Shown here: positions 1-35,205 of the stretch, one piece after another | How the letters are laid out: every line of letters begins with the position of its first letter | Numbering within the stretch: the stretch's first letter is position 1 | IMG/VR virus record: IMGVR_UViG_2588253749_000005 | DNA: 35,205 nucleotides | Reading direction: 5' to 3' (one strand) | Origin: a virus | Taxonomy: Duplodnaviria; Heunggongvirae; Uroviricota; Caudoviricetes | Made by a program: the position numbers and the translations under genes | Notes under the pieces: model-generated | The model's database searches: none | The model's input: the letters and a program-made list of their open reading frames with translations, nothing else | Told to the model about the DNA's origin: nothing

Positions 1-1362
1 ATGTTTAAACCGGAACTCCTTTCCCCGGCGGGAACGCTGAAAAATATGCGTTACGCTTTCGCTTATGGCGCAGATGCTGTTTATGCGGGCCAGCCGCGTT
101 ATTCCCTGCGTGTGCGCAACAACGAATTCAACCACGAAAATCTTCAGCTCGGCATCAATGAAGCCCACGCGCTGGGGAAAAAGTTTTATGTCGTGGTCAA
201 CATTGCACCGCACAACGCCAAGCTGAAAACCTTTATCCGTGACCTGAAACCGGTGGTGGAAATGGGGCCGGATGCGCTGATTATGTCCGATCCAGGGCTG
301 ATTATGCTGGTGCGTGAGCACTTCCCTGAAATGCCGATCCACCTTTCGGTGCAGGCTAACGCCGTGAACTGGGCGACGGTGAAATTCTGGCAGCAAATGG
401 GCCTGACCCGCGTGATCCTCTCTCGCGAGCTGTCGCTGGAAGAGATTGAAGAGATCCGCAATCAGGTGCCGGATATGGAGATCGAGATCTTCGTTCACGG
501 CGCGCTGTGCATGGCCTACTCCGGTCGCTGCCTGCTCTCTGGCTATATCAACAAGCGCGACCCGAACCAGGGCACCTGCACCAACGCCTGCCGCTGGGAG
601 TACAACGTCCAGGAAGGGAAAGAAGATGATGTTGGCAACATCGTACACAAGTACGAGCCGATTCCGGTGCAAAATGTTGAGCCGACGCTGGGTATCGGCG
701 CACCAACCGACAAAGTGTTTATGATCGAAGAGGCCCAGCGTCCGGGCGAGTATATGACCGCGTTTGAAGATGAGCACGGCACTTACATCATGAACTCGAA
801 AGATCTGCGCGCCATCGCCCATGTAGAACGCCTGACCAAAATGGGCGTGCATTCGCTGAAAATCGAAGGTCGTACCAAATCTTTCTACTATTGTGCACGC
901 ACCGCACAGGTTTACCGCAAAGCTATCGATGACGCCGCTGCGGGAAAACCGTTCGATACCAGCCTGCTGGAAACTCTGGAAGGTCTGGCGCATCGTGGCT
1001 ATACCGAAGGTTTCCTGCGTCGTCATACTCACGACGATTATCAGAACTACGAATACGGTTATTCAGTTTCTGACCGCCAGCAGTTTGTTGGTGAGTTTAC
1101 CGGTGAGCGCAAGGGGGACCTCGCGGCGGTAGCGGTGAAAAATAAATTCTCCGTTGGCGACAGCCTTGAGCTGATGACGCCGCAAGGCAACATTAATTTT
1201 ACCCTTGAGCACATGGAAAACGCCAAAGGCGAAGCTATGCCGATAGCACCAGGCGATGGTTATACTGTGTGGCTCCCAGTCCCGCAGGATCTTGAGCTCA
1301 ATTACGCGCTGCTGATGCGTAATTTCTCCGGGGAAACCACGCGTAATCCCCACGGTAAGTGA
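1..1362 (+). CDS. yegQ: YegQ, peptidase U32-family protein (tRNA hydroxylation TrhP-type)
   Basis: ATG at position 1, 453-aa ORF ending at 1362; protein sequence recognised as E. coli YegQ; host-like GC-rich codon usage; followed by a hairpin terminator. Confidence 0.9.
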   Translation: MFKPELLSPAGTLKNMRYAFAYGADAVYAGQPRYSLRVRNNEFNHENLQLGINEAHALGKKFYVVVNIAPHNAKLKTFIRDLKPVVEMGPDALIMSDPGLIMLVREHFPEMPIHLSVQANAVNWATVKFWQQMGLTRVILSRELSLEEIEEIRNQVPDMEIEIFVHGALCMAYSGRCLLSGYINKRDPNQGTCTNACRWEYNVQEGKEDDVGNIVHKYEPIPVQNVEPTLGIGAPTDKVFMIEEAQRPGEYMTAFEDEHGTYIMNSKDLRAIAHVERLTKMGVHSLKIEGRTKSFYYCARTAQVYRKAIDDAAAGKPFDTSLLETLEGLAHRGYTEGFLRRHTHDDYQNYEYGYSVSDRQQFVGEFTGERKGDLAAVAVKNKFSVGDSLELMTPQGNINFTLEHMENAKGEAMPIAPGDGYTVWLPVPQDLELNYALLMRNFSGETTRNPHGK

Positions 1363-1506
1363 TTAATTTCGATTATTTTTCCCGGATGGAAAATTCTTAG
1401 AAACCGATCACATACAGCTGCATTTATTAAGGTTATCATCCGTTTCGCTGAAAAACATAACCCATAAAATGCTAGCTGTACCAGGAACCACCTCCTTAGC
1501 CTGTGT

Positions 1507-1533
1507 AATCTCCCTTACACGGGCTTATTTTTT
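1507..1533. other. P2-type attachment site core (prophage end next to ogr)
   Basis: aatctcccttacacgggcttatttttt is the exact reverse complement of the 27-bp P2 att core AAAAAATAAGCCCGTGTAAGGGAGATT as I recall it; it sits between host yegQ and phage ogr. Confidence 0.7.
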
Positions 1534-1597
1534 ACGTACAACAAATTGAAATAAAAGGATTTATTTCTGGTCACGTCCACACATTGACCACATCGAC

Positions 1598-1631
1598 AAA
1601 AAAAGCCCCTCGACTGAGGGGCTTTCTGTTT
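1598..1631. terminator. Bidirectional intrinsic terminator between yegQ and ogr
   Basis: aaaaaaa-GCCCCTC-gact-GAGGGGC-tttctgttt: 7-bp GC stem, 4-nt loop, A7 on one side and a T-rich run on the other; 5 nt downstream of the ogr stop on the minus strand. Confidence 0.75.
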
Positions 1632-1635
1632 GTAA

Positions 1636-1854
1636 TTACATCCACATAATTTGCTGCCCTGACGGCAACGGGTGCGGCCTCACGGCGTGGACTTCTCCCG
1701 GCTTCACGATGTATCGCTGTACCGACTCATAAGTGATGAACGTGGCGCTGCAATTCACGTTCTGGCACTGGTGATAACGCTCTTTTGTCGTGTCAGTGAT
1801 ATAGCGGCTTGTACGCGCATGTGCGGCATGCTGGCATAAAGGACAATGAAACAT
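1636..1854 (-). CDS. ogr: Ogr, zinc-finger late-gene transcription activator
   Basis: 72 aa from the ATG at 1854 (MFHCPLCQHAAHARTSRYITDTTKERYHQCQNVNC...), Cys4 zinc finger, recognised as P2 Ogr; the track ORF 1636..1968 has a non-matching N-terminal extension. Confidence 0.9.
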   Translation of the reverse strand: MFHCPLCQHAAHARTSRYITDTTKERYHQCQNVNCSATFITYESVQRYIVKPGEVHAVRPHPLPSGQQIMWM

Positions 1855-1936
1855 CGCGAGCACCTCTTTCGGTTTTGTTGATGTTGCCATTTTAGTTAAT
1901 TTATCCTTATAAAACAAACAGATAAAATAAAACACA

Positions 1937-3100
1937 TCACTCATCATCTTCGGTTTCGTACTCCACATCAGAAAGCCTTACCTCAAGCTCTAAGGACGTC
2001 GTGAAGCCGCTATTATTCAGAAAATGTGTCACCTTAGTGATTGTCCAGTCCTGCTCGTCTATGACACGCTTAAAGCCTGATACTTTGACCGGTGTTTCCG
2101 TGTAAATATCTGCCCGACCGGTAGCCAGGCTGATGGAGAACTCCGCTACACCCCGTTGCAGTTTATCCCACTTCGCCTGAGCGGCGCGCATGGCCTGCGC
2201 TTTCGTGGCATATACCGTGGTCAGGGCAAAAACGTTGTCAGCCTCACCGGCCATGTATTCACCTTCGCGCGCTTCCGGTACTTTTGGCGCTTTCTTCTGC
2301 GTGACTGGTTTCGCTTTCGGGTGCTCCAGTGCGCGCAGGTGTTTTTCTTTCTTTTTGCGTTTCAGTTTTACCTTCTGCTTTTGCGGCTTCGGGTCTTTGG
2401 TGTGAAGCCACTTTGCCGTTACGCCGGTATAGGCTCCACGGTCAGCAATCGCAAAATGGTGGCGGTCGCCGTCGCTGCGGGTTATGGTGACCTGCGGGAT
2501 TTTTTTACCGCTGGCCGTCACCCCCTGCCCCGCTTTGAGAAACAACAGTTTTCCCATTTTTACCGAGACCTCACCGCCGTTGCGTTCTGCAAGACGGGTC
2601 AGGAATTTCGCATCAGACTCCTGCGACTGGTCTATGTGCGGGATTTTAATTCCGGCCAGTGACGGAGCGACACTGGCTTCCAGCCTGTTACGGGAGGCTA
2701 TCGCCTCAACAATCGCACCGAGCGTGGTGTCATGCCAGGAGCCTTCCCGGCGGGAATTGAGCGTCCCGCGAAAATCTGCACTCCGGGCGCGGATGGTGAC
2801 CACATCCGGTGCGCCCCGGTGTTCAACCTCATCAACGGTAAATTTCCCTTTGCATACCAGGGCAAAACCTTTCCAGCCGATATACACCGTCAGGACAGCG
2901 CCACGAACCGGCAGCCCGACCTGCCCGTCGGCATCGTTCAGTTCAATATCAAGCTGGTCAGCCTCAAAGCCCCGGTTATCTGTCAGGGTCATGCTCATCA
3001 GACGGTCGCTGATATTGCCGGTAATATCCCTGCTGTCGAGCATCAGCATGTAATCCGGCGTCAGCGTACTGCCTGCATCAAATGTCAGCGCATCCAGCAT
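1937..3100 (-). CDS. D: Tail protein D
   Basis: 387 aa, ATG at 3100, recognised as P2 gpD; position between ogr and U. Confidence 0.9.
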   Translation of the reverse strand: MLDALTFDAGSTLTPDYMLMLDSRDITGNISDRLMSMTLTDNRGFEADQLDIELNDADGQVGLPVRGAVLTVYIGWKGFALVCKGKFTVDEVEHRGAPDVVTIRARSADFRGTLNSRREGSWHDTTLGAIVEAIASRNRLEASVAPSLAGIKIPHIDQSQESDAKFLTRLAERNGGEVSVKMGKLLFLKAGQGVTASGKKIPQVTITRSDGDRHHFAIADRGAYTGVTAKWLHTKDPKPQKQKVKLKRKKKEKHLRALEHPKAKPVTQKKAPKVPEAREGEYMAGEADNVFALTTVYATKAQAMRAAQAKWDKLQRGVAEFSISLATGRADIYTETPVKVSGFKRVIDEQDWTITKVTHFLNNSGFTTSLELEVRLSDVEYETEDDE

Positions 3101-3579
3101 TATCCCGCCCCCGTCATACCCGTGAATTTAGTCGCCATACTGCCAGCCTTACCGATGAGCGATTCCGCCTGTTTACCGATATCGCCATAAAGCGCGGCCA
3201 GTGATTCATCAACGCGGGTGAGCGACAGCGTAAAATCAATTTTCCGGGGTGTGCCGTCTGCAAAGAAAATACTCCCTGTTTCACTCACCTTGCTGATGAC
3301 ATACATGCCGTAAATCATGCCGGTACCATTCAGCAACGGCCACGCCCGGCCTTCATCTGCCATCAGTCTGAGCGTGGTCATCGTCAGCTTGCCGCCGGTC
3401 AGTTCGGGATAAAGCACGCCTGCAAGCGTAATGTTTTCCTCACCCACACCGAGAAACTGAAAGGCATCCCGTTTACCGATACAGGAATTTGACGGCCAGC
3501 GATAATCTGATTCACGCTGCATGGTCTGGTGTGGCAGCGTCTGGCGCATAAAAACAAACATACCTAACGCGAGCATCAT
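3100..3579 (-). CDS. U: Tail protein U
   Basis: 159 aa, ATG at 3579 preceded by GGAGGTGA RBS; recognised as P2 gpU; overlaps the D start. Confidence 0.9.
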   Translation of the reverse strand: MMLALGMFVFMRQTLPHQTMQRESDYRWPSNSCIGKRDAFQFLGVGEENITLAGVLYPELTGGKLTMTTLRLMADEGRAWPLLNGTGMIYGMYVISKVSETGSIFFADGTPRKIDFTLSLTRVDESLAALYGDIGKQAESLIGKAGSMATKFTGMTGAG

Positions 3580-3593
3580 TTTTCGTCACCTCC

Positions 3594-6041
3594 TTAACCG
3601 TCATGCATCATGCTGGCACGGGTGCGCGCACGTTTATCCCGCTCGTATTTTTCGAGCGCATCCTGTAACTGGCGGTCGAGCTGTGTCCCCTGCGCAGTAC
3701 CGCCCGTCAGGTTGATGTGATATTCGTTTTTACTCTGGTCCACATAAGAGCGGCCAGCCGGTGCCGTAACTGGCTGATAAGCCTGATAGCCAGCATAAGA
3801 GCTGGTCGCCGGAATATAACCACCGGTGCCATACGTGGCGGCATGAGTTCTGGCGGCAGTCTGGTCAAGCGTGCCTGACTCTTTGTTGATGACGCCGAGT
3901 TTTTCCAGTACCCAGTCAATACCGCCGCGCAGTTTGTTGAACGCATTAAGCGGCAGCATCAGCGCGTCAGCCAGTGCCTGCCCGAACATGACGCCCGTGT
4001 CACGGCAACGGTTCAGGGTGTCCTGGGTGGCTTTGACCGGGGCAATCAAGTTTTTAAACCACTGCCACGCGGCCTGTAACTTTTCGCCCAGCCAGTCAAA
4101 CACCGGCTTAAGTGGCGTGAACAGTTCCCCCACCGGCGCAAATGCCGCTTTCAGCCCTTCCACCACACCGCCAAAGAATGCGCTGACAGGCTCCCAGTAT
4201 TTACGGATAAGCAACGCCCCGGCGACAATGGCGGCCACCACGGCCACAACCGGCCAGCTAATCGCCCCGATGGCCGTCATAACAGCACTGCCAACCGTCG
4301 TGAAGACTGCCCCCATTGCGCCTGCTGCCGCGATGATGGCATTGATGCCAGTGATAACCGGCCAGGCTACAAGACCAATTGCACCGATGATGCCAGTAAG
4401 CGCCAGCGCGCCACCGGCAATGATGCCAATGGTTGACGCCAGTGATTTGTTTTTCTGGATCCAGCCGTCGAGTTTTAACACATACTTTGTGGCCGTCTGT
4501 GTGAGCTTACGCAGTGCGCCTTCCTGCTGGTCAAACAGGTCTGTCCCCACCGCCTCATAAGCGGACTGAAACTCCTTAAAGTCACCGCCGAGGTTGTCCT
4601 GCATGATATTTACCAGCTCGGCAGTCTTCCCGTCTGAGGCTTTAAACGCAGCGGTCAGTTTGTCCAGCTTTCCGGTTGAGGCGGCAGTCATCAGCACGGC
4701 GGCGGCTGAGCTGGCCTCCTCCCCGAAAATAGTTTTCATGTATTCAGCCTGCTGGGCAGTACCGAGCCGGTTTTTCTCAAAACTGGCCTGCATTTCTTTC
4801 AGAATGGTAAATACTGGCCGGGTGTTTCCCTTGCTGTCTGAGGTTTTCACGCCAAGCTCTTTGAGTGCATCCCATGCTTTTCCCGTTGGTGCCTGCAGGC
4901 GACTTAACACGGCACGGCTTCCCGTCCCCGCCATTGAGCCTGTAATTTTTGCATCATGCAGCGCCCCGACCATTGCGGCGGTTTCTTCAATGCTGACACC
5001 GGCATTTTTTGCCACAGGTGCGGCATAGGTCAGCGCATCGCTCATGCCGTCAAAATCGGCGGCGGTTTTGTTCATCGTCATGGAGAGAACATCCCCGATA
5101 TGAGCGACCTTATCGTTTGAAAGCTGAAAGGCGGATTTCATCCCCATCAGCAGGGCGGCGTTTTCTTCCATCGTGCGGCGGTTCGCCAGCGCCATGTTCA
5201 GCGTGACCGGCGTTGCCGCCTGAATGGCATCAACATCCCCACCGGCTTTCGCAATAATAATCTGCGCACCGGCTGCATCATCTGCCGAGGCGGCGGTATT
5301 GTCGCCGAGCTGGCGCGCCTGTTTGCGTAATGCGGCCATTTCGGCGGAGTCTTTTGCCACACCGAGCACAGCCTGCAATTCTGAGTTTTTCTGCGCAAAC
5401 TCATAACCGGGCATCAGCAGCTTAACACCGGCCATCGTTCCCGCAGCAGCAATCCCCACACCGGCAGCGCCCACTGAGGCCATATTTCCTGCCAGTTCCT
5501 TTCCGGCCTGATAACGCTGTTTTACTGCGTTAAGTTTTGCCTGTTGTGCACTGACACGCGCCAGTGCGTCGCGCTGACGGTTAAGCTGTGCGGTGGTTTC
5601 ACTGATACGGTTTTTCAGCCCCTGCTCATCATGTGCAAGATTGCGGGTATTAATTCCCACAGCGGCCAGTTCCCGCTGCTGGCGCTTAACGGAATCCGTC
5701 AGGCGGTTATATTTCGCCTGTAAGTCCTCCGCCGCACGCTTTGCGGATTCCAGCACTTTCGCCTGAGCACGGGTCGGACGTTCGGTGTTTTTAAACTGTG
5801 TGGCAAGGGCTTCGGCTTCCTGCCGAGCCTTTTCAAGTGCATGACCAGTCACGGCGAGCTGCGCACTGGTCTTGCGAAATCCCTCAATACGGGACGCCTG
5901 ACCGTTCAGCTCGCGCAGTGATTTTTGTGTTTCCCGGATATCCCCCGACAGCGACTTGCTCGCTGTACGGATGGATTTAAACGGGCGGGATGCCTGGTCA
6001 ACAGCCCTGAGCAATACCTGTAATTTTACATTGTTACTCAT
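3594..6041 (-). CDS. T: Tail tape measure protein T
   Basis: 815 aa, ATG at 6041; coiled-coil N-terminal half and Gly/Ala-rich hydrophobic central segment; P2 gpT position. Confidence 0.9.
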   Translation of the reverse strand: MSNNVKLQVLLRAVDQASRPFKSIRTASKSLSGDIRETQKSLRELNGQASRIEGFRKTSAQLAVTGHALEKARQEAEALATQFKNTERPTRAQAKVLESAKRAAEDLQAKYNRLTDSVKRQQRELAAVGINTRNLAHDEQGLKNRISETTAQLNRQRDALARVSAQQAKLNAVKQRYQAGKELAGNMASVGAAGVGIAAAGTMAGVKLLMPGYEFAQKNSELQAVLGVAKDSAEMAALRKQARQLGDNTAASADDAAGAQIIIAKAGGDVDAIQAATPVTLNMALANRRTMEENAALLMGMKSAFQLSNDKVAHIGDVLSMTMNKTAADFDGMSDALTYAAPVAKNAGVSIEETAAMVGALHDAKITGSMAGTGSRAVLSRLQAPTGKAWDALKELGVKTSDSKGNTRPVFTILKEMQASFEKNRLGTAQQAEYMKTIFGEEASSAAAVLMTAASTGKLDKLTAAFKASDGKTAELVNIMQDNLGGDFKEFQSAYEAVGTDLFDQQEGALRKLTQTATKYVLKLDGWIQKNKSLASTIGIIAGGALALTGIIGAIGLVAWPVITGINAIIAAAGAMGAVFTTVGSAVMTAIGAISWPVVAVVAAIVAGALLIRKYWEPVSAFFGGVVEGLKAAFAPVGELFTPLKPVFDWLGEKLQAAWQWFKNLIAPVKATQDTLNRCRDTGVMFGQALADALMLPLNAFNKLRGGIDWVLEKLGVINKESGTLDQTAARTHAATYGTGGYIPATSSYAGYQAYQPVTAPAGRSYVDQSKNEYHINLTGGTAQGTQLDRQLQDALEKYERDKRARTRASMMHDG

Positions 6042-6461
6042 TCGTGTTTCCGCTTCGCCGGAGCGCCTTTTCGCGCCATGTGATGAGTTCGGTCAGGCTC
6101 ATGGGATACAGTTCTGATGGCGGCCAGTGAAATATCACAGCCACATCTGCCATCAGGTCATCGACCGAGAGATTTTTCGGAAACGTCACTGCACCGAGTT
6201 CGGCGACAAAAAACCGACCACCTTACCGGCCAGCGCCACAAGGTCAGGCAGTTCCAGCGCGGCGACTTCCTGCTCGGTCAGCATCGGTGCCGTCATGCGC
6301 GGCAGCACCTTAATCAGTGCATCGACTTCAGAGTTCGCGACCGCAGCCAGACTGACACCGCGCAGCGTCCCGGCATTGGGTTTCATCAGCGTGACCTGTT
6401 CGATAACCTGCTCACCACGCTTGACCGGATTGTCCAGGGTAATCACATTTTCTTTGTTCAT
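6034..6461 (-). CDS. E+E' tail chaperone fusion made by programmed -1 ribosomal frameshift
   Basis: Zero-frame heptamer T TTT TTG on the minus strand (plus coordinates 6207..6213); the -1 frame continues open for 57 codons (VAELGAVTFPKNLSVDDLMADVAVIFHWPP...) to a TAA at 6034..6036, 2 nt before the T start; total about 142 aa as for P2 E+E'. Confidence 0.8.
6186..6461 (-). CDS. E: Tail assembly chaperone E
   Basis: 91 aa, ATG at 6461; recognised as P2 gpE; slippery TTTTTTG near its 3' end. Confidence 0.88.
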   Translation of the reverse strand: MNKENVITLDNPVKRGEQVIEQVTLMKPNAGTLRGVSLAAVANSEVDALIKVLPRMTAPMLTEQEVAALELPDLVALAGKVVGFLSPNSVQ

Positions 6462-6517
6462 GGTTTTCTCACTTATGAATCGGGGTTAACCGGTCAGCCA
6501 GGCTGACCGGATGAAAA

Positions 6518-7036
6518 TCACAGGCCGATATTGCGGCGGTGTTGCTCCAGCCGGTCGACGCCGTTCACCTTCTCAATCATGTTGATGGTGTCGATTTCGA
6601 CCAGCTCCTTACCGTCCATCGTCAGCCGGAAATAGGTGCAGACCACGGAGATTTTCGACTCGGTGTCTTCTCCCTGTTTGCCCTCGCCGGTGTCGATTTC
6701 TTTCTGACGTCCACGCATGACCACCTCGACGGCCACCGTTTCGCCGGTATCGTCGCGCTGGTAAGAGCCTGCAAAACGAATCGGTACGGCATCCACACCG
6801 GTTGCGGCGTAAAGCTCCCAGATAACCGAATCCGGGAAGCCACCGAGCGACCACTCCATTGACAGCGCATCGTCATCAAGGCCGAGGTCTACCGGTGCGC
6901 TGCCGTTCATCCCCGCACCGCGATAGTTTTCGAGCTTACGGGTCAGTTTTGGCAGCGTGACGGACTTCGCGACGCCCTGATAGCTGTAGCCGTTCAGAAA
7001 GACGTTCATTAACTTGAGTTTGCGCGGCATTGCCAT
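6518..7036 (-). CDS. FII: Tail tube protein FII
   Basis: 172 aa, ATG at 7036; recognised as P2 gpFII. Confidence 0.9.
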   Translation of the reverse strand: MAMPRKLKLMNVFLNGYSYQGVAKSVTLPKLTRKLENYRGAGMNGSAPVDLGLDDDALSMEWSLGGFPDSVIWELYAATGVDAVPIRFAGSYQRDDTGETVAVEVVMRGRQKEIDTGEGKQGEDTESKISVVCTYFRLTMDGKELVEIDTINMIEKVNGVDRLEQHRRNIGL

Positions 7037-7048
7037 CGGTCAGGCTCC

Positions 7049-8239
7049 TTAATTGCTGTTAACCGAGGTGACCAGATTTGCCAGGTATTTATCGGTAATA
7101 CGCTGGCGCAGGGTCAGGTTTTCGAGAGGAGGCACCGGTGTATAGTCGTAGTCGATATACAGTTTTCCGGCCTTGAGGGTTTCCGCATCGTTGGATTCTT
7201 CGCTGAACCAGCAGGTCGCATCCACGATATAGCCGTTTGTTTTCAGCTCACGGAATTTGGCATTGATGCCGTCAACGATGTCGCGAATCAGCGTTGCAGT
7301 GATGGGCTTGTCCACCGCCCACATGTGCGCCTCAGCCATCGTGTCGGCCAGCACCTGCGCGGTGCGGGTGTAGTTTTCAAAGAGGAACAGCGGGTCATCA
7401 GAGCAGGTACGGTTACCCCAGAAGCGGAAACCGTCACGGCGAATCAGCGTTGTGACACCTGACTCGTTCAACAGGTCAGCATCGGTGCCGGACTCCTGCA
7501 AATCCCAGAATACAGAGGCACTGATGCCGGTAACACCGTTTACCCCGACGTTGGACAGCGTTTTATGCCAGCCCTGCTCCTGGTCGATTTTGGCACGCAG
7601 ACCCAGCGCACGGGCGGTGGCATACGCGGTGGCGGTGGTACTGGCGACCGTATCCCATGCGAGGAAATCCGGCCAGATGACCATCAGCTCTCGCTGGCTG
7701 AAATTCTGGCGGTAGGCTTTCACCTCGGAAATGGTTTTACAGCCCCATGCGCTGATATACCCGAAAGCGCGCAGCTTCTGACAGACGGATGCCAGTGCAA
7801 CAGCCACCTCTTTGGTGTCCAGTCCCGGCACGCCGAGAATACGCGGTTTAACACCGGTTACCGACTCTGCCGCCAGCAGGGCTTTCAGTCCGGTATACTG
7901 ACCGTTTTCGTCAGTGGTGCCGATGATATTGGAAACGGTCTGCGCGAGTTTCGTTTCCTCGTCGTCGCCGGTGCCGTCTTCCACGCGCACAACAACAGTC
8001 ACTGGTTTTGACTGGTCGGCGATGGCCTGCAACGATGCCGCCAGCGTGCCTTTTTTACCGGCCTTTGCAATTGCGGTCTGCACATTGGTAATCAGCACAG
8101 GTTTATTGAGGGGGAAGGTTTCCGCATCCGCATCGCTGGCCGTGCAGACCATGCCGACAATGGCCGTGGATACAGTGGAAATGACGCGGGTGCCCTCGTT
8201 AATCTCCAGCACCTGCACGCCGTGATGATAGTCACTCAT
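7049..8239 (-). CDS. FI: Tail sheath protein FI
   Basis: 396 aa, ATG at 8239; recognised as P2 gpFI. Confidence 0.92.
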   Translation of the reverse strand: MSDYHHGVQVLEINEGTRVISTVSTAIVGMVCTASDADAETFPLNKPVLITNVQTAIAKAGKKGTLAASLQAIADQSKPVTVVVRVEDGTGDDEETKLAQTVSNIIGTTDENGQYTGLKALLAAESVTGVKPRILGVPGLDTKEVAVALASVCQKLRAFGYISAWGCKTISEVKAYRQNFSQRELMVIWPDFLAWDTVASTTATAYATARALGLRAKIDQEQGWHKTLSNVGVNGVTGISASVFWDLQESGTDADLLNESGVTTLIRRDGFRFWGNRTCSDDPLFLFENYTRTAQVLADTMAEAHMWAVDKPITATLIRDIVDGINAKFRELKTNGYIVDATCWFSEESNDAETLKAGKLYIDYDYTPVPPLENLTLRQRITDKYLANLVTSVNSN

Positions 8240-8337
8240 CCGTTTAACTCCGTGGTTAATGGGTGCAATTATTTTCTGTTGTGCAGAGCATGAGACGCTA
8301 TTTGACCTGGCTGGTCAGTGGATGAAACAACAGATAA

Positions 8338-8358
8338 AGAAAAGGCGGACAATCCGCC
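8338..8358 (-). terminator. Intrinsic terminator at the 3' side of the FI-G cargo island
   Basis: Minus strand reads GGCGG-attgt-CCGCC followed by TTTTTT; lies between the cargo gene ending at 8725 and the FI upstream region. Confidence 0.5.
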
Positions 8359-8724
8359 CGCCTGTCATGATTTGTACTCACTTATTTCCCGACTGACAAT
8401 TTACATAGCCAAAACGCTATCAAATCTGACAGTCTGCTTTGAGCGATCTGCGGACATTACTAACAGCATTCTGTATGAATAACGGGGGGTAGATCATTCC
8501 TGTCCTCACGACGACGCCTATCTATCATACAGTCGTTCTTTGGATCAAGACGCGTTCTGAAATGGTGTTTTTATGTATGTGCTGAATTCTGGGGCATAGA
8601 GTAAACCTTTCAAATTGCCAGAAACAGAAATGTGCGATTTAGTTGTCAAGTAATACCGGATATTTCAGCGATTCATCAAGAAATCATCGACCAGGCTGCT
8701 GTACATTCTCATCGGACGATTTTA

Positions 8725-9591
8725 CTATTCCTCAAGATCGCAGTTACTGCAATGACCTTCCATCCGGAATGCACCACATTCACAAGGCTCCATAGGAACA
8801 AAACCATCCATCTTGCTGTATTCACATTTATACCAGAGACAGACACCGGCCCTTTGTTCCGGTAAATAAATTACGGATGGGACACTACATTCAGGACATT
8901 CCTGAAAATCCCAAGTTTGCAGATTATTCAGGCTGAAACCACAACAGATACAGTGAGTCCGTGCCGGAAAGCTTTCACCTTGGTAAAGGATAAAATGTGA
9001 AAAACTCTCACAAACGGGACAAAGTGCAAGGGTGTATTCCTGGTTAACAGTTATATCAAGGAATTGTTGCTCAAGAGCGATGATGTCTTGACGTAAATCA
9101 GAGTTCCATGAATTTTCGGTCTCATCTGACTGAATTATGACGAATGCGGGACGAAAAATTTGTTGGTACAGTTCACTCAGTTGCATTGACAGTTCTTGCG
9201 GACGAACCTCAAGGGCAAAATGCTGAAGGTTATTACGCAACTGACCCACCGTTTTCATCATTTGTAATGCAGATTCAGAAAATTCGGCTGGGTAATATGT
9301 CTTTAACAGCTTACAAAGCTGGCTGACGTTGACAGATTTACACTGGTGTAATTCTGACTCGGTTGGATGCGCCGGATCCACACATTTTTCTTGAAGCGAT
9401 GCTGGATTAAAAATCGCTCCAGACCCATTGCGCGAAACTACGGCCTTCAATAATAGCTCAGCGGCCTGAAAGAGGTTAAGCAGGCACTGTTTGTAGTCAC
9501 GTCGATCATGCCCTTCTAGCGCTTTGTTAAAGTAGTCCAGCCCGGTTTTCACTGAATCCAACGCATTTTCTAGTAAGTTAAAACGGACCAT
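8725..9591 (-). CDS. Uncharacterised cargo protein: helical N-terminal domain with HEPN-like R-x4-H motif (RNNLQH) plus Cys-rich zinc-ribbon-like C-terminus
   Basis: Track ORF 8725..9666 starts at GTG; preferred start is the ATG at 9591 preceded by a G-rich RBS (about 288 aa); alternative ATG at 9615; C-terminal 100 aa has CPVC, CICC, CPEC, C-x4-C, CEC and CSNC motifs; AT-rich relative to phage genes. Confidence 0.6.
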   Translation of the reverse strand: MVRFNLLENALDSVKTGLDYFNKALEGHDRRDYKQCLLNLFQAAELLLKAVVSRNGSGAIFNPASLQEKCVDPAHPTESELHQCKSVNVSQLCKLLKTYYPAEFSESALQMMKTVGQLRNNLQHFALEVRPQELSMQLSELYQQIFRPAFVIIQSDETENSWNSDLRQDIIALEQQFLDITVNQEYTLALCPVCESFSHFILYQGESFPARTHCICCGFSLNNLQTWDFQECPECSVPSVIYLPEQRAGVCLWYKCEYSKMDGFVPMEPCECGAFRMEGHCSNCDLEE

Positions 9592-9756
9592 ATTAAAGCC
9601 CCCCCGAATAGGCATCGTCGTTATGCCAGCGCTTCCGCCAGTTACACAAATAGTGATTGTACCCACGAATATTGGGAACCTATTTTAGCATGTTTAACTT
9701 TAGTAGTACTGACACAACATTCATGGAGCGGACTGATTGACTTTTGGGGGCGCGTA

Positions 9757-9785
9757 TTTACAAACTCACTACAATGCTGTATAAT
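9757..9785 (+). promoter_or_regulatory. Candidate sigma70 promoter (TTTACA-17 nt-TATAAT) facing the small hydrophobic ORF
   Basis: -35 tttaca at 9757..9762, 17-nt spacer, -10 tataat at 9780..9785; plus strand, opposite to the flanking cargo genes. Confidence 0.45.
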
Positions 9786-9923
9786 TCGTGAAGAGTGAAT
9801 TTAGCTAGTGCATCCATAGGTTCAATTCCTATGACTACAATTCTCATCACAGCTCTCCCAATAGTCGCATTTATCCGTTACCTCAACGTGTTACTTAACA
9901 ATTACGTCAGTAAGGAGAAGCCT

Positions 9924-10106
9924 ATGAGTAAATTATTCTGCCATGAAGTACTATATGTATCTTGTTTCATTGAAACTTTTTGGGCTGGGGTGATAAGTGT
10001 AGTAGCGGGTCTGATGACGGGCGGTGTCCAAATTATTTTGGCACTAGCTAAATCTTCTCAATTTTTGTTTTTTTTCAAAGCACTTACACCCATAAATATT
10101 ATTTAA
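9924..10106 (+). CDS. Small hydrophobic protein (60 aa, predicted membrane-spanning)
   Basis: ATG at 9924 preceded by AAGGAG with a 6-nt spacer; hydrophobic core FWAGVISVVAGLMTGGVQIILALA; same frame is open from 9795 with an alternative ATG at 9831 (91 aa) lacking an RBS. Confidence 0.45.
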   Translation: MSKLFCHEVLYVSCFIETFWAGVISVVAGLMTGGVQIILALAKSSQFLFFFKALTPINII

Positions 10107-10371
10107 ATCAATAAAATAAGTCACTCTACGCATATTTTCCTTATCATGGTCTTTCGTGTTTTTGTACTCAACATGATCGTTTCCCCTTTCTTTAATACAC
10201 AGTGTGATTAGCTACGTCTTCTATTGGAGCGAAGTGGACGGGTTAATTGAGCTGAATGTCAGCTATGAGCGAGGAACGGACTTCAAGAAAGTACCTAACT
10301 GCGTATCGATTGCAAAATATGACAGTCTGACGGTGTTAAGGGCCGTGAGTGCAGCCCTTAAGAAAAAAGTA

Positions 10372-11307
10372 TTAATAATATATCCTGGCTTGCTCGCTCG
10401 TTTCGGTTAAGTTTATTTCATGGTAGTGATTATTTATAAAGTCACAAAAAGTACTAATTTTATCTTTGAGATTACTCATGCTATGCGTGATTTCGTCGTA
10501 TAAATCGCTTTCCTCCTGATTTCGACAGTGGTCACCGGGATTTATAAAACTATAAGTATCATTTGGTGCTGAATAATTATATGGAGCTTTTCTAAACAAG
10601 ATAATTAGATCACGCCAAGCCGTTGCAAAATCAATTGTAACATTCTTTAAAGCTGTATCATTCAGTTGAAAAACAGGTGAGTTTAAAATGTTCAAAATAT
10701 TATCGTATTCTTCAATAATTAATGAATGAATGTATTTTGCGCCCCACTGCAAATGGTCTATTGTTGAATAAAAATCAATATAATTCAACAATCTCGACAA
10801 ATTTGAGATATCTCTCTTGCGCAAAAATTCTTCCCTCGTCGGTTGGTGTCGTTCGAACATTTGCGGGTAGTACATTTTGAGTACAGCTGGGTCTTTGCTT
10901 AAATCAAAGCTAATATCCTCCCAGAAAACCACATCGACAGGAAACAGGCCTTTTAATTGTCTGGCATCATTGAGTGTTCTTACATAGCGCTGAATGCTAA
11001 CATCCCTGGGCGCTGTCGTAGCGATGTAAAGAACCGTAATTTTTGGGCGAAATTTTTCAGCCTTGAGTAATTCATCATCGATTGTCGCCGTACTGATTCC
11101 TGATACTGTATTTTTACACTGAATTCCAACGAAACGCCCAAGAGAGTCATCACCATATACATCAACTCCATCCTGCCGCTGCCCTGACCGTCCATGTCTG
11201 TTCAGATTAGGATTGGACCATCGCAGTTGGAATGAACTTTTGCACATATCCTCAAATTCGTCCCAAGATTTAGGGGGGGGTAACAACATTGAATTATATG
11301 TAACCAC
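10372..11307 (-). CDS. Uncharacterised cargo protein with N-terminal Mrr-type restriction-endonuclease-like (PD-(D/E)xK fold) domain
   Basis: 311-aa ORF; GTG at 11307 with AAAGGA 7 nt upstream, alternative ATG at 11289; N-terminal WDEFEDMC...GRSGQRQDGVDVYG...GRFVGIQCK matches the Mrr-catalytic-domain pattern (D-x-D ... Q-x-K); C-terminal 170 aa unrecognised; strongly AT-rich. Confidence 0.6.
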   Translation of the reverse strand: MVTYNSMLLPPPKSWDEFEDMCKSSFQLRWSNPNLNRHGRSGQRQDGVDVYGDDSLGRFVGIQCKNTVSGISTATIDDELLKAEKFRPKITVLYIATTAPRDVSIQRYVRTLNDARQLKGLFPVDVVFWEDISFDLSKDPAVLKMYYPQMFERHQPTREEFLRKRDISNLSRLLNYIDFYSTIDHLQWGAKYIHSLIIEEYDNILNILNSPVFQLNDTALKNVTIDFATAWRDLIILFRKAPYNYSAPNDTYSFINPGDHCRNQEESDLYDEITHSMSNLKDKISTFCDFINNHYHEINLTETSEQARIYY

Positions 11308-11769
11308 TTACTAATCCTTTATCTAAGATTCTTCATTTTCGTAATCACTATCATAATCATGCTTGATGTGCAATATCTTATTTGCCATGGTTATATGACG
11401 TGAACATAATATATACTGTAAGTATAAGCAGAATTTATTAATGGTGTTCGCCACTCAACGTAATGGTTTCACACTCTAAGGTTCTTTTTTAATAAATCAA
11501 AACATTATGGACAGTGAATCATATCGGAAATGGTTCCTTTTAAATTGAATAACGGCCCATAGTACACAGGTGTATGTGTTAATCGATTTTTCAGACGTTT
11601 TTTTTCGCCTAACATGAGATTTCGTTCGATTGAGCACCAGACCCAATTACCACTATTTAATGATTTAGGTCGAGTAGTAGTAACGTCAGCTCTTGGCACA
11701 TAGCGGACTGTCAGATTAGGCTTTACTCTGTGCTATAGATATGTAAGCTCACACCAGAGATCATACAAC

Positions 11770-12297
11770 TTATTGCGGCATTTCCGGCCATTCGGGATTT
11801 GCAGGATCCACACGACTGACCAGAACGCTGTAGCGTTCCCATGCTTCCAGTCGGCTGCGTTCCTCATCCGTCGCCATATTCAGCCTGACAGCGCGTTCCA
11901 GCGGCAAAATCACGGATTCAGCTTCGGAAAGTAAAGCTGCCTTTTGTGATTCGGCCTGTTGTTGCTGTTCGTCTGCCGTATAAATCCGCTTAATCACGGC
12001 ACCATCCTTAAACATCCATTTACCTGAGTCATCAGCACGTCGGTTGGAGGTAATATCAGGAACCTCGACAACGCTGAAACCTTCAGGGTTAAGCGTTGAA
12101 GCATCTCTGGTGATGCCGACAATTATATTATTCTCGTCGTAAACAATCTTTATCGTGTCTTCCTGAAAATTACTTACTTCCTCATACCAGTTTTTTCCCT
12201 CTTCGGACCATAACCAGATAACATCAAAATTTTTTGTCAGTTGATATTGGGCAACAGTTTTTGGATTACCCGCAGTAATATTTTTTAAATGCTGCAT
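11770..12297 (-). CDS. G: Tail fiber assembly chaperone G
   Basis: 175 aa, ATG at 12297; recognised as P2 gpG-type; directly downstream of H. Confidence 0.85.
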
Positions 12298-12300
12298 AAA

Positions 12301-14346
12301 TTACACCTGTGCGACGTTATACCATGTGCCATTGATGTATTTTTGTATTGGCCTGAATACTGCGGGGTCATCACCATCGACTTCACCGACAATACCAAGC
12401 CCGGTAATTACGTGCCCTGCTTTCTCATACATCACCCCTTTCTGCATGGTCTGGACAACACGTGTGCCAAGTCTGATATCTCTCACATAGCGGGAATCAA
12501 AGTTACCGTAATCCGAGGGATTAACACGCCCCGTAATATTTATGGTCTTATTACTTTGAATGCTTCCGGAAACAAAGCGCATAACATGGACGTTATTAGC
12601 ATAAACATCCAGATTACCATCGCCATTTTGTTTAAATCCGGTGTCGTTATCACCAAGAACAATAGAGTTCCCACCCAACGCGTTATTCGTGCCAAGTGCC
12701 AGCCCGCCATCAATCCTGGCACCATTACCAACAGACACAACTCCTGTTCTTAAGTTGATGCCGAATGGCCTTAATGGCCCAATATCTCCATTTTCACCCT
12801 CATTTTCTCGTGTAGGAATGATATACAGGTTTTCTTCAGAACGGCGAAAAATAGCCCCAAAAGATGAATTAAATATCCTCAGTGCATTGACTGTAGATAT
12901 TTTTACTTCACTGCTGAAAAGGGCTTTAACAAGAACATACAGAGCATCCCATTTAAGATTCATCAGGTCTTTTGTTGTGGTGCTCTGGCGACTTCTCCAT
13001 TTGAAATATTCATTGCCGTTGTCACCTGTTTCAAACCACATATATGAATCAGTATCGCTGTCGGCATCATTTTTAAATCCAATCTTTGCCCAGTCAGTAT
13101 TTCGAATCCAGGCAAGGATTGAGTCGTTTTCAAAAGTAAGCCCACCGGACAAGGTATCGCCATTCTTTTGCACCGCGTTCCTGGCCCTGTTTACCGTTTC
13201 CTGCAAACCGAGGTATTCGATAACGGCAGTAACGGTCGCTTTGGCAAGAATATCCCGTCCGACTTTTGTCAGGGTTGCCAGGCTGGCAACATCATTCCCC
13301 GTAAAATACGGAAACCTGTCTGCCGCAGTAGCAAGCCCCGCCAGCGCCGTCAGGGTAGCATCTTTCGGTTGCTTACCCGCAAGCGCATTAGTCATGGTGG
13401 TAGCAAAATTCGGGTCATTGCCCAGCGCCGCCGCCAGCTCGTTCAGCGTATTCAGTGCGTCAGGCGACGAGTCTACAAGGGCGGCAATCGCGGCCATAAC
13501 GAAAGCCGTGTTTGCGATCTGAGTATTATTCGTTCCCTGTCGCGCAGTTGGCGTCGTTGGCGTTCCGGTCAGTGCAGGGCTGTTTAATGGCGCTTTTTTG
13601 TTCGTTTCATCCATTACCGTCTTAACGGCTTTTGGTGTTGCGGCGAGCGTTTCAGACGTGCTGTTGGTGGCACTACTGAGCTGGACAAGGCCTTTTCGCG
13701 CTGTGGTGGCGTCCTGTGCGGTATATTTCCCGTTAGCCAGGTCATACGCGGCCTTTACCGCTTTCGGCGTTGCGGCCAGTGTTTCAGACGTGCTGTTGGT
13801 CGCACTGCTTAACTGAGTAAAACCTTTTGTGGTCAGCGAGGCGTCCGGGTGACGTCGTGACTGTTCGTGCTCTGCAATTTTGTCATCAACGTAATCCTGC
13901 GTCGCCATCACCGTTGTGGTGTCAATGGTCAGCTCCACTGAGGCCACACTGCTGACGATGATGACCATGCGGCAGGTCTGCGAACGCCCTGAGCCTTCGG
14001 CAAGGGCAGGTTTATAACTTTCGGCCATGTTCGCCACGGCAATTAACGTTCCCGCATCATCGTACAGGCCAAGCTCCCGCATCCAGAAACCGCCCACCTC
14101 CGGCGGAATAATCAGCTCTGCGATAATATAATTACTGTTTCGTTTGTCCTGGCTGATTTTATTCAGCGCATGTCGCCAGACTTCATGGATAAGCCCGGTC
14201 TGTCCGGCATCCGGGACAGGCAATTTACCACCGCCATCCCCGACGGCCATCGTGGTAATGTTGACCTTCCGCCCTCCCGGTGCGGTTGCCGCTGCCAGCT
14301 TTGCTGCACCAACAGTGGTGATAACGGTTTTGAATTTTGTGCTCAT
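12301..14346 (-). CDS. H: Tail fiber protein H
   Basis: 681 aa, ATG at 14346; conserved P2 gpH N-terminus; internal duplicated LSSATNSTSETLAATPKAVK motif; divergent C-terminal receptor-binding part. Confidence 0.9.
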   Translation of the reverse strand: MSTKFKTVITTVGAAKLAAATAPGGRKVNITTMAVGDGGGKLPVPDAGQTGLIHEVWRHALNKISQDKRNSNYIIAELIIPPEVGGFWMRELGLYDDAGTLIAVANMAESYKPALAEGSGRSQTCRMVIIVSSVASVELTIDTTTVMATQDYVDDKIAEHEQSRRHPDASLTTKGFTQLSSATNSTSETLAATPKAVKAAYDLANGKYTAQDATTARKGLVQLSSATNSTSETLAATPKAVKTVMDETNKKAPLNSPALTGTPTTPTARQGTNNTQIANTAFVMAAIAALVDSSPDALNTLNELAAALGNDPNFATTMTNALAGKQPKDATLTALAGLATAADRFPYFTGNDVASLATLTKVGRDILAKATVTAVIEYLGLQETVNRARNAVQKNGDTLSGGLTFENDSILAWIRNTDWAKIGFKNDADSDTDSYMWFETGDNGNEYFKWRSRQSTTTKDLMNLKWDALYVLVKALFSSEVKISTVNALRIFNSSFGAIFRRSEENLYIIPTRENEGENGDIGPLRPFGINLRTGVVSVGNGARIDGGLALGTNNALGGNSIVLGDNDTGFKQNGDGNLDVYANNVHVMRFVSGSIQSNKTINITGRVNPSDYGNFDSRYVRDIRLGTRVVQTMQKGVMYEKAGHVITGLGIVGEVDGDDPAVFRPIQKYINGTWYNVAQV
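13617..13823. repeat. Imperfect direct repeat inside the tail fiber gene
   Basis: Two copies of about 60-70 nt at roughly 13617..13690 and 13748..13823, centred on gtttcagacgtgctgttggt, about 80 percent identical by eye. Confidence 0.6.
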
Positions 14347-14356
14347 TATTCCTCAC

Positions 14357-14887
14357 TTATCCGGGGTAAACCGTAATTACATCGCCGTCATAAGCCACAC
14401 CACCGACGAACAGGTAGCCGGGAATGTCCCGGGTAATATTCAGGCCAATAAGGTGGCGGCTTGCAGGTTTGGCATCAGCAATCAGCCGTTCCATTTCCTG
14501 ATACATTGCCTCTGTGATACCGCTTTCCAGTACACCAATATCAAGCCGGAAGGTGCCGGGCGGGTCACTGGTTTCCCACCACTCCGTCACGTTGATGAGA
14601 TAGCCCAGCGGCTCCACCACACGCCGGATTGCACCTATAGTGCCTTTATGACAGTGAATGAAATACGCATCGCGGATAACAGCGCGTTTTGTCGCTTCCG
14701 GCCACTTATCATCCCAGCGGTCAACCGAAAATGACCACGCCAGCCACGGCAGCAGATTTGCCGGACAGGTATCCGGGTTCCACAGCTCACGAATACTGAC
14801 CGGCGTTTTTTCAATTTCCGCACAGGCTTTTGCGGCGGCAACTTCAAGCGGTGATGAGCCGGTCGGCAGCAGTCGCGAATCACTCAT
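14357..14887 (-). CDS. I: Baseplate assembly protein I
   Basis: 176 aa, ATG at 14887; P2 gpI position and sequence. Confidence 0.88.
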   Translation of the reverse strand: MSDSRLLPTGSSPLEVAAAKACAEIEKTPVSIRELWNPDTCPANLLPWLAWSFSVDRWDDKWPEATKRAVIRDAYFIHCHKGTIGAIRRVVEPLGYLINVTEWWETSDPPGTFRLDIGVLESGITEAMYQEMERLIADAKPASRHLIGLNITRDIPGYLFVGGVAYDGDVITVYPG

Positions 14888-15788
14888 CCGAGCCTCCGGT
14901 CACGACGCGGTATTCGGTACAGAAAGACGCCTGCGTACTGTTGAGCACGATGTCAGCCAGCGGTGCAGCCAGTTCGACACGCTGCACGCCTTCCACATGC
15001 AAAGCGGCATAAATGGCAGACAGACGGATGTCGCGCCCCAGCCGGTGCTGTGCCGTGATGTACGCTTCCAGTTTTTTCACGGCGGCGGCGCGGATGGGTT
15101 CGCTTTCGGGACCAGGGTAAAGGTAAAGCGTGGCGTTTATCTGGTATTCAACAATGGCGGCAGACTGCACGGTCACGCGGTCGGCCACCGGCCTGACGTC
15201 CTCGCCATTAAGGGCGTTACGCACCACGGCCAGCAGGTCTTCGGATGCGACACCGTTATTTTCACGTGACAGCACAGAGATGGTGACGCAGGCCGGAGAC
15301 GGACTGGTGACAGAAATATCCGCGACACGCCCGTCGGCACTGCGACCATGATACTGATAGGCTCCCACCGACCCGGCGACGCTTAAGCCCTCAAACGCCT
15401 GCTGAATACGCAGACGATAATCGGTGTCAGACTCCATCACTGCCGGTGTCGGCGGGATGGTCGAATCATCTGCCGGGGTGATAATCAGGCGCGTGGTGTT
15501 GTAATTGGCACCAATCACATCAAGGTCATTACCGGCGGCACAGGCCAGCATTACCGCCCGTGCGGCCTCATTCACACGCTGACGCCAGATAAGCTCACGA
15601 TAAGCATTTTCCTCCAGCAGTTTGACGAGAGGCTCGGATTCCAGCGTCAGGGTACGGGCAACCGCCTCCTGCTGGTCTTCCGGGTAAAGGGAAATCAGTG
15701 TCGCCTTGCGTTCGGCAAGAATGGTTTCAAAGTCCAGCTCCTCGACCACATCCGGTGCAGGTAGCTGGTTCAGGTCGATAATCGGCAT
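14880..15788 (-). CDS. J: Baseplate protein J
   Basis: 302 aa, ATG at 15788; P2 gpJ. Confidence 0.9.
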   Translation of the reverse strand: MPIIDLNQLPAPDVVEELDFETILAERKATLISLYPEDQQEAVARTLTLESEPLVKLLEENAYRELIWRQRVNEAARAVMLACAAGNDLDVIGANYNTTRLIITPADDSTIPPTPAVMESDTDYRLRIQQAFEGLSVAGSVGAYQYHGRSADGRVADISVTSPSPACVTISVLSRENNGVASEDLLAVVRNALNGEDVRPVADRVTVQSAAIVEYQINATLYLYPGPESEPIRAAAVKKLEAYITAQHRLGRDIRLSAIYAALHVEGVQRVELAAPLADIVLNSTQASFCTEYRVVTGGSDE

Positions 15789-15792
15789 GGTT

Positions 15793-16140
15793 TCAACTCA
15801 CAGGGATGGTTAACGAAAGTGGCTGGCCGGTGTCGTTGTGCTGACCGGTTAACGTGACCGTCATTCGCCCGTCAAAGCTGCGCGCCGTGGTGACGGATGA
15901 CAGGGTGACACGGGGTTCCCATTTCAGCACCGCCATGTAACAGGCGACCTTAATCTGCAACTCAAGCGCCGGGGTCTGCGGCTGGTCAATCATTGACGCC
16001 AGCAACGAGCCGTAATCACGACGCATCACCCGTGAGCCGACCGGTGTGCGCAGGATATCGCCGATACTCTGGCTGATATGCTCAAGGTCAGTGACAGTCA
16101 GGCCATCACTGTGATTCATTCCGAGATAACGCGCTGTCAT
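15793..16140 (-). CDS. W: Baseplate wedge protein W
   Basis: 115 aa, ATG at 16140; P2 gpW. Confidence 0.88.
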   Translation of the reverse strand: MTARYLGMNHSDGLTVTDLEHISQSIGDILRTPVGSRVMRRDYGSLLASMIDQPQTPALELQIKVACYMAVLKWEPRVTLSSVTTARSFDGRMTVTLTGQHNDTGQPLSLTIPVS

Positions 16141-16772
16141 AGAGGACTCCCGGTTGTGCCGCCGCTGTCGCCGGGGTGTTTATGGGTATGCAGTACCTTA
16201 CCGTTTGATGAGAGTTCACCGCCGGTGTGTTCAATGTTGCCGCGCATCGTCCCGCCCTTCTGTACTTCCAGCGTGCCGGTAATCAGCCTGTTGGTGCAGA
16301 CCACCTCCGGCGTGTCCAGGGTGATGCGGGTTGATGCTTTCACCATGACCACCGGCACCGTGGCAGTAACAGAATCAGAAGCCGTCACGCTGGCCGTTTT
16401 AACTCCGCTTACCGTGAGCGCGCTGGTTTCAGGTTCATACTCAATCACCGCCCCGTCAGGGAAACGGATATGCAGGGCATCCGCCGACGCAGACGGCGCG
16501 GGGTTATCGCCGGAATAAATCCCCGGCAGAACGAACGCCGTGTCGAGTTCACCACCCACGGCCAGAATCAGCACCTGTTCCCCCACGGAAGGTGCCCACC
16601 ATGTGCGCGAACGCCCGGCGCGATGGGTCAGCCACTGAAGCCAGTCGGTGCACATGCCGCCGGTCTGCACACGGCAGCGACCGGCATTAAGGTCGGTTTC
16701 GACGATAATGCCGGTGCGGATCATGTTGCGCAGTGCGCGCGCGAGTTCCTGAATATTTGCGAGAGTGTTCAT
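16137..16772 (-). CDS. V: Baseplate spike/hub protein V
   Basis: 211 aa from the ATG at 16772 (MNTLANIQELARALRNMIRTG...); the track ORF starts 6 codons earlier at TTG. Confidence 0.9.
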   Translation of the reverse strand: MNTLANIQELARALRNMIRTGIIVETDLNAGRCRVQTGGMCTDWLQWLTHRAGRSRTWWAPSVGEQVLILAVGGELDTAFVLPGIYSGDNPAPSASADALHIRFPDGAVIEYEPETSALTVSGVKTASVTASDSVTATVPVVMVKASTRITLDTPEVVCTNRLITGTLEVQKGGTMRGNIEHTGGELSSNGKVLHTHKHPGDSGGTTGSPL

Positions 16773-16855
16773 GCGTGTGAGATTGCACAATATATAAAAG
16801 TTATGCTATCTGGATTCATTTGTAGAACGACCATACAACATTCGAGGAGAGCGTA

Positions 16856-17641
16856 ATGTTCAGTGATAATGTGATTAATGCGTGGTGGTTTATCTCTTTG
16901 TATCTATTTTTATTAATAGCATTAACATTTGTTACCTTTGGTAAAAGTAATCTTATGAGGTTTATTGCACATCATTTCAATCTTGAGTATTCAGACAGAA
17001 AGTTAAAAATGCTCGACAAAAAATGGCGCGACATTCAACTATTTAAAGTAATTAACGGAATCAATGTATCAGGCATCGAAGATGTGAGAATGATACAGCA
17101 GGGGCTGATTGATGGAAAACTAAAAACATCGTATTTTTTCCTTACTCGCATCTGGGGTGACATAACAAAACCACCACACATAATTAAAACAATAATTGTA
17201 ATTCTGGCCAGTATTTTTTACATTCTCCTCGCATGTTACATACACAACGAACAATCCGTTATAGTAAGGGATGCCATAGGCATACCATATAAAAACATGA
17301 TGTACTATGTTTATAGTGACAAAGTTCTTTTATCCTTCAAAAATAAAGCAGTTGAATTTAATAAAACTTATAGCCTTGCCGATTGCAAGAGACTGCAAAA
17401 CGTATTTATAAAAGACACACTTCCTGAGATCGCCTGCAATAAGCTCTTACAGCTAAACGAGGAGGACTCCGAATGGTTAAGCCAGGAGATTAAAGATAAT
17501 AACAGTCACAAAAAAGCATTATTAATACTATCCCTCGTCTATTTCACTTCAGGTCTGGTTATATTCCTGTCATATACAAAATTCTTTTACGCCAATAAGA
17601 AGGTTTTAGAATACAAAGCATCAAATAAAAATCACTCATAA
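16856..17641 (+). CDS. Uncharacterised three-transmembrane-segment protein in the S-V (P2 orf30) cargo slot
   Basis: 261 aa; ATG at 16856 with GAGGAG RBS 6 nt upstream; hydrophobic segments near the N-terminus, middle and C-terminus; very AT-rich; opposite strand to the surrounding tail genes. Confidence 0.7.
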   Translation: MFSDNVINAWWFISLYLFLLIALTFVTFGKSNLMRFIAHHFNLEYSDRKLKMLDKKWRDIQLFKVINGINVSGIEDVRMIQQGLIDGKLKTSYFFLTRIWGDITKPPHIIKTIIVILASIFYILLACYIHNEQSVIVRDAIGIPYKNMMYYVYSDKVLLSFKNKAVEFNKTYSLADCKRLQNVFIKDTLPEIACNKLLQLNEEDSEWLSQEIKDNNSHKKALLILSLVYFTSGLVIFLSYTKFFYANKKVLEYKASNKNHS

Positions 17642-17647
17642 ACCTCT

Positions 17648-17687
17648 AAACATTGAGCGACCAGCATGGCCGCTCAATGTTTAATTG
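17648..17687 (+). terminator. Hairpin terminator after the S-V cargo gene
   Basis: Perfect 12-bp inverted repeat AAACATTGAGCG / CGCTCAATGTTT with an 11-nt loop, starting 7 nt after the stop codon and running into a T/A-rich stretch. Confidence 0.5.
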
Positions 17688-17712
17688 CGCATCAGCCTCT
17701 GCCTGGATAAAA

Positions 17713-18165
17713 CTAACGCTCAAGGTGAGCCAGGATAATCTCTTCAATCATCTGCACATCCTCACCGGTAAAACCGAGCAGAGGACGCGCCGGATAATCA
17801 ATTTTCTTACCGTCTTTTCGGTTTTCTTCCGACAGACCGAACTGATGCACACTGGCAATTTTCGGCGACTTCCCGCCGTAAAACTCCATTGATGCCTGTT
17901 CCGGGCTGGCGCGGATATGCAAAAAACGACTGGTAATAAGTTTCGCAAACATTTTTCGCTTAACGCGACCGGTCTTTTTTCTGACGCTCTGCTGCTGGCG
18001 TGGCGCGTAGGGTGTGCCGTCCGGGGCTTTCTGTGCCATCACCCGACGCTGCTGACTCTGCCGCAGACGTTTCGCCAGTTCGGCACTCAGTCGCCGACGC
18101 CCTGACGGTGACAGCGATTCAATCAGCCCGGTCAGCCGGTCTTCAAAACGCTTAAACTCATTCAT
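17713..18165 (-). CDS. S: Tail completion protein S
   Basis: 150 aa, ATG at 18165; P2 gpS. Confidence 0.9.
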   Translation of the reverse strand: MNEFKRFEDRLTGLIESLSPSGRRRLSAELAKRLRQSQQRRVMAQKAPDGTPYAPRQQQSVRKKTGRVKRKMFAKLITSRFLHIRASPEQASMEFYGGKSPKIASVHQFGLSEENRKDGKKIDYPARPLLGFTGEDVQMIEEIILAHLER

Positions 18166-18625
18166 CCCACTTGCTCACCAGTTCGCCATTGATATAAAGC
18201 TCCATCGGGCGGGTGACCGGCTCCGGCGGCGTGGGTTCCGGGATATTCTTCACATGCAGCGCGCCGTCCACCTCACTGACCAGCGTGCGCTCGGTCAGCA
18301 TCAGGCTGATGCTGATATCAAAGCTGCTGTCATTGTTGATGTCTGCATAAAACGTGAAACCTTTTTTCTGGCCTTCGTCGGTGGTCATGATGTCGGGCTG
18401 ATTTTCCCGCAGCCACGCCAGCACCGGCACGATGAGCAGGTCAAAATCACCGGTAAAGTCGGTCACAATGACATTGAGCGTGTAACGCTTTTCGAATGAC
18501 AGCGACGTCGCTAGTGTGGAGGCAATACTCCCGTTATCAACGAATATCCGCAGCATATCGGGGTTAGTTTTCAGCACCGTGACGGCATCAGTCAGCGCCC
18601 TGCGCAGGCTGTCGGGTTTGAGCAT
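18158..18625 (-). CDS. R: Tail completion protein R
   Basis: 155 aa, ATG at 18625; P2 gpR. Confidence 0.9.
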   Translation of the reverse strand: MLKPDSLRRALTDAVTVLKTNPDMLRIFVDNGSIASTLATSLSFEKRYTLNVIVTDFTGDFDLLIVPVLAWLRENQPDIMTTDEGQKKGFTFYADINNDSSFDISISLMLTERTLVSEVDGALHVKNIPEPTPPEPVTRPMELYINGELVSKWDE

Positions 18626-18878
18626 CGTTTTCGTCCTGACAGTGTTTAATCATTTTTACCTGGCTGGCACAGCGTGCCAGCGCGTTCTCAAGCTGCCGGA
18701 TATCGGCACTTAAATCGCCGTTCGTCTGCGGGCCACTGCCCGGCATCGGGCAAAGGCTCACTTTCGGGCAGGCGTTGTGGACAATCACTGGCGTCGGTGC
18801 AGGCCGGACGCTGGTGCAACCGGCGCACAGCATCAGGCAGGTCAGCGCCGTACCAGCGGCGAAAATCTTCGTTTTCAT
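18588..18878 (-). CDS. lysC: LysC, Rz1-like outer-membrane lipoprotein spanin
   Basis: 96 aa from the ATG at 18878 with GAGG RBS; signal peptide with lipobox LCAGC; overlaps the 3' part of lysB in another frame. Confidence 0.8.
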   Translation of the reverse strand: MKTKIFAAGTALTCLMLCAGCTSVRPAPTPVIVHNACPKVSLCPMPGSGPQTNGDLSADIRQLENALARCASQVKMIKHCQDENDAQTRQPAQGAD

Positions 18879-19158
18879 TGAGTAACCTCGTGATGGTTTT
18901 CTCGCGCTGTGCTTCACGCTTCGCGGCGTTCTCCAGTTCCTGACGCAGTGCCACCTGCGCCAGCTCGTTTTTGTCTGCCCTGGTGAGTGCAACATGAAGC
19001 TGGTTTTTCAGCATGGTGATGGTCGTCTGCTGTTCACTGGCGACGTTGTTCGCCCTGTCCAGCGAGGCGCGCAGGCTGGCATTTTTATGTTTCACCAGAA
19101 ACAGACCGGCCACCGCCAGCGATAACAACACAACCAGCACAATCATCAGCCTTGACAT
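18688..19158 (-). CDS. lysB: LysB, Rz-like inner-membrane spanin
   Basis: 156 aa, ATG at 19158; N-terminal transmembrane helix then coiled-coil; P2 LysB position. Confidence 0.85.
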   Translation of the reverse strand: MSRLMIVLVVLLSLAVAGLFLVKHKNASLRASLDRANNVASEQQTTITMLKNQLHVALTRADKNELAQVALRQELENAAKREAQREKTITRLLNENEDFRRWYGADLPDAVRRLHQRPACTDASDCPQRLPESEPLPDAGQWPADERRFKCRYPAA

Positions 19159-19571
19159 GGTTCCCGCCCCTCAAGACGCTGACGGCAGGCCGTACATATC
19201 AGCCGGAAGAACAGCGACGCCACGAGATAAATCAGCGCGGTAAAAATCCACCCGGCAGCGACCAGCGAGATAAACGTCGCCACCATCACCACCAGAGCCG
19301 CTGCCCGCCTGCGCCACGGCACCGGCTGCAAACACAGCGACGTGACAATCTTCACGGCCAGCGATTCCGGCGGCAGCTCCCGCCCGTAGCGTTCCAGCAC
19401 ATACTCAGTGGCATACACGCCGACACCAACGGCAACCACACAGATAACCGTCGCCAGAATCGCCCAGGCAGCGACAAAACTGACGGCCACGCTCTGCGGG
19501 TAAATCAGGGACAGTGCCAGCATCAGCGCCAGCGACACGTTCAGCATCAGTGAAAGGGATAATTTCTTCAT
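19146..19571 (-). CDS. lysA: LysA, lysis-timing membrane protein
   Basis: 141 aa, ATG at 19571; multiple transmembrane segments; P2 LysA. Confidence 0.85.
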   Translation of the reverse strand: MKKLSLSLMLNVSLALMLALSLIYPQSVAVSFVAAWAILATVICVVAVGVGVYATEYVLERYGRELPPESLAVKIVTSLCLQPVPWRRRAAALVVMVATFISLVAAGWIFTALIYLVASLFFRLICTACRQRLEGREPCQG

Positions 19572-19585
19572 GGTGTTTACTCCGT

Positions 19586-20083
19586 TTAAGCCGGTACGCC
19601 GCCAGCGGTACGCCAGACGGTGACCAGTTTTTCCAGTGAATGCTCACGCTGACCGTAACCGGCACCCGGCAGGGACGCCCAGATATTGCGACAGCGTGAA
19701 ATGGCGCGCTCAATGCGTCCCGCCCGGATGTCATCCAGTGCACCGCGTTCGCGGATCAACTGAATGGCGAGCCTGTCCTGTGACAACGGACTGAAATCCG
19801 GCAGGGCAAGCTGTTTGCGGTAGTGCGGCCAGAACAGGTAAAGCTGCTGATAGCGACCGGAGGCCGTGGATTTTTCACCGCGACGGTTAAACACCTTCGC
19901 CGGTCGGCCATGCGCGAACGGGTGGTCACTGTAGTCAGTGAAGATTTCCGGCTTTCCGTCCAGTCCGGTGACTATCACGTCATAGCCCCGGTTTTTCGTC
20001 AGCGGATGATTCGCCGTCCCTTCGGACACGGCCAGCATGTCGAGAAAGGCGGCGATATTCTGATGCGTGTTAATTACCGGCAT
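19586..20083 (-). CDS. K: Endolysin K
   Basis: 165 aa, ATG at 20083; P2 gpK. Confidence 0.9.
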   Translation of the reverse strand: MPVINTHQNIAAFLDMLAVSEGTANHPLTKNRGYDVIVTGLDGKPEIFTDYSDHPFAHGRPAKVFNRRGEKSTASGRYQQLYLFWPHYRKQLALPDFSPLSQDRLAIQLIRERGALDDIRAGRIERAISRCRNIWASLPGAGYGQREHSLEKLVTVWRTAGGVPA

Positions 20084-20364
20084 TACTGTTTCCCCCTGCC
20101 CTTAAAGCGGCGCTGAATGGCAATCTCAATCACCTGATAACCGGCGATACCCAGCATGGAGCCGATGCCGCACACCGCAGGCAGTGACAGGTCAGGAAAC
20201 TGCACCAGAACAACACCGGCAACCATCGAGACAAAACCACCGAGCAACATGCGCCCGATAAACAGACGCGGGGTGATGGGTTCACCACCGGCAAGCACCT
20301 TGCCGACAACAATCAGCACCCCAATCATGAAAAGCGACAGGACGCTTTTTTCTTCTGCTGTCAT
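20083..20364 (-). CDS. Y: Holin Y
   Basis: 93 aa, ATG at 20364; hydrophobic; P2 gpY. Confidence 0.88.
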   Translation of the reverse strand: MTAEEKSVLSLFMIGVLIVVGKVLAGGEPITPRLFIGRMLLGGFVSMVAGVVLVQFPDLSLPAVCGIGSMLGIAGYQVIEIAIQRRFKGRGKQ

Positions 20365-20367
20365 GCG

Positions 20368-20571
20368 TTACTCCCACAGATTGACAGTTTCAGCCACGGG
20401 CGCGGTCTGAACGTCGGGCAGTTCGACGGCGGTGCCGTGCGGCAGCACCGCGCCCAGTTCAGCCAGTCCCGGATTTGCGGCGAGCACGGCCTCGACCACG
20501 CCCTCAGTGCGCCCGTAATACCGGACACAAATGGCGTCGAGCGTGTCGCCCTGTAGCGCAAAGGTCTTCAT
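20368..20571 (-). CDS. X: Tail protein X
   Basis: 67 aa from the ATG at 20571 (MKTFALQGDTLDAICVRYYGRTEG...); start overlaps the L stop (TGATG); the track ORF has a 23-codon upstream extension. Confidence 0.85.
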   Translation of the reverse strand: MKTFALQGDTLDAICVRYYGRTEGVVEAVLAANPGLAELGAVLPHGTAVELPDVQTAPVAETVNLWE

Positions 20572-21080
20572 CAGATTTGACTCACGATGCAGCGCGACTT
20601 GTCCTGGATGCGCGCCACTGCCCAGCGCATATCCCGCCACAGCTCATCAATGGTGCTGTCTATGCTGTCGGCCTTTTTGTCGCCCTTGGCACTGGCATCC
20701 ACGCCGCGATAACGCTCATAAAGCGACGCGGTCGCCATCGCACACACGGCGCGCTCGTAGTAAAAAACTTTGATGCTTTCACCGTCGATGTCGTCCGCCG
20801 GGACGTCCGCCAGACGCGTAAAACCGGCGGCAATTTTCTGTTCGCGATACTCGTACAGCTCCGCATTCGTCTCCGCCATGCCTGACTTGATGGCCTCTCG
20901 CAGACGGGCGGGGGCGACGGTCTGCTCAAGGCGCATACGTTCCCGGACGCGCTTCGGGTCGATATCGGGAAAAAAGAACGTGTTTTTAATCACCGGCTCG
21001 TCGCCTGCCGGTTGCGGGATGACCACCGTACCCTCACCGGACACGGGAGCCTCCTTTCGCGGAATAATCAGCGTCATCAT
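20571..21080 (-). CDS. L: Capsid completion protein L
   Basis: 169 aa from the ATG at 21080 (MMTLIIPRKEAPVSGEG...); P2 gpL. Confidence 0.88.
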   Translation of the reverse strand: MMTLIIPRKEAPVSGEGTVVIPQPAGDEPVIKNTFFFPDIDPKRVRERMRLEQTVAPARLREAIKSGMAETNAELYEYREQKIAAGFTRLADVPADDIDGESIKVFYYERAVCAMATASLYERYRGVDASAKGDKKADSIDSTIDELWRDMRWAVARIQDKSRCIVSQI

Positions 21081-21179
21081 GACTACCTCTGAAAAGTCGG
21101 GCGGTGGACGCCGGTGCAGTGTCAGGTGATTCACCCTCACTGACCGGCGTGCCGCCCTGGCGCGGGGCGCATTCGGTTG

Positions 21180-21917
21180 TTAACTGGCTTTCTTTTTCGG
21201 GCGTCCACGTTTTGCCGGTGTCGCACTCCGGGTCTTACGCGGGGCGCGGGTGACCGCTTTTGGCTCCGGCTTCGGTTTCAGCTCCCGCTCCAGTCGTTCA
21301 ATCTCTTTTTTGACGCCTGCCTGACAGTCGAGCTGTGTCGCACGTTGCAGGTGTGCCAGCGCACCTGCGGCATCACCACCGTCACGCAGAAACAGACCGG
21401 TGATTTTGTGCAGCTTTGCGCGCACTTCATCAGGCATGTCAGCCGTGGCGGTCAGTTCAAGGGTGTCCGTCAGCAGGCGGGGATCCACAGACTCACCGGC
21501 AGCGTGAGCGCGCATGGCCGCAAGCGCCACCTCCTCGGTGAACATGTACGGCGGGGTGCGGCGGTGTTTACCCGGCATGGTCAGACCGTACTTCAGGGCA
21601 TAACGGGCAATCTCCAGCGCACCGGCAATATCGCCGGTATCCAGACGCCACAGCATGACCGTCATCAGAATGTCATCCTGTGCACCTTTGCCCTGCTCCA
21701 GCACGCCGTTCACCCACGGCAACCAGAACGGCAGCAGTTCGCGCTTTTTCGCGGCCTTCAGCTCTTTTGAATAAATCGCTTTCAGTGTGCGCTGGTCTGC
21801 GGCGAGCTTAACCAGCATCTGCTCATAGACAGTTGCATGTCGCAGCGGGGCGGCTTCCCGCTGCGCGGTCATCGCTGCCGAGACCCGCATCATGTGGCGC
21901 TGTGCGGGACTCGTCAT
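21180..21917 (-). CDS. M: Terminase endonuclease (small) subunit M
   Basis: 245 aa, ATG at 21917; P2 gpM. Confidence 0.9.
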   Translation of the reverse strand: MTSPAQRHMMRVSAAMTAQREAAPLRHATVYEQMLVKLAADQRTLKAIYSKELKAAKKRELLPFWLPWVNGVLEQGKGAQDDILMTVMLWRLDTGDIAGALEIARYALKYGLTMPGKHRRTPPYMFTEEVALAAMRAHAAGESVDPRLLTDTLELTATADMPDEVRAKLHKITGLFLRDGGDAAGALAHLQRATQLDCQAGVKKEIERLERELKPKPEPKAVTRAPRKTRSATPAKRGRPKKKAS

Positions 21918-21920
21918 CGG

Positions 21921-22994
21921 TTACGCTCCCGGCTCTGCGGTCGCCTTAGCCGGTGTGGAGAAATCACCGACCTTAATTTTTTCCACCAGACAACCGGCGG
22001 CGTAGTCTTCCACCACGTAATCAATGTTCATTGACTCGTAGTTCTCCACGCGGTCGAGTTTCGGGTTTTCCTCAATCACGCGGCGATGGCTGTCATCCAT
22101 GTAGTAGATGGACAGGTTTTCCAGCTTCGTGATGAGCATCGCATCCGCCGGGAAGTACGGGACGCGTACCGCTGGCAGGTTGCCGATGCGTTTCTGGCTG
22201 ATGATGACGTCAGCGGCCAGCATTTCGCTGTTGTCCTGCTCCCTGTTGACGATGGGGAAATACTTGTCCGCCAGTAGCTGACGCCCCACAATCACCACAA
22301 GGTCAGGGTCTTCCTGATACCACGGCTCAATCAGGTTGTTGGTCGCATCCATCACCAGTGCATCGAGGCTGGCATAATCACCGCCCTTACCCACGCGGAT
22401 GACCTCAGAGGTCGTGTGACCTTCCTCGTCAGTAACCTTGCTCATCACGCGCGCCGGGGCTTCATTGCGGTATTTCTGCAGCCAGCCGACCGCCACATCC
22501 TGCAGCATCTGGTTACTGCTGCGGTCAGAGGTTTCGGCACGCCTCACGCCGTTAAAACCGGCCATGATTAAATCAAGGGACTGGCGTTTGATAATGGCGT
22601 TACGGACACGGAGCTGGAAATCCTGATAACGCGCCCACAGGTCCAGCGTTTTGTAGCGGATATAAAAATCGAAGTTAATCTGGTCGCATTCGTACTTGTT
22701 TGACGCCAGCTTCGAGAAGTCCTTCGGCTGACGCTCGGTGCCACCGGCGGTGTCGGTGGTGCTGGCGATGGAGCCGGTGACACCGATGCCAATTTTTTCC
22801 CCTTTCATTTCGCTGACCGGCACAATGTTGATGCGGGTCAGAAAGTCAGAGGACTCCTGCATGGTGTTCATCAGGGTCTGGGTGACCGACGGTTCAACGG
22901 TGAATTTTTTCGACACATCACCGGCGTCGATGCCGTTCAGTTCGGCAACACGGGACAGGTAAGCATTAAATTTAAAGCGGGTTTCCTGGCGCAT
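21921..22994 (-). CDS. N: Major capsid protein N
   Basis: 357 aa, ATG at 22994; P2 gpN. Confidence 0.92.
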   Translation of the reverse strand: MRQETRFKFNAYLSRVAELNGIDAGDVSKKFTVEPSVTQTLMNTMQESSDFLTRINIVPVSEMKGEKIGIGVTGSIASTTDTAGGTERQPKDFSKLASNKYECDQINFDFYIRYKTLDLWARYQDFQLRVRNAIIKRQSLDLIMAGFNGVRRAETSDRSSNQMLQDVAVGWLQKYRNEAPARVMSKVTDEEGHTTSEVIRVGKGGDYASLDALVMDATNNLIEPWYQEDPDLVVIVGRQLLADKYFPIVNREQDNSEMLAADVIISQKRIGNLPAVRVPYFPADAMLITKLENLSIYYMDDSHRRVIEENPKLDRVENYESMNIDYVVEDYAAGCLVEKIKVGDFSTPAKATAEPGA

Positions 22995-23052
22995 AGTTTT
23001 TCCTGAAATTAAGGGTTAATCGTGAAGGTTTTCCCGGACTGACTGACGCCGG

Positions 23053-23907
23053 TCAGCAGTTCGTCATCAGGGCGTCACCGCCACCACCGGTGGCCTTGCT
23101 GCGGCGCTGCTGGGTCAGACTTTCGGTGTGGTCGAGACTGTTTTTCAGGCGGGTGAATGCCTGGCTGGTTTCATCCGCCCTGTCAGTCACCTCCTGCTTA
23201 AGTGCGGAAAAGGCGGTTTCCATCTCAGAGAGGCGCTGCTCAGTGGCGCTCAGTTTTTCCTGCACATGTTCAGCAACAGCGGTCACCGCTTCATGCACGT
23301 CATTCAGACGGGCGTCATCGCTGGCCTGTTTGCGGCCAAAAATGGATTTCACCTTTTCGGTCAGGGCGGTGAACACGGTTTCAGGCAGGTCTTCAAATTC
23401 CAGCTCAACAGGCGTTGCCACTGAAATCAGGTTTTCAGGGCTTAATTTGAAGCGGTTCAGGGGGTTGTGTTTTGCCGTGCGGCAGAATTCCAGGTATTCC
23501 GTGCCGAGGCTTGCCGGGTCATCGGTGACGGCCAGACCCACCAGATAACATTTGCCGGTGTTGGCAAAGTTCGGCTGAATTTCCATTGAGGTGTAGACCT
23601 TCTGCGCGGCCTTGTTCATCGCGATAAGGTCATCGGTCGGGGTGATTTTCGCAAACAGCGCCCATTTGCCTTTCAGCGCCGAATCATCGTCAATCTTTTC
23701 GGCCTTCAGTTCGGCCACATCGCCATAACGCTTAAAAATACCGTCAGGCAGGATGCCGCGCAGATGTTCCAGGTTAATGCGGCAACCATAGACTCGCGGG
23801 TCAAAGGTTTCGGCCATTTCCTGAATATCCTGCGCACTGATGACACGCCCGTCACAGGTGTCACCCTCAACGCCGATACGAAAGAATTTTGAGACTTTTT
23901 TTGCCAT
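23053..23907 (-). CDS. O: Capsid scaffolding protein O
   Basis: 284 aa from the ATG at 23907 (MAKKVSKFFRIGVEGDTCDGRVISA...); the track ORF has a 22-codon upstream extension. Confidence 0.9.
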   Translation of the reverse strand: MAKKVSKFFRIGVEGDTCDGRVISAQDIQEMAETFDPRVYGCRINLEHLRGILPDGIFKRYGDVAELKAEKIDDDSALKGKWALFAKITPTDDLIAMNKAAQKVYTSMEIQPNFANTGKCYLVGLAVTDDPASLGTEYLEFCRTAKHNPLNRFKLSPENLISVATPVELEFEDLPETVFTALTEKVKSIFGRKQASDDARLNDVHEAVTAVAEHVQEKLSATEQRLSEMETAFSALKQEVTDRADETSQAFTRLKNSLDHTESLTQQRRSKATGGGGDALMTNC

Positions 23908-24080
23908 TGTCAGGAGTCCTGAATAGTGATTAGAGGAGTCACATGTCGGCATCAGTTTCCCGACGATGCGCATCCTCCGCCATCAGTCCCGGATGGCTTA
24001 TCACTGACACAACAGCACCTTAGCGAATCGCGGGGCGCGACTCAGTAGCCTTGCCGTGTATTCATCACGGCGAGGTATTC
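23908..24080. promoter_or_regulatory. Divergent late-promoter region between O and P
   Basis: 173-bp intergenic region between divergent late genes O (minus) and P (plus), where P2 has its Ogr-dependent divergent late promoters; called by position, no perfect TGT-N12-ACA dyad found. Confidence 0.45.
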
Positions 24081-25853
24081 ATGACCATCACCACAGACAC
24101 CACTCTTTTACACGACCCGCGTCGTCAGGCGGCGCTGCTGTACTGGCAGGGATTTTCCGTGCCGCAGATTGCCGCCATGTTGCAGATGAAACGCCCGACG
24201 GTGCAGAGCTGGAAACAGCGCGACGGCTGGGACAGCGTTGCCCCCATCAGCCGTGTCGAAATGAGTCTGGAAGCGCGGCTGACCCAGCTCATCATCAAAC
24301 CGCAGAAAACCGGCGGTGATTTCAAGGAAATTGACCTGCTGGGACGCCAGATTGAACGACTGGCACGGGTAAACCGCTACAGCCAGACCGGCAACGAGGC
24401 AGACCTTAATCCGAACGTCGCTAACCGCAACAAAGGCGGGCGGCGCAAACCGAAAAAGAATTTTTTCAGTGACGAGGCCATCGAAAAGCTGGAGCAGATT
24501 TTCTTTGAGCAGTCTTTCGATTATCAGTTGCACTGGTATCGCGCCGGGCTTGAGCACCGCATCCGCGATATCCTGAAATCCCGCCAGATTGGCGCGACGT
24601 TTTATTTTTCCCGCGAGGCGCTGCTGCGCGCCCTGAAAACCGGTCATAACCAGATTTTTCTGTCGGCCAGTAAAACGCAGGCGTATGTGTTCCGTGAATA
24701 CATCATCGCCTTTGCCCGTCTGGTTGATGTTGACCTGACCGGTGACCCGATTGTCCTGGGCAATAACGGCGCAAAACTGATTTTTCTCGGCACCAACTCC
24801 AACACCGCGCAGAGCCATAACGGCGACCTGTACGTCGACGAGATTTTCTGGATCCCGAATTTTCAGGTGCTGCGTAAGGTGGCATCAGGTATGGCCTCAC
24901 AGAGTCACCTGCGATCGACCTATTTCTCCACCCCGTCCACGCTGGCGCACGACGCCTACCCGTTCTGGTCGGGTGAACTGTTCAACTGGGGACGCGCCAG
25001 CGCCGCCGAACGCGTGGAAATCGACGTCAGTCATAACGCCCTTGCCGGTGGGCTTCTCTGTGCGGACGGCCAGTGGCGGCAGATTGTCACCATTGAGGAC
25101 GCCCTGAAAGGCGGCTGCACGCTGTTCGACATTGAGCAGCTCAAACGCGAAAACAGCGCCGACGATTTTAAAAACCTGTTCATGTGTGAATTTGTTGACG
25201 ACAAGGCGTCGGTGTTCCCGTTCGAGGAGCTGCAACGCTGTATGGTCGACACGCTGGAAGAATGGGAAGACTATGCGCCGTTTGCCGCCAATCCGTTCGG
25301 CTCCCGCCCGGTATGGATTGGTTACGACCCGTCACACCGTGGCGACAGCGCCGGATGCGTGGTGCTGGCACCGCCGGTGGTGGCCGGTGGCAAATTCAGA
25401 ATACTTGAGCGTCACCAGTGGAAAGGCATGGACTTTGCCACCCAGGCTGAATCCATCCGCAAACTCACCGAAAAATACAACGTCGAATACATCGGTATTG
25501 ATGCCACCGGCCTCGGTGTCGGCGTGTTCCAGCTCGTGCGCTCGTTCTATCCCGCCGCGCGCGACATCCGCTACACGCCGGAAATGAAAACCGCAATGGT
25601 GCTCAAGGCAAAAGACGTCATCCGCCGTGGCTGTCTGGAATATGACGTCAGCGCCACCGACATCACCAGCTCGTTTATGGCTATCCGCAAGACCATGACC
25701 AGCAGCGGACGCAGCGCCACCTATGAGGCCAGCCGCAGCGAGGAAGCCAGCCACGCCGACCTCGCCTGGGCGACCATGCACGCCCTGTTAAATGAGCCAC
25801 TCACCGCCGGTATCAGCACCCCGCTGACATCCACCATTCTGGAGTTTTACTGA
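24081..25853 (+). CDS. P: Terminase large (ATPase) subunit P
   Basis: 590 aa from the ATG at 24081 with GAGG RBS (MTITTDTTLLHDPRRQAALLYWQG...); P2 gpP. Confidence 0.92.
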   Translation: MTITTDTTLLHDPRRQAALLYWQGFSVPQIAAMLQMKRPTVQSWKQRDGWDSVAPISRVEMSLEARLTQLIIKPQKTGGDFKEIDLLGRQIERLARVNRYSQTGNEADLNPNVANRNKGGRRKPKKNFFSDEAIEKLEQIFFEQSFDYQLHWYRAGLEHRIRDILKSRQIGATFYFSREALLRALKTGHNQIFLSASKTQAYVFREYIIAFARLVDVDLTGDPIVLGNNGAKLIFLGTNSNTAQSHNGDLYVDEIFWIPNFQVLRKVASGMASQSHLRSTYFSTPSTLAHDAYPFWSGELFNWGRASAAERVEIDVSHNALAGGLLCADGQWRQIVTIEDALKGGCTLFDIEQLKRENSADDFKNLFMCEFVDDKASVFPFEELQRCMVDTLEEWEDYAPFAANPFGSRPVWIGYDPSHRGDSAGCVVLAPPVVAGGKFRILERHQWKGMDFATQAESIRKLTEKYNVEYIGIDATGLGVGVFQLVRSFYPAARDIRYTPEMKTAMVLKAKDVIRRGCLEYDVSATDITSSFMAIRKTMTSSGRSATYEASRSEEASHADLAWATMHALLNEPLTAGISTPLTSTILEFY

Positions 25854-26887
25854 TGAGCAAGAAAAAAGGGAAAACACCGCAACCTGCGGCAAAAAAAATG
25901 ACCGCCAGCGCCCCGAAAATGGAGGCATTCACCTTTGGTGAGCCGGTGCCGGTACTCGACCGCCGTGACATTCTGGATTACGTCGAGTGCATCAGTAACG
26001 GCAGATGGTATGAGCCGCCGGTCAGCTTTACCGGTCTGGCGAAAAGCCTGCGTGCTGCCGTGCATCACAGCTCGCCGATTTACGTCAAACGCAATATTCT
26101 GGCCTCGACATTTATCCCGCATCCGTGGCTTTCGCAACAGGATTTCAGCCGCTTTGTGCTGGATTTTCTGGTGTTCGGTAATGCGTTTCTGGAAAAGCGT
26201 TACAGCACCACCGGTAAGGTCATCAGACTGGAAACCTCACCGGCAAAATATACCCGCCGTGGCGTGGAAGAGGATGTTTACTGGTGGGTGCCGTCCTTCA
26301 ACGAGCCGACAGCCTTCGCGCCCGGCTCCGTGTTTCACCTGCTGGAGCCGGATATTAATCAGGAGCTGTACGGCCTGCCGGAATATCTCAGCGCCCTTAA
26401 CTCTGCCTGGCTGAATGAGTCGGCCACGTTGTTCCGCCGCAAGTATTACGAAAATGGCGCACATGCCGGATACATCATGTACGTCACCGATGCCGTGCAG
26501 GATCGCAACGATATCGAAATGCTTCGCGAAAACATGGTCAAGTCGAAAGGCCGCAACAACTTTAAAAACCTGTTTCTCTATGCCCCACAGGGGAAAGCCG
26601 ACGGCATTAAAATTATCCCCCTCAGTGAAGTGGCGACGAAGGACGATTTTTTTAATATCAAAAAAGCCAGCGCCGCTGACCTGCTGGACGCGCACCGCAT
26701 CCCCTTTCAGTTGATGGGTGGCAAGCCGGAGAACGTCGGGTCGCTGGGTGATATTGAGAAAGTGGCAAAGGTCTTTGTCCGCAATGAGCTTATCCCGTTA
26801 CAGGACAGGATCCGCGAGATAAACGGCTGGCTCGGTCAGGAGGTCATCCGCTTTAAAAACTACTCACTGGACACTGACAACGACTGA
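25853..26887 (+). CDS. Q: Portal protein Q
   Basis: 344 aa, ATG at 25853 overlapping the P stop; P2 gpQ. Confidence 0.92.
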   Translation: MSKKKGKTPQPAAKKMTASAPKMEAFTFGEPVPVLDRRDILDYVECISNGRWYEPPVSFTGLAKSLRAAVHHSSPIYVKRNILASTFIPHPWLSQQDFSRFVLDFLVFGNAFLEKRYSTTGKVIRLETSPAKYTRRGVEEDVYWWVPSFNEPTAFAPGSVFHLLEPDINQELYGLPEYLSALNSAWLNESATLFRRKYYENGAHAGYIMYVTDAVQDRNDIEMLRENMVKSKGRNNFKNLFLYAPQGKADGIKIIPLSEVATKDDFFNIKKASAADLLDAHRIPFQLMGGKPENVGSLGDIEKVAKVFVRNELIPLQDRIREINGWLGQEVIRFKNYSLDTDND

Positions 26888-26892
26888 ACATC

Positions 26893-26914
26893 GCCGCCTG
26901 CGGGCGGCTTTTTT
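26893..26914 (+). terminator. Intrinsic terminator after Q
   Basis: GCCGCC-tgcg-GGCGGC followed by TTTTTT, 6 nt after the Q stop. Confidence 0.8.
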
Positions 26915-27056
26915 ACACCCCGTCATCCCCCCCCTCACACGCTCACCACCGCACAAAACACCCCGCAGACACACAACGCCTCAACGGGCAGACTAAGTGC
27001 CGTCACGACGCGCTGAGACGCTGAAAAAATACAATCAGCACCACCGTCAGCGCGCA

Positions 27057-27075
27057 GTGCTTTCCCCGCCTCGCC
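27057..27075 (-). other. cos cohesive-end site (19 nt)
   Basis: gtgctttccccgcctcgcc is the reverse complement of the P2 cohesive end GGCGAGGCGGGGAAAGCAC as I recall it; located next to Q as expected. Confidence 0.7.
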
Positions 27076-27281
27076 CGCCCGCTTCATGGGGCGGTTTTAA
27101 TGCAGTTGCATGACCACTCAACTAGCGCGCCAGTCCTGATGTCGCCAGGCAGTTATTGTTCTCTGACTTGCGTGCGCTTCGATGCAGAGTAATGCACTTC
27201 CTGAATTGCTCGCATTCGCATCGTTATCATGATAGAAAACAGGTAGTTATTTGTGCGCAACTTAAGAAGAAATCACTAATT

Positions 27282-28670
27282 ATGAAAAAGATTTATGAAT
27301 TAACTACTGGTAGAGCGCTTAAGTATTTTCTGCAGCATGATTCATACACTACTCTGGAGCTACCCAGTTATGTCGATTTTTCTTCCTTGCTTGAAGAAAT
27401 CAACTCCGCGATAGATGAAGGTAAAATCAACTTCCAACCTGACTCCAAGTCATTGATGGGGAAGAATATAAATTACGAGGTTTTAGTCAGCAAAGATGGC
27501 TTATATAGCTGGCGACGAATAACACTAATTAATCCTCTGTACTACGTGTATTTTTGTAAACTTATTACATCCTCTTCCAACTGGAATGCTATAAGGAATA
27601 AATTTAGAGAGTTTGAGTCTAATGATCTTTTTTTATGCTCAAGTATCCCAGTGAGCAAAAAGAACACCTCAAACGTAGCTGCATCTGTTTTAAACTGGTG
27701 GGAAGATTTTGAACAAAAAAGTCTTTCATTGGCTCTTGAGTATGAGTTCATGTTCAGCACAGATATTTCAAACTTCTACCCTTCTATTTACACTCATAGC
27801 TTTGAATGGGTATTCATCTCAAAAGAAGAGGCCAAAAAGAAAGAAAATAACAATAACCCAGGACGATTGATTGACACTCATATCCAGATGATGATGAGTA
27901 ATCAGACAAACGGAATACCATTGGGTAGTACGTTGATGGATACATTTGCCGAATTAATTTTAGGCGAAATTGATTTACAGCTAAGAAAAAAAACCGAAGA
28001 GCAAAAAATAACGGATTACAAAGTAGTTCGCTACAGAGATGATTATCGAATATTTTCAAGCAGTAAAGATGATTTGGACAAAATCTCAAAGTGTTTGGTT
28101 GAGGTCTTAGGTGAGTTTGGGCTTGATTTAAACTCAAGAAAAACAGAACTACATGACGACATCATTCTTCACTCCCTTAAATCAGCAAAAAAAGAATATA
28201 TTATAGAAGGGTCGTTCAACTCCCTACAGAAAATGTTGTATGCAATATATTTATTTTCTTTAAAACATCAAAACTCCAAAATTACAGTCAGATATTTAAA
28301 TGATTTCTTGCGGAAATTATTTAGGAAGAAAAAGATCACAAATAGTGGGCATCAACTAGATGCAATGCTTGGAATTATTTCAAGCATCATGGCTAAAAAC
28401 CCAACCACCTACCCAGTGGGAATGGCTATTTTCGCAAAACTCTTGACCTTCCTTTATGACGACGATGAACTCAAATTTGGCAAGTTACAACAACTTCATT
28501 GTAAACTAGGTAAACAACCAAATACTGAAATGTTAGATATTTGGTTTCAACGAGTTCAAGGGAAGATACACACACAATGGGAAGGCGATTACAAAACAGC
28601 CCTATGTCAACGCATAAATGATGAACTCAAGGAAAAAAAACATTTACCATTGATGGCCTGTGGGATGTAG
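27282..28670 (+). CDS. Reverse transcriptase, Abi-P2-like defence-associated type, in the tin/old slot
   Basis: 462 aa from the ATG at 27282; RT motifs STDISNFYPSIY, NGIPLGSTLMD and VVRYRDDYRIF (YxDD); very AT-rich; sits between cos and A where P2 carries tin/old; the track ORF starts 42 codons upstream at a non-ATG codon. Confidence 0.8.
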   Translation: MKKIYELTTGRALKYFLQHDSYTTLELPSYVDFSSLLEEINSAIDEGKINFQPDSKSLMGKNINYEVLVSKDGLYSWRRITLINPLYYVYFCKLITSSSNWNAIRNKFREFESNDLFLCSSIPVSKKNTSNVAASVLNWWEDFEQKSLSLALEYEFMFSTDISNFYPSIYTHSFEWVFISKEEAKKKENNNNPGRLIDTHIQMMMSNQTNGIPLGSTLMDTFAELILGEIDLQLRKKTEEQKITDYKVVRYRDDYRIFSSSKDDLDKISKCLVEVLGEFGLDLNSRKTELHDDIILHSLKSAKKEYIIEGSFNSLQKMLYAIYLFSLKHQNSKITVRYLNDFLRKLFRKKKITNSGHQLDAMLGIISSIMAKNPTTYPVGMAIFAKLLTFLYDDDELKFGKLQQLHCKLGKQPNTEMLDIWFQRVQGKIHTQWEGDYKTALCQRINDELKEKKHLPLMACGM

Positions 28671-28925
28671 AGTGGATTCCGGGTTCAGCCAAAAATAAAA
28701 ACAAACAGAAAATACTATCAATTTTGAAAAAAACAAAAATTGTGGATTTAGATGCATTCGAAGAAATGGATACTGATATTACACCAGAAGAAGTGAACTT
28801 ATTCGACAAGGAACACAGCGCTTAACGAAACAATGTTATTAACTCAACATGACTTCGTTAAGCATTAAAGCGAACAGTCATATGAAATTTCGACATCCCT
28901 AACGCCTCGCAAGCTCGTTGTTCAA

Positions 28926-28970
28926 CCCCGCCAGCACTGAAAGCGAGTTTCAGCGTCGGCGGGATTTTCT
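28926..28970 (+). terminator. Candidate compound-hairpin terminator downstream of the reverse transcriptase
   Basis: CCCCGCC ... GGCGGG outer stem around an inner CTGAAA-gcgag-TTTCAG stem, followed by ATTTTCT. Confidence 0.4.
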
Positions 28971-28990
28971 ATGGTCAACGTGGTGACAGA

Positions 28991-29251
28991 TTATGGGCAC
29001 GCGTGAAGGTAGAAATATGGACGGTTGGGATTATTTATTTCTCCCATACGGCTGCAGTTATCACTGACGATCTCAGTCCCTCCGACCAACTCGTAGAGGG
29101 TCAGATTCTCTTTGACCATAATTTGTAAACAATAGCCATCAGCCGGAGACTCTTGCACGAGTACAATGGCGGAACCGGACGCATAGCTAGTAATGTATGC
29201 ATTAGTCATAATGACATGCTTCCAAAGCAAGATTGCCACGCAGTTCCGCAT
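28991..29251 (-). CDS. Hypothetical protein at the P2 orf91 position, immediately downstream of A
   Basis: 86-aa ORF with ATG at 29251 (alternative ATG at 29209); weak RBS; called mainly by position. Confidence 0.4.
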   Translation of the reverse strand: MRNCVAILLWKHVIMTNAYITSYASGSAIVLVQESPADGYCLQIMVKENLTLYELVGGTEIVSDNCSRMGEINNPNRPYFYLHACP

Positions 29252-29312
29252 GATCCATCAGTTGCTGATACCAACCATCAAGTGGAAGCAAAATCAACCA
29301 TTTCAATCATTT

Positions 29313-31589
29313 TTATATGTTTGTTGAGAATCCCGGCCACTCATCAGCAGCCAGATACGTGAATTGTTTCCCGTCATAATTTACGGTTGCCCCACGCGCC
29401 AGCGCCTCAAGCTCCCATCGCTGGGGCAAGATTCCATTCTGAGCAAGGTCAACGCGGATACGGGTGATTTGCAATCGTTCCGACCGGCTCAGTCTGGCCG
29501 ATGGTGCAATTTCATGTGGTTTTAACGTGCTTCCGTTTCTTTGCTGACGGTTTGGCGTTCTCAGCCCGTGTTTTAATGCGCCCCTGAGCGCCTTCACGAC
29601 CTCCGGCTCATTCCATTCGATAATACCGTCATCAACCAGATTAAGCACTGCTGCGGCGTGCTCAGAAGGTGTGGGAGCCGGTAACGAAGTATCACCACCG
29701 GTGAGCTTTCCACAGTTATTGACAGGACTCCGAGGCGCGGCGATGCCGCTTTTTAAATTCAAAGGCTCAACGACCGGAACTTTCGGCACAATGCGCCAGT
29801 CCGTGGTTCTGGTGATATGAATATGACGCGCGCCGAGATGCGGTGCGTAAATGCCGACCACTCTCTCGACCTCTTCCTCGTACTCGTTAACTTCATCCGA
29901 CGGGCTACGGGCGACCCTGACAGTCTGACAATCGCGCGGAACATTTGCCCCACCCTGCGCGCTGATATACAACGCAAAATCACCACTGTCTGCGGCGGCG
30001 CGTGCAGCCTCGACGCGCTCGTCAAACTCATCAGCAATGCTGACGCCACGAGGCAATTTGCGTAATTCACGGTAAGCCCCCATTGTCGGCAGACCAACCG
30101 TTTTAAATTGCGGAATGCGCCACGTTGACGCCCATGCGGTAACAGCCGCGGCTGTGTCTTTCAGCGGCCTGCCGGTGTCGTTATCGAGCTGACCATCCAG
30201 TGCATAGCCGTCGATGTTTTTTGAGATGTATTTCGCGATATATCCCGCAGCACCGCCCCGGTTAAGGTGTTTTGCCTGAAAACGGTTTCGCGCGGCTCCT
30301 CTTTCGTCGCCATCCTCTTTGAGCGCATAGCGACGCATGATTTCGATAATCTGGTTACGCTGGCGTGGATTACAAAAAAGCATCATATGCCAGTGCGGCG
30401 TTCCGTCGTGGTGTGGCTCGACGACACGCAAACCGTAGACCTGTAAATCATTATCCTTGAATGCCGTGCGCATCAGGCTCCAGATGCGGCAGAGATAACG
30501 CTGCGCATCCTTTGGATTAAATGCCTCATCGTTCCAGCCGTGATTAAGCTGAACGGTTTTACTTTCGCCTTTTCTGACCTGACGTGTCGGGTGATACTTT
30601 GACGGCGCGGTCAGCGTGATAAACATCCCCACATCACCCTCTGCGGCGGCGTAACGCTCAATACCGGCAATGGTGTTCATCAGCTCCATCCGGCGAATTT
30701 CAGGATTAGAAATACTGCCCATCACCTTACTGATAAGGTCGATACGCTCGCCGGTTTCCCTGTTTTCAAGGTCACACGATTTAAGAAATTCCAGATTTGC
30801 CTGGCGGCGCGCACGCACATCACGAATGGCGTGTTTACTGGCATAAGGAGAACGGTCTTTATTGACCTCCCCGACAGCTATCAGTAACGCTTCATGCCAG
30901 CGCATACGCTGGCCTTTAAGCTGATGAGTCCACCACTCATCGTTAAACAGACGGGCAATGGCAGAATATGCCTGCCTCGTGGTCATCTGCCCTTTACGGT
31001 ATTTTTTCCAGTAGAGAGGGGAAATATTGAAAGCACGTGCAGCGCCAGCAACATGACCATACAGGTGAGCCTGCGCCTCATCCGTAAACAGTGATTCTTT
31101 TTCGCCATGCGCATCCACCCAGGCATCGCAGAGTTCCTCATACATCATGAAAAGCTGCGATGAGATACGGGCGGCAAACTTTTTCAGCTCCTTGTCATTC
31201 ATTCCTGGCAGGCGCGCATAGTGGTCACGCTCTGCCAGAAACAGCAACGACGCGTCGGTGTTCATTTCATGGCGCTGATTCACACGCTCAATACGCGGCC
31301 ATAAACGACGCTGAAAAGTGGATGTGAGGAAATAAAACCCGTGTACCGGACTTTTATTGCGCCGGATGTAGTCATAGCGTGAAGTAAACAGCGAGCGCAA
31401 AAAGTAAGGCAGGCGGTTAATCGTGGATAAAACACCTTGCACCTGACGCATCTCGTCACGTGTAAGAGGTCTTTCTCGCCCGACGGCCTCGCGTGGCGCG
31501 TTCCATGCATAAGCACCGGTAAACGTCTCACCGGTGCCTGCGGCAAATGCTGACGGAGGGACAAAACGCCCGGAGGTTTTAACGGCCAT
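29313..31589 (-). CDS. A: Replication initiation protein A (rolling-circle nickase)
   Basis: 758 aa from the ATG at 31589 (MAVKTSGRFVPPSAFAAGTGETF...); P2 gpA; the track ORF has a 14-codon upstream extension. Confidence 0.92.
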   Translation of the reverse strand: MAVKTSGRFVPPSAFAAGTGETFTGAYAWNAPREAVGRERPLTRDEMRQVQGVLSTINRLPYFLRSLFTSRYDYIRRNKSPVHGFYFLTSTFQRRLWPRIERVNQRHEMNTDASLLFLAERDHYARLPGMNDKELKKFAARISSQLFMMYEELCDAWVDAHGEKESLFTDEAQAHLYGHVAGAARAFNISPLYWKKYRKGQMTTRQAYSAIARLFNDEWWTHQLKGQRMRWHEALLIAVGEVNKDRSPYASKHAIRDVRARRQANLEFLKSCDLENRETGERIDLISKVMGSISNPEIRRMELMNTIAGIERYAAAEGDVGMFITLTAPSKYHPTRQVRKGESKTVQLNHGWNDEAFNPKDAQRYLCRIWSLMRTAFKDNDLQVYGLRVVEPHHDGTPHWHMMLFCNPRQRNQIIEIMRRYALKEDGDERGAARNRFQAKHLNRGGAAGYIAKYISKNIDGYALDGQLDNDTGRPLKDTAAAVTAWASTWRIPQFKTVGLPTMGAYRELRKLPRGVSIADEFDERVEAARAAADSGDFALYISAQGGANVPRDCQTVRVARSPSDEVNEYEEEVERVVGIYAPHLGARHIHITRTTDWRIVPKVPVVEPLNLKSGIAAPRSPVNNCGKLTGGDTSLPAPTPSEHAAAVLNLVDDGIIEWNEPEVVKALRGALKHGLRTPNRQQRNGSTLKPHEIAPSARLSRSERLQITRIRVDLAQNGILPQRWELEALARGATVNYDGKQFTYLAADEWPGFSTNI

Positions 31590-31854
31590 ATGAGCCAAAA
31601 GCCTCTGAACAACGCTTGCTGAGTTGCTCAACCTGCGCGTTTAAATCAGCAAAAGACTTTGCGCTTCCGGTCAGAATATCGTGATGCATCAGGCCGGAAA
31701 CGAGCTGGCTTAATTTCGGGTAATAACCAACCACCGACAGCCATTCCTGACCGGCGTTTTTACCGCTTTCCGCTCTCTTTTTCTCGTGGAGAATAAACTG
31801 AAAGCTGTCACTGGTAACGACATAACGTTCGCCAATTTCGATACGAATACTCAT
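31579..31854 (-). CDS. Hypothetical protein, P2 orf83 position
   Basis: 91 aa, ATG at 31854; overlaps the A start; conserved position in the B-A early operon. Confidence 0.7.
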   Translation of the reverse strand: MSIRIEIGERYVVTSDSFQFILHEKKRAESGKNAGQEWLSVVGYYPKLSQLVSGLMHHDILTGSAKSFADLNAQVEQLSKRCSEAFGSYGR

Positions 31855-32075
31855 GCCATTCTCCGGTAATGCTTGTTTTTTGCTTCAAAGACTGACTGGC
31901 AGGAAACACAACGCGTGGCTGACGGATAAGCCGCACGACGGGCAGCAGGTATTGGCGCATCACACTCTTCGCAAACCAGCGCAGAAGCACAGCAATGTTT
32001 TACCCTTGCCGCGTTAATCTGGCGCTCCAGTAATTCAGCCTGTTGTTCCTGAATGAAATCTACGTTGTCCGGCAT
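31851..32075 (-). CDS. DksA/TraR-family C4 zinc-finger protein, P2 orf82 position
   Basis: 74 aa, ATG at 32075; CxxC ... CxxC motifs (CEECDAPI ... CVSCQ). Confidence 0.75.
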   Translation of the reverse strand: MPDNVDFIQEQQAELLERQINAARVKHCCASALVCEECDAPIPAARRAAYPSATRCVSCQSVFEAKNKHYRRMA

Positions 32076-32377
32076 TACCAGTTCCTTTTGTCGTTCAGTT
32101 TCTTAAATTCATCAGCGCAATAGCTGGCGAGTTCTGTCGTTAATTTTGTCAGTTCATCCACTGAGGAAATTTGCTTGTGAAATACAGCGCGTTTCACAAG
32201 TAAATTGATCACATCAGACAGGAGGTTTAATTCGCTCTGATAAATCGCGATAACAGATTCAGTTATGTCGCGCTTTTCTTTATCAAGACCAAGTTGAATA
32301 AGAGACAAATCGCCATTTTCCATAACGGCGATTTTTAAGGCGTTATTCAGTAATACAATTGAACGAGAACAGGACAT
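32075..32377 (-). CDS. Hypothetical protein, P2 orf81 position
   Basis: 100 aa from the ATG at 32377; the track ORF starts one codon earlier at TTG. Confidence 0.7.
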   Translation of the reverse strand: MSCSRSIVLLNNALKIAVMENGDLSLIQLGLDKEKRDITESVIAIYQSELNLLSDVINLLVKRAVFHKQISSVDELTKLTTELASYCADEFKKLNDKRNW

Positions 32378-32490
32378 CAAAGCACCTCCCCGCGAGACAA
32401 TCCGATATTGTGAAATTTTTCCGACTCCTGACTGAGCAGCTCGACTATCTCCACGCGGGATAACTCCGCCTTTGTGATGTGGAGAATCAT
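32377..32490 (-). CDS. Small hypothetical protein (37 aa), P2 orf80 position
   Basis: ATG at 32490 ([37 protein letters not shown]); its stop overlaps the orf81 start (TGATG) and its 3' end supplies GGAGG for orf81; below the track size cutoff. Confidence 0.35.
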
Positions 32491-32665
32491 GGCGTCAAGA
32501 TGAGAAGAAAAGCGCGTCGCAGCGTCGGCCTGTGCTTCGGTTTCTGGCCTGTTGCAGCAGTAATGCGTATATACCGCACTGATTTTCAGAAACTGTATGC
32601 ATGACTTTCTCCAGGCAAAAAGAAGCCCCGCACGATTAAGTGCGTTAAAAACTCTGGTTAATTAT

Positions 32666-33166
32666 TTAATGCAGATATTGCTCTGGTTTTACCGACGTCA
32701 GAATTGTCGGTGCATACTCAAACAGGCTGAATAATTCACGTAATGCACGGAACAAAGCATCACGCCAATAACATGATTCTTCATTAATTCGCCAGTATGG
32801 CTGGTTGAATTCTTTTTCAGTCAGTCGTGCGTGCATAAATAAAGTGCGACGCTGACTGACTGTTAAAAAACTAATATATGCATACTCACTTGCACCAACC
32901 TGACGGCGTTTTGAGAATGCGCCACGCAATTCATCAATTGCACAAACCAGTCGTTCACGTTCGACGTCGTTCATTTCTTCAAAACGCATCGTTGCGTGAC
33001 GCTGTTTTAACTGTGCATGAAAGCAAACCGTTAGCCGTTCGCGCTCCATCATCTGATTATAATAATCACATGTATCCTGCCAGCGAGGGACGGCAAGATG
33101 CTTGCCAATTATCCGGCGCATAGCTGCTGGCTGTTTTTCGACGAGATTAAGTGTCATCACTGTCAT
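32666..33166 (-). CDS. B: Replication protein B (helicase loader)
   Basis: 166 aa, ATG at 33166; P2 gpB. Confidence 0.88.
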   Translation of the reverse strand: MTVMTLNLVEKQPAAMRRIIGKHLAVPRWQDTCDYYNQMMERERLTVCFHAQLKQRHATMRFEEMNDVERERLVCAIDELRGAFSKRRQVGASEYAYISFLTVSQRRTLFMHARLTEKEFNQPYWRINEESCYWRDALFRALRELFSLFEYAPTILTSVKPEQYLH

Positions 33167-33420
33167 TTCCAGACCCTCCGGCTTTTCAGAAAGGTCAGAG
33201 CCTTTTTTAACGGACTCTGTTTTTTGGTACGGATAATGATTCCCTTGCGCCCCTTCCCGTGGGTGATGGTGAAGTCAATCGCCCTGGGGCTTTCGTTACG
33301 CAATAACTGAGCAATACAACGAGGCTCGTTCATCCTTTCCACCTTAAGCCGCACGGCCATGTCTTGATTTGCTGTAACTAATGCGATTTTTCCAGTCATG
33401 CCATTCTGTCGGAGCTTCAT
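33163..33420 (-). CDS. Hypothetical protein, P2 orf78 position
   Basis: About 85 aa from the ATG at 33420 (the track starts at TTG 33423); between cox and B; start uncertain. Confidence 0.45.
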   Translation of the reverse strand: MKLRQNGMTGKIALVTANQDMAVRLKVERMNEPRCIAQLLRNESPRAIDFTITHGKGRKGIIIRTKKQSPLKKALTFLKSRRVWK

Positions 33421-33700
33421 CAACTAGCTGGGCTGCGTACTTGTCCCACTCACGACGATTAATCCATAACTCAGCATGACCGCCCGGCTTTAATGGGTCC
33501 GTCATATAAAAGGCTGGTAACTTGCCTGCTTTCGCCATTTCAGCAACAGCACGAGGCGTCTTACCGATGTAAAGAGCAAAACCCTCTTTCGAGAGCAAAT
33601 CCGACGGTGCGGCTGCAAGTTTGATGTCACATTTTTTACTTTTTGTGAGATCAGATACTTTTTCTCCAACATCGTTATTCATTTCTGATCCAATACTCAT
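33344..33700 (-). CDS. cox: Cox-like excisionase/early-promoter regulator
   Basis: 118 aa from the ATG at 33700 with GAGGA RBS; FALYIGKTPRAVAEMAKAGKLPAFYMTDP resembles the P2 Cox helix-turn-helix region; divergent from C. Confidence 0.7.
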   Translation of the reverse strand: MSIGSEMNNDVGEKVSDLTKSKKCDIKLAAAPSDLLSKEGFALYIGKTPRAVAEMAKAGKLPAFYMTDPLKPGGHAELWINRREWDKYAAQLVDEAPTEWHDWKNRISYSKSRHGRAA

Positions 33701-33804
33701 TTTGATATCCTCAACTTTGGTGCCATTCAATCAGAGCTATTTGAAGCCGCTCTGCGTTGTTCTGGCGTGTCGCATACAACATAAATTACGAGATACGACA
33801 ATTC
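33701..33804. promoter_or_regulatory. Lysis/lysogeny switch region between cox and C
   Basis: 104-bp region between the divergent cox and C starts; by analogy with P2 it should hold the Pe/Pc promoters and C operators; individual sites not resolved. Confidence 0.5.
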
Positions 33805-34116
33805 ATGTCAAATACACAAATCACATCTCAAGCAGAGAAACTCGCACTTATTCGGGAATCAGAAAGAATGACAAGGAAGCAAGTTGCTGAATTAACTGGA
33901 ATTAACTACAACACCTATGCTGGATATGAGCAGGGAAAAGTAAAGATGTCTTTTGACGCAGGTATGAAATTTTTCAAGCCAGAAAGATTTCGCAAGTACC
34001 GTGACTGGTTCATGTTTGATGAAACTGATCCCGCTGGCGGACAAATAGCCCCGGCGCTCGCGCACATTGGGCAAGACTCAACAACCTTGCACCACTCAGA
34101 CCAAAAGACTGGCTGA
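33805..34116 (+). CDS. C: Immunity repressor C
   Basis: 103 aa from the ATG at 33805 (MSNTQITSQAEKLALIRESERMTRKQVAELTGI...); helix-turn-helix; C-terminal GQIAPALAHIGQ shared with P2 C. Confidence 0.85.
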   Translation: MSNTQITSQAEKLALIRESERMTRKQVAELTGINYNTYAGYEQGKVKMSFDAGMKFFKPERFRKYRDWFMFDETDPAGGQIAPALAHIGQDSTTLHHSDQKTG

Positions 34117-34209
34117 CGATTTATTCAGCATATGTGTGCAGTAAATGTACGAAAGAAAATTGCATTAATTTTCAAGTAGTAGAAGTAAACAGCGTCATCG
34201 GAGGGCTTT

Positions 34210-35205
34210 ATGTCTATTAAAAAGCTCGATGATGGTCGTTATGAAGTGGACGTCAGACCGCAGGGTGCAGATGGAAAACGTATCAGGCGGAAATTTAAAA
34301 CTAAAGGTGAAGCTCAAGCATTCGAACGTCATGTCCTGGTTAACTACCACAACAAAGAGTGGTTGGAGAAGCCGGCCGACCGCCGAACTCTTACAGAGTT
34401 GTTAGGCAGATGGTGGATATATCACGGAAAATCACATGAGCGTGGAGATATTGAACGAGGGCGTTTGACGACAATAATCGCCAAATTTGCCGAGATGGGA
34501 GTGTCCAGGGCGGACCAGCTAACAAAGAAAACGATAACTGATTATCGCGTTGTAATGATGAACGATGGCCTAAAACCAGCCAGCGTAAATCGGCATCTGG
34601 CAATAATGAGCGGGATGTTCACCAAGTTAATTGACGCCGGTGAATATCACTCTCACAACCCGTTCCGTGAGGTTAAGCGGTTACGTGAAGCTGTTACGGA
34701 AATGGCTTTTTTGTCCAGTGAAGAGATTACGCGGCTGTTATCCATGCTTGATGGTGATGAGTTAAATGCAACTCTGGTCTGCCTTTCTACTGGTGGACGC
34801 TGGAGTGAAGTGTCTAATTTGAAAGCTGAACACATCATTAACCAGATGGTTACGTTTATGAAAACTAAAAACGGAAAGCGCAGGACAATTCCCGTTTCGC
34901 AGGACCTGATTAAACGGATCAAGACCAAAAATTCAGGCAGGCTTTTTAATGCCAGTTACTACAAAGTGCGCAACGCTCTCAGGGAAGTAAAACCCGATTT
35001 ACCTGACGGACAGGCAGTGCATGTTTTGAGGCATACATTTGCCACACATTTTATAATGAATGGAGGTAACATAATCACATTGCAGCGCATCCTGGGTCAT
35101 TCTAACATTCAGCAAACTATGACCTACGCACACTTTGCACCGGATTTCTTACAAGATGCTGTGACTCTTAACCCGGTGTCAGGAATGTCCATAATGCGTC
35201 CATAA
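34210..35205 (+). CDS. int: Tyrosine integrase
   Basis: 331 aa, ATG at 34210, stop TAA at 35203..35205; R...HxLRH...Y catalytic pattern (VLRHTFATH, MTYAHF); P2 Int-like. Confidence 0.9.
   Translation: MSIKKLDDGRYEVDVRPQGADGKRIRRKFKTKGEAQAFERHVLVNYHNKEWLEKPADRRTLTELLGRWWIYHGKSHERGDIERGRLTTIIAKFAEMGVSRADQLTKKTITDYRVVMMNDGLKPASVNRHLAIMSGMFTKLIDAGEYHSHNPFREVKRLREAVTEMAFLSSEEITRLLSMLDGDELNATLVCLSTGGRWSEVSNLKAEHIINQMVTFMKTKNGKRRTIPVSQDLIKRIKTKNSGRLFNASYYKVRNALREVKPDLPDGQAVHVLRHTFATHFIMNGGNIITLQRILGHSNIQQTMTYAHFAPDFLQDAVTLNPVSGMSIMRP

Follow-up and report, generated by a model that had tools for sequence, protein, structure and literature searches.

The window analysed here, a stretch of 35,205 nt, comes from a P2-like prophage of Escherichia coli B7A. 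Between the tail sheath gene FI and the tail-fibre assembly gene G, its GC content drops to 0.36-0.44 (8501-11500), compared with 0.54-0.60 in the late genes on either side. The earlier note, made from the sequence alone, had described an AT-rich island of about 3.5 kb in this slot. Its low GC and position were borne out, but not its extent: the low-GC cargo spans only 8447..11684 (~3.2 kb), and the remaining 8240..8446 and 11685..11769, with the terminator and inverted repeats, belong to the conserved P2 backbone. The stretch at 8210..8446 was 94-95% identical to the Z-region flanks of P2-EC58 and P2-EC67, and P2 backbone homology returned on the G side at 11685-11694. As previously described, the late (-) strand carries two large ORFs, 8725..9666 (313 aa in its longest form) and 10372..11307 (311 aa), which we call gene 1 and gene 2, respectively. 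The terminator reported at 8338..8358 between the island and FI was also recovered, as a hairpin a few nucleotides away. The coordinates of all features are collected in Table 1.

Table 1. Features of the cargo island and its flanks (positions in the 35,205-nt window)
Feature	Position	Strand	Basis or remark
FI (tail sheath)	7049..8239	-	ORF and annotation calls
Intrinsic-terminator-like hairpin between cargo and FI	8343..8363	-	Consensus scan: 9-bp stem, 6 GC pairs, T run; inside P2 backbone
FI-side inverted-repeat arm	8423..8462	+	Core AATCTGACAGTCTG at 8423-8436
Portable gene-1 module	8433..10283	-	Gene 1 plus about 690 bp upstream; shared with CP66-6 island
Gene 1 (WP_042815569)	8725..9591	-	288 aa; predicted HEPN RNase with three zinc ribbons; HEC-08/PDC-S64 relative
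Gene 1, C-terminal zinc-ribbon region (residues 183-288)	8728..9045	-	Three predicted Cys4 sites
Gene 1, HEPN domain (residues 1-182)	9046..9591	-	Alignment and Foldseek
Small hydrophobic ORF (WP_021530427)	9924..10106 (long form from 9795)	+	60 aa; RefSeq annotation
68-aa ORF	10204..10410	+	phrog_8904 match; overlaps gene 2 3' end
Third, internal repeat-core copy	10316..10329	+	AATATGACAGTCTG; at junction of the two cargo modules
Gene 2 (WP_001297780)	10372..11307	-	311 aa; two domains: predicted Mrr-type nuclease, then helical module
Gene 2, C-terminal helical module (residues 154-311)	10375..10848	-	No annotation; common to other effector proteins
Gene 2, N-terminal PD-(D/E)xK (Mrr/MspJI-like) nuclease domain (residues 1-153)	10849..11307	-	Fold and catalytic pattern
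G-side inverted-repeat arm	11678..11717	-	Core AATCTGACAGTCCG at 11704-11717 (-)
G (tail-fibre assembly)	11770..12297	-	ORF and annotation calls
H	12301..14346	-	ORF and annotation calls

The FI-G position, the conserved inverted repeats at the bounds, and the foreign base composition, all features of P2 Z/fun hotspot cargo, were found together at this locus, as in the previously described low-GC Z/fun cargo (AJ512683, AJ512685, Nilsson et al.; Vassallo et al. 2022). The slot is a second P2 locus enriched in defence (Vassallo et al. 2022) and is also cited in a 2026 P2/P4 survey, in agreement with its earlier description as a defence hotspot. The other hotspot of the B7A P2-like prophage carries the defence reverse transcriptase AbiP2.

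The inverted-repeat arms are 40 nt long and 78% complementary, and had been described before from the P2 Z/fun locus; the GenBank records AJ512683 and AJ512685 label the equivalent FI-side stretch "right inverted repeat". The repeat core had three matches within the window, compared with 0.02 expected, and was present at the matching backbone position in five other slot variants. None of these five variants had an internal copy of the core. Here, on the other hand, two cargo units are stacked with a third core copy between them, 33 nt past the end of the gene-1 module (10283). The island probably originated by recombination at the repeat core, which would have joined two formerly separate cargo units.

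The start of gene 1 corresponds to Met26 of the longest ORF, an assignment backed by homologues, RefSeq, and the PHROG match. An AlphaFold2 (AF2) model of the 288-aa product had a mean pLDDT of 87.8 and a pTM of 0.84, and its top Foldseek matches were HEPN domains, i.e., 2hsb, HepT (7bxo, 7ae6, and 5yep), and Csm6. The HEPN domain contains an Rx4H motif, R119-N-N-L-Q-H124 (encoded at 9220-9237), in which R119, N120, Q123, and H124 were invariant in a 26-sequence alignment. Although the matches of gene 1 itself to DUF3644/HEPN were subthreshold (0.0086 in Pfam and 0.0016 in PADLOC), 15 of the 26 family members matched DUF3644, with a best E value of 2e-22. The C-terminal region has three predicted Cys4 sites, C191/194/214/217, C232/235/251/256, and C270/272/281/284; ten of these cysteines were invariant in the same alignment and two nearly so, and the family profile matched the TFIIB zinc ribbon 1pft (E=0.0012). 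The zinc-ribbon region was not the more variable part of the protein (62% identity, compared with 57% for the HEPN domain), and a role as a rapidly evolving specificity domain is therefore not favoured. As to genomic setting, gene 1 homologues in Serratia have a type I-F CRISPR locus and a gene for an SMC/AAA ATPase in the vicinity, and in Raoultella they lie among IS elements, beside SymE.

The earlier note held that neither large protein matches a known defence system, which proved incorrect for gene 1. In PADLOC, gene 1 matched PDC-S64 at about 3e-21 (2.4e-21), HEC-08 at about 7e-6 (6e-6), and PDC-S19 at 5e-6. The PDC-S64 match was the best but covered only profile positions 1-131 of 339, i.e., the HEPN part. 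The HEC-08 match was weak (23.6 bits) and nearly full length, aligning residues 14-285 to profile positions 20-300 of 358 with no stretch significant singly. Across the gene 1 family, all 26 members matched PDC-S64 and 22 matched HEC-08 (best E value, 2e-23). These family-level matches support membership of gene 1 in the HEC-08 superfamily, short of proving membership in the same family, and its own weak score suggests a distant branch.

HEC-08 (Hma-embedded candidate 08) is an experimentally tested single-gene phage defence with HEPN and zinc finger domains, and its activity is lost on mutation of the Rx4-6H histidine (Payne et al., bioRxiv 10.1101/2024.01.29.577857). PDC-S64 and PDC-S19 are PADLOC candidates predicted by their embedding within other defence systems and are phenotypically untested (Payne et al.). 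Gene 1 and HEC-08 have in common the N-terminal HEPN domain, the Rx4-6H motif, and the C-terminal zinc fingers; they differ in that the best model for gene 1 is PDC-S64 and that gene 1 occupies a P2 prophage slot rather than being embedded in another defence system. By homology, domain content, and context, gene 1 is thus related to an RNase defence that has been tested and is a candidate anti-phage cassette.

A Cys4 zinc ribbon and a divergent HEPN RNase are also joined in the single protein RAZR/PD-T7-4, which is non-toxic until activated by phage (ring) proteins and then cleaves RNA non-specifically, aborting the infection (Zhang et al., Nature 2026, PMC13017515). It offers a working model for the activation of gene 1. 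However, RAZR begins with its one zinc ribbon and ends with a HEPN domain of the DUF4145 type, the reverse of the gene 1 order, and gene 1 has three zinc ribbons that are not hypervariable, unlike the zinc-finger domain of RAZR. Gene 1 had no match to the PD-T7-4 model in PADLOC at E<=1 or to DUF4145 in Pfam. Gene 1 does not have the RAZR/PD-T7-4 domain layout.

Gene 2 had no match in Pfam, PADLOC, or NCBIfam, its sole match being phrog_8991, to which no function is assigned; 171 homologues were found. The AF2 model (mean pLDDT, 90.4) indicated an N-terminal nuclease domain whose closest structural matches include AspBHI, MspJI, and the Mrr-like nuclease of LlaBIII. The residues D49...Q63-x-K65 (encoded at 11113-11163) were invariant and fit the PD-(D/E)xK pattern D...(Q/E)xK of the Mrr family. 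The N-terminal half scored 11.9 bits against Mrr_cat (PF04471; cut-off, 21) and 12.1 bits against Mrr_cat_2 (cut-off, 22), and its best-scoring relative reached 20.9 bits. Pfam detected no DNA-recognition domain, neither an Mrr_N winged helix nor an SRA-like domain. Gene 2 thus differs from Mrr, MspJI, AspBHI, and the Mrr-like nuclease of Avs4 in lacking an Mrr_N, SRA, or STAND/TPR sensor domain, and from the first three in its reversed order, with the nuclease at the N-terminus joined to an unrelated helical module. The predicted HEPN domain of gene 1 and PD-(D/E)xK domain of gene 2 agree with the previous view that both proteins target nucleic acids.

The accessions of genes 1 and 2 were missing from the supplements on the DefensePredictor-tested systems DS-1 to DS-45, as were the motif words from the tested-protein table; DS-40 equals gene 2 in length but is unrelated in sequence. 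We consider gene 2 an uncharacterised candidate DNase cassette and a plausible variant outside the catalogued defence families. The island had been proposed as the best candidate in the window for an undescribed defence module; since gene 1 is related to HEC-08 and PDC-S64, that label is left to gene 2 only.

The C-terminal module of gene 2 is covered by no PADLOC model. When its profile was compared with 1.84 billion representative sequences, 554 matched at E<=1e-3 and 266 at E<=1e-10, and in almost all of the matches listed the module was at the C-terminal end. Among 147 proteins sampled, the N-terminal partner was the TIR domain PF10137 in 76, with kinase, CHAT, DUF4062, PNP_UDP_1, EAD11, and TIR_2 domains also found, and an hhalign comparison of the gene 2 module with that of a TIR fusion gave a probability of 99.5% (E value, 4e-23). 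The C-terminal domain of gene 2 was diverging faster than the nuclease (47% and 62% mean identity, respectively). Its structural matches were generic helical bundles only, so that a sensor role is suggested by the domain architecture. An integrase gene adjoins one TIR fusion, and a DUF2971 gene and an AHH nuclease gene adjoin a kinase fusion.

This pairing of one common module with alternative effectors (an Mrr nuclease in gene 2; TIR, kinase, CHAT, PNP, or EAD11 elsewhere) resembles that of Avs/STAND and CBASS/Pycsar effectors, in which a common sensing domain is paired with TIR, nuclease, or protease heads. In contrast to those, the module is a helical domain of approximately 155 residues that lacks NTPase, SAVED, CARF, and cNMP-binding signatures, and the proteins that carry it are small, about 310-370 aa. 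No cyclase gene adjoined the module-encoding genes in the gene 2 loci and two fusion loci examined. It is a serious possibility, if a little short of a probable one, that the module defines a so far undescribed family of small immune sensors, widespread and each made of a single protein, with interchangeable effectors.

Genes 1 and 2 are separated by 706-780 bp, and each was found without the other. The gene-1 module matched an island of E. coli CP66-6 that lacks gene 2, with 98.9% identity across 1854 bp, and 15 complete E. coli genomes carried this module without gene 2, beside different cargo. Conversely, gene 2 homologues occurred with no gene 1 nearby in four other genera, Serratia, Vibrio, and Leclercia among them, and the same held for gene 1 homologues without gene 2. 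All 13 complete E. coli genomes in which gene 2 was found also carried gene 1, and no co-occurrence of the two genes was found outside the FI-G slot. The earlier suggestion that they may be two independent single-gene systems is consistent with these distributions and with the repeat core between them, and the reading of two independent modules is well supported by the genome comparisons. The settings of gene 2 homologues include the neighbourhood of Kiwa, the border of a mobile element in Vibrio, a plasmid in Leclercia, and isolated islets; some are flanked by ordinary regulatory genes, and no defence genes lie close to these.

The gap between the two genes also contains small ORFs on the opposite strand. 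The hydrophobic ORF at 9924..10106 had no family match in Pfam, PADLOC, NCBIfam, or PHROG and was conserved only within the near-identical module; its C-terminus is altered in CP66-6, and it was not found beside the gene 1 homologues of Serratia and Raoultella. The earlier note had given it a promoter of its own. The ORF itself and an 11/12 sigma-70-like match at 9757..9785, upstream of the long-form start at 9795, were confirmed, but the ORF is poorly conserved and promoter-like sites were not enriched in the island (8 found, compared with 10.5 expected from shuffled sequence), so that this promoter amounts to a consensus match only. The ORF is probably not a functional partner. The 68-aa ORF runs across the junction of the modules at 10283 and therefore shares just its first 28 codons with CP66-6; it is probably a spurious call.

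We favour, with moderate confidence, the explanation that two unrelated single-gene cassettes, each mobile on its own, make up the island and that each most likely protects the lysogen against other phages, with gene 1 of the HEC-08 type and gene 2 of the Mrr type. Gene 1 would remain inactive until infection, when a phage-derived cue acting via the zinc-ribbon region, or via oligomerisation, may build the composite HEPN active site; the resulting RNA cleavage would stop translation and lead to abortive infection. In gene 2, the C-terminal module may sense a signal or assemble, turning on the attached effector, so that the nuclease domains would be brought together and cut DNA.

Several other explanations were weighed against this one. 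Gene 2 might instead be a solitary type IV modification-dependent restriction enzyme that confers direct immunity, the C-terminal domain reading modified DNA and the Mrr-type domain cutting it. Its nearest structural matches include the modification-dependent AspBHI and MspJI and the Mrr-like LlaBIII nuclease, its D...QxK pattern is of the Mrr/MspJI type, no methyltransferase gene directly adjoined its homologues at the loci examined, and some sources call these homologues "restriction endonuclease type IV Mrr domain-containing". We nevertheless regard this as unlikely: the protein has no SRA-like or winged-helix reader, its domain order is reversed relative to Mrr, MspJI, and AspBHI, its Pfam Mrr_cat score is below threshold, and the occurrence of the same module on TIR, kinase, and CHAT effectors, which do not act on DNA, suits a general activation module better than a modification reader. 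It is distinctly unlikely that one or both genes are lysogenic-conversion genes, or selfish modules of the addiction or toxin kind, which would keep the prophage stable or change the host but give no phage protection. Neither gene has a conserved antitoxin candidate beside it or ToxI-like tandem repeats, the relative HEC-08 gives phage defence, and the effector swapping by the gene 2 module is typical of immune proteins, even though HEPN and PD-(D/E)xK domains are common as toxins and Z/fun cargo was first annotated as "putative lysogenic conversion protein" (AJ512683, AJ512685). P2 cargo is not all defensive, as partition systems and a cytolethal distending toxin have been found at the other P2 hotspot (Rousset et al.).

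Two further readings assign a partner to one or both genes. The small hydrophobic ORF would be a real third component, e.g., a membrane effector, a regulator, or an antitoxin for gene 1, in a scheme that draws on its RefSeq annotation, its travelling with gene 1 in the 1.85-kb module, and the promoter-like site of its long form; its absence by the Serratia and Raoultella homologues, a C-terminus that differs even in a 99%-identical module, the lack of family matches, and the unenriched promoters make this very improbable. A joint system of genes 1 and 2, e.g., a sensor with an effector or an RNase with a DNase, would account for their adjacency on one strand, for the lack of a strong predicted terminator in the gap, and for the constant company of gene 1 in the 13 E. 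coli genomes with gene 2. We give this scarcely any credence, as the 15 genomes with gene 1 alone, the solitary homologues of either gene in other genera, the 780-bp separation with its repeat-core junction, and the ability of HEC-08 to work as a single gene all stand against it.

If the C-terminal module of gene 2 does define a family of immune sensors, one sensing or assembly domain would drive an Mrr nuclease, TIR, kinase, CHAT protease, PNP-family, and EAD11 effectors across at least 554 clusters at 50% identity, and the family would be represented in E. coli by gene 2, phage-borne and armed with a nuclease, which would be easy to test experimentally.

The window sequence matches a segment of the E. 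coli B7A chromosome with full identity and represents a P2-like prophage, whose late genes are on the minus strand. Between the sheath gene FI and the tail-fibre assembly gene G, the GC content falls to 0.36-0.44, compared with 0.54-0.60 in the genes on either side. The earlier note had described this segment as an AT-rich cargo island in the Z/fun slot of P2 with two large genes on the late strand, an anatomy that proved correct with three refinements; the note's reading of the island as a candidate defence module was supported in part. In a direct BLAST comparison with the Z-region records of P2-EC58 and P2-EC67, backbone homology stopped at 8446 and restarted at 11685-11694, and we therefore assign the foreign cargo, by sequence comparison, to 8447..11684. 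A terminator-like hairpin and both arms of a 40-nt inverted repeat lie in the backbone flanks; the left and right inverted repeats of the Z region were already annotated in GenBank AJ512683 and AJ512685. The Z/fun locus is described as a second defence-enriched locus of P2 (Vassallo et al. 2022), and it is likewise cited in a 2026 survey of P2/P4 hotspots.

Coordinates of the FI-G island, its flanks and the other cargo regions of the prophage
Feature	Coordinates	Strand	Remark
Tape measure gene	end at 6041	-	
FII	6518..7036	-	
FI, sheath gene	7049..8239	-	
Terminator-like hairpin	8343..8363	-	in backbone flank
40-nt inverted repeat	arms 8423-8462 and 11678-11717		in backbone flanks
Gene-1 module	8433..10283		gene 1 and ~690 bp upstream; left edge within repeat core
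Gene 1	8725..9591	-	288 aa; WP_042815569
Hydrophobic ORF	9924..10106	+	60 aa
102-bp segment	10171..10272		just within right end of gene-1 module
Third repeat-core copy	10316-10329		between the two gene modules
Gene 2	10372..11307	-	311 aa; WP_001297780
G, tail-fibre assembly gene	11770..12297	-	
H, tail-fibre gene	12301..14346	-	
V, baseplate gene	16137..16790		
Feature adjoining V-S island ORF	16470..16856	+	
V-S island ORF	16856..17641	+	261 aa
S, tail-completion gene	17713..18165		
Portal gene	25853..26887		
Reverse transcriptase gene	27156..28670	+	504 aa
A, replication gene	29313..31631		

The core of the repeat, AATMTGACAGTCYG, was found in three copies in the window versus 0.02 expected by chance. 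Five other versions of the slot have exactly two copies, inverted and at the same backbone positions, and the third copy is unique to the B7A island among the slot versions compared. This internal copy is consistent with recombination, at the repeat, of two prophages that had different cargo. A more general role of the core as a cassette-junction signal was ruled out: other slot versions with two or three genes have the two flanking copies only, and the island of E. coli CP66-6 has no copy between its cargo genes.

Of 5426 complete E. coli genomes, 13 contain the full island, and 15 more contain the gene-1 module alone, with 98.9% identity. In these module-only genomes the P2 slot is decayed, with genes for an S1 peptidase, DUF4236 and DUF2971 as neighbours; its far end is marked by what is left of G and by a degenerate copy of the G-side repeat. 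Homologues of gene 2 were found in four settings, none with a gene 1 homologue close by: in Serratia ureilytica alongside kwaA and kwaB of the Kiwa system, in Vibrio at one edge of a mobile element, in S. marcescens as a lone gene flanked by regulators of the LacI and LysR types, and on a 93-kb Leclercia plasmid adjacent to its Rep gene. Conversely, gene 1 homologues had no gene 2 homologue near them: in Serratia they lie in the vicinity of a type I-F CRISPR locus and a gene for an SMC/AAA ATPase, and in Raoultella next to SymE among IS elements. The suggestion that the two genes are independent single-gene units was thus supported by the module-only E. coli genomes and the solitary homologues in other genera, each gene being found without the other.

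The decayed slots of CP66-6 (L002, NZ_CP053723.1 3759565-3771350) and strain D7 (L003), both with the gene-1 module and the three neighbouring genes, are limited by the G remnant on one side and by IS3, integrase pseudogenes and a reverse transcriptase gene on the other; in D7, an ISVsa5 insertion splits gene 1. Unannotated DNA with 97-98% identity to the 102-bp segment at the right end of the module occurs in IS-rich parts of E. coli plasmids of ~160-207 kb and of one chromosome (matches H84-H89); in plasmid A of strain M3, the match is flanked by IS3 and IS66 remnants.

The start of gene 1 is Met26 of the longest ORF, as indicated by its homologues, its PHROG match and RefSeq. An alignment of 26 sequences showed R119, N120, Q123 and H124 to be invariant, making up the canonical HEPN Rx4H motif, and 12 cysteines to be conserved in residues 183-288 as three Cys4 sites. 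The AlphaFold model was confident (pLDDT 87.8, pTM 0.84), and its best structural matches in the PDB were the HEPN domains of AF_0298, HepT toxins and Csm6; the family profile gave only a marginal match, to the TFIIB zinc ribbon, among PDB sequences. The earlier note had stated that neither protein matches a defence system nameable from sequence, which was wrong for gene 1: in PADLOC it matched PDC-S64 (E = 3e-21), PDC-S19 (5e-6) and HEC-08 (7e-6), the last over nearly its full length, and within its family PDC-S64 was matched by all 26 sequences and HEC-08 by 22 of the 26 (best E = 2e-23). Phage defence by HEC-08, a single-gene HEPN/zinc-finger system, is abolished by mutating the Rx4-6H histidine, and the PDC families are candidates in which defence was not assayed (Payne et al., bioRxiv 10.1101/2024.01.29.577857). 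Judged from its sequence, gene 1 is a distant member of a known and tested kind and a candidate defence gene.

The best-worked example of a zinc-ribbon-HEPN protein is RAZR (PD-T7-4), which phage ring proteins assemble into an active RNase (PMC13017515). However, its domain order is the reverse of that in gene 1 and no sequence relationship is detectable with PADLOC, so that RAZR is a mechanistic analogue only. Moreover, the zinc-ribbon region of gene 1 is no more variable than its own HEPN domain, which counts against a RAZR-like role in specificity.

A conserved partner or antitoxin for gene 1 was rejected, since the genes found upstream of the Serratia homologues (89 and 196 aa) and of the Raoultella homologue (180 aa) are mutually unrelated and no remnant of either is present in the window. 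Neither ToxI-like tandem repeats nor an Rfam family were found. The two Serratia genes, small, overlapping and directly upstream on the same strand (7018..7867 in the S. marcescens loci L010-L012), are not conserved in other genera and could be a lineage-specific accessory pair. As for the small ORFs of the island, within the near-identical module the hydrophobic one accompanies gene 1, with a C-terminus that already differs in CP66-6; it has no counterpart beside more distant gene 1 homologues. Another, of 68 aa with a match to phrog_8904, lies across the junction of the modules at 10283 and also overlaps gene 2 at its 3′ end. Both are probably non-functional; the island shows no excess of promoter-like sites.

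Gene 2 had a PHROG of unknown function as its sole match and none in Pfam, NCBIfam or PADLOC; its family profile matched no PDB sequence. Pfam Mrr_cat and Mrr_cat_2 scored below threshold, with one relative reaching 20.9 bits against the 21-bit cut-off. The AlphaFold model was confident (pLDDT 90.4), and E19, D49, Q63 and K65 were invariant in an alignment of 36 sequences, in the pattern GVD...GIQCK. The predicted nuclease half is widespread, at times with other tails: it heads a TPR protein of 1055 aa in a haloarchaeon, on a plasmid of Halomontanus rarus (L024, 2340..5507), and a 1040-aa protein on Klebsiella plasmids (L025, an IncFIA plasmid, 3474..6596). These long proteins may be larger sensor-nuclease systems. 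The Klebsiella gene adjoins a gene annotated as 'restriction endonuclease' and a TIGR02391 gene.

A profile of gene 2 residues 154-311, searched against 1.84 billion representative proteins, found this C-terminal module in 554 proteins at E<=1e-3 and in 266 at the stricter E<=1e-10, at the C-terminal end of the protein in almost all of the matches listed. We scanned 146 of these listed matches and gene 2 itself with Pfam for partner domains, and 76 of the 147 proteins had a CAP12/Pycsar-type TIR domain; other partners were a protein kinase, a CHAT protease, DUF4062, a PNP/UDP phosphorylase-family domain, EAD11 and TIR_2. Homology of the module to that of a TIR fusion was confirmed with hhalign (probability 99.5%, E = 4e-23, 157 columns). 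PADLOC recognized only the effector heads of the fusions (CBASS/Pycsar TIR, PD-T4-6-type kinase, CHAT), never the shared tail, and a structure search with the module found generic helical bundles only. The TIR fusion examined adjoins an integrase gene, and the kinase fusion examined has genes for a DUF2971 protein and an AHH nuclease as neighbours. Divergence within the gene 2 family is faster in the tail (47% identity) than in the nuclease domain (62%). A common module combined with exchangeable effectors usually signals a domain for immune sensing or activation, and we infer such a role for the one here. Gene 2 is thus plausibly a candidate defence gene, its nuclease head being of a known type and its effector-swapping tail uncatalogued.

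We found no experimental work on gene 2 or its C-terminal module, and a full-text search returned nothing on either protein accession or PDC-S64. Both accessions are absent from the DefensePredictor supplements, as are the signature motifs of the two families from its table of tested proteins. DefensePredictor DS-40 has the same length as gene 2 (936 bp) but is an unrelated transmembrane DUF6680 protein, a coincidence. In isolated phage genomes, tblastn found no counterpart of gene 1; for gene 2, the sole match was distant and partial.

Elsewhere in the prophage, the 504-aa reverse transcriptase matches AbiP2 in PADLOC (E = 2e-152). Its gene lies in a low-GC island between the portal gene and replication gene A, the classic old/tin hotspot of P2, and the other slot of the prophage is therefore occupied by a known defence system. 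Between baseplate gene V and tail-completion gene S is a third cargo island of low GC content (0.36-0.44 at 17001-18000). It has a 261-aa ORF on the opposite strand, with no PADLOC match and only a subthreshold match to DUF6535, and this is another uncharacterised cargo gene.

The island is a concrete case of cargo stacking in the Z/fun slot, probably via the flanking repeats. Gene 1 takes the HEC-08-type HEPN-zinc-ribbon RNases into a P2 prophage hotspot of enterotoxigenic E. coli, and offers a second case, in reversed order, to set beside RAZR for zinc-ribbon control of a HEPN RNase. The more useful lead is gene 2, a small and easily cloned way into a domain that is found on at least six kinds of immune effectors and is without a defence-database model, a name or a known ligand. 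Knowing what this C-terminal module senses would annotate hundreds of protein families together.

Follow-up and report, generated by a model that had tools for sequence, protein, structure and literature searches.

The window, by which we mean the whole stretch of 35,205 nucleotides analysed here (IMG/VR record IMGVR_UViG_2588253749_000005), contains a P2-like E. coli prophage with a minus-strand cargo gene in its Z/fun slot. What does this gene encode, and does its product act alone? Taking two points jointly, we consider it probable that the product is a stand-alone immune effector, in which an HEPN RNase of the DUF3644/EC042_2821 type is followed by three C-terminal Cys4 zinc ribbons (the ZnR module), and that it represents a divergent Enterobacterales branch of the PDC-S64/HEC-08 superfamily. 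The slot itself is delimited by the following elements.

8423..8462, no strand assigned: left arm of the inverted repeat bounding the Z/fun slot; 40 nt, 78% complementary to 11678..11717
11678..11717, no strand assigned: right arm of the same inverted repeat, from a repeat search; compare AJ512683
8343..8363, minus strand: terminator-like hairpin followed by a T-run, from a consensus scan (9-bp stem, 6 GC pairs; a consensus match only)

In the record of the P2-EC58 Z region (AJ512683), the corresponding features carry the annotation 'left/right inverted repeat'. GC content sets the cargo slot (about 40%) apart from the tail sheath and tail tube genes (about 57%), and known P2-like phages match only the flanks of the cassette, 6% of its length. 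The arrangement is that of P2 fun(Z): the same slot, reaching from the tail fibre assembly gene to the tail sheath gene, with inverted repeats on either side and lysogenic-conversion or defence cargo inside. The window gene, however, is unrelated to fun(Z) in sequence. Defence genes are known from the tail-gene hotspots of P2 (PMC13586616). The hairpin lies 3' of the cargo and 5' of the tail sheath gene, and, judging from its sequence, likely forms the 3' end of the cargo transcripts.

The gene and its start signals are placed as follows.

8725..9591, minus strand: coding sequence of the HEPN and triple zinc-ribbon protein, 288 aa; stop codon at 8725..8727, start ATG at 9591
9599..9605, minus strand: G-run GGGGGGG, probable Shine-Dalgarno sequence 7 nt before ATG 9591, from the sequence and alignments with loci L002 and L020
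9682..9690, minus strand: putative promoter-like element of the extended -10 type, TGCTAAAAT, 5' of the HEPN gene, read from the sequence

A longer open reading frame, 8725..9666 on the minus strand, is present in the ORF list, and the sequence-only reading had left the start open between GTG 9666, ATG 9615 and ATG 9591. Of these, ATG 9591 stands and the other two fall. All homologues begin with M-V/I-x-F, aligning at ATG 9591, which is also the RefSeq/PGAP start call: the PGAP record WP_042815569.1 has the same coordinates as the 288-residue gene. In addition, phrog_20819 matches the window protein over its full length (E=5e-208). The G-run varies between copies, with seven or six nucleotides, and is one nucleotide shorter in E. 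coli CP66-6 and Mixta theicola, so that ATG 9615 and GTG 9666 are out of frame there and no upstream in-frame start is left in either copy. This frame argument rules out both upstream codons. The start at ATG 9591 thus follows from the homologue N-termini, the PGAP call, the G-run seven nucleotides upstream and the frame shift in two near-identical copies.

The extended -10 element that had been pointed out upstream of the gene is indeed there. Both E. coli CP66-6 and Mixta theicola, where the module also occurs, have conserved it, although in Mixta the 5' region around it has diverged to 87% identity. A consensus promoter scan did not report the element, whose -35 region is poor. Rfam searches of the cassette and of the whole window returned no RNA element tied to the HEPN gene, their sole match being CyaR, outside the prophage; ARAGORN called no tRNA, although a T-arm-like fragment is present upstream.

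The protein divides into two halves, with the putative catalytic motif in the first.

9049..9591, minus strand: N-terminal all-alpha region, residues 1-181, with the HEPN domain at about residues 1-155 and a connecting helix
9220..9237, minus strand: R119-N-N-L-Q-H124, R-x4-H signature of HEPN RNases, read from the sequence
8728..9036, minus strand: three predicted Cys4 zinc ribbons, residues 186-288, net charge -10

A helical N-terminus carrying RNNLQH had been expected from the sequence, and both parts of this expectation hold. AlphaFold places helices at residues 6-181 and beta-hairpins at residues 186-277, and in the predicted structure the helices form the compact all-alpha bundle of the HEPN fold. 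RNNLQH spans residues 119-124 of the 288-aa form and is the sole R-x4-6-H of the protein; it corresponds to the motif that catalytically active HEPN families conserve and that often begins with RN. One such match in a protein of this size is about what chance would give, as estimated from typical R and H frequencies. What gives the motif weight is that it lies inside the predicted HEPN fold and is kept by every one of 19 close and 38 distant homologues: R119, N120, Q123, H124 and F125 never vary among the close ones, and the distant ones all retain R119 and H124, with N120 at least 90% conserved.

Matches to DUF3644, to the HEPN regions of Csm6/Csx1 and to PADLOC PDC-S64 agree in direction; the PADLOC CARF_HEPN profile aligns to residues 103-145. 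On the other side, Pfam HEPN matches at E=0.041, and Pfam DUF3644 (PF12358) scores 16.4 bits (E=0.007), under its gathering cut-off of 27.6 bits, so that the protein does not qualify as a member of this Pfam family. A PDB sequence search with the single protein gave no match at E<=10, and Foldseek retrieved no viral structure from BFVD at E<=0.001. Altogether, the profile matches, the invariant R119 and H124 and the predicted fold support the HEPN reading, and we take the protein to be a predicted HEPN RNase of the DUF3644/EC042_2821 type. By analogy with the H128A substitution in HEC-08 and R146A/H154A in RAZR, its RNase activity, which in this superfamily is metal-independent, would depend on the motif.

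All six cysteine pairs that had been counted in the C-terminal 100 residues were found: CPVC (residues 191/194), CICC (214/216/217), CPEC (232/235), C-x4-C (251/256), CEC (270/272) and CSNC (281/284), the last 106 residues holding 13 cysteines. Conservation in the family is beyond chance, with ten cysteines invariant and two more at least 90% conserved; the ten are kept even in the 38 relatives whose identity to the query is about 20-30%. The twelve conserved cysteines make up three CxxC...CxxC-type units, in line with the zinc-ribbon reading and the proposed number of about three sites. The ligand sets would be C191/C194 with C214/C217, C232/C235 with C251/C256, and C270/C272 with C281/C284. 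Zinc-ribbon profiles of Rpb9/RpoM/RPA12, eS27, L37Ae and TFIIB match the window protein, and its relatives match Pfam DZR/Zn_Ribbon. The module is acidic in all members, with a median net charge of -13. Across the broad family its pairwise identity is 0.17, against 0.35 for the less variable HEPN domain; in the close clade the two are equally conserved, and here the module is unlike the hypervariable Zn-finger domain of RAZR.

The sequence-only reading had not recognised the fusion. It is in fact an established one: HEPN(DUF3644/EC042_2821)+ZnR fusions were catalogued in 2013 (PMC3710099) and are already represented in PADLOC as PDC-S64 and HEC-08, one member having been validated experimentally (bioRxiv 10.1101/2024.01.29.577857). 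The window protein has the corresponding layout, an N-terminal HEPN domain and then several C-terminal Cys4 zinc-ribbon units within about 300 residues. A profile search collected 1,729 cluster representatives, many of 290-330 aa and matching over both domains; the cluster members of distant relatives bear no informative names. As judged by sequence, the protein is part of a large superfamily of DUF3644-type HEPN and zinc-ribbon fusions that includes PDC-S64 and HEC-08. It matches PADLOC PDC-S64 at E=2.4e-21, mainly over residues 1-141 (profile positions 1-131 of 339), and HEC-08 weakly, at E=5.9e-6, over residues 14-285. Intermediate relatives connect to both profiles with full-length alignments at E values of 1e-16 to 1e-30. 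When PADLOC profiles were run against 38 relatives, PDC-S64 matched all 38, HEC-08 35 and DUF3644 34, several of these matches being full length; Pfam DUF3644 matches 14 of the 38 at E<=0.01. The gene is therefore real and probably defensive, but probably no new kind of system. In the literature library searched, neither the protein accessions nor PDC-S64 is mentioned.

Among known systems, HEC-08, the Hma-embedded candidate 08 (Payne et al., bioRxiv 10.1101/2024.01.29.577857), is the closest that has been validated. This single gene confers phage protection on E. coli, and defence is lost when the histidine of its Rx4-6H motif is replaced (H128A; bioRxiv 10.1101/2024.01.29.577857). Like the window protein, it is one polypeptide of about 300-360 aa, occurs in defence contexts, and combines an N-terminal DUF3644-type HEPN with an R-x4-6-H (H128 there, H124 here) and several C-terminal zinc-ribbon-like units that have no overall structural match in the PDB. 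The weakness of the direct match places the window protein in a separate, divergent clade. This clade differs in a 7-residue HEPN insertion with two conserved cysteines, C70 and C84, and in its third ribbon, which has a CxC knuckle instead of CxxC; moreover, the window gene sits in a P2 prophage slot and not within an Hma system. PDC-S64, likewise a single-gene candidate, is the best-scoring defence profile, although it is a computational candidate and its match to the window protein covers essentially the HEPN half. The EC042_2821 HEPN family is catalytically competent and overlaps Pfam DUF3644 (Anantharaman et al. 2013, PMC3710099); it is found fused to ZnR domains and associated with restriction-modification (R-M) and defence operons (PMC3710099). 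The wHTH and REase fusions also listed in 2013 (PMC3710099) are absent from the window protein.

For the way in which such fusions work, RAZR/PD-T7-4 is the best-understood model. This Zn-finger and HEPN protein is non-toxic alone (Zhang et al., Nature 2026, PMC13017515). Its Zn-finger domain sets the specificity and binds phage ring proteins; the protein, harmless until assembled, is thereby activated and cleaves ssRNA non-specifically (PMC13017515). As in our case, a single small protein encoded on accessory DNA of E. coli joins a Cys4 zinc-ribbon-type domain to an HEPN RNase. In RAZR, however, the order is reversed, with the Zn-finger N-terminal and the HEPN C-terminal, the HEPN is of the DUF4145 instead of the DUF3644 type, and there is one zinc-finger domain against three ribbons here. 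Neither PD-T7-4 nor DUF4145 matched the window protein in PADLOC or Pfam at E<=1, which places it outside the RAZR family: RAZR is an analogue, not a family member.

Homologues of the window protein occur in defence islands. Their neighbours include OLD-like ATPases, a retron-type RT accompanied by integrase remnants, RES, UvrD, Cas1, an MmeI R-M system, a KAP NTPase, toxin-antitoxin modules and a nucleotidyltransferase with an S-4TM effector. These contexts, together with the homology to HEC-08 and its need for the motif histidine, fit the earlier suggestion of an abortive-infection or defence function.

Does the effector need a partner? Near distant homologues the neighbours vary, and no neighbour is conserved there or in the window; no obligatory partner gene is apparent. 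Two candidates were rejected, the second of them as an obligatory partner. In Mixta and in 15 of the 28 E. coli genomes, the HEPN module lacks the 311-aa neighbour (10372..11307), and the homology of the module ends at about 10283, short of this gene. A 521-aa OLD/HEC-04-like ATPase accompanies only a subclade of 62-68% identity and is absent from the window, Yersinia, L019, Raoultella and the distant loci. A third gene, divergent from the cargo, does travel with it.

9924..10106, plus strand: small hydrophobic ORF of 60 aa, divergent, with an AAGGAG Shine-Dalgarno sequence; PGAP CDS WP_021530427.1
9757..9785, upstream of the small ORF: promoter-like site TTTACA-17-TATAAT, 11/12 consensus matches

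Three unrelated contexts (the window, L002 and L020) have the small ORF together with the HEPN gene. Conservation is unusually high over codons 1-48, where identity to Mixta reaches 96.5%, compared with 85-92% for the flanks. A link to the HEPN system is possible. RNA folding of its 5' region was no better than that of shuffled sequences (z = -0.68).

A related-locus search with the alignment of close homologues returned only 10 loci. The first alternative sees the HEPN protein as the toxin, or the effector, of a two-gene module, in whose ancestral form an upstream protein of 333-363 aa with an RHH-like N-terminus regulates, neutralises or triggers it. The window copy would then have lost its partner and be an orphan of reduced or no function, or have been rewired to the 60-aa ORF. 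In relatives at 55-77% identity, the RHH-like gene is translationally coupled to the HEPN gene: its stop lies 1-2 nt before the HEPN start on a Klebsiella IncF plasmid (L012), in Yersinia (L017/L018), in an Enterobacter MAG (L021), in Superficieibacter (L022) and in Dickeya oryzae (L023), and at L019, where the HEPN protein is 77% identical to that of the window, the partner is present 85 nt upstream. Its N-terminus, MLSQLTLRF.KKLIEALK, resembles ribbon-helix-helix antitoxins, and Pfam DUF6364 matches it weakly. Because of this coupling, the solo form in the window might lack a component. At some loci, however, the partner has decayed, with an internal stop at L013, a frameshift at L011 and a 3' remnant in Dickeya (L003/L004), and the HEPN-ZnR ORF is intact throughout; the RHH-like protein is therefore not an indispensable antitoxin. 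It is absent in the window, in Serratia, in Raoultella and in all contexts of distant homologues, and HEC-08 acts as a single gene. As for the small ORF in the partner's role, it has no homologue beside more distant HEPN-ZnR genes, a 2-bp indel alters its C-terminus, and its substitutions are mostly non-synonymous (four against one synonymous relative to Mixta). We consider a two-gene module unlikely. An HEPN-MNT toxin-antitoxin pair (type II/VII) can be dismissed: no MNT gene occurs in the cassette or beside homologues, and the protein, at 288 aa against about 130 aa for the HEPN toxin of such modules, has an extra domain. With 5yep and 7ae2 it shares only the fold, at 13-17% identity.

The target could also differ, the protein acting mainly against conjugative plasmids as an incompatibility or anti-conjugation HEPN that would destabilise replicons on arrival, for instance by cutting a replication primer RNA. 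The precedent is Ishtar (ist1/ist2; XZW63086.1, MGQ1310977.1), anti-conjugation proteins of Acinetobacter baumannii that cause loss of the plasmid RP4 (bioRxiv 10.64898/2026.07.06.735840). In these proteins the HEPN domain (DUF4145 or DUF3644) comes first and a beta-rich domain, whose function is unknown, forms the C-terminus; their genes have been found in integrons, in P4 satellites and close to other defence genes (bioRxiv 10.64898/2026.07.06.735840). Compared by description only, Ishtar shares with the window protein its monogenic nature, N-terminal HEPN and beta-rich C-terminus; its phenotype is plasmid loss, not phage defence. Homologues about 67% identical to the window protein are carried by 266 plasmids, 253 of them predicted conjugative, which fits competition between plasmids. 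Against this, the Ishtar paper mentions neither zinc nor cysteines, the closest validated homologue, HEC-08, is anti-phage, and the window copy resides in a prophage, where anti-phage cargo is the norm. Plasmids as the main target thus seem to us quite improbable, although anti-plasmid and anti-phage roles can coexist. We give very little credence to a non-catalytic HEPN that serves as a ligand-binding domain or scaffold, as in the C-terminal domains of kanamycin nucleotidyltransferase or in sacsin, which would make the protein a zinc-ribbon regulator or a lysogenic-conversion factor that cleaves no RNA. Inactive HEPN families typically have no R-x4-6-H (PMC3710099), whereas in this family R and H stay unchanged even between deeply diverged members, and defence by HEC-08 needs the motif histidine. 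An acidic ZnR module is ill suited to DNA binding, and the automatic protein names rest on the zinc-ribbon pattern only.

For the stand-alone immune effector, we now propose the following mechanism. The HEPN gene, carried in the P2 Z/fun slot, would be transcribed from its own promoter in the lysogen, and the product is most likely an auto-inhibited RNase, analogous to RAZR, that is inactive in the uninfected cell and switched on when the ZnR module senses an invader. When a foreign phage, or possibly a plasmid, enters the cell, the acidic module would bind a component of the invader, most likely a protein. The HEPN domains would then be rearranged within the oligomer, bringing R119 and H124 of neighbouring subunits together in a competent composite active site; RNA would be cleaved, translation would halt and the invader would not be propagated, through abortive infection or growth arrest. 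We infer the RNase activity, the trigger, the oligomerisation and the outcome for the cell. More speculative, and in our view doubtful, is that the compact, strongly acidic triple ZnR is an undescribed invader-sensing module, which would recognise a phage or plasmid protein, or serve as a pseudo-substrate that mimics nucleic acid and is displaced by such a protein, and whose switch would be unlike the ring templating of RAZR, and that in the lineage of the window the RHH-like partner has given way to the co-travelling small membrane protein in a two-component variant.

These observations place an unannotated immune gene, probably a functional one, in the second cargo slot of P2-like prophages (Z/fun, among the tail genes) and connect a large family, whose members nearly always bear the label 'hypothetical', with one validated defence, HEC-08. 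For the question of how stand-alone HEPN RNases are silenced and triggered, handles are offered by the acidic ZnR array, by an RHH-like partner that is optional and by the small ORF that travels along. If the clade is confirmed as defensive, defence-finding profiles would need extending, since the Pfam score lies under the DUF3644 threshold, PDC-S64 covers mainly the HEPN half and the HEC-08 match is weak.

A tblastn search of 50,697 phage records found no homologue, which indicates that carriage by phages is rare and confined to prophages. The gene was found in 28 of 5,426 complete E. coli genomes, several of them enterotoxigenic, such as B7A. In the prophage of the window, the other hotspot is occupied by AbiP2.

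The HEPN-ZnR protein of the prophage is a divergent branch of an already catalogued fusion. Its N-terminal half is, by structure prediction, a HEPN domain: an AlphaFold2 model built from a 19-sequence alignment is confident (pLDDT 87.3, pTM 0.83), with helices over residues 6-181, as the sequence-only reading had predicted for the N-terminus, and β-hairpins over residues 186-277. Checked for a HEPN fold, the model resembles HEPN structures, with fold-level matches to AF0298, the Shewanella HEPN toxin SO_3166, YutE, the HEPN toxins 7ae2 and 8xdj, sacsin HEPN, the HEPN domain of AbiA and Csm6. Profile matches point the same way, if weakly: those to Pfam are DUF3644 (16.4 bits with a cut-off of 27.6) and HEPN (E=0.041). 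Those to PADLOC comprise the computational candidate PDC-S64 (E=2.4e-21), PDC-S19, HEC-08, Csm6 and CARF-HEPN, one CARF-HEPN profile aligning exactly over residues 103-145.

The motif RNNLQH is present at residues 119-124 (nt 9220..9237). Since chance alone would give roughly one R-x4-6-H in a protein of such length, the motif's meaning comes from its conservation and structural setting and not from its presence alone. In the close clade R119, N120, Q123, H124 and F125 are invariant; in 38 relatives at ~20-30% identity R119 and H124 are still invariant, as are N9, K34 and K49.

The six Cys pairs noticed earlier all lie within residues 191-284. Ten cysteines are invariant and two more are conserved at ≥90%; judging from their spacing and the predicted hairpins, they probably group into three Cys4 sites, in line with the earlier estimate of about three zinc sites. 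The family profile matches the tandem zinc ribbons of the RNA polymerase subunits Rpb9/RpoM/RPA12 (E ~1e-3), as well as ribosomal eS27, L37Ae and TFIIB, and relatives match Pfam DZR, Zn_Ribbon_TF and related models. The module is strongly acidic, with a net charge of -10 in the window protein (median -13, range -19 to -3, n=38 members), which argues against general nucleic-acid binding and suggests protein recognition or a pseudo-substrate role. Across the broad family, with shared Cys excluded, its pairwise identity is 0.17 versus 0.35 for HEPN, a variability that would fit a specificity module; this argument is tempered by the equal conservation of the two domains inside the close clade.

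Whereas a word-indexed search returned 37 clusters only, mostly of Enterobacterales with Aeromonas as well, the family grew under an exhaustive profile search to 1,729 cluster representatives (E≤1e-3; 507 at E≤1e-10). Many of these are 290-330 aa long and match over both domains. All of 38 diverse members matched PDC-S64, 35 matched HEC-08 and 34 DUF3644, several at full length. Nearly all family members are named 'hypothetical protein', and a check for an unrelated function found no competing annotation in the family.

The fusion had not been recognised from sequence, yet it is already catalogued and one homologue is validated. The EC042_2821 HEPN family, found in R-M operons, overlaps DUF3644 and has ZnR among its fusion domains (Anantharaman et al. 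2013, PMC3710099). As a single gene, HEC-08 gives E. coli protection from phages, which is lost on replacing the histidine of its Rx4-6H motif (H128A; Payne et al. 2024 preprint, bioRxiv 10.1101/2024.01.29.577857). RAZR/PD-T7-4, a zinc-finger and HEPN (DUF4145) protein, is harmless alone; its zinc-finger domain sets specificity by binding phage ring-forming proteins, and once triggered it forms a 24-mer, which cuts ssRNA without specificity (Zhang et al., Nature 2026, PMC13017515). Its domain order is opposite, its HEPN subfamily is different and the HEPN-ZnR protein has no RAZR/PD-T7-4 profile match in Pfam or PADLOC; RAZR is therefore an analogue, not a relative. The Ishtar proteins of A. 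baumannii, which eliminate plasmid RP4, combine a DUF4145/DUF3644 HEPN with a β-rich C-terminal domain (bioRxiv 10.64898/2026.07.06.735840); their likeness to the HEPN-ZnR family is drawn from the description of the domains.

Predicted fold, motif, ligands, homology and context, all obtained computationally, support the earlier proposal of a HEPN RNase with zinc ribbons that is probably defensive. From there we infer catalysis, trigger, oligomerisation and an abortive outcome, and consider the following scheme the best supported and, taken as a whole, rather likely: the RNase would be kept auto-inhibited as a stand-alone protein, the zinc-ribbon module would sense an invader component, and sensing would trigger an R119/H124-dependent cleavage of RNA that halts translation. 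The clade is unannotated and poorly detected by current profiles, and its members sit in the less-studied Z/fun slot of P2 and on many conjugative plasmids; its value lies also in the activation mechanism, a question for the whole family.

The start codon is settled. All sequence features noted earlier are there, including the extended -10 element TGCTAAAAT at 9682..9690. Of the candidates GTG 9666, ATG 9615 and ATG 9591 the last is the start: 19 homologues open with M-V/I-x-F at ATG 9591, and PGAP places the start at the same codon. A homopolymeric G-run (9599..9605, minus strand) lies 7 nt upstream of this ATG, between the Shine-Dalgarno region and the start codon. The run is 7 nt long in the window; in E. 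coli CP66-6 (99.3% protein identity) it has 6 nt, and in Mixta theicola (97%) it is one base shorter and interrupted. This puts ATG 9615 and GTG 9666 out of frame in both copies, which have no in-frame start upstream of ATG 9591. It is the G-run that lets the longer ORF 8725..9666 look open, and it does so in the window alone. The run length could affect translation efficiency.

The window represents a P2-like prophage of E. coli. The gene is flanked there by the tail sheath gene (7049..8239) on one side and the tail fibre assembly gene (11770..12297) on the other, in the Z/fun variable slot of P2-like phages, whose three cargo genes are all 'hypothetical proteins' in RefSeq.

Features of the cargo slot and prophage
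8423..8462 and 11678..11717, 40-nt inverted repeat bracketing the cassette
8725..9591, minus, HEPN-ZnR protein, 288 aa
9757..9785, plus, near-consensus promoter-like site TTTACA-17-TATAAT
9924..10106, plus, small hydrophobic ORF, 60 aa
10372..11307, minus, 311-aa protein, second cargo gene of the slot
27156..28670, plus, AbiP2-type abortive-infection reverse transcriptase (PADLOC AbiP2, E=2e-152)

The P2-EC58 Z-region record carries annotations of equivalent repeats. GC content falls from ~57% in the tail sheath and tube genes to ~40% in the cassette, whose 3,451 nt are 100% identical to strain B7A; sequenced P2-like phages match its flanks only (6% of the cassette). P2 tail-gene hotspots are known defence loci (PMC13586616). 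AbiP2 of the same prophage sits in the main P2 defence hotspot, Q-A (portal gene Q/replication gene A), so the prophage carries at least two, probably three, defence genes.

The 311-aa gene forms a module of its own, apart from the HEPN gene, and is a second candidate for defence. Its product, with no match in Pfam or PADLOC, shows a PD-(D/E)xK-like D...QxK pattern at the N-terminus; the family (171 clusters) is widespread as a single gene with varying C-terminal halves, and some relatives carry the UniRef name 'Restriction endonuclease type IV Mrr domain-containing protein'.

The HEPN-ZnR gene occurs in 28 of 5,426 complete E. coli genomes, 13 with the whole three-gene cassette and 15 with only the module 8433..10283. 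In CP66-6, one of these 15, the module adjoins an RNA-directed DNA polymerase gene, integrase remnants and IS3; homology to the Mixta theicola copy spans 8706 to ~10280. What moves is therefore the HEPN gene together with ~690 nt upstream, including the small ORF. In PLSDB, homologues of ~67% identity are found on 266 plasmids, 253 predicted conjugative, from Escherichia, Salmonella, Klebsiella, Edwardsiella and Serratia (for example NZ_CP026163.1 50514-51377; CP088679.1 25815-26678); the two that were analysed closely belong to IncFIB/IncFII. The protein may thus have a role in competition between plasmids or of plasmids with phages. Homologue neighbours are typical of defence islands: OLD/HEC-04-like ATPases, RES, UvrD, Cas1, SymE, VapBC, CcdAB, MmeI-type R-M, a KAP NTPase and a nucleotidyltransferase with S-4TM effector.

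Throughout the 65-68% identity subclade, a convergent 521-523-aa OLD-family/HEC-04-like ABC ATPase lies ~50 nt downstream of the HEPN-ZnR gene, often accompanied by a 312-328-aa RelB-like protein; the ATPase is also nearby in Serratia. This gene order suggests a defence block that travels together.

In relatives at 55-77% identity, the HEPN-ZnR gene is preceded by one for a 333-363-aa protein whose N-terminus is RHH-like (MLSQLTLRF.KKLIEALK...). The stop codon of this upstream gene precedes the HEPN start by 1-2 nt in L012, L017/L018, L021, L022 and L023, and by 85 nt in L019.

Neighbouring genes at homologue loci (L numbers)
OLD/HEC-04-like ATPase: L003:6935-8500, L011:6919-8490, L012:6927-8492, L013:6927-8492, L005:3137-4702; also L021-L023
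RHH-like partner: L012:4911-5999, L017:4907-5998, L019:4915-5916, L021:1267-2352, L022/L023:3911-4996

The partner is decayed in L013 (internal stop), L011 (frameshift) and Dickeya dianthicola (L003/L004, 3' remnant), where the HEPN-ZnR ORF is nonetheless intact; the window, Serratia, Raoultella and all distant loci lack it. This rules the partner out as an indispensable antitoxin; it may be a regulator or accessory sensor.

The small ORF, divergent from the HEPN gene and preceded by a strong AAGGAG Shine-Dalgarno, accompanies it in three unrelated contexts (P2 slot, E. coli island, Mixta theicola). Its codons 1-48 share 96.5% identity with Mixta, versus 85-92% in flanking non-coding DNA; the changes, however, are 4 non-synonymous versus 1 synonymous, and a 2-bp indel alters the C-terminus in other copies.

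Within the module's conserved upstream region, ATAGG-TTCAATT-CCTAT (9816..9832, plus) resembles the T-arm of a tRNA: a 5-bp stem closes a 7-nt loop, TTCAATT. ARAGORN finds no tRNA there; the fragment could be left over from a tRNA-borne attachment site of an earlier integrative host element. A 261-aa ORF (16856..17641, plus), without PADLOC match, lies on the opposite strand amid minus-strand baseplate and tail genes; it may represent a further moron slot. The host-prophage junction is marked by the CyaR/RyeE sRNA gene (1445..1530, plus; 100.7 bits against Rfam), which lies just beyond the end of the prophage.

Follow-up and report, generated by a model that had tools for sequence, protein, structure and literature searches.

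A small gene in the cargo region of a P2-like phage appears to belong to an unnamed family of small inner-membrane proteins encoded in a self-contained transcription unit, and a conserved fold-back of its mRNA suggests that translation is under tight restriction, as in small membrane toxins. We are highly confident that the small open reading frame (ORF) is a real gene and that both RNA elements described below are real. The gene lies in the window, the whole stretch of 35,205 nucleotides that was analysed, at a known defence hotspot of P2-like phages, Z/fun, which is flanked by gene G for tail-fibre assembly and the sheath gene FI. A preliminary description of this DNA had pointed to a strongly promoted, small hydrophobic membrane-protein gene in the cargo region, on the strand opposite to both neighbours, and this was borne out. 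That reading was incomplete, as an N-terminal transmembrane (TM) segment, a dual start and two conserved RNA structures had been overlooked (Table 1).

Table 1. Features of the small gene and its surroundings, in positions of the window
Feature	Positions	Strand	Remarks
1.85-kb module, HEPN gene + small-gene unit	8433..10283		moves as one piece
HEPN neighbour, 288 aa	8725..9591	-	divergent; RNNLQH motif; Cys-rich zinc-ribbon tail; PADLOC candidate PDC-S64
Autonomous conserved unit, ~500 bp	9736..10240	+	promoter, structured leader, small ORF, ~130 nt 3' region
Sigma-70 promoter TTTACA-17-TATAAT	9757..9785	+	-35 at 9757-9762, -10 at 9780-9785; predicted transcription start ~9791-9793
Closing helix, 5' arm, GAGTGAATTTAGCTAGTGC	9793..9811	+	very 5' end of the transcript
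tRNA T-arm-like hairpin CATAGG-TTCAATT-CCTATG	9815..9833	+	3' strand includes ATG 9831
Long ORF, 91 aa	9831..10106	+	two predicted helices, residues 2-27 and 33-85; stop TAA 10104-10106
Internal SD AAGGAG 9912-9917, 6-nt spacer, ATG 9924	9912..9926	+	start of the 60-aa short form
Closing helix, 3' arm, GCACTAGCTAAATCTTCTC	10041..10059	+	codons A-L-A-K-S-S (LALAK region)
Unconserved C-terminal tail	10053..10106	+	frameshifts tolerated; T-run with indels; pi 0.23
3' region of the unit	10107..10240	+	moderately conserved, pi 0.21
phrog_8991 neighbour, 311 aa	10372..11307	-	convergent

Promoter, reading frame and protein family

The TTTACA-17-TATAAT element of the preliminary description is present where it had been placed, and no other site on the two strands of the 35-kb window reaches 11/12 in a consensus scan for sigma-70 promoters; the chance expectation for matches of this quality is 0.11 per shuffled 3.6-kb region. 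Both hexamers occupy the same position in 10 of 10 close variants, although the DNA around them is the least conserved part of the unit (pi 0.24 vs 0.05-0.07 in the transcribed block). Since the hexamers are kept despite these most variable surroundings, the promoter signals go beyond chance, and a conserved sigma-70 promoter is predicted to start the transcript at ~9792. Distant loci, judged by their sequences, have equivalent promoters immediately before the 5' arm of the closing helix. A minus-strand promoter of the HEPN gene, said earlier to stand back to back with this one, was not confirmed: the consensus scan gave no minus-strand site in 9592-9760, and the only candidate is an extended -10, TGcTAAAAT (-10 at 9687-9682, minus strand), with a poor -35. 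No intrinsic terminator was predicted on the plus strand in 8200-11800.

The reading frame is already open at 9795, and by ATG 9831 the conserved coding region has begun. NCBI PGAP calls exactly the 60-aa ORF (hypothetical protein WP_021530427.1, an identical sequence from E. coli TW10573), which is also the one-helix product first described. However, purifying selection on the in-frame upstream segment in distant homologues indicates that the ORF runs from ATG 9831. The N-terminal extension is homologous in those sequences, and between the window and homologue L056 frame-0 pS exceeds pN in the extension (0.75 and 0.17) as well as in the core (0.40 and 0.16), with nothing comparable in the control frames. 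AlphaFold2 models the 91-aa form as two helices and the 60-aa form as one long helix (pLDDT 67), and the hydropathy of the 91-aa product peaks at residues 3-22 and 40-74. Judged by coding conservation and these models, the gene is one of 91 aa with two predicted helices, not one of 60 aa with a single helix; the earlier statement stands for the short form and fails for the full gene. Predicted helices and hydropathy also make the 91-aa product a small hydrophobic membrane protein of the kind found in type I toxin-antitoxin systems.

ATG 9924, with its AAGGAG Shine-Dalgarno (SD) sequence at good spacing as previously noted, is probably a conserved internal start that would give the 60-aa, one-helix form. 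The purine run and the spacing of this SD are kept in the DNA despite changes in the residues encoded (NKEKP, NKGVP, NKELP, SKEPH, NEEKL). That 9831 and 9924 are both used is fairly likely. Both starts are conserved in sequence, except that homologues L056 and L057 have no ATG at the position of the first; ATG 9831 is not preceded by a good SD.

An exhaustive HMMER search gathered 15 family members at E <= 1e-3, with products of 75-115 aa and the core ...LIRYxSVLL..NKExxM(N/S)K...SCxxETxWAG...GG.Q..LALAK. Residues E48, T49 and W51 are invariant among them, M32, A52, L72, A73 and K74 nearly so, and the invariant residues persist across homologues of only 31-49% identity. Within the close family, variable columns of the core are distributed 14/3/7 by codon position, synonymous sites diverge ~2-fold less than the flanks, and the leader before any ATG is as conserved as the rest of the transcribed block. 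The ORF is conserved as coding in related islands, a point that the preliminary description had left to be checked, with pS far above pN.

Conservation of the protein stops at LAK (Lys codon 10050-10052). E. coli alleles differ by a 2-nt indel that alters the tail and the stop, one E. coli allele carries an in-frame insertion of 3 nt, and a Hafnia variant has a stop after codon 46 of the short form. The coding changes private to the window allele, three in number (T2, N24, E39), are all non-synonymous, and the allele could be attenuated. No family match was found in Pfam, NCBIfam, PHROGs, PADLOC or Rfam, no PDB relative was found, and protein-level tblastn against 50,697 phage records gave no match; complete E. 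coli genomes contained no relatives of the L043 or L056 type. Four gut contigs from a 21-mer metagenome scan (L029, L030, L038, L039) were set aside as unrelated chance matches, and a 100-bp plasmid match (10171-10272) as a remnant between IS fragments.

Two conserved structures in the transcript

The first ~20 nt of the transcript pair with the LALAK codons near the end of the ORF in a closing helix of 13-19 bp; apart from its 13-nt perfect complement, the unit has no inverted repeat of 10 nt or longer. Across 16 distinct sequences, 90.5% of cells are paired and 9 of the 19 pairs show compensatory changes. Both sides have changed in 29 cells, as against 12.3 +/- 2.7 in shuffles (none of 500 reaching the observed value), and controls in which the helix was slid gave at most 3 compensatory pairs. 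This is long-range 5'-3' closure of the mRNA, a feature of hok-like designs. The coding sequence takes part in the covariation, which reaches the wobble base of the Lys codon and the next codon along, and in homologue L060 the leader carries a change matching an Ala-to-Asp codon substitution (LAK to LDK). The 5' arm had a pairing probability of 0.86-1.0 in 10 of the 11 homologues folded. Covariation was informative only once distant homologues had been added; inside the close family (10 variants, 95% identity) there were no compensatory pairs, which is no better than shuffles.

Directly after the 5' arm stands the hairpin resembling a tRNA T-arm, with compensatory changes in 4 of its 6 pairs among 9 distinct sequences, a level reached by none of 500 shuffles. 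A tRNA, a tmRNA or a known RNA family was rejected, as neither ARAGORN nor Rfam gave a match (gathering threshold or E <= 10, on 325 nt); the resemblance to tRNA is limited to this one hairpin. The internal SD has a pairing probability of 0.47-0.87, about the transcript average, and its partners vary between homologues. An anti-SD masking it from the 3' or 5' side was dropped as a family-wide trait; individual sequences offer suggestive complementarities, among them a 12-nt perfect match in homologue L046, but partners are inconsistent.

Possible roles and competing explanations

A closed fold with a hidden start codon would keep translation low or conditional. Closed, start-occluding folds are typical of products that harm the membrane if freely made, such as hok/mok-type toxins and dual-start holins. 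An mRNA so elaborately structured points to a product that has to be made sparingly. Activity may differ between the isoforms: the short one, with helix 2 only, would be active or toxic, whereas the long one would be restrained or would antagonise it. The role could be that of an addiction, abortive-infection or exclusion module which hitch-hikes with prophage cargo, and not that of a HEPN subunit. Our tentative reading is that of a membrane peptide, probably toxic, with gated translation after the manner of hok/mok or a dual-start holin, at somewhat less than an even chance; the account as a whole, an autonomous small membrane-protein gene with gated translation and an addiction- or exclusion-type role, falls only just short of one.

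Several observations sit uneasily with this account. No antitoxin was found, and no antisense promoter or terminator is conserved; the internal SD is not consistently sequestered; the polar, invariant ETxW inside helix 2 fits a specific protein-protein or ion contact better than generic membrane damage; and there remain the two homologues without the first ATG and the want of a good SD before ATG 9831. The search for an antitoxin covered several kinds of signal. No antisense RNA was found for the small gene, and the unit contains no minus-strand terminator, nor any further complementary stretch of 10 nt or more. Antisense promoter-like sites in the unit are weak and vary in position in distant homologues; one of them, TTGAGA-18-AATAAT (10061-10032, minus strand, 10/12), lies in a near-invariant block but was dismissed for want of conservation in distant homologues. 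No type I toxin-antitoxin family in Rfam, Pfam or NCBIfam matched the small gene. Near it there is no lysis cassette or endolysin, its neighbours in the G-FI cargo hotspot being the HEPN gene and phrog_8991.

The absence of a detected antitoxin counts in favour of a rival reading, in which the product is a harmless membrane protein of the lysogen that modulates a host membrane component, either for superinfection exclusion by a block to DNA entry or for another form of lysogenic conversion, as moron-encoded exclusion proteins do. The RNA structures would then do no more than stabilise the transcript and hold expression at a low, steady level. A base-paired mRNA 5' end is a known protection against RNase E, and the paired 5' end could stabilise this transcript in the same way. 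The constitutive-type promoter, the prophage cargo location, the proximity to att sites and to lysogenic-conversion genes (e.g., an O-antigen-type acyltransferase) are all compatible with such a protein, and the invariant ETxW and LAK suggest a specific partner. However, a hairpin-buried start, a dual start and 5'-3' closure would be unusual for a benign constitutive gene, and homology to known exclusion proteins was absent from PHROGs, Pfam and the tblastn search of phage records. We consider a harmless protein fairly unlikely.

A rather slimmer chance is given to a single-gene, two-isoform membrane toxin/antitoxin, in which the long two-helix form would restrain the short one and their ratio would be set by an mRNA switch. 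The switch would consist of the 5'-3' closing helix stacked on the T-arm mimic that hides the first start codon, and it might be thrown by translation through the LALAK codons, by tRNA-directed enzymes or nucleases acting on the mimic, or by phage-induced RNA decay. Such a gene would be an autonomous guard module, maintained at the ends of prophages and in defence hotspots.

The surroundings of the unit bear on whether the gene serves the adjoining defence gene, here that of the HEPN-zinc-ribbon protein, as an accessory such as a membrane effector, anchor or regulator. We hold this to be very unlikely. In the close family the promoter-side gene is always divergent and defence-like, encoding HEPN, DUF6037, NERD-helicase or a 101-aa protein, and DUF6037 contexts have AbiJ/NERD or kinase genes further out. 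The HEPN gene and the unit are co-inherited at 93-97% identity in five genera, and the module that they form is found at the P2 hotspot, near paoD, and in islands in Serratia, Phytobacter and Mixta. On the other hand, the unit recurs at 79-85% nucleotide identity beside divergent genes that are unrelated to one another (HEPN RNase, DUF6037, NERD-helicase, acyltransferase), with 160-350 nt of non-homologous DNA between it and its neighbours. On the left the unit breaks off sharply at 9736 in five independent contexts, and on the right it ends at ~10194-10240. It is missing from HEPN homologues of 68% identity or less, most of which have instead, upstream and in the same direction, a gene of 367 or 319 aa, and PADLOC models PDC-S64 as a single gene. 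On both counts the small gene is not a co-occurring component of that system. A longer HEPN start at GTG 9666 was discarded, as all homologues start MV(K/R)F, corresponding to ATG 9591.

Distant family members adjoin non-defence genes, integrases or att sites, and relatives lie 0-4 kb from prophage contig ends beside tRNA-Pro att fragments, immediately ahead of a 55-nt stretch that equals the 3' part of E. coli tRNA-Pro plus terminator. Its occurrence beside unrelated genes and at prophage ends, with variation in both flanks, marks the unit as autonomous and not a partner of the HEPN gene. The regulator of the island proposed in the preliminary description, or any specific tie to the genes on either side, is not supported, as the same unit stands beside four unrelated divergent genes and in non-defence contexts.

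The inverted repeat might also act as DNA, in the form of paired protein-binding or recombination sites, such as integrase arm sites near att or the termini of a miniature mobile or invertible segment. Its arms bracket exactly the most conserved block, relatives adjoin att cores and integrases, and Watson-Crick covariation alone fits an RNA helix or two co-evolving copies of a site alike; the minus strand, too, folds well (z = -4.2). The mismatches are more telling, as on the plus strand 26 are G-U and 8 are A-C, which points to plus-strand RNA. Moreover, the 5' arm always begins a few nt after the -10, at the 5' end of the transcript, the arms are kept far from att sites and integrases, as in the window, and all copies seen have the same orientation relative to their flanks. 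A DNA role is accordingly judged highly improbable. Least credible is a non-coding RNA of ~270 nt with an incidental ORF, which the even conservation of the transcribed block including the leader (pi 0.05-0.07 in the close family), the slow synonymous sites and the two covarying elements might recommend, but which is largely refuted by purifying selection specific to the coding frame, seen in each half of the ORF, together with residues invariant at 31-49% identity, the in-frame indel and the conserved SD and ATG.

Significance and relation to known systems

A small ORF in a defence hotspot is, as a rule, overlooked or credited to the adjoining system; this one is a conserved, mobile unit in its own right. 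The protein family is absent from every library searched, two structures in the mRNA are backed by compensatory evolution, and the closing helix ties the evolution of the LALAK coding sequence to that of the 5' leader. Should the peptide prove toxic, it would represent a new type-I-like module with no obvious antisense RNA and could explain stabilisation of cargo cassettes and prophage ends, or abortive infection. If it is not, the gene would offer a clean model of translation control by 5'-3' closure and a T-loop mimic at the start codon. A further warning is that constructs cloned as a HEPN system with its native promoter carry a second active gene.

Among known systems, the moron exclusion proteins (HK97 gp15, P22 SieA/B) are small membrane proteins expressed in the lysogen from their own promoters as prophage cargo. 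The small gene resembles them in product, promoter and position; they have no homology to the family, and to our knowledge the mRNA architecture seen here has not been described for them. In the type I systems tisB/istR-1, zorO/orzO, dinQ/agrB and shoB/ohsC, a hydrophobic peptide is encoded behind a long structured 5' UTR, as in the small gene, and the primary transcripts are poorly translated. However, those systems have a divergent upstream sRNA gene complementary to the UTR, whereas here the part of the window upstream of 9736 is not shared with non-HEPN variants and no complementary sRNA was found.

Among dual-start holin/antiholin genes, lambda S105/S107 (with the sdi RNA hairpin) and the phage 21 pinholin S68/S71 have two in-frame starts and a hairpin at the first, and in the pinholin the first TM helix restrains the second. 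The small gene likewise encodes a small membrane protein, with two putative in-frame starts and an RNA hairpin at the first of them. It differs in that its starts are 31 codons apart, compared with 2-3 in the holins, in its sigma-70-type promoter in a cargo region and not in a late operon, in the lack of a nearby endolysin or lysis cassette and of a PHROGs holin match, and in a C-terminal tail that is unconserved and uncharged.

The hok/mok/sok systems, found on plasmid R1, in chromosomes and in prophages, express a small membrane toxin from a strong constitutive promoter, and their mRNA is closed 5' to 3' by the tac-fbi interaction. In hok the upstream frame, mok, is tied to translation of the toxin frame, and the systems form self-contained units of ~0.5 kb on plasmids and prophages. 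The family described here has no sequence, Rfam or Pfam similarity to them and no Sok-like antisense promoter or terminator. Its upstream frame is in-frame and encodes an N-terminal TM helix, whereas mok is an overlapping frame; its 3' arm lies inside the ORF, in the LALAK codons, and not at the mRNA 3' end; and its product is a protein of 75-115 aa with two helices and the invariant ETxW. What it shares with hok/mok/sok is the small hydrophobic membrane protein, the strong promoter, the 5'-3' closed mRNA, the upstream frame and the mobile unit of ~0.5 kb.

Coding frame and starts of the small gene

Judged by how its codons vary, the small ORF is a real gene that begins at ATG 9831 and encodes 91 aa, since pairwise substitution counts, made in frame 0 and in shifted frames for the extension and the core apart, show both halves to be coding. 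Between the window and L056, one of the homologous loci from other genomes and contigs (L numbers), frame 0 gave pS 0.75 and pN 0.17 in the extension, against pS 0.34 / 0.07 and pN 0.29 / 0.39 in its shifted frames; the corresponding values for the core were pS 0.40 and pN 0.16, against pS 0.27 / 0.11 and pN 0.21 / 0.26. The L043, L058 and L060 comparisons followed the same pattern. Among 10 close variants of the unit (9736 to ~10240), pi is 0.05-0.07 in the transcribed block 9792-10061, 0.24 in the promoter segment and 0.21-0.23 after 10061. In this close family the stretch between ATG 9924 and the LAK codons has 14/3/7 variable columns by codon position; one allele has 3 nt inserted in frame, a 2-nt indel within a T-run alters the tail only, and sequence beyond LAK is unconstrained.

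Searched exhaustively with a profile, 1.84 billion proteins yielded 15 family members with E <= 1e-3, and a profile word-index search returned 31 clusters, all named "hypothetical" and all from Enterobacterales (Salmonella, Enterobacter, Hafnia, Buttiauxella, Dickeya, Phytobacter, Serratia). Many distant members share a hydrophobic N-terminal segment of ~31 residues (..LIRYxSVLL..NKEKP-MNK..), homologous to window 9831-9923. E48, T49 and W51 are invariant in the family and M32, A52, L72, A73 and K74 nearly so, and AlphaFold2 (pLDDT 71) predicts helices at residues 2-27 and 33-85 of the 91-aa product. The preliminary description had proposed a 60-aa, one-helix ORF, which PGAP annotates as WP_021530427.1; the conserved coding frame is longer and has two helices, and the short form survives as the product of a conserved internal ATG. 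Three non-synonymous changes are private to the window allele (T2, N24, E39; long-form numbering), and this allele might be attenuated.

We read the internal ATG as a real second initiation site, which would yield the 60-aa form. The AAGGAG described earlier does lie 6 nt upstream of it, and most family members have a purine run at this spacing that is preserved as DNA while the encoded residues vary: AAGGAG or AAGGAA for NKEKP, AAGGGGG for NKGVP, AAGGAG for NKELP and SKEPH, and GAGGAG for NEEKL, the Lys codon always being AAG. The first start appears less clear. Nothing SD-like precedes ATG 9831 beyond an AGG 8 nt upstream, and the position is GTG in L042, is replaced by an ATG 5 nt further on in L044 and L045, and has no ATG in L056 and L057.

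Features of the small gene and its surroundings in the window
Feature	Position	Strand	Remarks
Tail sheath gene FI	7049-8239	minus	one border of the interval holding the small ORF
288-aa HEPN protein	8725-9591	minus	N-terminal HEPN domain; Cys-rich zinc-ribbon tail
Promoter	9757-9785	plus	TTTACA-17-TATAAT
Closing helix, 5′ arm	9799-9811	plus	ATTTAGCTAGTGC
T-arm-like hairpin	9815-9833	plus	CATAGG-TTCAATT-CCTATG
Small ORF, long form	9831-10106	plus	91 aa
Internal SD	9912-9917	plus	AAGGAG
Small ORF, short form	9924-10106	plus	60 aa; stop 10104-10106
Closing helix, 3′ arm	10041-10053	plus	GCACTAGCTAAAT
311-aa cargo protein	10372-11307	minus	function not assigned; phrog_8991
Tail-fibre assembly gene G	11770-12297	minus	other border of the interval

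Promoter and RNA structure

The near-consensus promoter first noticed upstream of the ORF is present, is the sole match of at least 11/12 on both strands of the whole 35-kb window (chance expectation 0.11 sites, from shuffles of a 3.6-kb region), and keeps both hexamers in 10/10 close variants. The minus-strand HEPN promoter that it was thought to face was not confirmed, the only candidate being an extended -10 (TGcTAAAAT, 9687-9682) with a poor -35. Transcript ends of the small gene are predicted. No intrinsic plus-strand terminator was predicted 3′ of the small ORF in the window (10107-11307), so transcripts from the strong promoter could possibly extend, in antisense orientation, into the convergent 311-aa gene; in distant homologues a hairpin and T-run clearly form a terminator directly 3′ of the ORF.

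The two arms of the closing helix are complementary, and no copy of the unit has any other inverted repeat of 10 nt or more. The 5′ arm lies at the 5′ end of the predicted transcript, and the 3′ arm comprises the A-L-A-K codons. Covariation gave no signal within the close family because both arms hardly vary there. In distant homologues the arms change in concert: L043 pairs GTGTTTAGCCAGTA with TACTGGCTAAACAC, L046 has 18 bp including one G-U, and L045 and L044 have 16-17 bp and a single mismatch. The leader mirrors the free codon 3′ of Lys (TCT, CAC, CGC, TAT and others), and the LAK-to-LDK codon change of L060 is matched by a leader G-to-T. With the arm register anchored on TTAGC/GCTAA, 90.5% of cells pair across 16 distinct sequences, both sides have changed in 9/19 pairs, and doubly changed cells number 29 vs 12.3 +/- 2.7 in shuffles (0/500), counts that are not probabilities because the 16 sequences are related to one another. 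Slid controls gave at most 3 doubly changed pairs. The excess of G-U over A-C among plus-strand mismatches (26 vs 8) favours a plus-strand RNA helix, and the 5′ arm has a pairing probability of 0.86-1.0 in 10/11 folded homologues.

Three nt 3′ of this arm stands the T-arm-like hairpin, whose loop resembles a tRNA T-loop (TTCRAnn) and whose 3′ strand contains ATG 9831. Compensatory changes occur in 4/6 of its pairs (CAGG/CCTG, GTAGG/CCTAC, CATGAG/CTCATG), a count equalled in 0/500 shuffles. Searches for tRNA and tmRNA ruled out that it is part of either. Separately, an exact 21-mer, TACCTCAACGTGTTACTTAAC, is common to the window and four human-gut metagenome contigs (L029, L030, L038, L039), in which CGTGTTACTTAAC is repeated on either side of a 20-bp inverted repeat; the locus is unrelated and the match was judged to be chance.

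Cargo setting and mobility of the unit

The window, 100% identical over 8200-11800 to E. coli strain TW10573, is a P2-like prophage of that species. The FI-G interval, of which sequenced P2-type phages match the flanks only, corresponds to P2's Z/fun locus, known as a hotspot for defence cargo (PMC13586616; PMC9122126). Its cargo here is three genes: the small ORF, the HEPN gene and the 311-aa gene. The HEPN protein carries an RNNLQH motif with R119, N120, Q123 and H124 invariant and matches PADLOC candidate PDC-S64 (E = 2e-21). HEPN-zinc-ribbon homologues (52-68% identity) stand second in a two-gene operon, preceded by a co-directional gene of 367 aa ending 1 nt before the HEPN start (L005-L007) or, in its place, of 319 aa ending 11 nt before it (L008); the homologue at L068 has neither the unit nor a co-directional upstream gene. 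Since the window lacks the 367-aa partner and keeps ~50 nt homologous to its 3′ end (9592-9641), the P2 cargo may be a truncated, "solo" HEPN system. The 311-aa protein has phrog_8991 as its sole match, with none in Pfam, PADLOC or NCBIfam; by eye its N-terminal part (…DGVDVYGDD…GIQCKN…) resembles a candidate PD-(D/E)xK nuclease motif.

The region was found as three alleles in 27/5,426 E. coli complete genomes. A 1.85-kb module of HEPN gene and small ORF (8433-10283) also lies near paoD, adjoining a lambdoid tail-fibre region, and in Serratia, Phytobacter and Mixta. Without the HEPN gene, the unit recurs at 79-85% identity beside unrelated divergent genes encoding a 203-aa DUF6037 protein (Dickeya and one metagenome contig), a 1,615-aa NERD-helicase (Hafnia) and a 101-aa protein (beside an integrase). 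As it was also not found beside HEPN homologues of <=68% identity, the small gene is not a conserved partner of the HEPN protein. On the left the unit ends abruptly at 9736, which is 21 bp before the -35. Non-HEPN copies L016, L017, L018 and L021 share a further 68-127 bp left of this point that are absent from the window and might hold an operator or a divergent sRNA gene; should that sRNA be an antitoxin, it is missing from the window copy through loss. Solitary copies of a 100-bp 3′ piece (10171-10272; 97-98% identity) were also found on E. coli plasmids of ~160-207 kb and on one chromosome; they sit between IS3, IS1 and IS66 fragments and are what insertion sequences have left of the unit. 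In Mixta theicola (L004, 2315-3257) there lie downstream of the unit a 109-aa ORF and the gene of a 210-aa protein whose N-terminus is nucleotidyltransferase-like (…GSICRGE…SDIDMLAIV…); by eye the two resemble a candidate MNT/HEPN-type toxin-antitoxin pair.

In IMG/VR contigs, the more divergent members sit within 0-4 kb of a predicted prophage end. In L056-L059, L061, L045 and L047 the ORF runs directly into the 3′ part of tRNA-Pro and its terminator (610-690 in L056), and a 55-nt stretch of L056 is 100% identical to annotated E. coli tRNA-Pro. The fragment marks the attR side of elements that have inserted into tRNA-Pro, and what databases list as the "C-terminal tails" of several family proteins is its translation. 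An integrase adjoins the unit in L044 and L021, and L043 lies inside a lambdoid prophage, its small gene presumably beside a tRNA-Leu fragment (recognised by eye). Other neighbours are O-antigen-type acyltransferase, EAL protein, pore-forming colicin, UmuC-like and DUF2971 genes. Given these end positions and att or integrase neighbours, the family is cargo or an edge gene of integrated elements, and the window copy was carried into the P2 hotspot together with the possibly truncated HEPN system.

Possible function and relation to known systems

The promoter, the coding frame, the sequence conservation of both starts, the closing helix, the start-codon hairpin and the mobility of the unit are shown by the comparisons above; what follows for expression is an inference. 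Paired with the transcript's own distal coding region, the 5′ end would be shut in a helix, and the neighbouring hairpin would hold the first AUG, so that translation would be limited or conditional. A ribosome arriving at the LALAK codons would have to open the closure, and this might link translation to the unmasking of the 5′ end or the first start. Tiny hydrophobic products are under heavy restraint in hok/mok, other type I toxins and dual-start holins. This likeness favours a potentially toxic membrane peptide serving as an addiction, abortive-infection or exclusion module, a reading held tentatively, at a little short of an even chance. Against it, no antisense RNA is evident in the unit, the internal SD is not consistently masked in folded homologues, and ETxW, an invariant motif, suggests that the protein has a specific partner. 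A benign membrane modulator or exclusion protein is a serious rival, though judged less likely than the toxic peptide. We rate the gene as a small membrane peptide under structured-mRNA control.

The small protein and RNA have no relative in Pfam, NCBIfam, PHROGs, PADLOC, Rfam or PDB, and no curated phage genome searched encodes the protein; family and RNA architecture are new to every library searched here. On the features compared, the gene falls outside hok/mok, having no known antitoxin RNA and no homology, and outside dual-start holins, having no lysis cassette. In its working, however, it would be likest to these two: to hok/mok in its mRNA closure and upstream frame, and to dual-start holins in having a pair of in-frame starts conserved in sequence, the first of them set in a hairpin.

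Follow-up and report, generated by a model that had tools for sequence, protein, structure and literature searches.

A candidate single-gene anti-phage defence protein with a predicted Mrr-type nuclease module at the Z/fun locus of an E. coli P2-like prophage

A gene carried at the Z/fun locus of a P2-like prophage of E. coli (the target gene hereafter) encodes a protein of 311 amino acids that is a plausible candidate for a single-gene anti-phage defence. The explanation which we favour, with modest confidence, is that the protein is stand-alone cargo of this locus and acts as a single-protein defence nuclease against phages or other mobile elements, with its N-terminal module as the effector and its C-terminal domain as the sensor or regulator. 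Nuclease activity, a defence phenotype and the sensing role of the C-terminal domain are inferred for this protein. The gene and the elements that define its start and its domains are as follows.

10372..11307, minus strand: target coding sequence, 311 amino acids plus stop codon, GTG start at 11307..11305 (list of open reading frames, RefSeq, PHROG, conserved M1-x-T3)
11315..11319, minus strand: Shine-Dalgarno-like AAGGA, 7 nt 5' of the GTG start (read directly from the sequence)
11273..11280, minus strand: C8 homopolymer, codons 10-12, Pro-Pro-Pro (sequence, and alignment with E. coli TW10722)
10852..11307, minus strand: N-terminal module, residues 1-152, Mrr-type PD-(D/E)xK restriction-endonuclease fold (structure model)
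11251..11253, minus strand: E19 in helix 1, candidate extra acidic catalytic residue (conservation; the catalytic role is putative)
11113..11163, minus strand: putative catalytic core D49-X13-Q63-C64-K65 in strands 2 and 3 (conservation and model)
10375..10851, minus strand: C-terminal domain, residues 153-311, predicted acidic four-helix bundle with two small beta-hairpins (structure model)

The preliminary description of this DNA had placed a cargo gene at 10372-11307, and the gene is real; the residue strings quoted there were found exactly (W15-DEFEDMCKSSF-26, G39-RSGQRQDGVDVYG-52 and G57-RFVGIQCKNT-67). In RefSeq the product is a hypothetical protein, WP_001297780.1, and in PHROG it matches phrog_8991 (E 1.9e-220), for which the function is listed as unknown and whose profile begins at Met7 of the target. 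The spacing of 7 nt between AAGGA and the GTG codon, together with the family-wide conservation of M1-x-T3, supports the GTG start rather than Met7. Full-length homologues with 35-96% identity are spread across Gamma- and Betaproteobacteria, which indicates selection on the gene. A promoter of consensus quality was not seen on its 5' side. In one of the 12 target-carrying E. coli genomes, that of strain TW10722, the homopolymer is C7 instead of C8 and the gene is frameshifted; the RefSeq product of this strain is 291 amino acids long, starts from Met21 and is devoid of W15 and E19. The C7 tract may reflect slipped-strand on/off variation, or else an error of sequencing.

The window (the whole stretch of 35,205 nucleotides that was analysed) is an E. 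coli P2-like prophage with the host U32 peptidase gene at its left end and the phage integrase at its right end. The target gene is part of an island of low GC (0.36-0.43; the phage backbone has about 0.56) bordered by the tail-fibre assembly gene at 11770..12297 (Caudo_TAP, 8e-36) and the tail-sheath gene at 7049..8239. The island region, 8240-11770 of the window, is 100% identical to that of strain TW10573. In TW10573 (L001 10062-13443) tail-fibre gene H is interrupted by IS2; the corresponding frame of the window, 12301..14346, is intact and codes for 681 amino acids. The window is therefore a sister copy of the prophage and not that of TW10573 itself.

An AlphaFold2 model of the protein was built from 30 full-length homologues (mean pLDDT 89.8). 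In its N-terminal half the model contains a helix at residues 15-30, strands at 50-53 and 59-65, a helix at 73-83, a strand at 92-97, a helix at 103-118 and a strand at 124-127, and the alpha-beta-beta-beta-alpha-beta core of the PD-(D/E)xK fold is present. The predicted module is about 150 residues long, with additional conserved helices (W129...YPQ148). Foldseek comparison with the PDB placed MspJI first (E 4.7e-3), followed by Avs4, Card1, EcoO109I and EcoT38I, and the nearest structures are Mrr-type nucleases, namely AF1548, MspJI, AspBHI, the nuclease domain of LlaBIII and Avs4. The fold call of the preliminary description, a restriction-endonuclease fold of Mrr type for the N-terminal domain, is borne out by the model and by these structural neighbours.

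Conservation of residues was counted over 260 family proteins, distant representatives included. D49 is conserved in 259 of them and K65 in 258; Q63 is found in 255, and the remaining 5 carry E, as in the classical ExK. The offset from D to Q is 14 positions (13 residues between) in 245 of the 261 aligned sequences, which comprise the 260 relatives and the query. In the model these residues take the canonical catalytic positions, D49 where strand 50-53 starts and Q63-C64-K65 where strand 59-65 ends. The D...QxK variant is known from Mrr and MspJI-type enzymes. The acidic pair noted earlier as part of the catalytic pattern has to be placed differently: in the WDEFED stretch, which lies in helix 1, only E19 is strongly conserved (E in 240 of 260, Q in 19), and the predicted metal-binding aspartate is D49.

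At the level of sequence the relationship to Mrr is faint. The protein had no match at E <= 1 in Pfam, Mrr_cat (PF04471) and Mrr_cat_2 (PF13156) included, and none in NCBIfam; against PDB sequences, as a single sequence or as a profile and with phmmer, nothing informative was returned. When 119 relatives were scanned singly, matches to Mrr_cat_2 were seen in 33 and to Mrr_cat in 19, over residues ~14-110, all of them below threshold (the highest reached 20.9 bits where 21 are required), and no other Pfam family was matched by more than two of the relatives. The hhalign comparison of the 119-sequence profile with the single E. coli K-12 Mrr sequence gave a probability of 0.2%, a single-sequence target being a weak test. 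The Mrr catalytic pattern claimed earlier holds as far as the nearly invariant D...QxK is concerned, but the Pfam Mrr_cat thresholds are not reached and the comparison with EcoKMrr is negative; by sequence the assignment is sub-threshold only. Since sequence methods alone barely detect the relationship, it is the structure that decides the fold. On the model, the N-terminal module is a divergent clade of Mrr-type nucleases that lies below the Pfam thresholds.

The C-terminal half had been described as 170 residues of low complexity, rich in Asn, Ile and Tyr and matching nothing recognised. The composition is as claimed, the half being richer than the N-terminal half in Asn (9.4%), Ile (10.7%) and Tyr (6.9%), an enrichment that is expected of AT-rich cargo. 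The domain is, however, about 160 residues long, and it is not of low complexity: it has a Shannon entropy of 4.04 bits, compared with 4.16 in the N-terminal half, no window of 12 residues is below 2.2 bits or comes near a SEG-type trigger, and it is conserved (46% mean identity) and predicted to be folded as a helical bundle (pLDDT 95.4, pTM 0.88). In the alignment of 30 members the mean identity to the query is 63% for the N-terminal module, so that the C-terminal domain diverges faster; its conserved features, which are specific to the family, are the invariant D166, W231 and Y243 and a P-G-D-x-C-R-N-x-E-E loop. The absence of a recognised relative was upheld, as the C-terminal half matched no sequence family in Pfam, NCBIfam, PADLOC or PDB and no specific known relative was found. 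A profile search with this domain alone returned one protein where about 50 known members should have scored, so that search under-reported. In the structural comparisons the N-terminal half gave the restriction-endonuclease fold, and the C-terminal half matched generic helical bundles only; folds that read DNA, such as winged helix or SRA, were absent from its matches. Being generic, the predicted C-terminal fold gives no specific clue to a ligand.

These properties bear on a different explanation, type IV modification-dependent restriction, in which the nuclease would be constitutively competent and the C-terminal domain would read hydroxymethylcytosine (hmC), glucosyl-hmC or methylated phage DNA. 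The structural neighbours of the N-terminal module, which are of Mrr, MspJI and AspBHI type, speak for it. In Mrr, MspJI and AspBHI the reader is N-terminal and the nuclease C-terminal; the order of domains in the target is the opposite. Moreover, the C-terminal domain has an acidic pI in the whole family (4.85-6.35), which argues against a DNA-reading role, and as a helical bundle it resembles none of the folds used for reading DNA. The same N-terminal module is also found on STAND, TIR and TPR architectures, which sense proteins rather than DNA marks. Type IV restriction by this protein thus seems unlikely.

The breadth of the family is relevant to the role of the N-terminal module. The first homology search gave 171 matches, about 50 of which were full-length; the others align over the first ~150 residues only. 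HMMER, run exhaustively over 1.84 billion representatives, gave 4966 proteins at a limit of E <= 1e-3 and 1437 when this was tightened to 1e-30; grouped at 50% identity, the family amounts to about 5,000 clusters. Of the 260 sequences collected, 259 have the module at their extreme N-terminus, and the tails that follow it in this set are of at least 32 unrelated types. Three tail groups are large, type A (that of the query), type B of ~297 amino acids and type C of ~350 amino acids, and there are many singletons. Homology between the C-terminal domains of types A and B is weakly suggested by the sequence profiles and may be real (hhalign E 0.0077 over 120 columns), and the type C tail was unrelated to both by hhalign; one type-C relative had a weak PADLOC match to LmuA (1.4e-4). 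The module heads a NACHT-type STAND protein of 1523 amino acids in which a P-loop is joined by a NACHT C-terminal domain (NCAB2), a TIR/bSEFIR protein of 807 amino acids, and a TPR protein of 1055 amino acids on a plasmid of the haloarchaeon Halomontanus rarus (L111 2340-5507). The long fusions are candidate NLR-like immune proteins that use this clade of N-terminal modules. Full-length type A proteins occur in Gamma- and Betaproteobacteria only, whereas the N-terminal module is spread over many phyla of bacteria and also occurs in genomes of DPANN and Bathyarchaeota. Literature searches found no published description of the family.

The N-terminal position and the many unrelated tails, including those of STAND/NACHT, TIR and TPR type, show that the module behaves as an exchangeable effector of immune proteins does. 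The preliminary description had left the choice between effector and sensor; the effector part applies to the N-terminal module, with the C-terminal domain being a putative sensor or regulator. A broader reading, which we regard as rather unlikely, is that the ~150-residue module defines a distinct, undescribed clade of Mrr-like effectors, and that its short forms (~300-350 amino acids, with three major and many minor tail types) are minimal pattern-recognition receptors free of an NTPase, a counterpart of Avs. The small helical domain would then bind a phage protein directly and turn the nuclease on by oligomerisation, and the short forms would be a stripped-down equivalent of Avs across bacteria and archaea.

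The location of the gene had been called a defence hotspot, and it is indeed a recognised one: the Z/fun locus has been described as the second of the hotspots at which P2-like phages are enriched in defence genes (PMC9519451; bioRxiv 10.1101/2024.10.15.618418). The target gene is present in 12 of 5426 complete E. coli genomes, each time at this prophage site, while more than 1000 E. coli genomes have the matching flanks; it is therefore dispensable for P2-like phages. Homologues of 51-65% identity are found on viral contigs of 42-93 kb. In at least 8 sampled loci defence genes adjoin the homologues, and the neighbours of full-length homologues include Kiwa, HigBA, TnpB, PDC-S06, SIR2-HerA, a type III methyltransferase, Dsr1, a Ppl-like ATPase and HipA; one type-B member lies amid a DUF4011 helicase, HD-CE, an ORC/Cdc6-like protein and a methylase. 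Clustering of the open reading frames of 84 loci revealed no conserved partner, as even the commonest neighbour family is confined to 7 loci, all of them from related cyanobacteria; nor was any cognate antitoxin or immunity gene conserved in these loci. A protein of 523 amino acids found upstream in 5 loci was considered as a partner and rejected, being GMP synthase at the flank of the insertion site.

The target gene appears to move as a cassette of its own.

10284..11715, minus strand: mobile cassette with the target gene, boundaries approximate, ~410 nt 5' and ~88 nt 3' of the gene (homology to Serratia silvae; end of the HEPN cassette)

A locus of Serratia silvae (L014) is 85% identical to the window upstream of the gene, 89.5% in the coding sequence and 83% downstream. 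The cassette is drawn from the ~410 nt on the 5' side and the ~88 nt on the 3' side that are shared with Serratia silvae, and it abuts the neighbouring HEPN cassette exactly. The 5' region of the target, 11308..11715 on the minus strand, corresponds to 5572-6000 of the Serratia silvae locus. Its conservation (85%) is no higher than that at third codon positions (86%), so recent co-transfer of the cassette explains it best. Two candidate elements within this region were rejected: a frame of 43 codons at 11323..11454, as a small partner or antitoxin, is conserved in the closest relatives only and is broken in Serratia by 2-nt indels, and the 410-nt region as a structured RNA or regulatory element had no Rfam match and a fold z-score of 0.11.

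The same surroundings have to be weighed against a role outside defence. The protein could be a nuclease that serves the prophage or plasmid itself, as an addiction or post-segregational toxin, in the degradation of DNA of the host or of competitors in the lytic phase, or in recombination or repair, or else a DNA binder that has lost catalysis. The gene shares its strand with the late tail genes, which makes lytic read-through possible; the homologue of Leclercia is on a phage-plasmid, directly beside repB; and cargo unrelated to defence is also known in the Z/fun hotspot (bioRxiv 10.1101/2024.10.15.618418). Loss of catalysis is at odds with catalytic residues that are almost invariant in 260 diverse proteins, an addiction toxin with the lack of a conserved antitoxin or immunity gene, and a service to the phage with the rarity of the gene among genomes that have its flanks. 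To a role of this kind we give little credence.

The other genes of the island are a HEPN-like gene and a small frame between it and the target gene.

8725..9666, minus strand: HEPN-like gene, 313 amino acids (288 in RefSeq), Cys-rich zinc-ribbon-like C-terminus (PADLOC PDC-S64, 3e-21)
9795..10106, plus strand: small hydrophobic open reading frame, on the strand opposite to the target and HEPN genes (RefSeq version of 60 amino acids, WP_021530427.1)

The HEPN-like protein, which corresponds to PHROG 20819 (listed function unknown), has weaker PADLOC matches to PDC-S19, HEC-08 and the Csm6/Csx1 HEPN. A promoter-like site at 9757-9785, TTTACA-17-TATAAT, with 11 of 12 positions of the sigma-70 consensus, precedes the small frame. 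This frame travels with the HEPN cassette, its copy in strain Ec1119 being 92% identical, and may serve the HEPN gene as a partner or regulator.

A two-gene system of nuclease and HEPN protein, similar to PD-lambda-3, which is a validated pair of this kind (PMC9519451 supplement), was considered on account of this arrangement. Both genes are on the same strand of the same low-GC island, and each of the 12 E. coli genomes with the target also has the HEPN gene. They are, however, separated by a gap of 705 bp that holds the opposite-strand frame and its promoter-like site. The HEPN cassette (~8432-10283) is found alone, without the target, beside paoD in other E. coli, no HEPN homologue is present at any other target locus, where no neighbour is conserved, and the Serratia silvae homology stops ~88 nt past the stop codon of the target. 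Neither protein matches the PADLOC models of PD-lambda-3. The HEPN gene as an obligate partner was rejected on the co-occurrence data, and a joint system of the two genes is very improbable.

Elsewhere in the prophage two more regions of low GC were noted.

27156..28670, plus strand: AbiP2-like reverse transcriptase, 504 amino acids (PADLOC 2.1e-152; Pfam RVT_1)
16856..17641, plus strand: open reading frame of 261 amino acids in a third low-GC patch (GC ~0.40-0.42), opposite to the baseplate and tail genes (no significant Pfam or PADLOC match)

The AbiP2 gene, with portal-side genes on one side and the replication gene on the other, occupies a second island of low GC (0.34-0.40) at the classical old/tin hotspot. 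With AbiP2 at the old/tin site and the target island at the fun site, the prophage is loaded with cargo at both known hotspots. The frame at 16856..17641 may be further cargo.

For the favoured explanation, that of a stand-alone defence nuclease, the following course of events is proposed. The N-terminal ~150 residues would be a competent Mrr-type nuclease with a predicted active site of D49, Q63-x-K65 and probably E19, and would serve as the effector domain. The C-terminal bundle, which is unlikely to bind DNA, would hold the nuclease in check; the relative placement of the two domains in the model is uncertain (pTM 0.51), and autoinhibition is not readable from it. On meeting a phage-derived trigger, the C-terminal domain, as a putative sensor and oligomeriser, would release or assemble the nuclease, probably by oligomerisation, and cleavage of DNA by the released enzyme would stop the infection. 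By analogy with Avs proteins that have Mrr-like effectors, oligomerisation on binding of the trigger is the most likely route.

If the protein is active, it would be one more compact single-gene system among the prophage-encoded defences of the P2 Z/fun hotspot. It would also give a name to a very large unannotated family, of ~5,000 clusters in bacteria and archaea, whose nuclease module is reused as an N-terminal effector in STAND, TIR and TPR immune proteins. As the candidate sensor has only 160 residues, the protein would be a tractable model for the gating of a PD-(D/E)xK nuclease by a small domain. No established concept is challenged, effector-plus-sensor nucleases in defence hotspots being a familiar theme.

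Among known proteins the closest are Mrr_cat (PF04471), Mrr_cat_2 (PF13156), AF1548 (1Y88), MspJI (4F0P) and AspBHI (4OC8), from which the target differs in lying below the Pfam thresholds; compared with Mrr, MspJI and AspBHI it has the nuclease at the N-terminus and not at the C-terminus, without a winged-helix or SRA-like reader. Avs4 (8DGF) and the type ISP enzyme LlaBIII (4XQK), both of which have an N-terminal Mrr-like nuclease, differ from the target in size and equipment, as the target, with only 311 amino acids, is devoid of a P-loop NTPase and a C-terminal repeat sensor, regions that are seen only in distant members of the family. Sensing would consequently be left to the 160-residue helical bundle or to something else. 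In PADLOC-DB v2, which includes Upx, Lamassu LmuA, PD-T4, PD-T7 and PD-lambda, no family matches the target at E <= 1.

At the Z/fun locus of P2 itself, fun(Z) occupies the same slot as the target, from gene G (tail-fibre assembly) to FI (sheath) (PMC9519451). No sequence relationship of the target to fun(Z), old or tin was detected, and the logic shared with them is presumably that of prophage-encoded exclusion of other phages; at old/tin, the other hotspot of P2, the present prophage has AbiP2 instead. Upx is a single-protein PD-(D/E)xK defence system (PMC13099982), and an N-terminal Mrr-family nuclease joined to a beta-propeller was reported by Vassallo and colleagues (PMC9519451). Upx differs from the target in that it has two nuclease domains and that its catalytic core belongs to the C-terminal domain (PMC13099982); in the Vassallo system the partner of the nuclease is a seven-bladed propeller (PMC9519451), whereas in the target it is a predicted four-helix bundle. 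Common to all three is a single polypeptide in which a PD-(D/E)xK nuclease is combined with a non-catalytic regulatory or sensor part; all are borne on prophages or islands, some of them in the same P2 fun hotspot. The protein thus works, on the reading favoured here, like the single-chain effector-plus-sensor nucleases represented by Upx, the propeller system and Avs4, yet it belongs to none of them.

Follow-up and report, generated by a model that had tools for sequence, protein, structure and literature searches.

The orf30 family of P2-like prophages: an AT-rich, antisense gene for a predicted three-pass membrane protein between S and V, with a possible anti-phage role

Genomic position and base composition

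The window, a stretch of 35,205 nucleotides from a tailed phage of the class Caudoviricetes, carries an AT-rich cassette of 940 bp at 16773-17712 that extends from the start codon of gene V to the stop codon of gene S. The left flank is V (16137-16772, - strand), which encodes the baseplate spike and heads the V late operon, and the right flank is S (17713-18165, - strand), a tail completion gene that ends the O late operon; both were assigned from their open reading frames and the P2 annotation, and the Pfam models Phage_base_V/Phage_spike were found in gene V of syntenic Serratia loci. The cassette holds one gene of the orf30 type at 16856-17641 on the + strand, which runs from ATG to TAA and encodes 261 aa according to the window's ORF list and translation. 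It lies at the border of the two late operons and is antisense to the late genes, since V and S are both on the - strand. A sequence-only reading of the window had described a 261-aa protein with three predicted transmembrane (TM) helices on the opposite strand between S and V; the ORF and three Kyte-Doolittle segments agree with this, and 16773-17712 is the exact intergenic segment between the two genes.

The same reading held that the gene is more AT-rich than its neighbors, as is indeed the case: orf30 has a GC content of 33.3% and a GC3 of 36.6%, whereas I, J, W, V, S and R range from 54-60% in GC and 55-71% in GC3. The base composition of orf30 is thus foreign to the neighboring genes, and relatives in Serratia loci are likewise AT-rich compared to theirs. 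A repeat scan found no flanking direct repeats of a transposition-type insertion at the cassette, and an Rfam scan of the region returned spurious hairpin matches only.

Control region and intergenic hairpin

The ribosome-binding site GAGGAG that had been reported for this gene is read directly at 16844-16849 (+ strand), 6 nt 5' of the ATG, and AAGGAG occupies the equivalent position in P2 and in Serratia relatives. Upstream, the start codons of V and orf30 are separated by a divergent control region of 83 bp (16773-16855), defined from the P2 annotation via a gapless alignment. Transfer of this annotation places the late promoter PV (- strand) within the spacer, and a promoter of orf30, if present, would necessarily overlap it. 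The putative binding site of Ogr, the activator of PV, maps to 16814-16841 (- strand) by homology to the P2 record (P2 feature 10239-10266 corresponds to 1615-1642 of L001, at an offset of +15199), and ends 15 nt from the orf30 ATG. A strict scan of the spacer in this allele gave no consensus sigma-70 promoter and a position weight matrix scan gave weak candidates only, so that the independent transcription suggested earlier is putative for this allele; the spacer is nearly invariant across alleles, and an extended -10 element (TGCTACAAT) is conserved in Serratia relatives 25-28 nt 5' of the ATG.

Downstream, a hairpin with an outer stem of 12-13 bp and an inner stem of 3 bp spans 17647-17683, as supported by folding, by an inverted repeat (I2) and by the P2 annotation. 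It begins 6 nt past the orf30 stop codon, between the convergent orf30 and S. The 12-bp perfect palindrome noted earlier is present as AAACATTGAGCG (17648-17659) and CGCTCAATGTTT (17671-17682), and the predicted fold has an energy of -22.4 kcal/mol (z = -5.25), with 0 of 200 shuffled sequences folding as well. The tail reads UUUAAUU on the + strand and AGAGGUUUAU on the - strand; the hairpin lacks five or more consecutive T and for this reason was not called in a terminator scan. P2 has this hairpin too, annotated there, for the other strand, as a putative rho-independent terminator of the O (late) operon. What had been proposed as the gene's own terminator is a stable hairpin that orf30 has in common with the convergent O operon, to which the P2 annotation assigns it; it is probably a two-way terminator.

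Identity with P2 orf30 and distribution

The window gene is 95% identical to P2 orf30 in DNA and 89% identical in protein sequence (233/261 residues), and occupies the same slot on the same strand. P2 Orf30 (AAD03281.1; AF063097, 9439-10224) also resembles it in the position of the RBS and in the downstream hairpin. The two proteins differ mostly at one end, with 27 of the 28 aa differences at residues 1-76 (TM1 plus the beginning of loop 1), a region in which the window allele is unlike all ten other alleles compared. The protein matches PHROG 2407 (phrog_2407, E = 8.1e-144) over residues 1-261 of 261, as do 33 of 33 aligned relatives, and this PHROG is listed with function unknown. It is almost certain that the window gene is orthologous to P2 orf30 and truly encodes a membrane protein; it is thus already catalogued, under that name.

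The P2 record labels orf30 'nonessential', and the gene is shown to be a real protein-coding accessory gene that is dispensable for P2 growth. The literature that names orf30 gives its function as unknown and reports no phenotype, and no literature matches to the protein accessions were found. The comparison with P2 orf30 that had been proposed as a check thus leads to an uncharacterized protein rather than to a characterized one with a non-defense role. Among 76 matching phage records, 21 carry orf30, with fiAA91-ss, pro483 and others matching in the flanks only; in fiAA91-ss an unrelated 66-bp spacer stands between S and V in place of the cassette. This presence and absence among P2-like phages, together with the foreign composition and the orthology to P2 orf30, agrees with the earlier view of the gene as a moron in the 'orf30 slot'. 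A tblastn search of phage records with the window protein returned close alleles only. In complete E. coli genomes, orf30 was found in 463 of 5426 (~8.5%) and is full length in 460 of the 463; the genomes carrying it come from varied hosts.

Predicted topology and structure

Kyte-Doolittle hydropathy with a 19-residue window identifies three hydrophobic segments at residues ~10-29, ~106-130 and ~219-242, corresponding to TM1 (16883-16942), TM2 (17171-17245, an AF2 helix at 109-133) and TM3 (17510-17581), all on the + strand. Hydropathy and charge together, the topology check that had been called for, predict a three-pass inner-membrane protein with N-out/C-in orientation, in which TM1 would run out-to-in. 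The N-terminus averages 0.0 K/R residues family-wide, loop 1 has a net charge of ~+4, loop 2 is net negative and the C-terminal tail has a net charge of ~+2, all of these being family averages. In this predicted arrangement the short acidic N-terminus would be periplasmic and would be followed by a cytoplasmic helical domain of ~75 residues, then by a periplasmic alpha/beta domain of ~85 residues with one disulfide, and finally by a lysine-rich cytoplasmic tail (17582-17638, + strand, from hydropathy and charge). A cleavable N-terminal signal peptide was considered and rejected, as the n-region has no positive charge in any family member.

Loop 1 (residues ~30-105; 16943-17170, + strand), assigned from alignments A2 and A3, the AF2 model and charge, is the most conserved part of the family, with the lowest column entropy on family average and conserved residues Q61, G68, D76 and G87 in both alignments; helices are modeled at 48-67 and 74-86. 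Loop 2 (residues ~131-218; 17246-17509, + strand), assigned from A3, charge and AF2, is predicted to contain four beta-strands, which lie across 141-173 in the model, and helices. It has a family-wide average of exactly 2.0 Cys, and C177 and C194 are invariant columns in A3.

The AF2 model of the single sequence was unusable (pLDDT 53), while inclusion of the family alignment raised the pLDDT to 84. Foldseek searches with this family-alignment model returned nothing from BFVD at E < 0.001 and no significant fold match from the PDB (best E = 0.13); the matches seen were generic helical or claudin-like only, and likeness to claudin-fold membrane proteins (claudins, TARPs) was not significant. 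Profile searches of PDB sequences with the orf30 and DUF6216 families found no solved relative. Scans of the window protein against Pfam, NCBIfam and PADLOC gave only noise, the hits being DUF6535 (19.5 bits, across a TM helix) and a tick protein (E = 0.018), and no enzymatic or adhesin domain was detected in domain scans.

A wider family with a fixed slot and fast divergence

A word-indexed protein search recovered 4 close clusters with a single sequence and 14 with a profile, which did not suffice to find the family; exhaustive phmmer searching, by which the relatives were gathered, recovered ~20 full-length relatives at 21-33% identity that hold conserved motifs. Relatives at 20-33% identity occur in Serratia, Yersinia, Kosakonia, Rahnella and others, where slot and orientation are as in P2. 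All 12 relatives checked (6 Serratia loci that were looked up and 6 matches in a survey of 80 species) lie between S and V in antisense orientation, at 54-196 bp from the start of V, and some relatives have a coding sequence that reaches 23-59 nt into the 3' end of S.

The constancy of position is accompanied by a high rate of sequence change. In Serratia phages, W is 91-99% identical, V 77-94% and S 77-90%, compared to 43-52% for the orf30-family protein. Among E. coli alleles, the dN of orf30 is 5-10x that of the flanks at a similar dS, giving a dN/dS of 0.47 overall versus 0.07-0.13 for the flanks (11 alleles). The loops have values of 0.25-0.41, while TM1 and TM3 reach ~1.3; values near 1 in the TM helices may reflect relaxed constraint. 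All 11 alleles are 786 nt in length with zero internal stop codons. In S. rubidaea, S. odorifera and E. coli B, the orf30-family gene has stayed intact next to S, V or R genes that are truncated. Co-variation with the spike protein V was considered as well and is unsupported, V being 94% identical where the orf30-family protein is 45% identical. The orf30 family is thus shown to be an AT-rich gene family of fixed slot and orientation that outpaces the divergence of the tail genes in P2-like prophages of many Enterobacterales.

Relation to DUF6216 and H-NS silencing

A borderline relation was seen with DUF6216 (PF19723), which 8 of 33 orf30-family members match over their full length but below threshold; the window, P2 and other E. 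coli alleles have no match (gathering threshold 27.3 bits). Alignment of the orf30 family to DUF6216 with hhalign gives E = 7e-5 and a probability of 63% over the C-terminal half only, so that a distant relationship of the two is itself borderline. The DUF6216 gene of E. coli B (WP_000115390), in the prophage of retron Ec86/Eco1, is also AT-rich and antisense between S and V. DUF6216 shares with orf30 a size of ~265 aa, three hydrophobic segments, an uncharged or acidic N-terminus, a basic tail and a pair of invariant second-loop Cys, which align with those of orf30 and precede a similar helix; in contrast to orf30, its C-terminal tail is longer and strongly conserved, and the loop 1 motif is absent. 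The prophage in which it was located is of the 186 type, and no isolated phage record contained it; a tblastn search of phage records with the BL21 protein returned nothing.

According to a preprint, H-NS gives a ChIP peak over the DUF6216 gene in the P2-like prophage of BL21, and this gene is derepressed in an hns/stpA mutant. The strain used was BL21-AI, and the gene was located here in a sister B strain. This distant relative, which sits in another prophage, supplies the only evidence on expression. That the preprint's 'DUF6216 gene' could be orf30 itself was ruled out: E. coli B carries both, in two different P2-like elements.

The S-V slot as a site for accessory genes

A survey of 80 species anchored on gpV found the S-V slot filled with AT-rich cargo in ~34 of 80 species loci, comprising 33 cargo clusters, with slot lengths of 69-2540 bp (49 species loci). 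Many other phages and prophages, isolated viable P2-like phages among them, have an empty slot. Some of the cargo is defense-like, namely RelA_SpoT/PDC-S33, caspase, DUF4062, Mrr_cat (Mrr-like)/PDC-M36A and DUF2971/PDC-S31, and other occupants are unrelated genes in both orientations. The literature groups the orf30 region with those of old/tin and Z/fun as a third such region, and all three accessory regions are AT-rich in the window. Like orf30, the P2 old, tin and Z/fun genes are AT-rich, non-essential, horizontally acquired and found at operon boundaries; they differ in that exclusion phenotypes are known for old, tin and fun and that experiments have validated the hotspots of these genes, whereas the S-V slot is without such validation. 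In two studies of E. coli defense, functional and genomic screens of P2-like prophages highlighted only the A-Q and Z/fun hotspots. Position alone is also weak evidence of defense, because hotspots carry non-defense cargo too.

Proposed function and alternative explanations

The context of orf30 fits lysogenic conversion, superinfection exclusion or abortive infection, as the sequence-only reading had proposed. Judged on genomic context and family analysis, an anti-phage role of some kind is possible, at somewhat below an even chance, and is favored on account of the defense-like cargo in the same slot, the fast evolution and the survival of the gene through prophage decay. Under this reading, Orf30 would be made in the lysogen at a low level, proposed to result from binding of H-NS to the AT-rich cassette, and would take part in phage-phage conflict at the inner membrane, where its periplasmic domain could disturb membrane penetration or DNA delivery of a superinfecting phage. 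The mode would be superinfection exclusion of the kind known from P22 SieA or HK97 gp15, and the fast sequence change would stem from an arms race between Orf30 and the ejection or tail-tip proteins of phages. That orf30 blocks injection specifically is a more doubtful claim than an anti-phage role in general.

Of the known systems, P22 SieA is the one that orf30 would most likely work like. It is prophage-encoded with three predicted TM helices in the inner membrane, its gene is an antisense insert beside virion/ejection genes as is orf30, and SieA acts alone. It differs in length (163 aa versus 261 aa), in lacking the two large loop domains, and in coming from a short-tailed phage with exclusion demonstrated, while the function of orf30 is predicted only. 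HK97 gp15 is likewise a moron among the tail genes of a temperate phage, has its own terminator and is described as a superinfection-exclusion protein of the inner membrane; it is 62 aa long, shares the strand of the tail genes and has no similarity to orf30. Comparison of the family profile by hhalign gave a probability of 0.2% over 9 columns with P22 SieA and of 0.5% with HK97 gp15. No family in PADLOC-DB 2.0 was matched by the window protein at E <= 10, and the PADLOC models gave no match for DUF6216, P0006 or P0026. In P2 lysogens, the classical exclusion phenotypes are assigned to the genes old, tin and fun; double lysogens of P2 can also arise, and this speaks against a strong exclusion of the phage itself by orf30.

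The reading of orf30 as a lysogenic conversion factor without a phage target, in which the protein would alter the host envelope (surface structures, stress tolerance, serum/phagocyte resistance, niche fitness), draws on neaT, such a factor in the Z/fun slot of the P2-like prophage of CFT073, which shows that an AT-rich antisense membrane moron in this type of prophage can contribute to virulence or fitness. The intact gene in decayed Serratia and E. coli B prophages suggests a benefit to the host, and the 8.5% of complete E. coli genomes that carry orf30 come from varied hosts, which is consistent with this; but the domain scans detected nothing enzymatic or adhesin-like, the literature reports no phenotype, and linkage to one slot across genera combined with sequence turnover is more typical of conflict genes, so that this alternative appears unlikely. 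Less probable again is an abortive infection or membrane effector of the RexB/SLATT-like kind, in which the cytoplasmic domain would sense a cue, the inner membrane would be permeabilized or depolarized and the cell would die or arrest. A single-gene membrane protein whose predicted cytoplasmic loop is the most conserved part of the family would suit it, as would H-NS silencing of a relative for a potentially toxic product, and elsewhere the slot holds RelA_SpoT (toxSAS/CapRel-like) and caspase cargo. One Serratia member weakly matches the SLATT model (E = 0.0025, 15.5 bits), but this match is marginal, is confined to that member and is explicable by TM compositional bias. Against an effector of this kind also stand the lack of a PADLOC match for the window protein, the lack of a conserved partner sensor gene adjoining orf30, and the two invariant Cys and structured periplasmic domain, which point to an extracytoplasmic interaction and would be superfluous for a cytoplasmic sensor-pore.

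Two further explanations were considered. In one, orf30 would serve the phage's own cycle, the gene or its transcription modulating late expression (convergent or antisense to the O operon, or in divergent overlap with PV) or its protein tuning lysis or tail assembly. The ATG at 15 nt from the putative Ogr site, the 3' hairpin common with the O operon, the relatives whose coding sequence overlaps S and the almost invariant 83-bp spacer are compatible with this, yet the gene is nonessential according to the P2 annotation, the slot is empty in many viable isolated P2-like phages, unrelated occupants in either orientation imply that no specific regulatory design is conserved, and the loops of the protein are under purifying selection; a role of this type is improbable. 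The other regards orf30 as AT-rich filler, selfish or neutral, left over from hitch-hiking and now of no use to phage or host, a view to which a function unknown in the literature, a dN/dS far above that of the neighbors (~1.3 in TM1 and TM3) and the H-NS silencing of a relative might lend weight. The 786-nt frame is nevertheless kept in 11 divergent alleles and in 460 of 463 E. coli copies, the loops retain a dN/dS of 0.25-0.41, relatives at 20-30% identity share invariant residues and yield a confident AF2 model from the family alignment, and the ORF is intact where adjoining phage genes have decayed, which leaves filler very improbable.

Returning to the anti-phage reading, its fullest form holds that the S-V boundary is a third anti-phage hotspot and that orf30 and DUF6216 form a new superfamily of exclusion or defense proteins of the prophage inner membrane, quieted by H-NS, diversifying in an arms race, specific to P2/186-like phages with contractile tails and fixed beside the spike gene V; this form is put forward tentatively, as a proposal more apt to fail than to hold. 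Within P2, a model temperate phage, orf30 is one of the few genes still without a function. If the reading is true, orf30 would add to the anti-phage repertoire a membrane-protein family without detectable relatives in fold or sequence, and a third cargo slot would join the P2 hotspots used for defense-system discovery; if there is no anti-phage role, the strict position and extreme sequence turnover still want an explanation. Silencing by H-NS could explain how orf30 escaped classical and library screens, and the family is cheap to test, as a gene sits in the laboratory strain BL21.

Genomic Context and Identity of orf30

In the window, a P2-like (Peduovirus) genome whose late genes lie on the - strand, the baseplate gene V (16137-16772, -) and the tail completion gene S (17713-18165, -) are separated by an AT-rich segment of 940 bp (16773-17712) holding a single ORF. 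This ORF runs from ATG to TAA on the + strand (16856-17641), is preceded by GAGGAG 6 nt 5' of the ATG, and encodes a 261 aa protein with three hydrophobic segments in a Kyte-Doolittle scan (residues ~10-29, 106-130 and 219-242). Its GC content is 33.3% (GC3 36.6%) compared to 54-60% (GC3 55-71%) for I, J, W, V, S and R. The sequence-only reading had described an AT-rich gene for a three-TM protein with its own RBS, antisense to the late genes in the orf30 slot, all of which is borne out.

The gene is already known as orf30 of phage P2: the segment shares 95% DNA identity with P2 9280-10380, and 233 of 261 residues are identical to P2 Orf30, with 27 of the 28 differences within the first 76 residues. 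The protein matches PHROG 2407, of unknown function, end to end (E = 8e-144), and no meaningful match to it was found in Pfam, NCBIfam or PADLOC. The P2 record annotates orf30 as 'nonessential', while the literature lists its function as unknown, counts the orf30 region with TO and Z as the three horizontally acquired regions of P2, and places another ORF at this position in phage R18C. What is new is the family's fixed slot position, fast divergence and survival in decayed prophages, its link to DUF6216 and H-NS, and the cargo-hotspot character of the S-V slot; taken together, these open a 30-year-old puzzle to direct testing.

Residues 1-76 of the window allele (16856-17083; TM1 and the start of loop 1) are unlike those of all ten other alleles examined and the remainder is nearly identical to P2, a mosaic pattern which suggests recombination within orf30. 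E. coli TW10573 carries an allele identical to that of the window.

Transcription Signals

A hairpin begins six nt 3' of the stop codon (17647-17683), with 12-bp perfect arms that continue into a single U-A pair and an inner stem of 3 bp, folding at -22.4 kcal/mol (z = -5.25; equalled by 0 of 200 shuffles). The palindrome proposed as the gene's own terminator is thus present; however, it has no T-run, was not passed by a consensus terminator scan, and is annotated in the P2 record as the terminator of the convergent O operon. Independent transcription, also proposed, is less well served, as no consensus sigma-70 promoter was found in the 83-bp spacer 5' of the ORF and a weight-matrix scan gave weak candidates only.

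When the P2 record is carried over by homology, transcription of the V operon in this region (16772-16856) starts on the initial base of the V ATG, implying either that the V mRNA is leaderless or that the annotation is approximate. Just 15 nt separate the end of the Ogr/activator site from the orf30 ATG, so that V and orf30 have an overlapping divergent control region, which is nearly invariant across alleles. Serratia family members have a conserved extended -10 (TGCTACAAT) located 25-28 nt 5' of the orf30-like ATG, reading TTTGCTACAAT in four loci (L004, L005, L008 and L009) and TTTGCTAATAT in a fifth (L007); the window/P2 type lacks this element. In several relatives the slot gene and the convergent S overlap at their 3' ends by 23-59 nt (L003 6779-6801; L007 5776-5804; L101, from E. 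coli B, 45675-45733), and the space for a window-type terminator hairpin is thereby lost.

Conservation and Selection

orf30 is a real gene. It is present in 463 of 5426 complete E. coli genomes, every copy being chromosomal, and 460 of these copies are full length at 86-100% identity; each of eleven extracted alleles is 786 nt long and free of internal stops. The pairwise dN/dS (Nei-Gojobori) is 0.47 overall and 0.25-0.41 in the two loops and tail, while the value of ~1.3 in TM1 and TM3 is read as little constraint besides hydrophobicity and does not prove positive selection. In E. coli, dN is 5-10x that of the flanks (0.059 vs 0.005-0.012), with similar dS (0.12 vs 0.07-0.10).

An exhaustive phmmer search of 1.8 billion representatives gave ~20 full-length relatives at 21-33% identity, which align end to end with G68, G87, C177, C194 and I212 invariant. 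All family members are AT-rich (31-38% GC), and every distant relative with readable context lies between S and V, antisense and adjoining the V start. This position is seen for six Serratia proteins and for six matches in 80 species genomes surveyed with V as the anchor (Kosakonia, an Enterobacter MAG, Yersinia frederiksenii, Pseudescherichia, Buttiauxella and Rahnella), and cluster look-ups gave further members in Pectobacterium, Cronobacter and other Yersinia. Identity among Serratia phages is 91-99% for W, 77-94% for V and 77-90% for S, whereas it is only 43-52% for the orf30-like protein; between Serratia and the window the values are 65-68% for V and 23-24% for the orf30-like protein.

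The gene also persists after its prophage has decayed. Remnants in S. rubidaea and S. odorifera keep an intact orf30-like ORF (L004 6001-6762; L005 and L006 6001-6753), with V, S and R fragmented or missing, and the ogrK-locus remnant of E. coli B keeps orf30 intact beside a truncated S. These Serratia remnants adjoin a ybjL-like (Asp-Al_Ex) gene, with an ogr gene close by.

Predicted Architecture

On family average the N-terminus contains 0.0 K/R and 1.8 D/E, loop 2 (residues ~131-218) is net negative with exactly two cysteines, and the tail has a net charge of ~+2; loop 1 (residues ~30-105), where conservation is highest (Q61, G68, D76, G87), has a net charge of ~+4. This charge pattern, taken with the hydrophobic segments, fits a three-pass inner-membrane protein of N-out/C-in orientation. 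AlphaFold2 pLDDT rises from 53 to 84 (pTM 0.70) once the family alignment is supplied. The protein would place a helical domain in the cytoplasm and a domain of four strands plus helices, probably disulfide-bonded, in the periplasm. No significant likeness to the model was found among solved or predicted structures; the best, non-significant matches are claudin-fold proteins, whose fold likewise pairs membrane helices with a beta-sheet on the outer side.

The S-V Slot as a Cargo Hotspot

The survey of 80 species located S within 3.5 kb of V in 49 loci, of which 18 have an empty slot of 69-77 bp and 31 hold 566-2540 bp of AT-rich DNA (31-42% GC). In the remaining 31 loci, where the S probe failed, cargo was seen in three more, and in the rest a + strand ORF ends 90-190 nt before V. 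The cargo forms 33 clusters, 28 of them singletons, in both orientations and with many membrane proteins. It includes a 366 aa RelA_SpoT protein (PADLOC PDC-S33; L020, an Escherichia sp. P2-like prophage, 2273-3373, -) resembling fused toxSAS/CapRel-type defence proteins, a caspase-domain (Peptidase_C14) protein beside an orf30-like gene, and DUF4062, Mrr_cat/PDC-M36A, DUF2971/PDC-S31 and M48 peptidase-like proteins. In two species the orf30-like gene stays beside V with a second gene between it and S (L044 1053-2525, +, and 2601-3365, -; L024 1599-2420, +, and 2630-3415, -), the second gene encoding Peptidase_C14 in one and a 273 aa two-TM protein in the other. The E. coli defence studies consulted name only A-Q and Z/fun as P2 hotspots, while a 2026 census describes one 'downstream of GpL ... 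within the tail genes' that may include the S-V slot. As a boundary the position is plausibly permissive, S being the last gene of the O operon and V the first of the following one.

Probable Relationship to DUF6216 and the H-NS Data

Among 33 orf30-family members, eight match Pfam DUF6216 below threshold but over nearly the full length (best E = 8.7e-7); the window protein itself does not reach the threshold. A September 2026 preprint reported three peaks of H-NS ChIP-seq signal within the P2-like prophage of BL21 that has retron Eco1, at the genes for RT, Ndt and 'DUF6216', with increased transcription of the peak regions in an hns/stpA mutant. This prophage was located in a sister genome of E. 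coli B, where the 268 aa 'DUF6216 family protein' (L101 45675-46481, equal to E. coli B-StaR NZ_CP115180.1 895674-896480) is encoded antisense between S and V, overlapping the S 3' end by 59 nt. It equals Orf30 in size; its N-terminus is uncharged and its tail basic, and it shows three hydrophobic segments and, in its second loop, two invariant cysteines. Profile-profile comparison of the families gives E = 7e-5 (probability 63%, 105 columns) over the Cys-Cys region, TM3 and tail, and cross HMM searches give ~20-bit matches; shared ancestry is likely, but not proven.

The two genes occur together in E. coli B, each in its own P2-like element: the DUF6216 gene lies between S and V of a 186-type prophage that also has retron Ec86/Eco1 (L101), and orf30 lies beside the truncated S of the ogrK-locus remnant (L100 17731-18516), in which the A-Q hotspot holds an ABC-three-component system. 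The H-NS result therefore concerns the DUF6216 relative, not orf30.

Proposed Function

The interpretation first offered, a lysogenic-conversion, exclusion or abortive-infection role, has support in part. A part in phage-phage conflict, played from the lysogen inner membrane, is the best-supported reading, although it is held only tentatively. Within it, superinfection exclusion at the DNA-entry step is favoured by analogy, yet is doubtful as a specific claim. Orf30 would act in the lysogen inner membrane against DNA entry by the superinfecting phage, and a structured periplasmic domain is what an exclusion protein would need to meet the incoming tail tip. The nearest analogues in function are P22 SieA, a single prophage-encoded inner-membrane protein with three TM helices that blocks injection, and HK97 gp15, another such protein, encoded by a moron within the tail genes. 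No sequence relation of either to the orf30 family was found, so Orf30 may be said to work like them but not to be a member of their families.

In P2 lysogens the classical exclusion phenotypes map to the genes old, tin and fun, and double lysogens of P2 are able to form; both points count against an anti-phage role. So do the absence of a PADLOC match, the failure to find a good promoter upstream of the window allele, and published screens that did not recover orf30; H-NS silencing, if applicable to orf30, could explain missed phenotypes. Host envelope or virulence conversion, for which neaT in the Z/fun slot is a precedent, is unlikely, and an abortive-infection membrane effector distinctly so. 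A service to the phage's own late regulation or lysis is very improbable, and functionless filler is scarcely credible.

Other Cargo Regions of the Window

The A-Q ('TO', old/tin) hotspot of the window holds a reverse-transcriptase cassette with a 504 aa ORF (27156-28670, +) within AT-rich DNA (~27000-29300), at 98.8-98.9% identity to phages pro147 and P2-EC58, the latter annotated there with a 'putative reverse transcriptase' and a hypothetical protein. The Z/fun slot between FI and G (~8240-11770) is also AT-rich (36-44% GC), and no close match was found in phage records outside its flanks (21% coverage); its two ORFs of 313 and 311 aa (8725-9666 and 10372-11307, both -) look like a two-gene cargo.

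What the first reader, a model, noticed from the sequence alone, without database searches (positions are those of the whole stretch)
26888..29312. tin/old slot occupied by an Abi-P2-type reverse transcriptase
Between cos and A, where P2 carries tin and old, there is an AT-rich reverse transcriptase with canonical FYPSI, GIPLGS and YRDD motifs. I see no obvious msr/msd-type inverted repeats upstream, which argues against a retron and for the protein-only Abi-type RT described at exactly this locus of P2-like coliphages. The family is known but the mechanism remains poorly understood.
Basis: partly seen in the sequence, partly recalled or inferred. Interest (0 to 1): 0.55.

Follow-up and report, generated by a model that had tools for sequence, protein, structure and literature searches.

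The report
Frameshifted Abi-P2 polymerase gene in P2 prophage
The gene is a well-known phage-exclusion polymerase (Abi-P2) in its usual place in a P2-like E. coli prophage, nearly identical to a copy published in 2006, but here a one-base deletion cuts off its conserved tail, so it is ordinary and probably disabled.

Summary
Between the P2 cos site (27057-27075) and gene A (29313-31589, minus strand) lies an AT-rich (35% GC) reverse-transcriptase-like gene. It carries the FYPSI, GIPLGS and YRDD motifs.

It is an Abi-P2:
- PADLOC AbiP2 E = 2e-152.
- PDB 7R08 (Abi-P2 of P2-EC30) E = 3e-233.
- 99.1% DNA identity to the published P2-EC58 orf544 locus.

I found no retron RNA, no a1/a2-type inverted repeats and no excess folding upstream. 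Retron, group II intron and Drt4 models all score far below their cut-offs.

The true ORF is 27282-28670 (462 aa) because an A9 tract is A8 here (28633-28640). Intact alleles encode 514 aa. The missing 61 residues are still open in the -1 frame (28640-28826). They include residues invariant across the family (W461, W465, E504).

The deletion is real and not a sequencing error. The same allele, identical over 2.2 kb, occurs in at least nine independent assemblies or read sets shown, on 13 contigs in all.

Best reading: a recently truncated, probably inactive or weakened copy of a protein-primed, template-independent DNA polymerase that excludes other phages. It is already known, and of low interest.

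The parts
26893..26914 (+). Intrinsic terminator after portal gene Q (GCCGCCTGCGGGCGGC followed by a T-run)
   Evidence: Terminator scan. The same region is annotated 'terminator' in P2 AF063097.
26927..26934 (.). C8 homopolymer in the Q-cos spacer. It is C9 in the nearest intact relative and in one sister assembly.
27057..27075 (-). cos: the 19-nt P2 cohesive-end sequence (reverse complement of GGCGAGGCGGGGAAAGCAC)
   Evidence: Exact match. Window 26888-27075 matches P2 bases 1-186, annotated cosL, at 98.9%.
27075..27098 (+). Conserved hairpin plus T-run directly next to cos, on the cos-proximal side of the cargo slot
   Evidence: Conserved in the E. coli orf570-type and Salmonella loci (alignment A2).
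27099..27281 (+). 5' non-coding region and leader of the RT gene. It holds a block CATGATAGAAAA (27228-27239) conserved in divergent loci, which may be an extended -10 element (inference only). There is no structured RNA.
   Evidence: Alignment. Fold z = +0.33. No Rfam match. The promoter scan found no strong sigma-70 site on the + strand.
27282..28670 (+). Abi-P2 ORF as it stands: 462 aa, made of 453 native residues plus 9 out-of-frame residues (HLPLMACGM) and a stop
   Evidence: Annotated as a 462-aa 'RNA-directed DNA polymerase', WP_248697044.1, in the identical genome NZ_CP127035.1.
27369..27371 (+). Codon of Tyr30, the protein-priming tyrosine (Tyr61 in 7R08 numbering, which has a 31-aa offset)
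   Evidence: Alignment to 7R08. Invariant in 25 homologues. Y61F abolishes synthesis (PMC9508834). Offset checked.
27774..27788 (+). FYPSI motif; the first catalytic Asp (D161) lies just upstream
   Evidence: D161, Y166 and Y170 are invariant.
27912..27929 (+). GIPLGS motif (within QTNGIPLGS)
   Evidence: Q208-P213 and G215 are invariant.
28032..28043 (+). YRDD catalytic motif with the Abi-P2-specific Arg
   Evidence: R250-Y255 are invariant. The conserved R in Y/FxDD is noted for Abi-P2 in PMC2602772.
28633..28640 (+). A8 tract: the site of the 1-nt deletion. It is A9 in WS3294A and P2-EC58, and G+A8 in pro147-type alleles.
28640..28826 (+). Stranded C-terminal coding segment in the -1 frame: 61 codons (TFTIDGLWDVEWIPGS...NLFDKEHSA) plus a stop
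   Evidence: Holds family-invariant W461, W465 and E504, and the near-invariant I500, L507 and F508. Ordered in the AF2 model and covered by the fold alignment to 7R08.
28820..28863 (+). Stable hairpin overlapping the stop codon of the full-length frame
   Evidence: Inverted repeat I2. dG -16.7 kcal/mol, z = -5.5.
28927..28968 (+). Terminator-like hairpin (CCCGCC...GGCGGG) followed by a T-run; probably the end of the RT transcript
   Evidence: dG -22.6 kcal/mol, z = -4.9, plus direct reading of the sequence.
28991..29251 (-). Small ORF ('ORF85' of P2-EC58; 72 aa from ATG 29209), downstream of A on the A strand. Function unknown; probably not part of the RT system.
   Evidence: phrog_13272, E = 3e-54, unknown function. 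Annotated in AM157368. No Pfam, PADLOC or NCBIfam match. Absent from the orf570-type locus L014.

Best explanation
This is the cos-proximal cargo slot (the tin/old or 'TO' region) of an otherwise complete P2-like E. coli prophage. It holds an Abi-P2 gene of the P2-EC58 orf544 type.

**What intact Abi-P2 does.** It is a single-gene phage-exclusion system. [quoted passage not shown] It forms trimers, and possibly hexamers. It attaches the first nucleotide to its own tyrosine (Tyr30 here) and then makes single-stranded DNA of random sequence with no template and no RNA partner. A relative, orf570 of P2-EC30, excludes phage T5.

**How exclusion probably works (inferred).** By analogy with the class-1 relatives DRT4 and DRT6, the DNA product is normally kept low by host exonuclease. 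It becomes toxic when a phage DNA-binding protein protects it. This is inferred, not shown for Abi-P2.

**This copy.** One A has been lost from an A9 tract (A8 at 28633-28640). Translation therefore ends at 462 aa instead of 514, and the last 61 residues are lost. That segment is conserved across the family and is structurally ordered. The deletion is a real, clonally inherited allele, and very recent, because there is no other change in 2.2 kb. The copy is most likely a newly inactivated or strongly weakened defence gene. At most, a small fraction of full-length protein could arise by slippage on the A-tract.
For: **Identity**
- PADLOC AbiP2 2.1e-152.
- 7R08 3.2e-233 over residues 1-453.
- phrog_12132 matched over 1-461 of 514.
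- 99.1% DNA identity to AM157368, P2-EC58.
- The repaired protein is 99.0% identical to Q2P9X0.
- AF2 model of the intact allele: pLDDT 88.6, TM 0.92/0.97 to 7R08.

**Place**
- cos at 27057-27075.
- Portal upstream and gpA downstream.
- The same slot is used in L014 and L015.

**No RNA partner or effector**.

**Enzymology**: PMC9508834. Tyr30 and YRDD are invariant.

**Frameshift**
-.
- Nearest relative WS3294A differs in 27077-29312 only by A9 instead of A8, and encodes 514 aa.

**The allele is real and clonal**
- The exact 462-aa product is on 13 contigs, from nine independent assemblies or read sets shown.
- All are 100% identical over 2236 nt.

**The lost tail matters**
- It contains the invariant W461, W465 and E504 and the near-invariant I500, L507 and F508, conserved down to about 35% identity.
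- It is ordered in the model.
- Among the full-length homologues listed, lengths are about 492-582 aa. Shorter entries are contig fragments or other truncations.
- Deleting the 46 C-terminal residues of AbiK abolished defence (cited in PMC9508834).

**Intact is the rule**: 9 of 11 complete-genome copies inspected encode 514 aa.

**DRT4/DRT6 model**: PMC12783706.
Against: - No experiment shows that the 462-aa protein is inactive.
- The catalytic core, the priming tyrosine and the helices reported to form the trimer interface (alpha1', 2', 4', 6') are all upstream of the break. Residual polymerase activity is therefore possible.
- The frame-0 context A_AAA_AAA is a classical -1 slippery heptamer, and a -1 slip would recreate exactly the wild-type sequence. 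Some full-length protein cannot be excluded.
- The allele has persisted in a lineage sampled many times, which is compatible with neutrality but also with retained function.
- The step from ssDNA synthesis to phage exclusion is borrowed from DRT4/DRT6 and has not been shown for Abi-P2.
Confidence: 0.8

Rival explanations
1. The gene is a fully functional Abi-P2 defence gene. This is what the first reader implied. On this view the 462-aa product is sufficient for defence, and the C-terminal 61 residues are dispensable.
For: - RT motifs, the priming Tyr30 and most of the helical domain are retained.
- The helices reported at the trimer interface lie before the break.
- RefSeq annotates the gene as a normal CDS, not a pseudogene.
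- The allele persists in many isolates.
Against: - The lost segment contains invariant residues conserved down to about 35% identity.
- It is ordered in the model and in 7R08, where residues up to 541 are visible.
- No naturally short family members were seen among the full-length homologues.
- A comparable C-terminal deletion kills AbiK.
Confidence: 0.12
2. The A-tract is a switch or a recoding site. Either the A9/A8 tract varies reversibly by slipped-strand mispairing, turning an abortive-infection gene on and off. Or the A8 allele makes both a short and a full-length protein through -1 ribosomal frameshifting or transcriptional slippage.
For: - Frame-0 reading GAA AAA AAA CAT contains the heptamer A_AAA_AAA. 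A -1 slip gives exactly ...EKKTFTIDG..., as in the intact alleles.
- Other copies are broken at other homopolymers: A8 to A7 at 27986-27993 in strain S56, and at the A7 run 28187-28193 in P0014.
Against: - There is no stimulatory structure downstream of the tract (z = +0.43).
- The tract is not conserved in the family. Most close alleles read GGG+A8 in frame, and orf570-type proteins read TKEK.
- All A8 copies are one clone, with no sign of repeated switching.
- The other truncations fit simple mutational decay or assembly errors equally well.
Confidence: 0.06
3. The frameshift is a sequencing or assembly artefact, and the real gene is intact.
For: Homopolymer length errors are common in long-read assemblies. 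The difference from the nearest intact allele is a single A.
Against: The identical 462-aa product and identical DNA occur in nine independent data sets shown, on 13 contigs in all. These include two older NCBI draft assemblies and several separately assembled read sets.
Confidence: 0.01
4. The RT belongs to a retron, or to another RNA-templated system (DRT2/DRT9-like), whose ncRNA was overlooked.
For: Sister prophages of the pro147 type do carry a retron (Ec48-family RT plus membrane effector) on the other side of cos.
Against: - In this window the Q-cos spacer is the plain P2 sequence.
- No Rfam match at E <= 10 in 26500-29700.
- No a1/a2-type repeats.
- The 5' region does not fold better than shuffles.
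- Retron RT model: 35 bits against a cut-off of 235.
- Retron RT structures: TM about 0.3, against 0.92 for Abi-P2.
- The flanking non-coding DNA is not conserved in divergent Abi-P2 loci beyond the cos-adjacent part.
Confidence: 0.01

Closest known systems
orf544 of prophage P2-EC58 (GenBank AM157368; UniProt Q2P9X0; Odegrip et al. 2006, J Bacteriol 188:1643, known here only through citing papers)
   Same: Same gene in the same slot. DNA is 99.1% identical over 2224 nt, including the small ORF85. The repaired protein is 99.0% identical.
   Different: P2-EC58 has A9 and an open frame through to ...KEHSA. The window has A8 and stops at 462 aa. The 544-aa annotation starts 30 codons upstream (ATG 27192). 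That extension is not conserved, and its counterpart is invisible in the crystal structure.
Abi-P2 of P2-EC30 (orf570; PDB 7R08; Figiel et al. 2022, PMC9508834)
   Same: - Same family, fold and slot.
- The orf570-type homologue P0065 is about 75% identical in protein sequence.
- YRDD and the priming tyrosine (Tyr61 = Tyr30 here) are conserved.
- TM 0.92/0.97 for the repaired protein.
   Different: It is a different allele group. That protein is intact and has been shown to polymerise DNA and, as orf570, to exclude T5. Nothing has been tested for the window's allele, which lacks the part equivalent to about residues 485-541 of 7R08.
DRT6 and DRT4/UG15 (class-1 UG/Abi reverse transcriptases; PMC12783706)
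   Same: RT-like domain plus helical domain. Single-gene, protein-primed, template-independent ssDNA synthesis. Anti-T5 abortive infection. They are the next-best profile and fold matches.
   Different: Only about 17-18% identity in the fold alignment. NCBIfam Drt4 scores 123 bits against a cut-off of 450. TM is 0.56-0.64. Their trigger (T5 ORF55) and SbcB dependence are not known to apply to Abi-P2.
AbiK and AbiA of Lactococcus
   Same: Abi polymerases with protein priming, no template and a helical domain in place of a thumb.
   Different: About 14-18% identity. AbiK is a hexamer with 16 helices in its helical domain. AbiA is a dimer with a HEPN domain. Both are plasmid-borne in Gram-positive hosts.
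old and tin of phage P2 (the reference occupants of this slot)
   Same: Same position between cos and A, the same role as a prophage-encoded exclusion cargo, and the same low GC (PMC9122126).
   Different: Unrelated proteins: OLD is a nuclease, and Tin is a T-even exclusion protein. Neither is present in this window.

Membership tests
Abi-P2 (UG/Abi class 1 reverse-transcriptase-like polymerases) | Best and specific match to Abi-P2 sequence models and to the solved Abi-P2 protein | tested here: met
   PADLOC AbiP2 2.1e-152, against 5.1e-47 for the next model. 7R08 3.2e-233. phrog_12132 score 1066 bits.
Abi-P2 (UG/Abi class 1 reverse-transcriptase-like polymerases) | Catalytic Y-x-D-D motif with the group-specific Arg (YRDD) | tested here: met
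   YRDD at aa 251-254. Invariant in 25 homologues. The feature is stated in PMC2602772.
Abi-P2 (UG/Abi class 1 reverse-transcriptase-like polymerases) | Priming tyrosine on the alpha2-alpha3 loop of the fingers (Tyr61 of 7R08) | tested here: met
   Tyr30 aligns with Tyr61 of 7R08 (31-aa offset) and is invariant (PMC9508834).
Abi-P2 (UG/Abi class 1 reverse-transcriptase-like polymerases) | Complete C-terminal helical domain (11 helices; no thumb) | tested here: not met
   - The encoded protein stops at residue 453 of the native sequence (462 aa in all).
- Residues 454-514 are lost from frame: a Trp-rich linker, helix 473-484 and three short helices.
- The gene is therefore a damaged member of the family, not a non-member.
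Abi-P2 (UG/Abi class 1 reverse-transcriptase-like polymerases) | Stand-alone gene: no ncRNA and no dedicated effector gene | tested here: met
   No Rfam match. No retron-like repeats. No excess folding. The only neighbour is the small ORF85, which is absent from the orf570-type locus.
Abi-P2 (UG/Abi class 1 reverse-transcriptase-like polymerases) | Located in the variable cos-to-A (tin/old) region of P2-like prophages | tested here: met
   cos at 27057-27075, A at 29313-31589. Same arrangement in L014 and L015.
Abi-P2 (UG/Abi class 1 reverse-transcriptase-like polymerases) | Template-independent, protein-primed DNA synthesis, with trimer formation | not testable with these tools
   Shown for the P2-EC30 protein only (PMC9508834).
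Abi-P2 (UG/Abi class 1 reverse-transcriptase-like polymerases) | Exclusion of superinfecting phage (T5) | not testable with these tools
   Reported for orf570 of P2-EC30 (cited in PMC9508834, PMC2602772 and PMC11077055). The primary paper is not held.
Retron | msr/msd ncRNA with flanking a1/a2 inverted repeats next to the RT | tested here: not met
   Rfam scan at E <= 10 found only two chance-level hits to eukaryotic families. No suitable inverted repeats. 5' region z = +0.33.
Retron | Retron-type RT sequence and fold | tested here: not met
   NCBIfam retron_St85_RT scores 35.3 bits against a cut-off of 235. Retron RT structures give TM about 0.3.
Group II intron RT/maturase | Group II RT/maturase model match and an intron RNA | tested here: not met
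   TIGR04416 scores 42 bits against a cut-off of 300. No group II intron RNA in Rfam. TM 0.35-0.37.
DRT4 / DRT6 | Equivalog-level match to Drt4 or Drt6 models | tested here: not met
   NF041749 Drt4 scores 122.7 bits against a cut-off of 450. PADLOC Drt6 at 5e-47 is far weaker than AbiP2.

The most novel reading that the evidence does not exclude
The A9/A8 tract near the 3' end of this Abi-P2 allele might act as a contingency or recoding site. Slipped-strand changes, or -1 slippage on A_AAA_AAA, would set the ratio of tail-less to full-length subunits. That ratio would tune a potentially self-toxic DNA polymerase trimer in lysogens. Recurrent homopolymer breaks in other copies (strain S56 at 27986-27993; P0014 at 28187-28193) would then be part of the same behaviour rather than simple decay.
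Probability: 0.06. Interest if true: 0.4.

Novelty: already known. Interest (0 to 1): 0.14.

Why it matters
It matters little for discovery.

- **Already described.** The gene family, its locus, its structure and its enzymology are published. This allele is 99% identical to one deposited in 2006.
- **Annotation lesson.** RefSeq lists the 462-aa product as an ordinary 'RNA-directed DNA polymerase'. Defence-system finders would count it as an AbiP2 system. Yet the copy has lost a conserved, ordered C-terminal segment. Censuses of defence systems in prophages can therefore overcount functional systems, especially for AT-rich cargo genes full of homopolymers.
- **A possible experiment.** The natural A8/A9 allele pair differs by one base in this gene. 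It is a ready-made test of what the Abi-P2 C-terminal tail does.

Tried and rejected
**Retron or other ncRNA.** I ran an Rfam scan at E <= 10 over 26500-29700, a repeat search and a fold of 27077-27300 against shuffles. Nothing was found.

**Programmed -1 frameshift.** I folded the 60 nt downstream of the A-tract. It has no structure beyond shuffles (z = +0.43). The tract is not conserved in the family. I kept this reading only as a low-probability case.

**Sequencing artefact.** Rejected by an exact-protein look-up and by comparing the contigs.

**Counting A8 against A9 in all complete E. coli genomes.** A 61-nt BLAST query returned no match, presumably because of the low-complexity filter. 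I sampled annotated copies instead.

**Primary paper.** Odegrip et al. 2006 (PMC1367236) is not held. Its content is cited only through later papers. One paper reading failed on a term that was too short.

**Long N-terminal extension (ORF544, start 27192).** Rejected as the real start, for three reasons:
- The profiles start at Met 27282.
- The upstream stretch is not conserved in frame in divergent loci.
- The equivalent 31 residues are invisible in 7R08.

**ORF85 (28991-29251) as a partner gene.** It has no domain or defence match and is absent from the orf570-type locus. I do not count it as part of the system.

Full report
**1. What is at the coordinates**

The interval 26888-29312 is exactly the gap between the stop of the portal gene Q (25853-26887, +) and the stop of the replication gene A (29313-31589, -) of a P2-like prophage.

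The window as a whole is a complete P2-type genome. It runs from a host peptidase-U32 gene and ogr on the left to cox, C and int on the right.

The interval is 100% identical to E. coli TW10573, NZ_CP127035.1.

From left to right the slot contains:
- the Q terminator (26893-26914);
- a C8 run (26927-26934);
- the 19-nt P2 cohesive-end sequence at 27057-27075 (the cos sequence itself is from my memory, but the region matches bases 1-186 of phage P2, annotated cosL);
- a conserved hairpin (27075-27098);
- about 180 nt of leader;
- the RT-like gene;
- two hairpins (28820-28863 and 28927-28968; z = -5.5 and -4.9);
- a small minus-strand ORF (28991-29251).

The RT region has 35% GC, against 53% in Q and A.

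**2. The observation**

The ORF starts at ATG 27282. The family profiles begin there. The upstream in-frame stretch that gave 'ORF544' in the 2006 record is not conserved in divergent loci. Its counterpart is invisible in the crystal structure.

**3. What it is**

Sequence evidence:
- PADLOC gives AbiP2 at E = 2.1e-152. The next models are Drt6 at 5e-47 and UG14 at 2e-45.
- The PDB sequence search gives 7R08, 'Abi-P2', at 3.2e-233.
- Pfam sees only the generic RVT_1 domain.
- NCBIfam has no Abi-P2 model. Its Drt4, Drt3b, group II, AbiA and retron models all score far below their cut-offs.

DNA evidence:
- The DNA is 99.1% identical to AM157368, 'Bacteriophage P2-EC58 proviral ORF444 DNA', whose CDS is 'putative reverse transcriptase ORF544'.
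- It is similarly close to phage pro147.

Structural evidence:
- An AlphaFold model of the intact 514-aa allele reached pLDDT 88.6 and pTM 0.90.
- It superposes on 7R08 with TM 0.92/0.97 and rmsd 1.5 A.
- DRT6, DRT4/UG15, AbiK and AbiA follow at TM 0.45-0.64.
- Retron, DGR and group II RTs reach only about 0.3-0.37.

Context of relatives:
- Homologues at 75-81% identity sit in the same portal-RT-gpA slot. These are the E. coli orf570 type and a Salmonella copy.
- A 37%-identical E. coli homologue sits in a different mobile island.

**4. No RNA partner**

- Rfam at E <= 10 over 26500-29700 found only two chance-level hits to eukaryotic families.
- There are no a1/a2-like inverted repeats.
- The 5' region 27077-27300 folds no better than shuffled sequence (z = +0.33).
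- Beyond the cos-adjacent block, the flanks are poorly conserved between divergent Abi-P2 loci.
- The 3' spacer varies from about 50 to about 480 nt.

Neither is met.

**5.

The match to 7R08 stops at residue 453. The PHROG and PADLOC profiles are left with about 50 unmatched C-terminal positions.

Translating the other frames shows that the natural C-terminus is open in the -1 frame at 28640-28826. It reads TFTIDGLWDVEWIPGSAKNKNKQKILSILKKTKIVDLDAFEEMDTDITPEEVNLFDKEHSA.

The alignment with the nearest relative is decisive. Strain WS3294A differs in 27077-29312 by a single base: A9 there, A8 here (28633-28640). It encodes 514 aa. P2-EC58 also has A9, and pro147-type alleles read GGG+A8 in frame.

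The window's product is therefore 453 native residues plus HLPLMACGM.

**6. Is the deletion real?**

Yes.
- The exact 462-aa sequence is in the protein collection under several accessions.
- It is encoded on 13 contigs. The nine places shown come from nine different samples: two NCBI draft assemblies, GCA_001637785.1 and GCA_000167815.1, and seven separately assembled read sets. From memory, GCA_000167815.1 is the Sanger-era ETEC strain B7A.
- All are 100% identical to the window over 2236 nt.

This is one clonal allele, and a recent one.

Intact copies are the rule. Nine of eleven complete-genome copies that I inspected encode 514 aa, and the 514-aa forms dominate the cluster.

The other broken complete-genome copy, strain S56, has lost an A from a different A8 run (27986-27993). 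Cluster member P0014 breaks at the A7 run 28187-28193. This AT-rich gene has five A or T runs of 7 or more, so such breaks are expected.

**7. Does the lost tail matter?**

I aligned 25 homologues, reaching down to 34% identity. In that alignment the tail carries invariant W461, W465 and E504, and near-invariant I500, L507 and F508. These form the motifs (I/L)W(N/D)xxW(I/L) and IxxxEVxLF.

In the model the tail is ordered, with pLDDT of about 83-93 for residues 461-500, and contains helix 473-484 plus three short helices. In 7R08, residues up to 541 are visible.

Among the full-length homologues listed, none is shorter than about 492 aa. Shorter entries are contig fragments or other truncations.

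For AbiK, deleting the 46 C-terminal residues abolished defence (cited in PMC9508834).

Against this, the catalytic core, Tyr30 and the helices reported at the trimer interface (alpha1', 2', 4', 6') precede the break. Some activity could therefore survive. I put 'inactive or strongly weakened' at roughly two in three.

**8. How the intact system works**

*Shown for relatives:*
- Abi-P2 of P2-EC30 forms trimers, and a dimer of trimers in the crystal.
- It lacks a thumb.
- It makes DNA of about 40 nt and of more than 100 nt without template or primer.
- It needs Tyr61 for this, which is Tyr30 here (PMC9508834).
- orf570 confers resistance to T5 (as cited).

*Inferred:*
- The gene is expressed from its own promoter in the lysogen. 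The conserved CATGATAGAAAA block at 27228-27239 may be an extended -10 element, but the scan found no strong site.
- Exclusion probably follows the DRT4/DRT6 scheme. Random ssDNA is made constitutively and degraded by host exonuclease. It accumulates to toxic levels when a phage DNA-binding protein protects it (PMC12783706).

That last step has not been shown for Abi-P2.

**9. Recoding or phase variation**

In frame 0 the tract reads GAA AAA AAA CAT. A_AAA_AAA is a slippery heptamer (general knowledge), and a -1 slip would restore the exact wild-type sequence.

Three things count against this reading:
- There is no downstream stimulatory structure.
- The tract is not a conserved feature of the family.
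- All A8 copies are one clone.

I keep it as the most novel reading that is not excluded, at about 6%.

**10. Comparison and verdict**

This is a member of a known family, in its known slot, and almost identical to a published allele. Relative to that allele it is damaged.

P2's own occupants of this slot, old and tin, are absent. The slot is a documented hotspot of anti-phage cargo (PMC9122126).

Novelty: already known. Interest: low. The only useful twist is that a gene which annotation pipelines would count as a working AbiP2 system has lost a conserved C-terminal segment.

Noticed in passing
L018:5205-7099 (phage pro147, NC_028896.1 22204-24098); corresponds to the Q-cos spacer, window 26888-27048: In pro147, a retron sits between the portal gene and cos, directly across cos from a near-identical Abi-P2 gene. 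It consists of an Ec48-family RT plus a membrane effector. At least 18 of the 40 listed complete E. coli genomes (BLAST matches starting at query base 162) lack the window's Q-cos spacer in the same way. I checked the content of that interval only in pro147. This window has the plain P2 spacer instead.
   Followed up: partly
window 8725-9666 (-) and 10372-11307 (-): Two AT-rich cargo ORFs (GC 0.36-0.44) lie in the Z/fun slot between tail genes FI and G. The first matches the PADLOC candidate PDC-S64 (3e-21), with weak DUF3644 and Csm6/HEPN-like hits. The second has only a PHROG of unknown function. This may be a second defence cargo of the same prophage.
   Followed up: partly
window 16856-17641 (+): An AT-rich (GC 0.36) 261-aa ORF lies between V and S, which is the orf30-type slot of P2. 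It matches phrog_2407 (unknown function) and has no Pfam or PADLOC match.
   Followed up: partly
L019:396-1939 (E. coli S56, NZ_CP010242.1); equivalent to window 27986-27993: This is an independent break of the same gene in another strain. The A8 run at 27986-27993 is A7 there, which splits the RT into two annotated CDSs. Cluster member P0014 (307 aa) breaks at the A7 run 28187-28193. Homopolymer frameshifts recur in this gene, or in its assemblies.
   Followed up: partly
window 26927-26934: The C8 run between the Q terminator and cos is C9 in WS3294A and in one sister assembly of the A8 clone (L007). It is a second length-variable homopolymer in the slot, this one non-coding.
   Followed up: no
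window 28820-28863: A stable hairpin (dG -16.7 kcal/mol, z = -5.5) overlaps the stop codon of the full-length RT frame, upstream of the terminator-like hairpin at 28927-28968. Its role is unknown. The 3' spacer is not conserved in length in divergent Abi-P2 loci.
   Followed up: partly
window 28991-29251 (-): The small ORF ('ORF85' of P2-EC58; 72 aa from ATG 29209) lies just downstream of gene A. It matches phrog_13272 (unknown function). It travels with the EC58-type Abi-P2 allele but is absent from the orf570-type locus.
   Followed up: partly
L020:193-1194 (E. coli HKUOPY1, NZ_CP019961.1): In this strain the BLAST match to the slot is split into two pieces and spans 3695 bp instead of 2425 bp. 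The extra roughly 1.27 kb lies upstream of an intact Abi-P2 gene and carries a 333-aa hypothetical protein on the minus strand. This is another variant of the hotspot.
   Followed up: no
window 1-1362 (+) and 1636-1968 (-): The window starts with a host peptidase-U32 gene (Pfam 5e-89), followed by the prophage ogr gene. The left prophage boundary therefore lies between about 1363 and 1635.
   Followed up: no

Follow-up and report, generated by a model that had tools for sequence, protein, structure and literature searches.

A frameshifted allele of the abi-P2 reverse transcriptase gene at an A8 run in the cos-proximal hotspot of a P2-like prophage

In a P2-like prophage, a gene for a reverse transcriptase (RT) terminates shortly after a run of eight adenines, and another frame, displaced by one nucleotide, stays open through the same run and well past the RT stop codon. 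Does this displaced tail belong to the RT, and, if so, what has separated the two? The initial annotation placed the cause in the length of the A-run and offered as its origin a sequencing or assembly indel, a slipped-strand mutation (inactivating or phase variable), or programmed slippage during transcription or translation.

Genomic setting

The window, by which we mean the entire 35,205-nt stretch of DNA that was analyzed, is a P2-like prophage. It begins with a host U32-peptidase gene (positions 1-1362), which is followed by tail and head genes. The terminase and portal genes occupy positions 24051-25853 and 25853-26887, respectively, replication gene A lies 3' of the RT gene on the minus strand (29313-31631), and the integrase gene is found at 34210-35205. 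Upstream of the RT gene there is a 19-mer (27057-27075), which we take to be the P2 cos sequence. By this gene order, the RT cassette sits in the cos-proximal hotspot between the portal gene (gpQ) and replication gene A. In P2-like prophages, the gpQ-gpA locus next to cos is a variable hotspot that in P2 itself carries old and tin (Rousset 2022, PMC9122126). The features that matter for the analysis are the following (window coordinates):

27057-27075, minus strand: 19-nt sequence matching P2 cos exactly (0 matches expected by chance)
27282-28670, plus strand: truncated RT ORF of the Abi-P2 (P2-EC58) type, 462 aa, recognized as an ORF, by its matches to PDB 7R08 and the PADLOC AbiP2 model, and as a RefSeq CDS
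27986-27993, plus strand: second A8 run in the RT gene, intact in the window, with -1 and +1 alleles elsewhere in E. coli
28187-28193, plus strand: A7 run in the RT gene, intact in the window, with a -1 allele known elsewhere
28633-28640, plus strand: A8 homopolymer, site of the 1-nt deletion (intact alleles have GG-A9 or GGG-A8)
28640-28825, plus strand: out-of-frame remnant of the native C terminus (residues 454-514) and its TAA, recognized by W461, W465, and E504 and by the alignment with 7R08
28927-28963, plus strand: GC-rich terminator-like hairpin followed by AUUUUCU (-22.6 kcal/mol, z = -4.3)

The hairpin lies about 100 nt past the stop codon of the full-length frame. A search for a terminator after the premature stop revealed none comparable, the segment 28671-28730 being unstructured.

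Reading frames at the A8 run

The position of the A8 run, the RT stop codon, and the -1 frame that is open to the TAA at 28823-28825 were all confirmed from the letters of the window. The RT ORF starts with the ATG at 27282 and ends with CTC AAG GAA AAA AAA CAT TTA CCA TTG ATG GCC TGT GGG ATG TAG, so that the premature stop occupies positions 28668-28670 and the 462-aa product consists of 453 native residues and 9 aberrant ones (HLPLMACGM). The -1 frame is open from position 28625, just past a TGA TGA doublet, and encodes TFTIDGLWDVEWIPG...KEHSA, with 61 aa past the A-run. Adding a single A to the window joins the two frames into an ORF of exactly 514 codons, in agreement with the initial estimate of about 514 aa.

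The region around the tail is AT-rich (37% A, 35% G+C), and stop codons are expected from this local composition at a frequency of 0.075 per codon, which puts the probability of an open tail at ~0.005 to 0.008; only 0.5% of shuffled tails stayed open. Given this low probability and the 32 and 46 stops in the two off-frames of the RT body, the openness of the tail frame exceeds what is expected by chance.

We also considered independent translation of the tail. The initial annotation had stated that the tail contains no start codon; in fact, there are four candidates in its frame (TTG at 28724, GTG at 28742, ATG at 28766, and GTG at 28793), although the underlying point that the tail has no usable start of its own holds, as the conserved W-x3-W motif precedes all four. 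Since these are the sole in-frame starts and a Pfam search with the tail alone gave no match, independent translation was ruled out.

Identity of the RT gene

Sequence comparisons place the RT gene as an abi-P2 gene, i.e., one predicted to code for an abortive-infection RT of the P2-EC58 orf544 type in the UG/Abi class. The restored 514-aa protein aligns over its full length, in a single tblastn piece, both with P2-EC58 orf544 (99% identity) and with P2-EC30 orf570 (74.7% identity). Its residues 1-508 match chain residues 32-540 of PDB entry 7R08 with E=1.8e-256. Among the PADLOC models, AbiP2 is the best for the RT of the window (506 bits, E=2e-152), followed by Drt6 (159 bits), and the AbiP2 match to the window product spans only profile positions 4-439 of 489. 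The Abi-P2 enzymes are trimeric, protein-primed, template-independent DNA polymerases, and exclusion of phage T5 has been demonstrated for the P2-EC30 enzyme only (PMC9508834).

In the 38-sequence family alignment, the YRDD catalytic motif (Y251-R252-D253-D254) and Tyr30 are invariant, and both are retained in the truncated product. Native Tyr30 corresponds, with a 31-residue offset, to the priming Tyr61 of the tagged 7R08 construct. Thus, the window gene resembles the P2-EC58 and P2-EC30 abi-P2 genes in its position between portal/cos and gene A, in the YRDD motif, and in the priming tyrosine, but differs from them in being frameshifted past residue 453 and lacking the C-terminal 61 residues of the helical lobe. 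The complete end of that lobe (W-x3-W ... EV-LF) is missing from the window product, its coding remnant being kept out of frame. In the complete genome TW10573, the 462-aa product is annotated as a RefSeq CDS, WP_248697044.1, under the name "RNA-directed DNA polymerase." This entry is best read as a frameshifted Abi-P2 and not as a short isoform, and HMM-based defense callers still match the truncated product as AbiP2, even though it is probably defective.

The tail as the native C terminus of the RT

The view that the tail belongs to the RT and has been split from it by 1 nt in the A-run is borne out by relatives in which the two are in one frame. The copy in HKUOPY1 is a 514-aa in-frame CDS that differs from the window, over 1851 nt, by no substitutions and one extra A. 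Of the near-identical complete E. coli records listed, 58 out of 60 are 1 nt longer across the run, and at least 58 of 64 such records have the tail in frame, as do P2-EC58 and P2-EC30. The alignment with homologous RTs that the initial annotation had proposed gave the same picture, with homologues reaching the same end in frame. The EC30-type genes, at 72% nucleotide identity, are 515 codons long and share the terminal EVNLF-KEHS motif; the identity between the EC58 and EC30 types is 61% in the tail and 76% in the body. Database homologues of ~492 to 530 aa, with identities down to 33%, cover 98 to 100% of the 514-aa query and come from Yersinia, Vibrio, Aeromonas, Mergibacter, and uncultured phyla.

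Within the tail, the family alignment shows three invariant residues (W461, W465, and E504) and two near-invariant ones (I500 and F508). The tail aligns with chain residues of about 485-540 of 7R08; the crystal shows order throughout residues 32-541 apart from four loops, none of which is in the tail (PMC9508834). An AlphaFold2 model of the protein has a mean pLDDT of 90.2, with values of 75 to 93 in the tail, which forms four short helices after the helix 440-450. On these comparisons, the tail is the normal C terminus of the RT, and a 1-nt change in the length of the A-run has split the two.

Recurrent frameshifts at poly(A) runs

Four alleles of the tract were seen at the 28633 site. Two of them, GG-A9 and GGG-A8, keep the gene in frame; the latter is found in one E. 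coli variant, in which an A-to-G change has shortened the run. The other two are frameshifted: GG-A8, as in the window, and GGG-A7, as in DCE7 and EC12, which is independent of the window allele at the same site. The other two poly(A) runs of the gene, both intact in the window, are also affected elsewhere. At the 27986-27993 run, other E. coli genomes carry -1 alleles in two codon backgrounds, with 242-aa products, and +1 alleles, with 238-aa products (the products of this run being P0033, P0035, P0037, P0036, and P0038), and in S56 this run is A7 and the CDS is split. A -1 allele of the 28187 run, present in another complete genome, yields a 307-aa product (P0014) that ends with ...SAKKNIL. 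In total, of the 64 EC58-type copies in complete E. coli records, at least four are broken at one of the poly(A) runs, and the weak points of the abi-P2 gene are its homopolymers.

The frameshifted alleles are scarce. They account for at least 3 of 64 records at the 28633 run, and the A9 parent was found in 236 index blocks vs 13 contigs for A8. Still, the A8 copies come from at least four prophage backgrounds, with flanks that differ by 29 to 100 substitutions. Two of the A8 loci have an A9 twin with zero substitutions over ~7.4 kb (L006 with L027 and L007 with L035, the A8 member named first), and these two backgrounds are ~80 substitutions apart. When the 7.4-kb flanks of the A8 and A9 loci were compared, the cassette between cos and gene A had no variable site other than the tract itself. 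Accordingly, the presence of A8 in several backgrounds could reflect slippage that has happened repeatedly or movement of the cassette from one P2 prophage to another, and the otherwise invariant cassette makes the two inseparable.

Alternative explanations of the split

Were the A8 run an error of sequencing or assembly, the true sequence would have A9 and the gene would be intact. Errors in homopolymer length are indeed frequent in long-read assemblies, and some of the frameshifts seen in single genomes (S56, DCE7, and EC12) could have arisen in this way. However, the exact 462-aa product is present under several accessions in the protein collection and 13 contigs of independent projects encode it, among them two NCBI drafts (GCA_000167815.1 and GCA_001637785.1), seven short-read Logan assemblies of public runs, and the complete TW10573 genome; the nine loci that were retrieved and that of TW10573 all carry A8 and match the window at 100% identity across 1851 nt. 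Moreover, the truncated products of EC12 and DCE7 recur on 12 and 2 contigs, respectively, and the remaining long prophage ORFs of the window are intact, giving no hint of systematic homopolymer errors. With the same product on 13 independent contigs, the indel option of the initial annotation is essentially excluded for A8, which is a genuine heritable allele and no one-off error. Programmed -1 ribosomal frameshifting or transcriptional slippage would instead make A8 a design that yields short and long isoforms in a set ratio. The sequence GA-A AAA AAA-C does contain an A_AAA_AAA heptamer in the right phase of the 0 frame, followed in the -1 frame by the ACA codon that opens the native tail, and the shifted product would match the A9-encoded protein residue for residue; some IS elements, as well as Thermus dnaX, use A8 and A9 runs for such slippage (PMC1088944). 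However, the split-frame layout is that of a rare minority, all family members examined being in one frame. The corresponding patch reads AAG AAA AAG A(A/G)A ACA in Salmonella, Proteus, Serratia, and Klebsiella and ACA AAA GAG AAA ACA in the EC30 type, and a long A-run at this site was found in 0 of 5 homologous loci from other genera. Folding of three windows downstream of the run in search of a stimulatory RNA structure gave z values of +0.33 to +0.73 relative to shuffles, none of them better than the shuffled sequences. The purine-rich stretch closest to the run, AAGGA, lies directly next to it, whereas the one in dnaX is placed ~10 nt upstream (PMC1851650). Without a stimulator, A_AAA_AAA has an efficiency of about 0.1 to 0.5%; the published values for the unstimulated heptamer are >0.10% of -1 frameshifting, at most ~10 times over the 0.055% background (PMC4066793), and insertion slippage by the E. 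coli RNA polymerase is 0.39% at A7, with reporter rescue detectable only from A8 up (PMC6260861). With the relatives in one frame, a tract that other genera lack, and no stimulator, the programmed slippage proposed in the initial annotation is not supported; we consider it highly improbable, on a par with an assembly error. The A-run looks like an incidental outcome of an AT-rich, lysine-rich gene and not like an evolved recoding signal.

Phase variation has somewhat more in its favor. Here, the poly(A) runs would act as a contingency switch, with reversible slippage turning a costly abortive-infection gene OFF and back ON and selection keeping the runs. Several of the above observations are in line with such a switch: A8 and A9 copies whose surroundings show no other difference over 7.4 kb, the independent G3A7 allele at the same site, and the 27986 run, at which alleles of either sign (-1 and +1) occur. 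In addition, the gene contains two runs of eight or more A, as compared with 0.33 expected (shuffle P of about 0.04). ON and OFF lengths in near-identical backgrounds and several slippery runs per gene are likewise features of phase-variable homopolymer contingency loci. However, runs of 8 to 9 are short for classical contingency loci, and in abi-P2 the tract is limited to one lineage: the A9 run is confined to the E. coli EC58 type, and neither the homologues of other genera nor the EC30 type, the one known to exclude T5, have it. The G3A8 variant, with its shortened run, also speaks against a switch, as does the rarity of OFF alleles noted above. Finally, exchange of cassettes between P2 prophages, whose rapid swapping has been reported (PMC13586616), could carry a single A8 allele elsewhere without recurrent mutation. 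Taken together, these points make a selected switch unlikely. A related proposal, that the poly(A) runs are the ON/OFF switch of EC58-type abi-P2 and that the A8 OFF state keeps a low, slippage-derived dose of the full-length protein, is even less likely.

The probable slipped-strand deletion and its consequences

Among the causes named in the initial annotation, a slipped-strand inactivating mutation has the best support. We assign a probability of about 0.8 to the interpretation that the window carries a frameshift allele of abi-P2 that arose by ordinary slipped-strand deletion and that codes for a truncated, probably inactive product. In this scenario, replication slippage would have dropped one A from A9, converting GAA AAA AAA ACA to GAA AAA AAA CA; translation then departs from the native frame past residue 453, adds the 9 aberrant residues, and terminates. 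The truncated protein retains the RT core (fingers/palm), the priming tyrosine, and the greater part of the helical domain, and it loses the last 61 residues, a segment that is folded and conserved in the family. Scaled from the 63.9-kDa construct of Figiel 2022, the truncated and full-length products would have masses of ~54 and 60 kDa.

By analogy with related enzymes, this loss is expected to abolish or strongly reduce protein-primed, template-independent DNA synthesis and, with it, abortive infection. The expectation derives from three observations: the helical domain is needed both to form the trimer contacts and to hold the nascent DNA, oligomerization of AbiK is required for synthesis, and removal of 46 C-terminal residues from AbiK abolishes its antiphage activity (Figiel 2022, PMC9508834). 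The analogy with AbiK is an imperfect one, as the helical domains of AbiK and Abi-P2 have no sequence homology (PMC9508834).

Some full-length protein, the same as the A9 product, would probably still be made from the A8 allele. It could come from insertion slippage of the RNA polymerase on the A8 run and from unstimulated -1 slippage of the ribosome on A_AAA_AAA, with a combined leak that, given the published slippage rates, may be ~1% or less and possibly up to a few percent. The A8 cassette differs from its A9 twin by 0 substitutions, i.e., it shows no further decay. This fits a recent event, yet it fits equally well retained function or reversible switching. The persistence of A8 alleles in several prophage backgrounds indicates that they are not purged quickly.

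Implications and comparison with other slippage-prone genes

The window holds a probably defective allele of an already known system, in its known genomic niche. Pseudogenes of defense systems are reported to be rare in P2 hotspots (PMC13586616), and abi-P2 provides a concrete recurrent case. If the switch reading were true, abi-P2 would be a phase-variable, dose-tunable phage-defense RT, and switching that was both reversible and selected would connect abortive-infection systems with contingency loci, which is more than the present evidence calls for.

Several genes described in other organisms have a similar arrangement. In Citrobacter rodentium tssM (PMC4256274) and in the human apoB gene with its A8 tract, as cited in PMC1088944, a frameshifted gene is reported to be rescued in part by slippage at a poly(A) run. 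As in these genes, a 1-nt indel in an A-run splits the abi-P2 ORF and leaves its downstream part intact, and one A added to the mRNA would give back the native protein. For abi-P2, the slippage rates of the E. coli RNA polymerase (0.39% insertion at A7, with reporter rescue only barely detectable at A8) predict only a small rescue.

Another parallel is the programmed -1 frameshift that produces gpE and gpE+E' in P2, in which a homopolymeric slippery site likewise joins two overlapping frames. For E and E', the out-of-frame layout is reportedly the standard one, whereas at the RT gene it is the exception. The E gene is also present in the window, where a TTTTTTG heptamer (6207-6213, minus strand) is located inside the 91-aa E ORF, which overlaps the downstream ORF.

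Cassette boundary and contents of the cos-proximal hotspot

Among the prophages that carry an identical reverse transcriptase (RT) cassette, extending from cos to gene A, the substitutions end sharply at position ~27047, immediately to the left of cos (~27047-27075 region), and in one background (L008) they reappear within gene A, from ~29300. The abrupt stop beside cos shows that the boundary of the RT cassette coincides with cos.

The contents of the hotspot between the portal gene and gene A differ among related strains. Strains HKUOPY1 (L002) and GCA_900490215.1 (L028) have an extra gene between the portal and the RT, and in DCE7 (L004) the frameshifted Abi-P2 has a second “reverse transcriptase family protein” on its upstream side and an IS5 insertion on its downstream side:

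L002 1712-2713, minus strand, 333-aa hypothetical gene
L028 1530-2531, minus strand, 333-aa hypothetical gene
L004 1-686 and 3298-4278, both minus strand, second RT family protein and IS5

In the window, the space between the RT and gene A is occupied by a small ORF:

28991-29251, minus strand, 86 aa (72 aa by other gene calls)

This ORF, which had no match in Pfam or PADLOC, is the equivalent of ORF85 in P2-EC58. It is found with EC58-type cassettes but is missing from EC30-type loci, in which gene A begins ~100 nt after the RT.

Extent of the prophage and other loci

The two ends of the window are formed by the following genes:

1-1362, plus strand, U32-peptidase host gene
34210-35205, plus strand, phage integrase, truncated at the edge of the window

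The window therefore covers almost the entire prophage, from the left host-gene junction through int. Its segment 24282-31670 differs from strain TW10573 (L001) by 1 substitution in 7,389 nt, located in the terminase region; as this falls short of strict identity, the source of the window may be a sister strain within that lineage.

A second variable locus, at ~8240-11770, occupies the position of Z/fun in P2 and contains two minus-strand ORFs of ~312 aa each:

7049-8239, tail sheath gene, left neighbor
8725-9666, minus strand, first ORF, matching the candidate defense family PDC-S64 (E = 3e-21)
10372-11307, minus strand, second ORF, no match in PADLOC or Pfam searches
11770-12297, right neighbor

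Closer to the left end, a 91-aa ORF and an overlapping downstream ORF in a different frame (6034-6461, minus strand) resemble the P2 tail-chaperone pair gpE/gpE+E':

6186-6461, minus strand, 91-aa gpE-like ORF
6207-6213, minus strand, T-rich slippery heptamer TTTTTTG near the 3' end of this ORF
6034-6189, minus strand, overlapping downstream ORF

If identified correctly, this heptamer would be the site of a genuine programmed -1 frameshift, in contrast to the A8 site of the RT.
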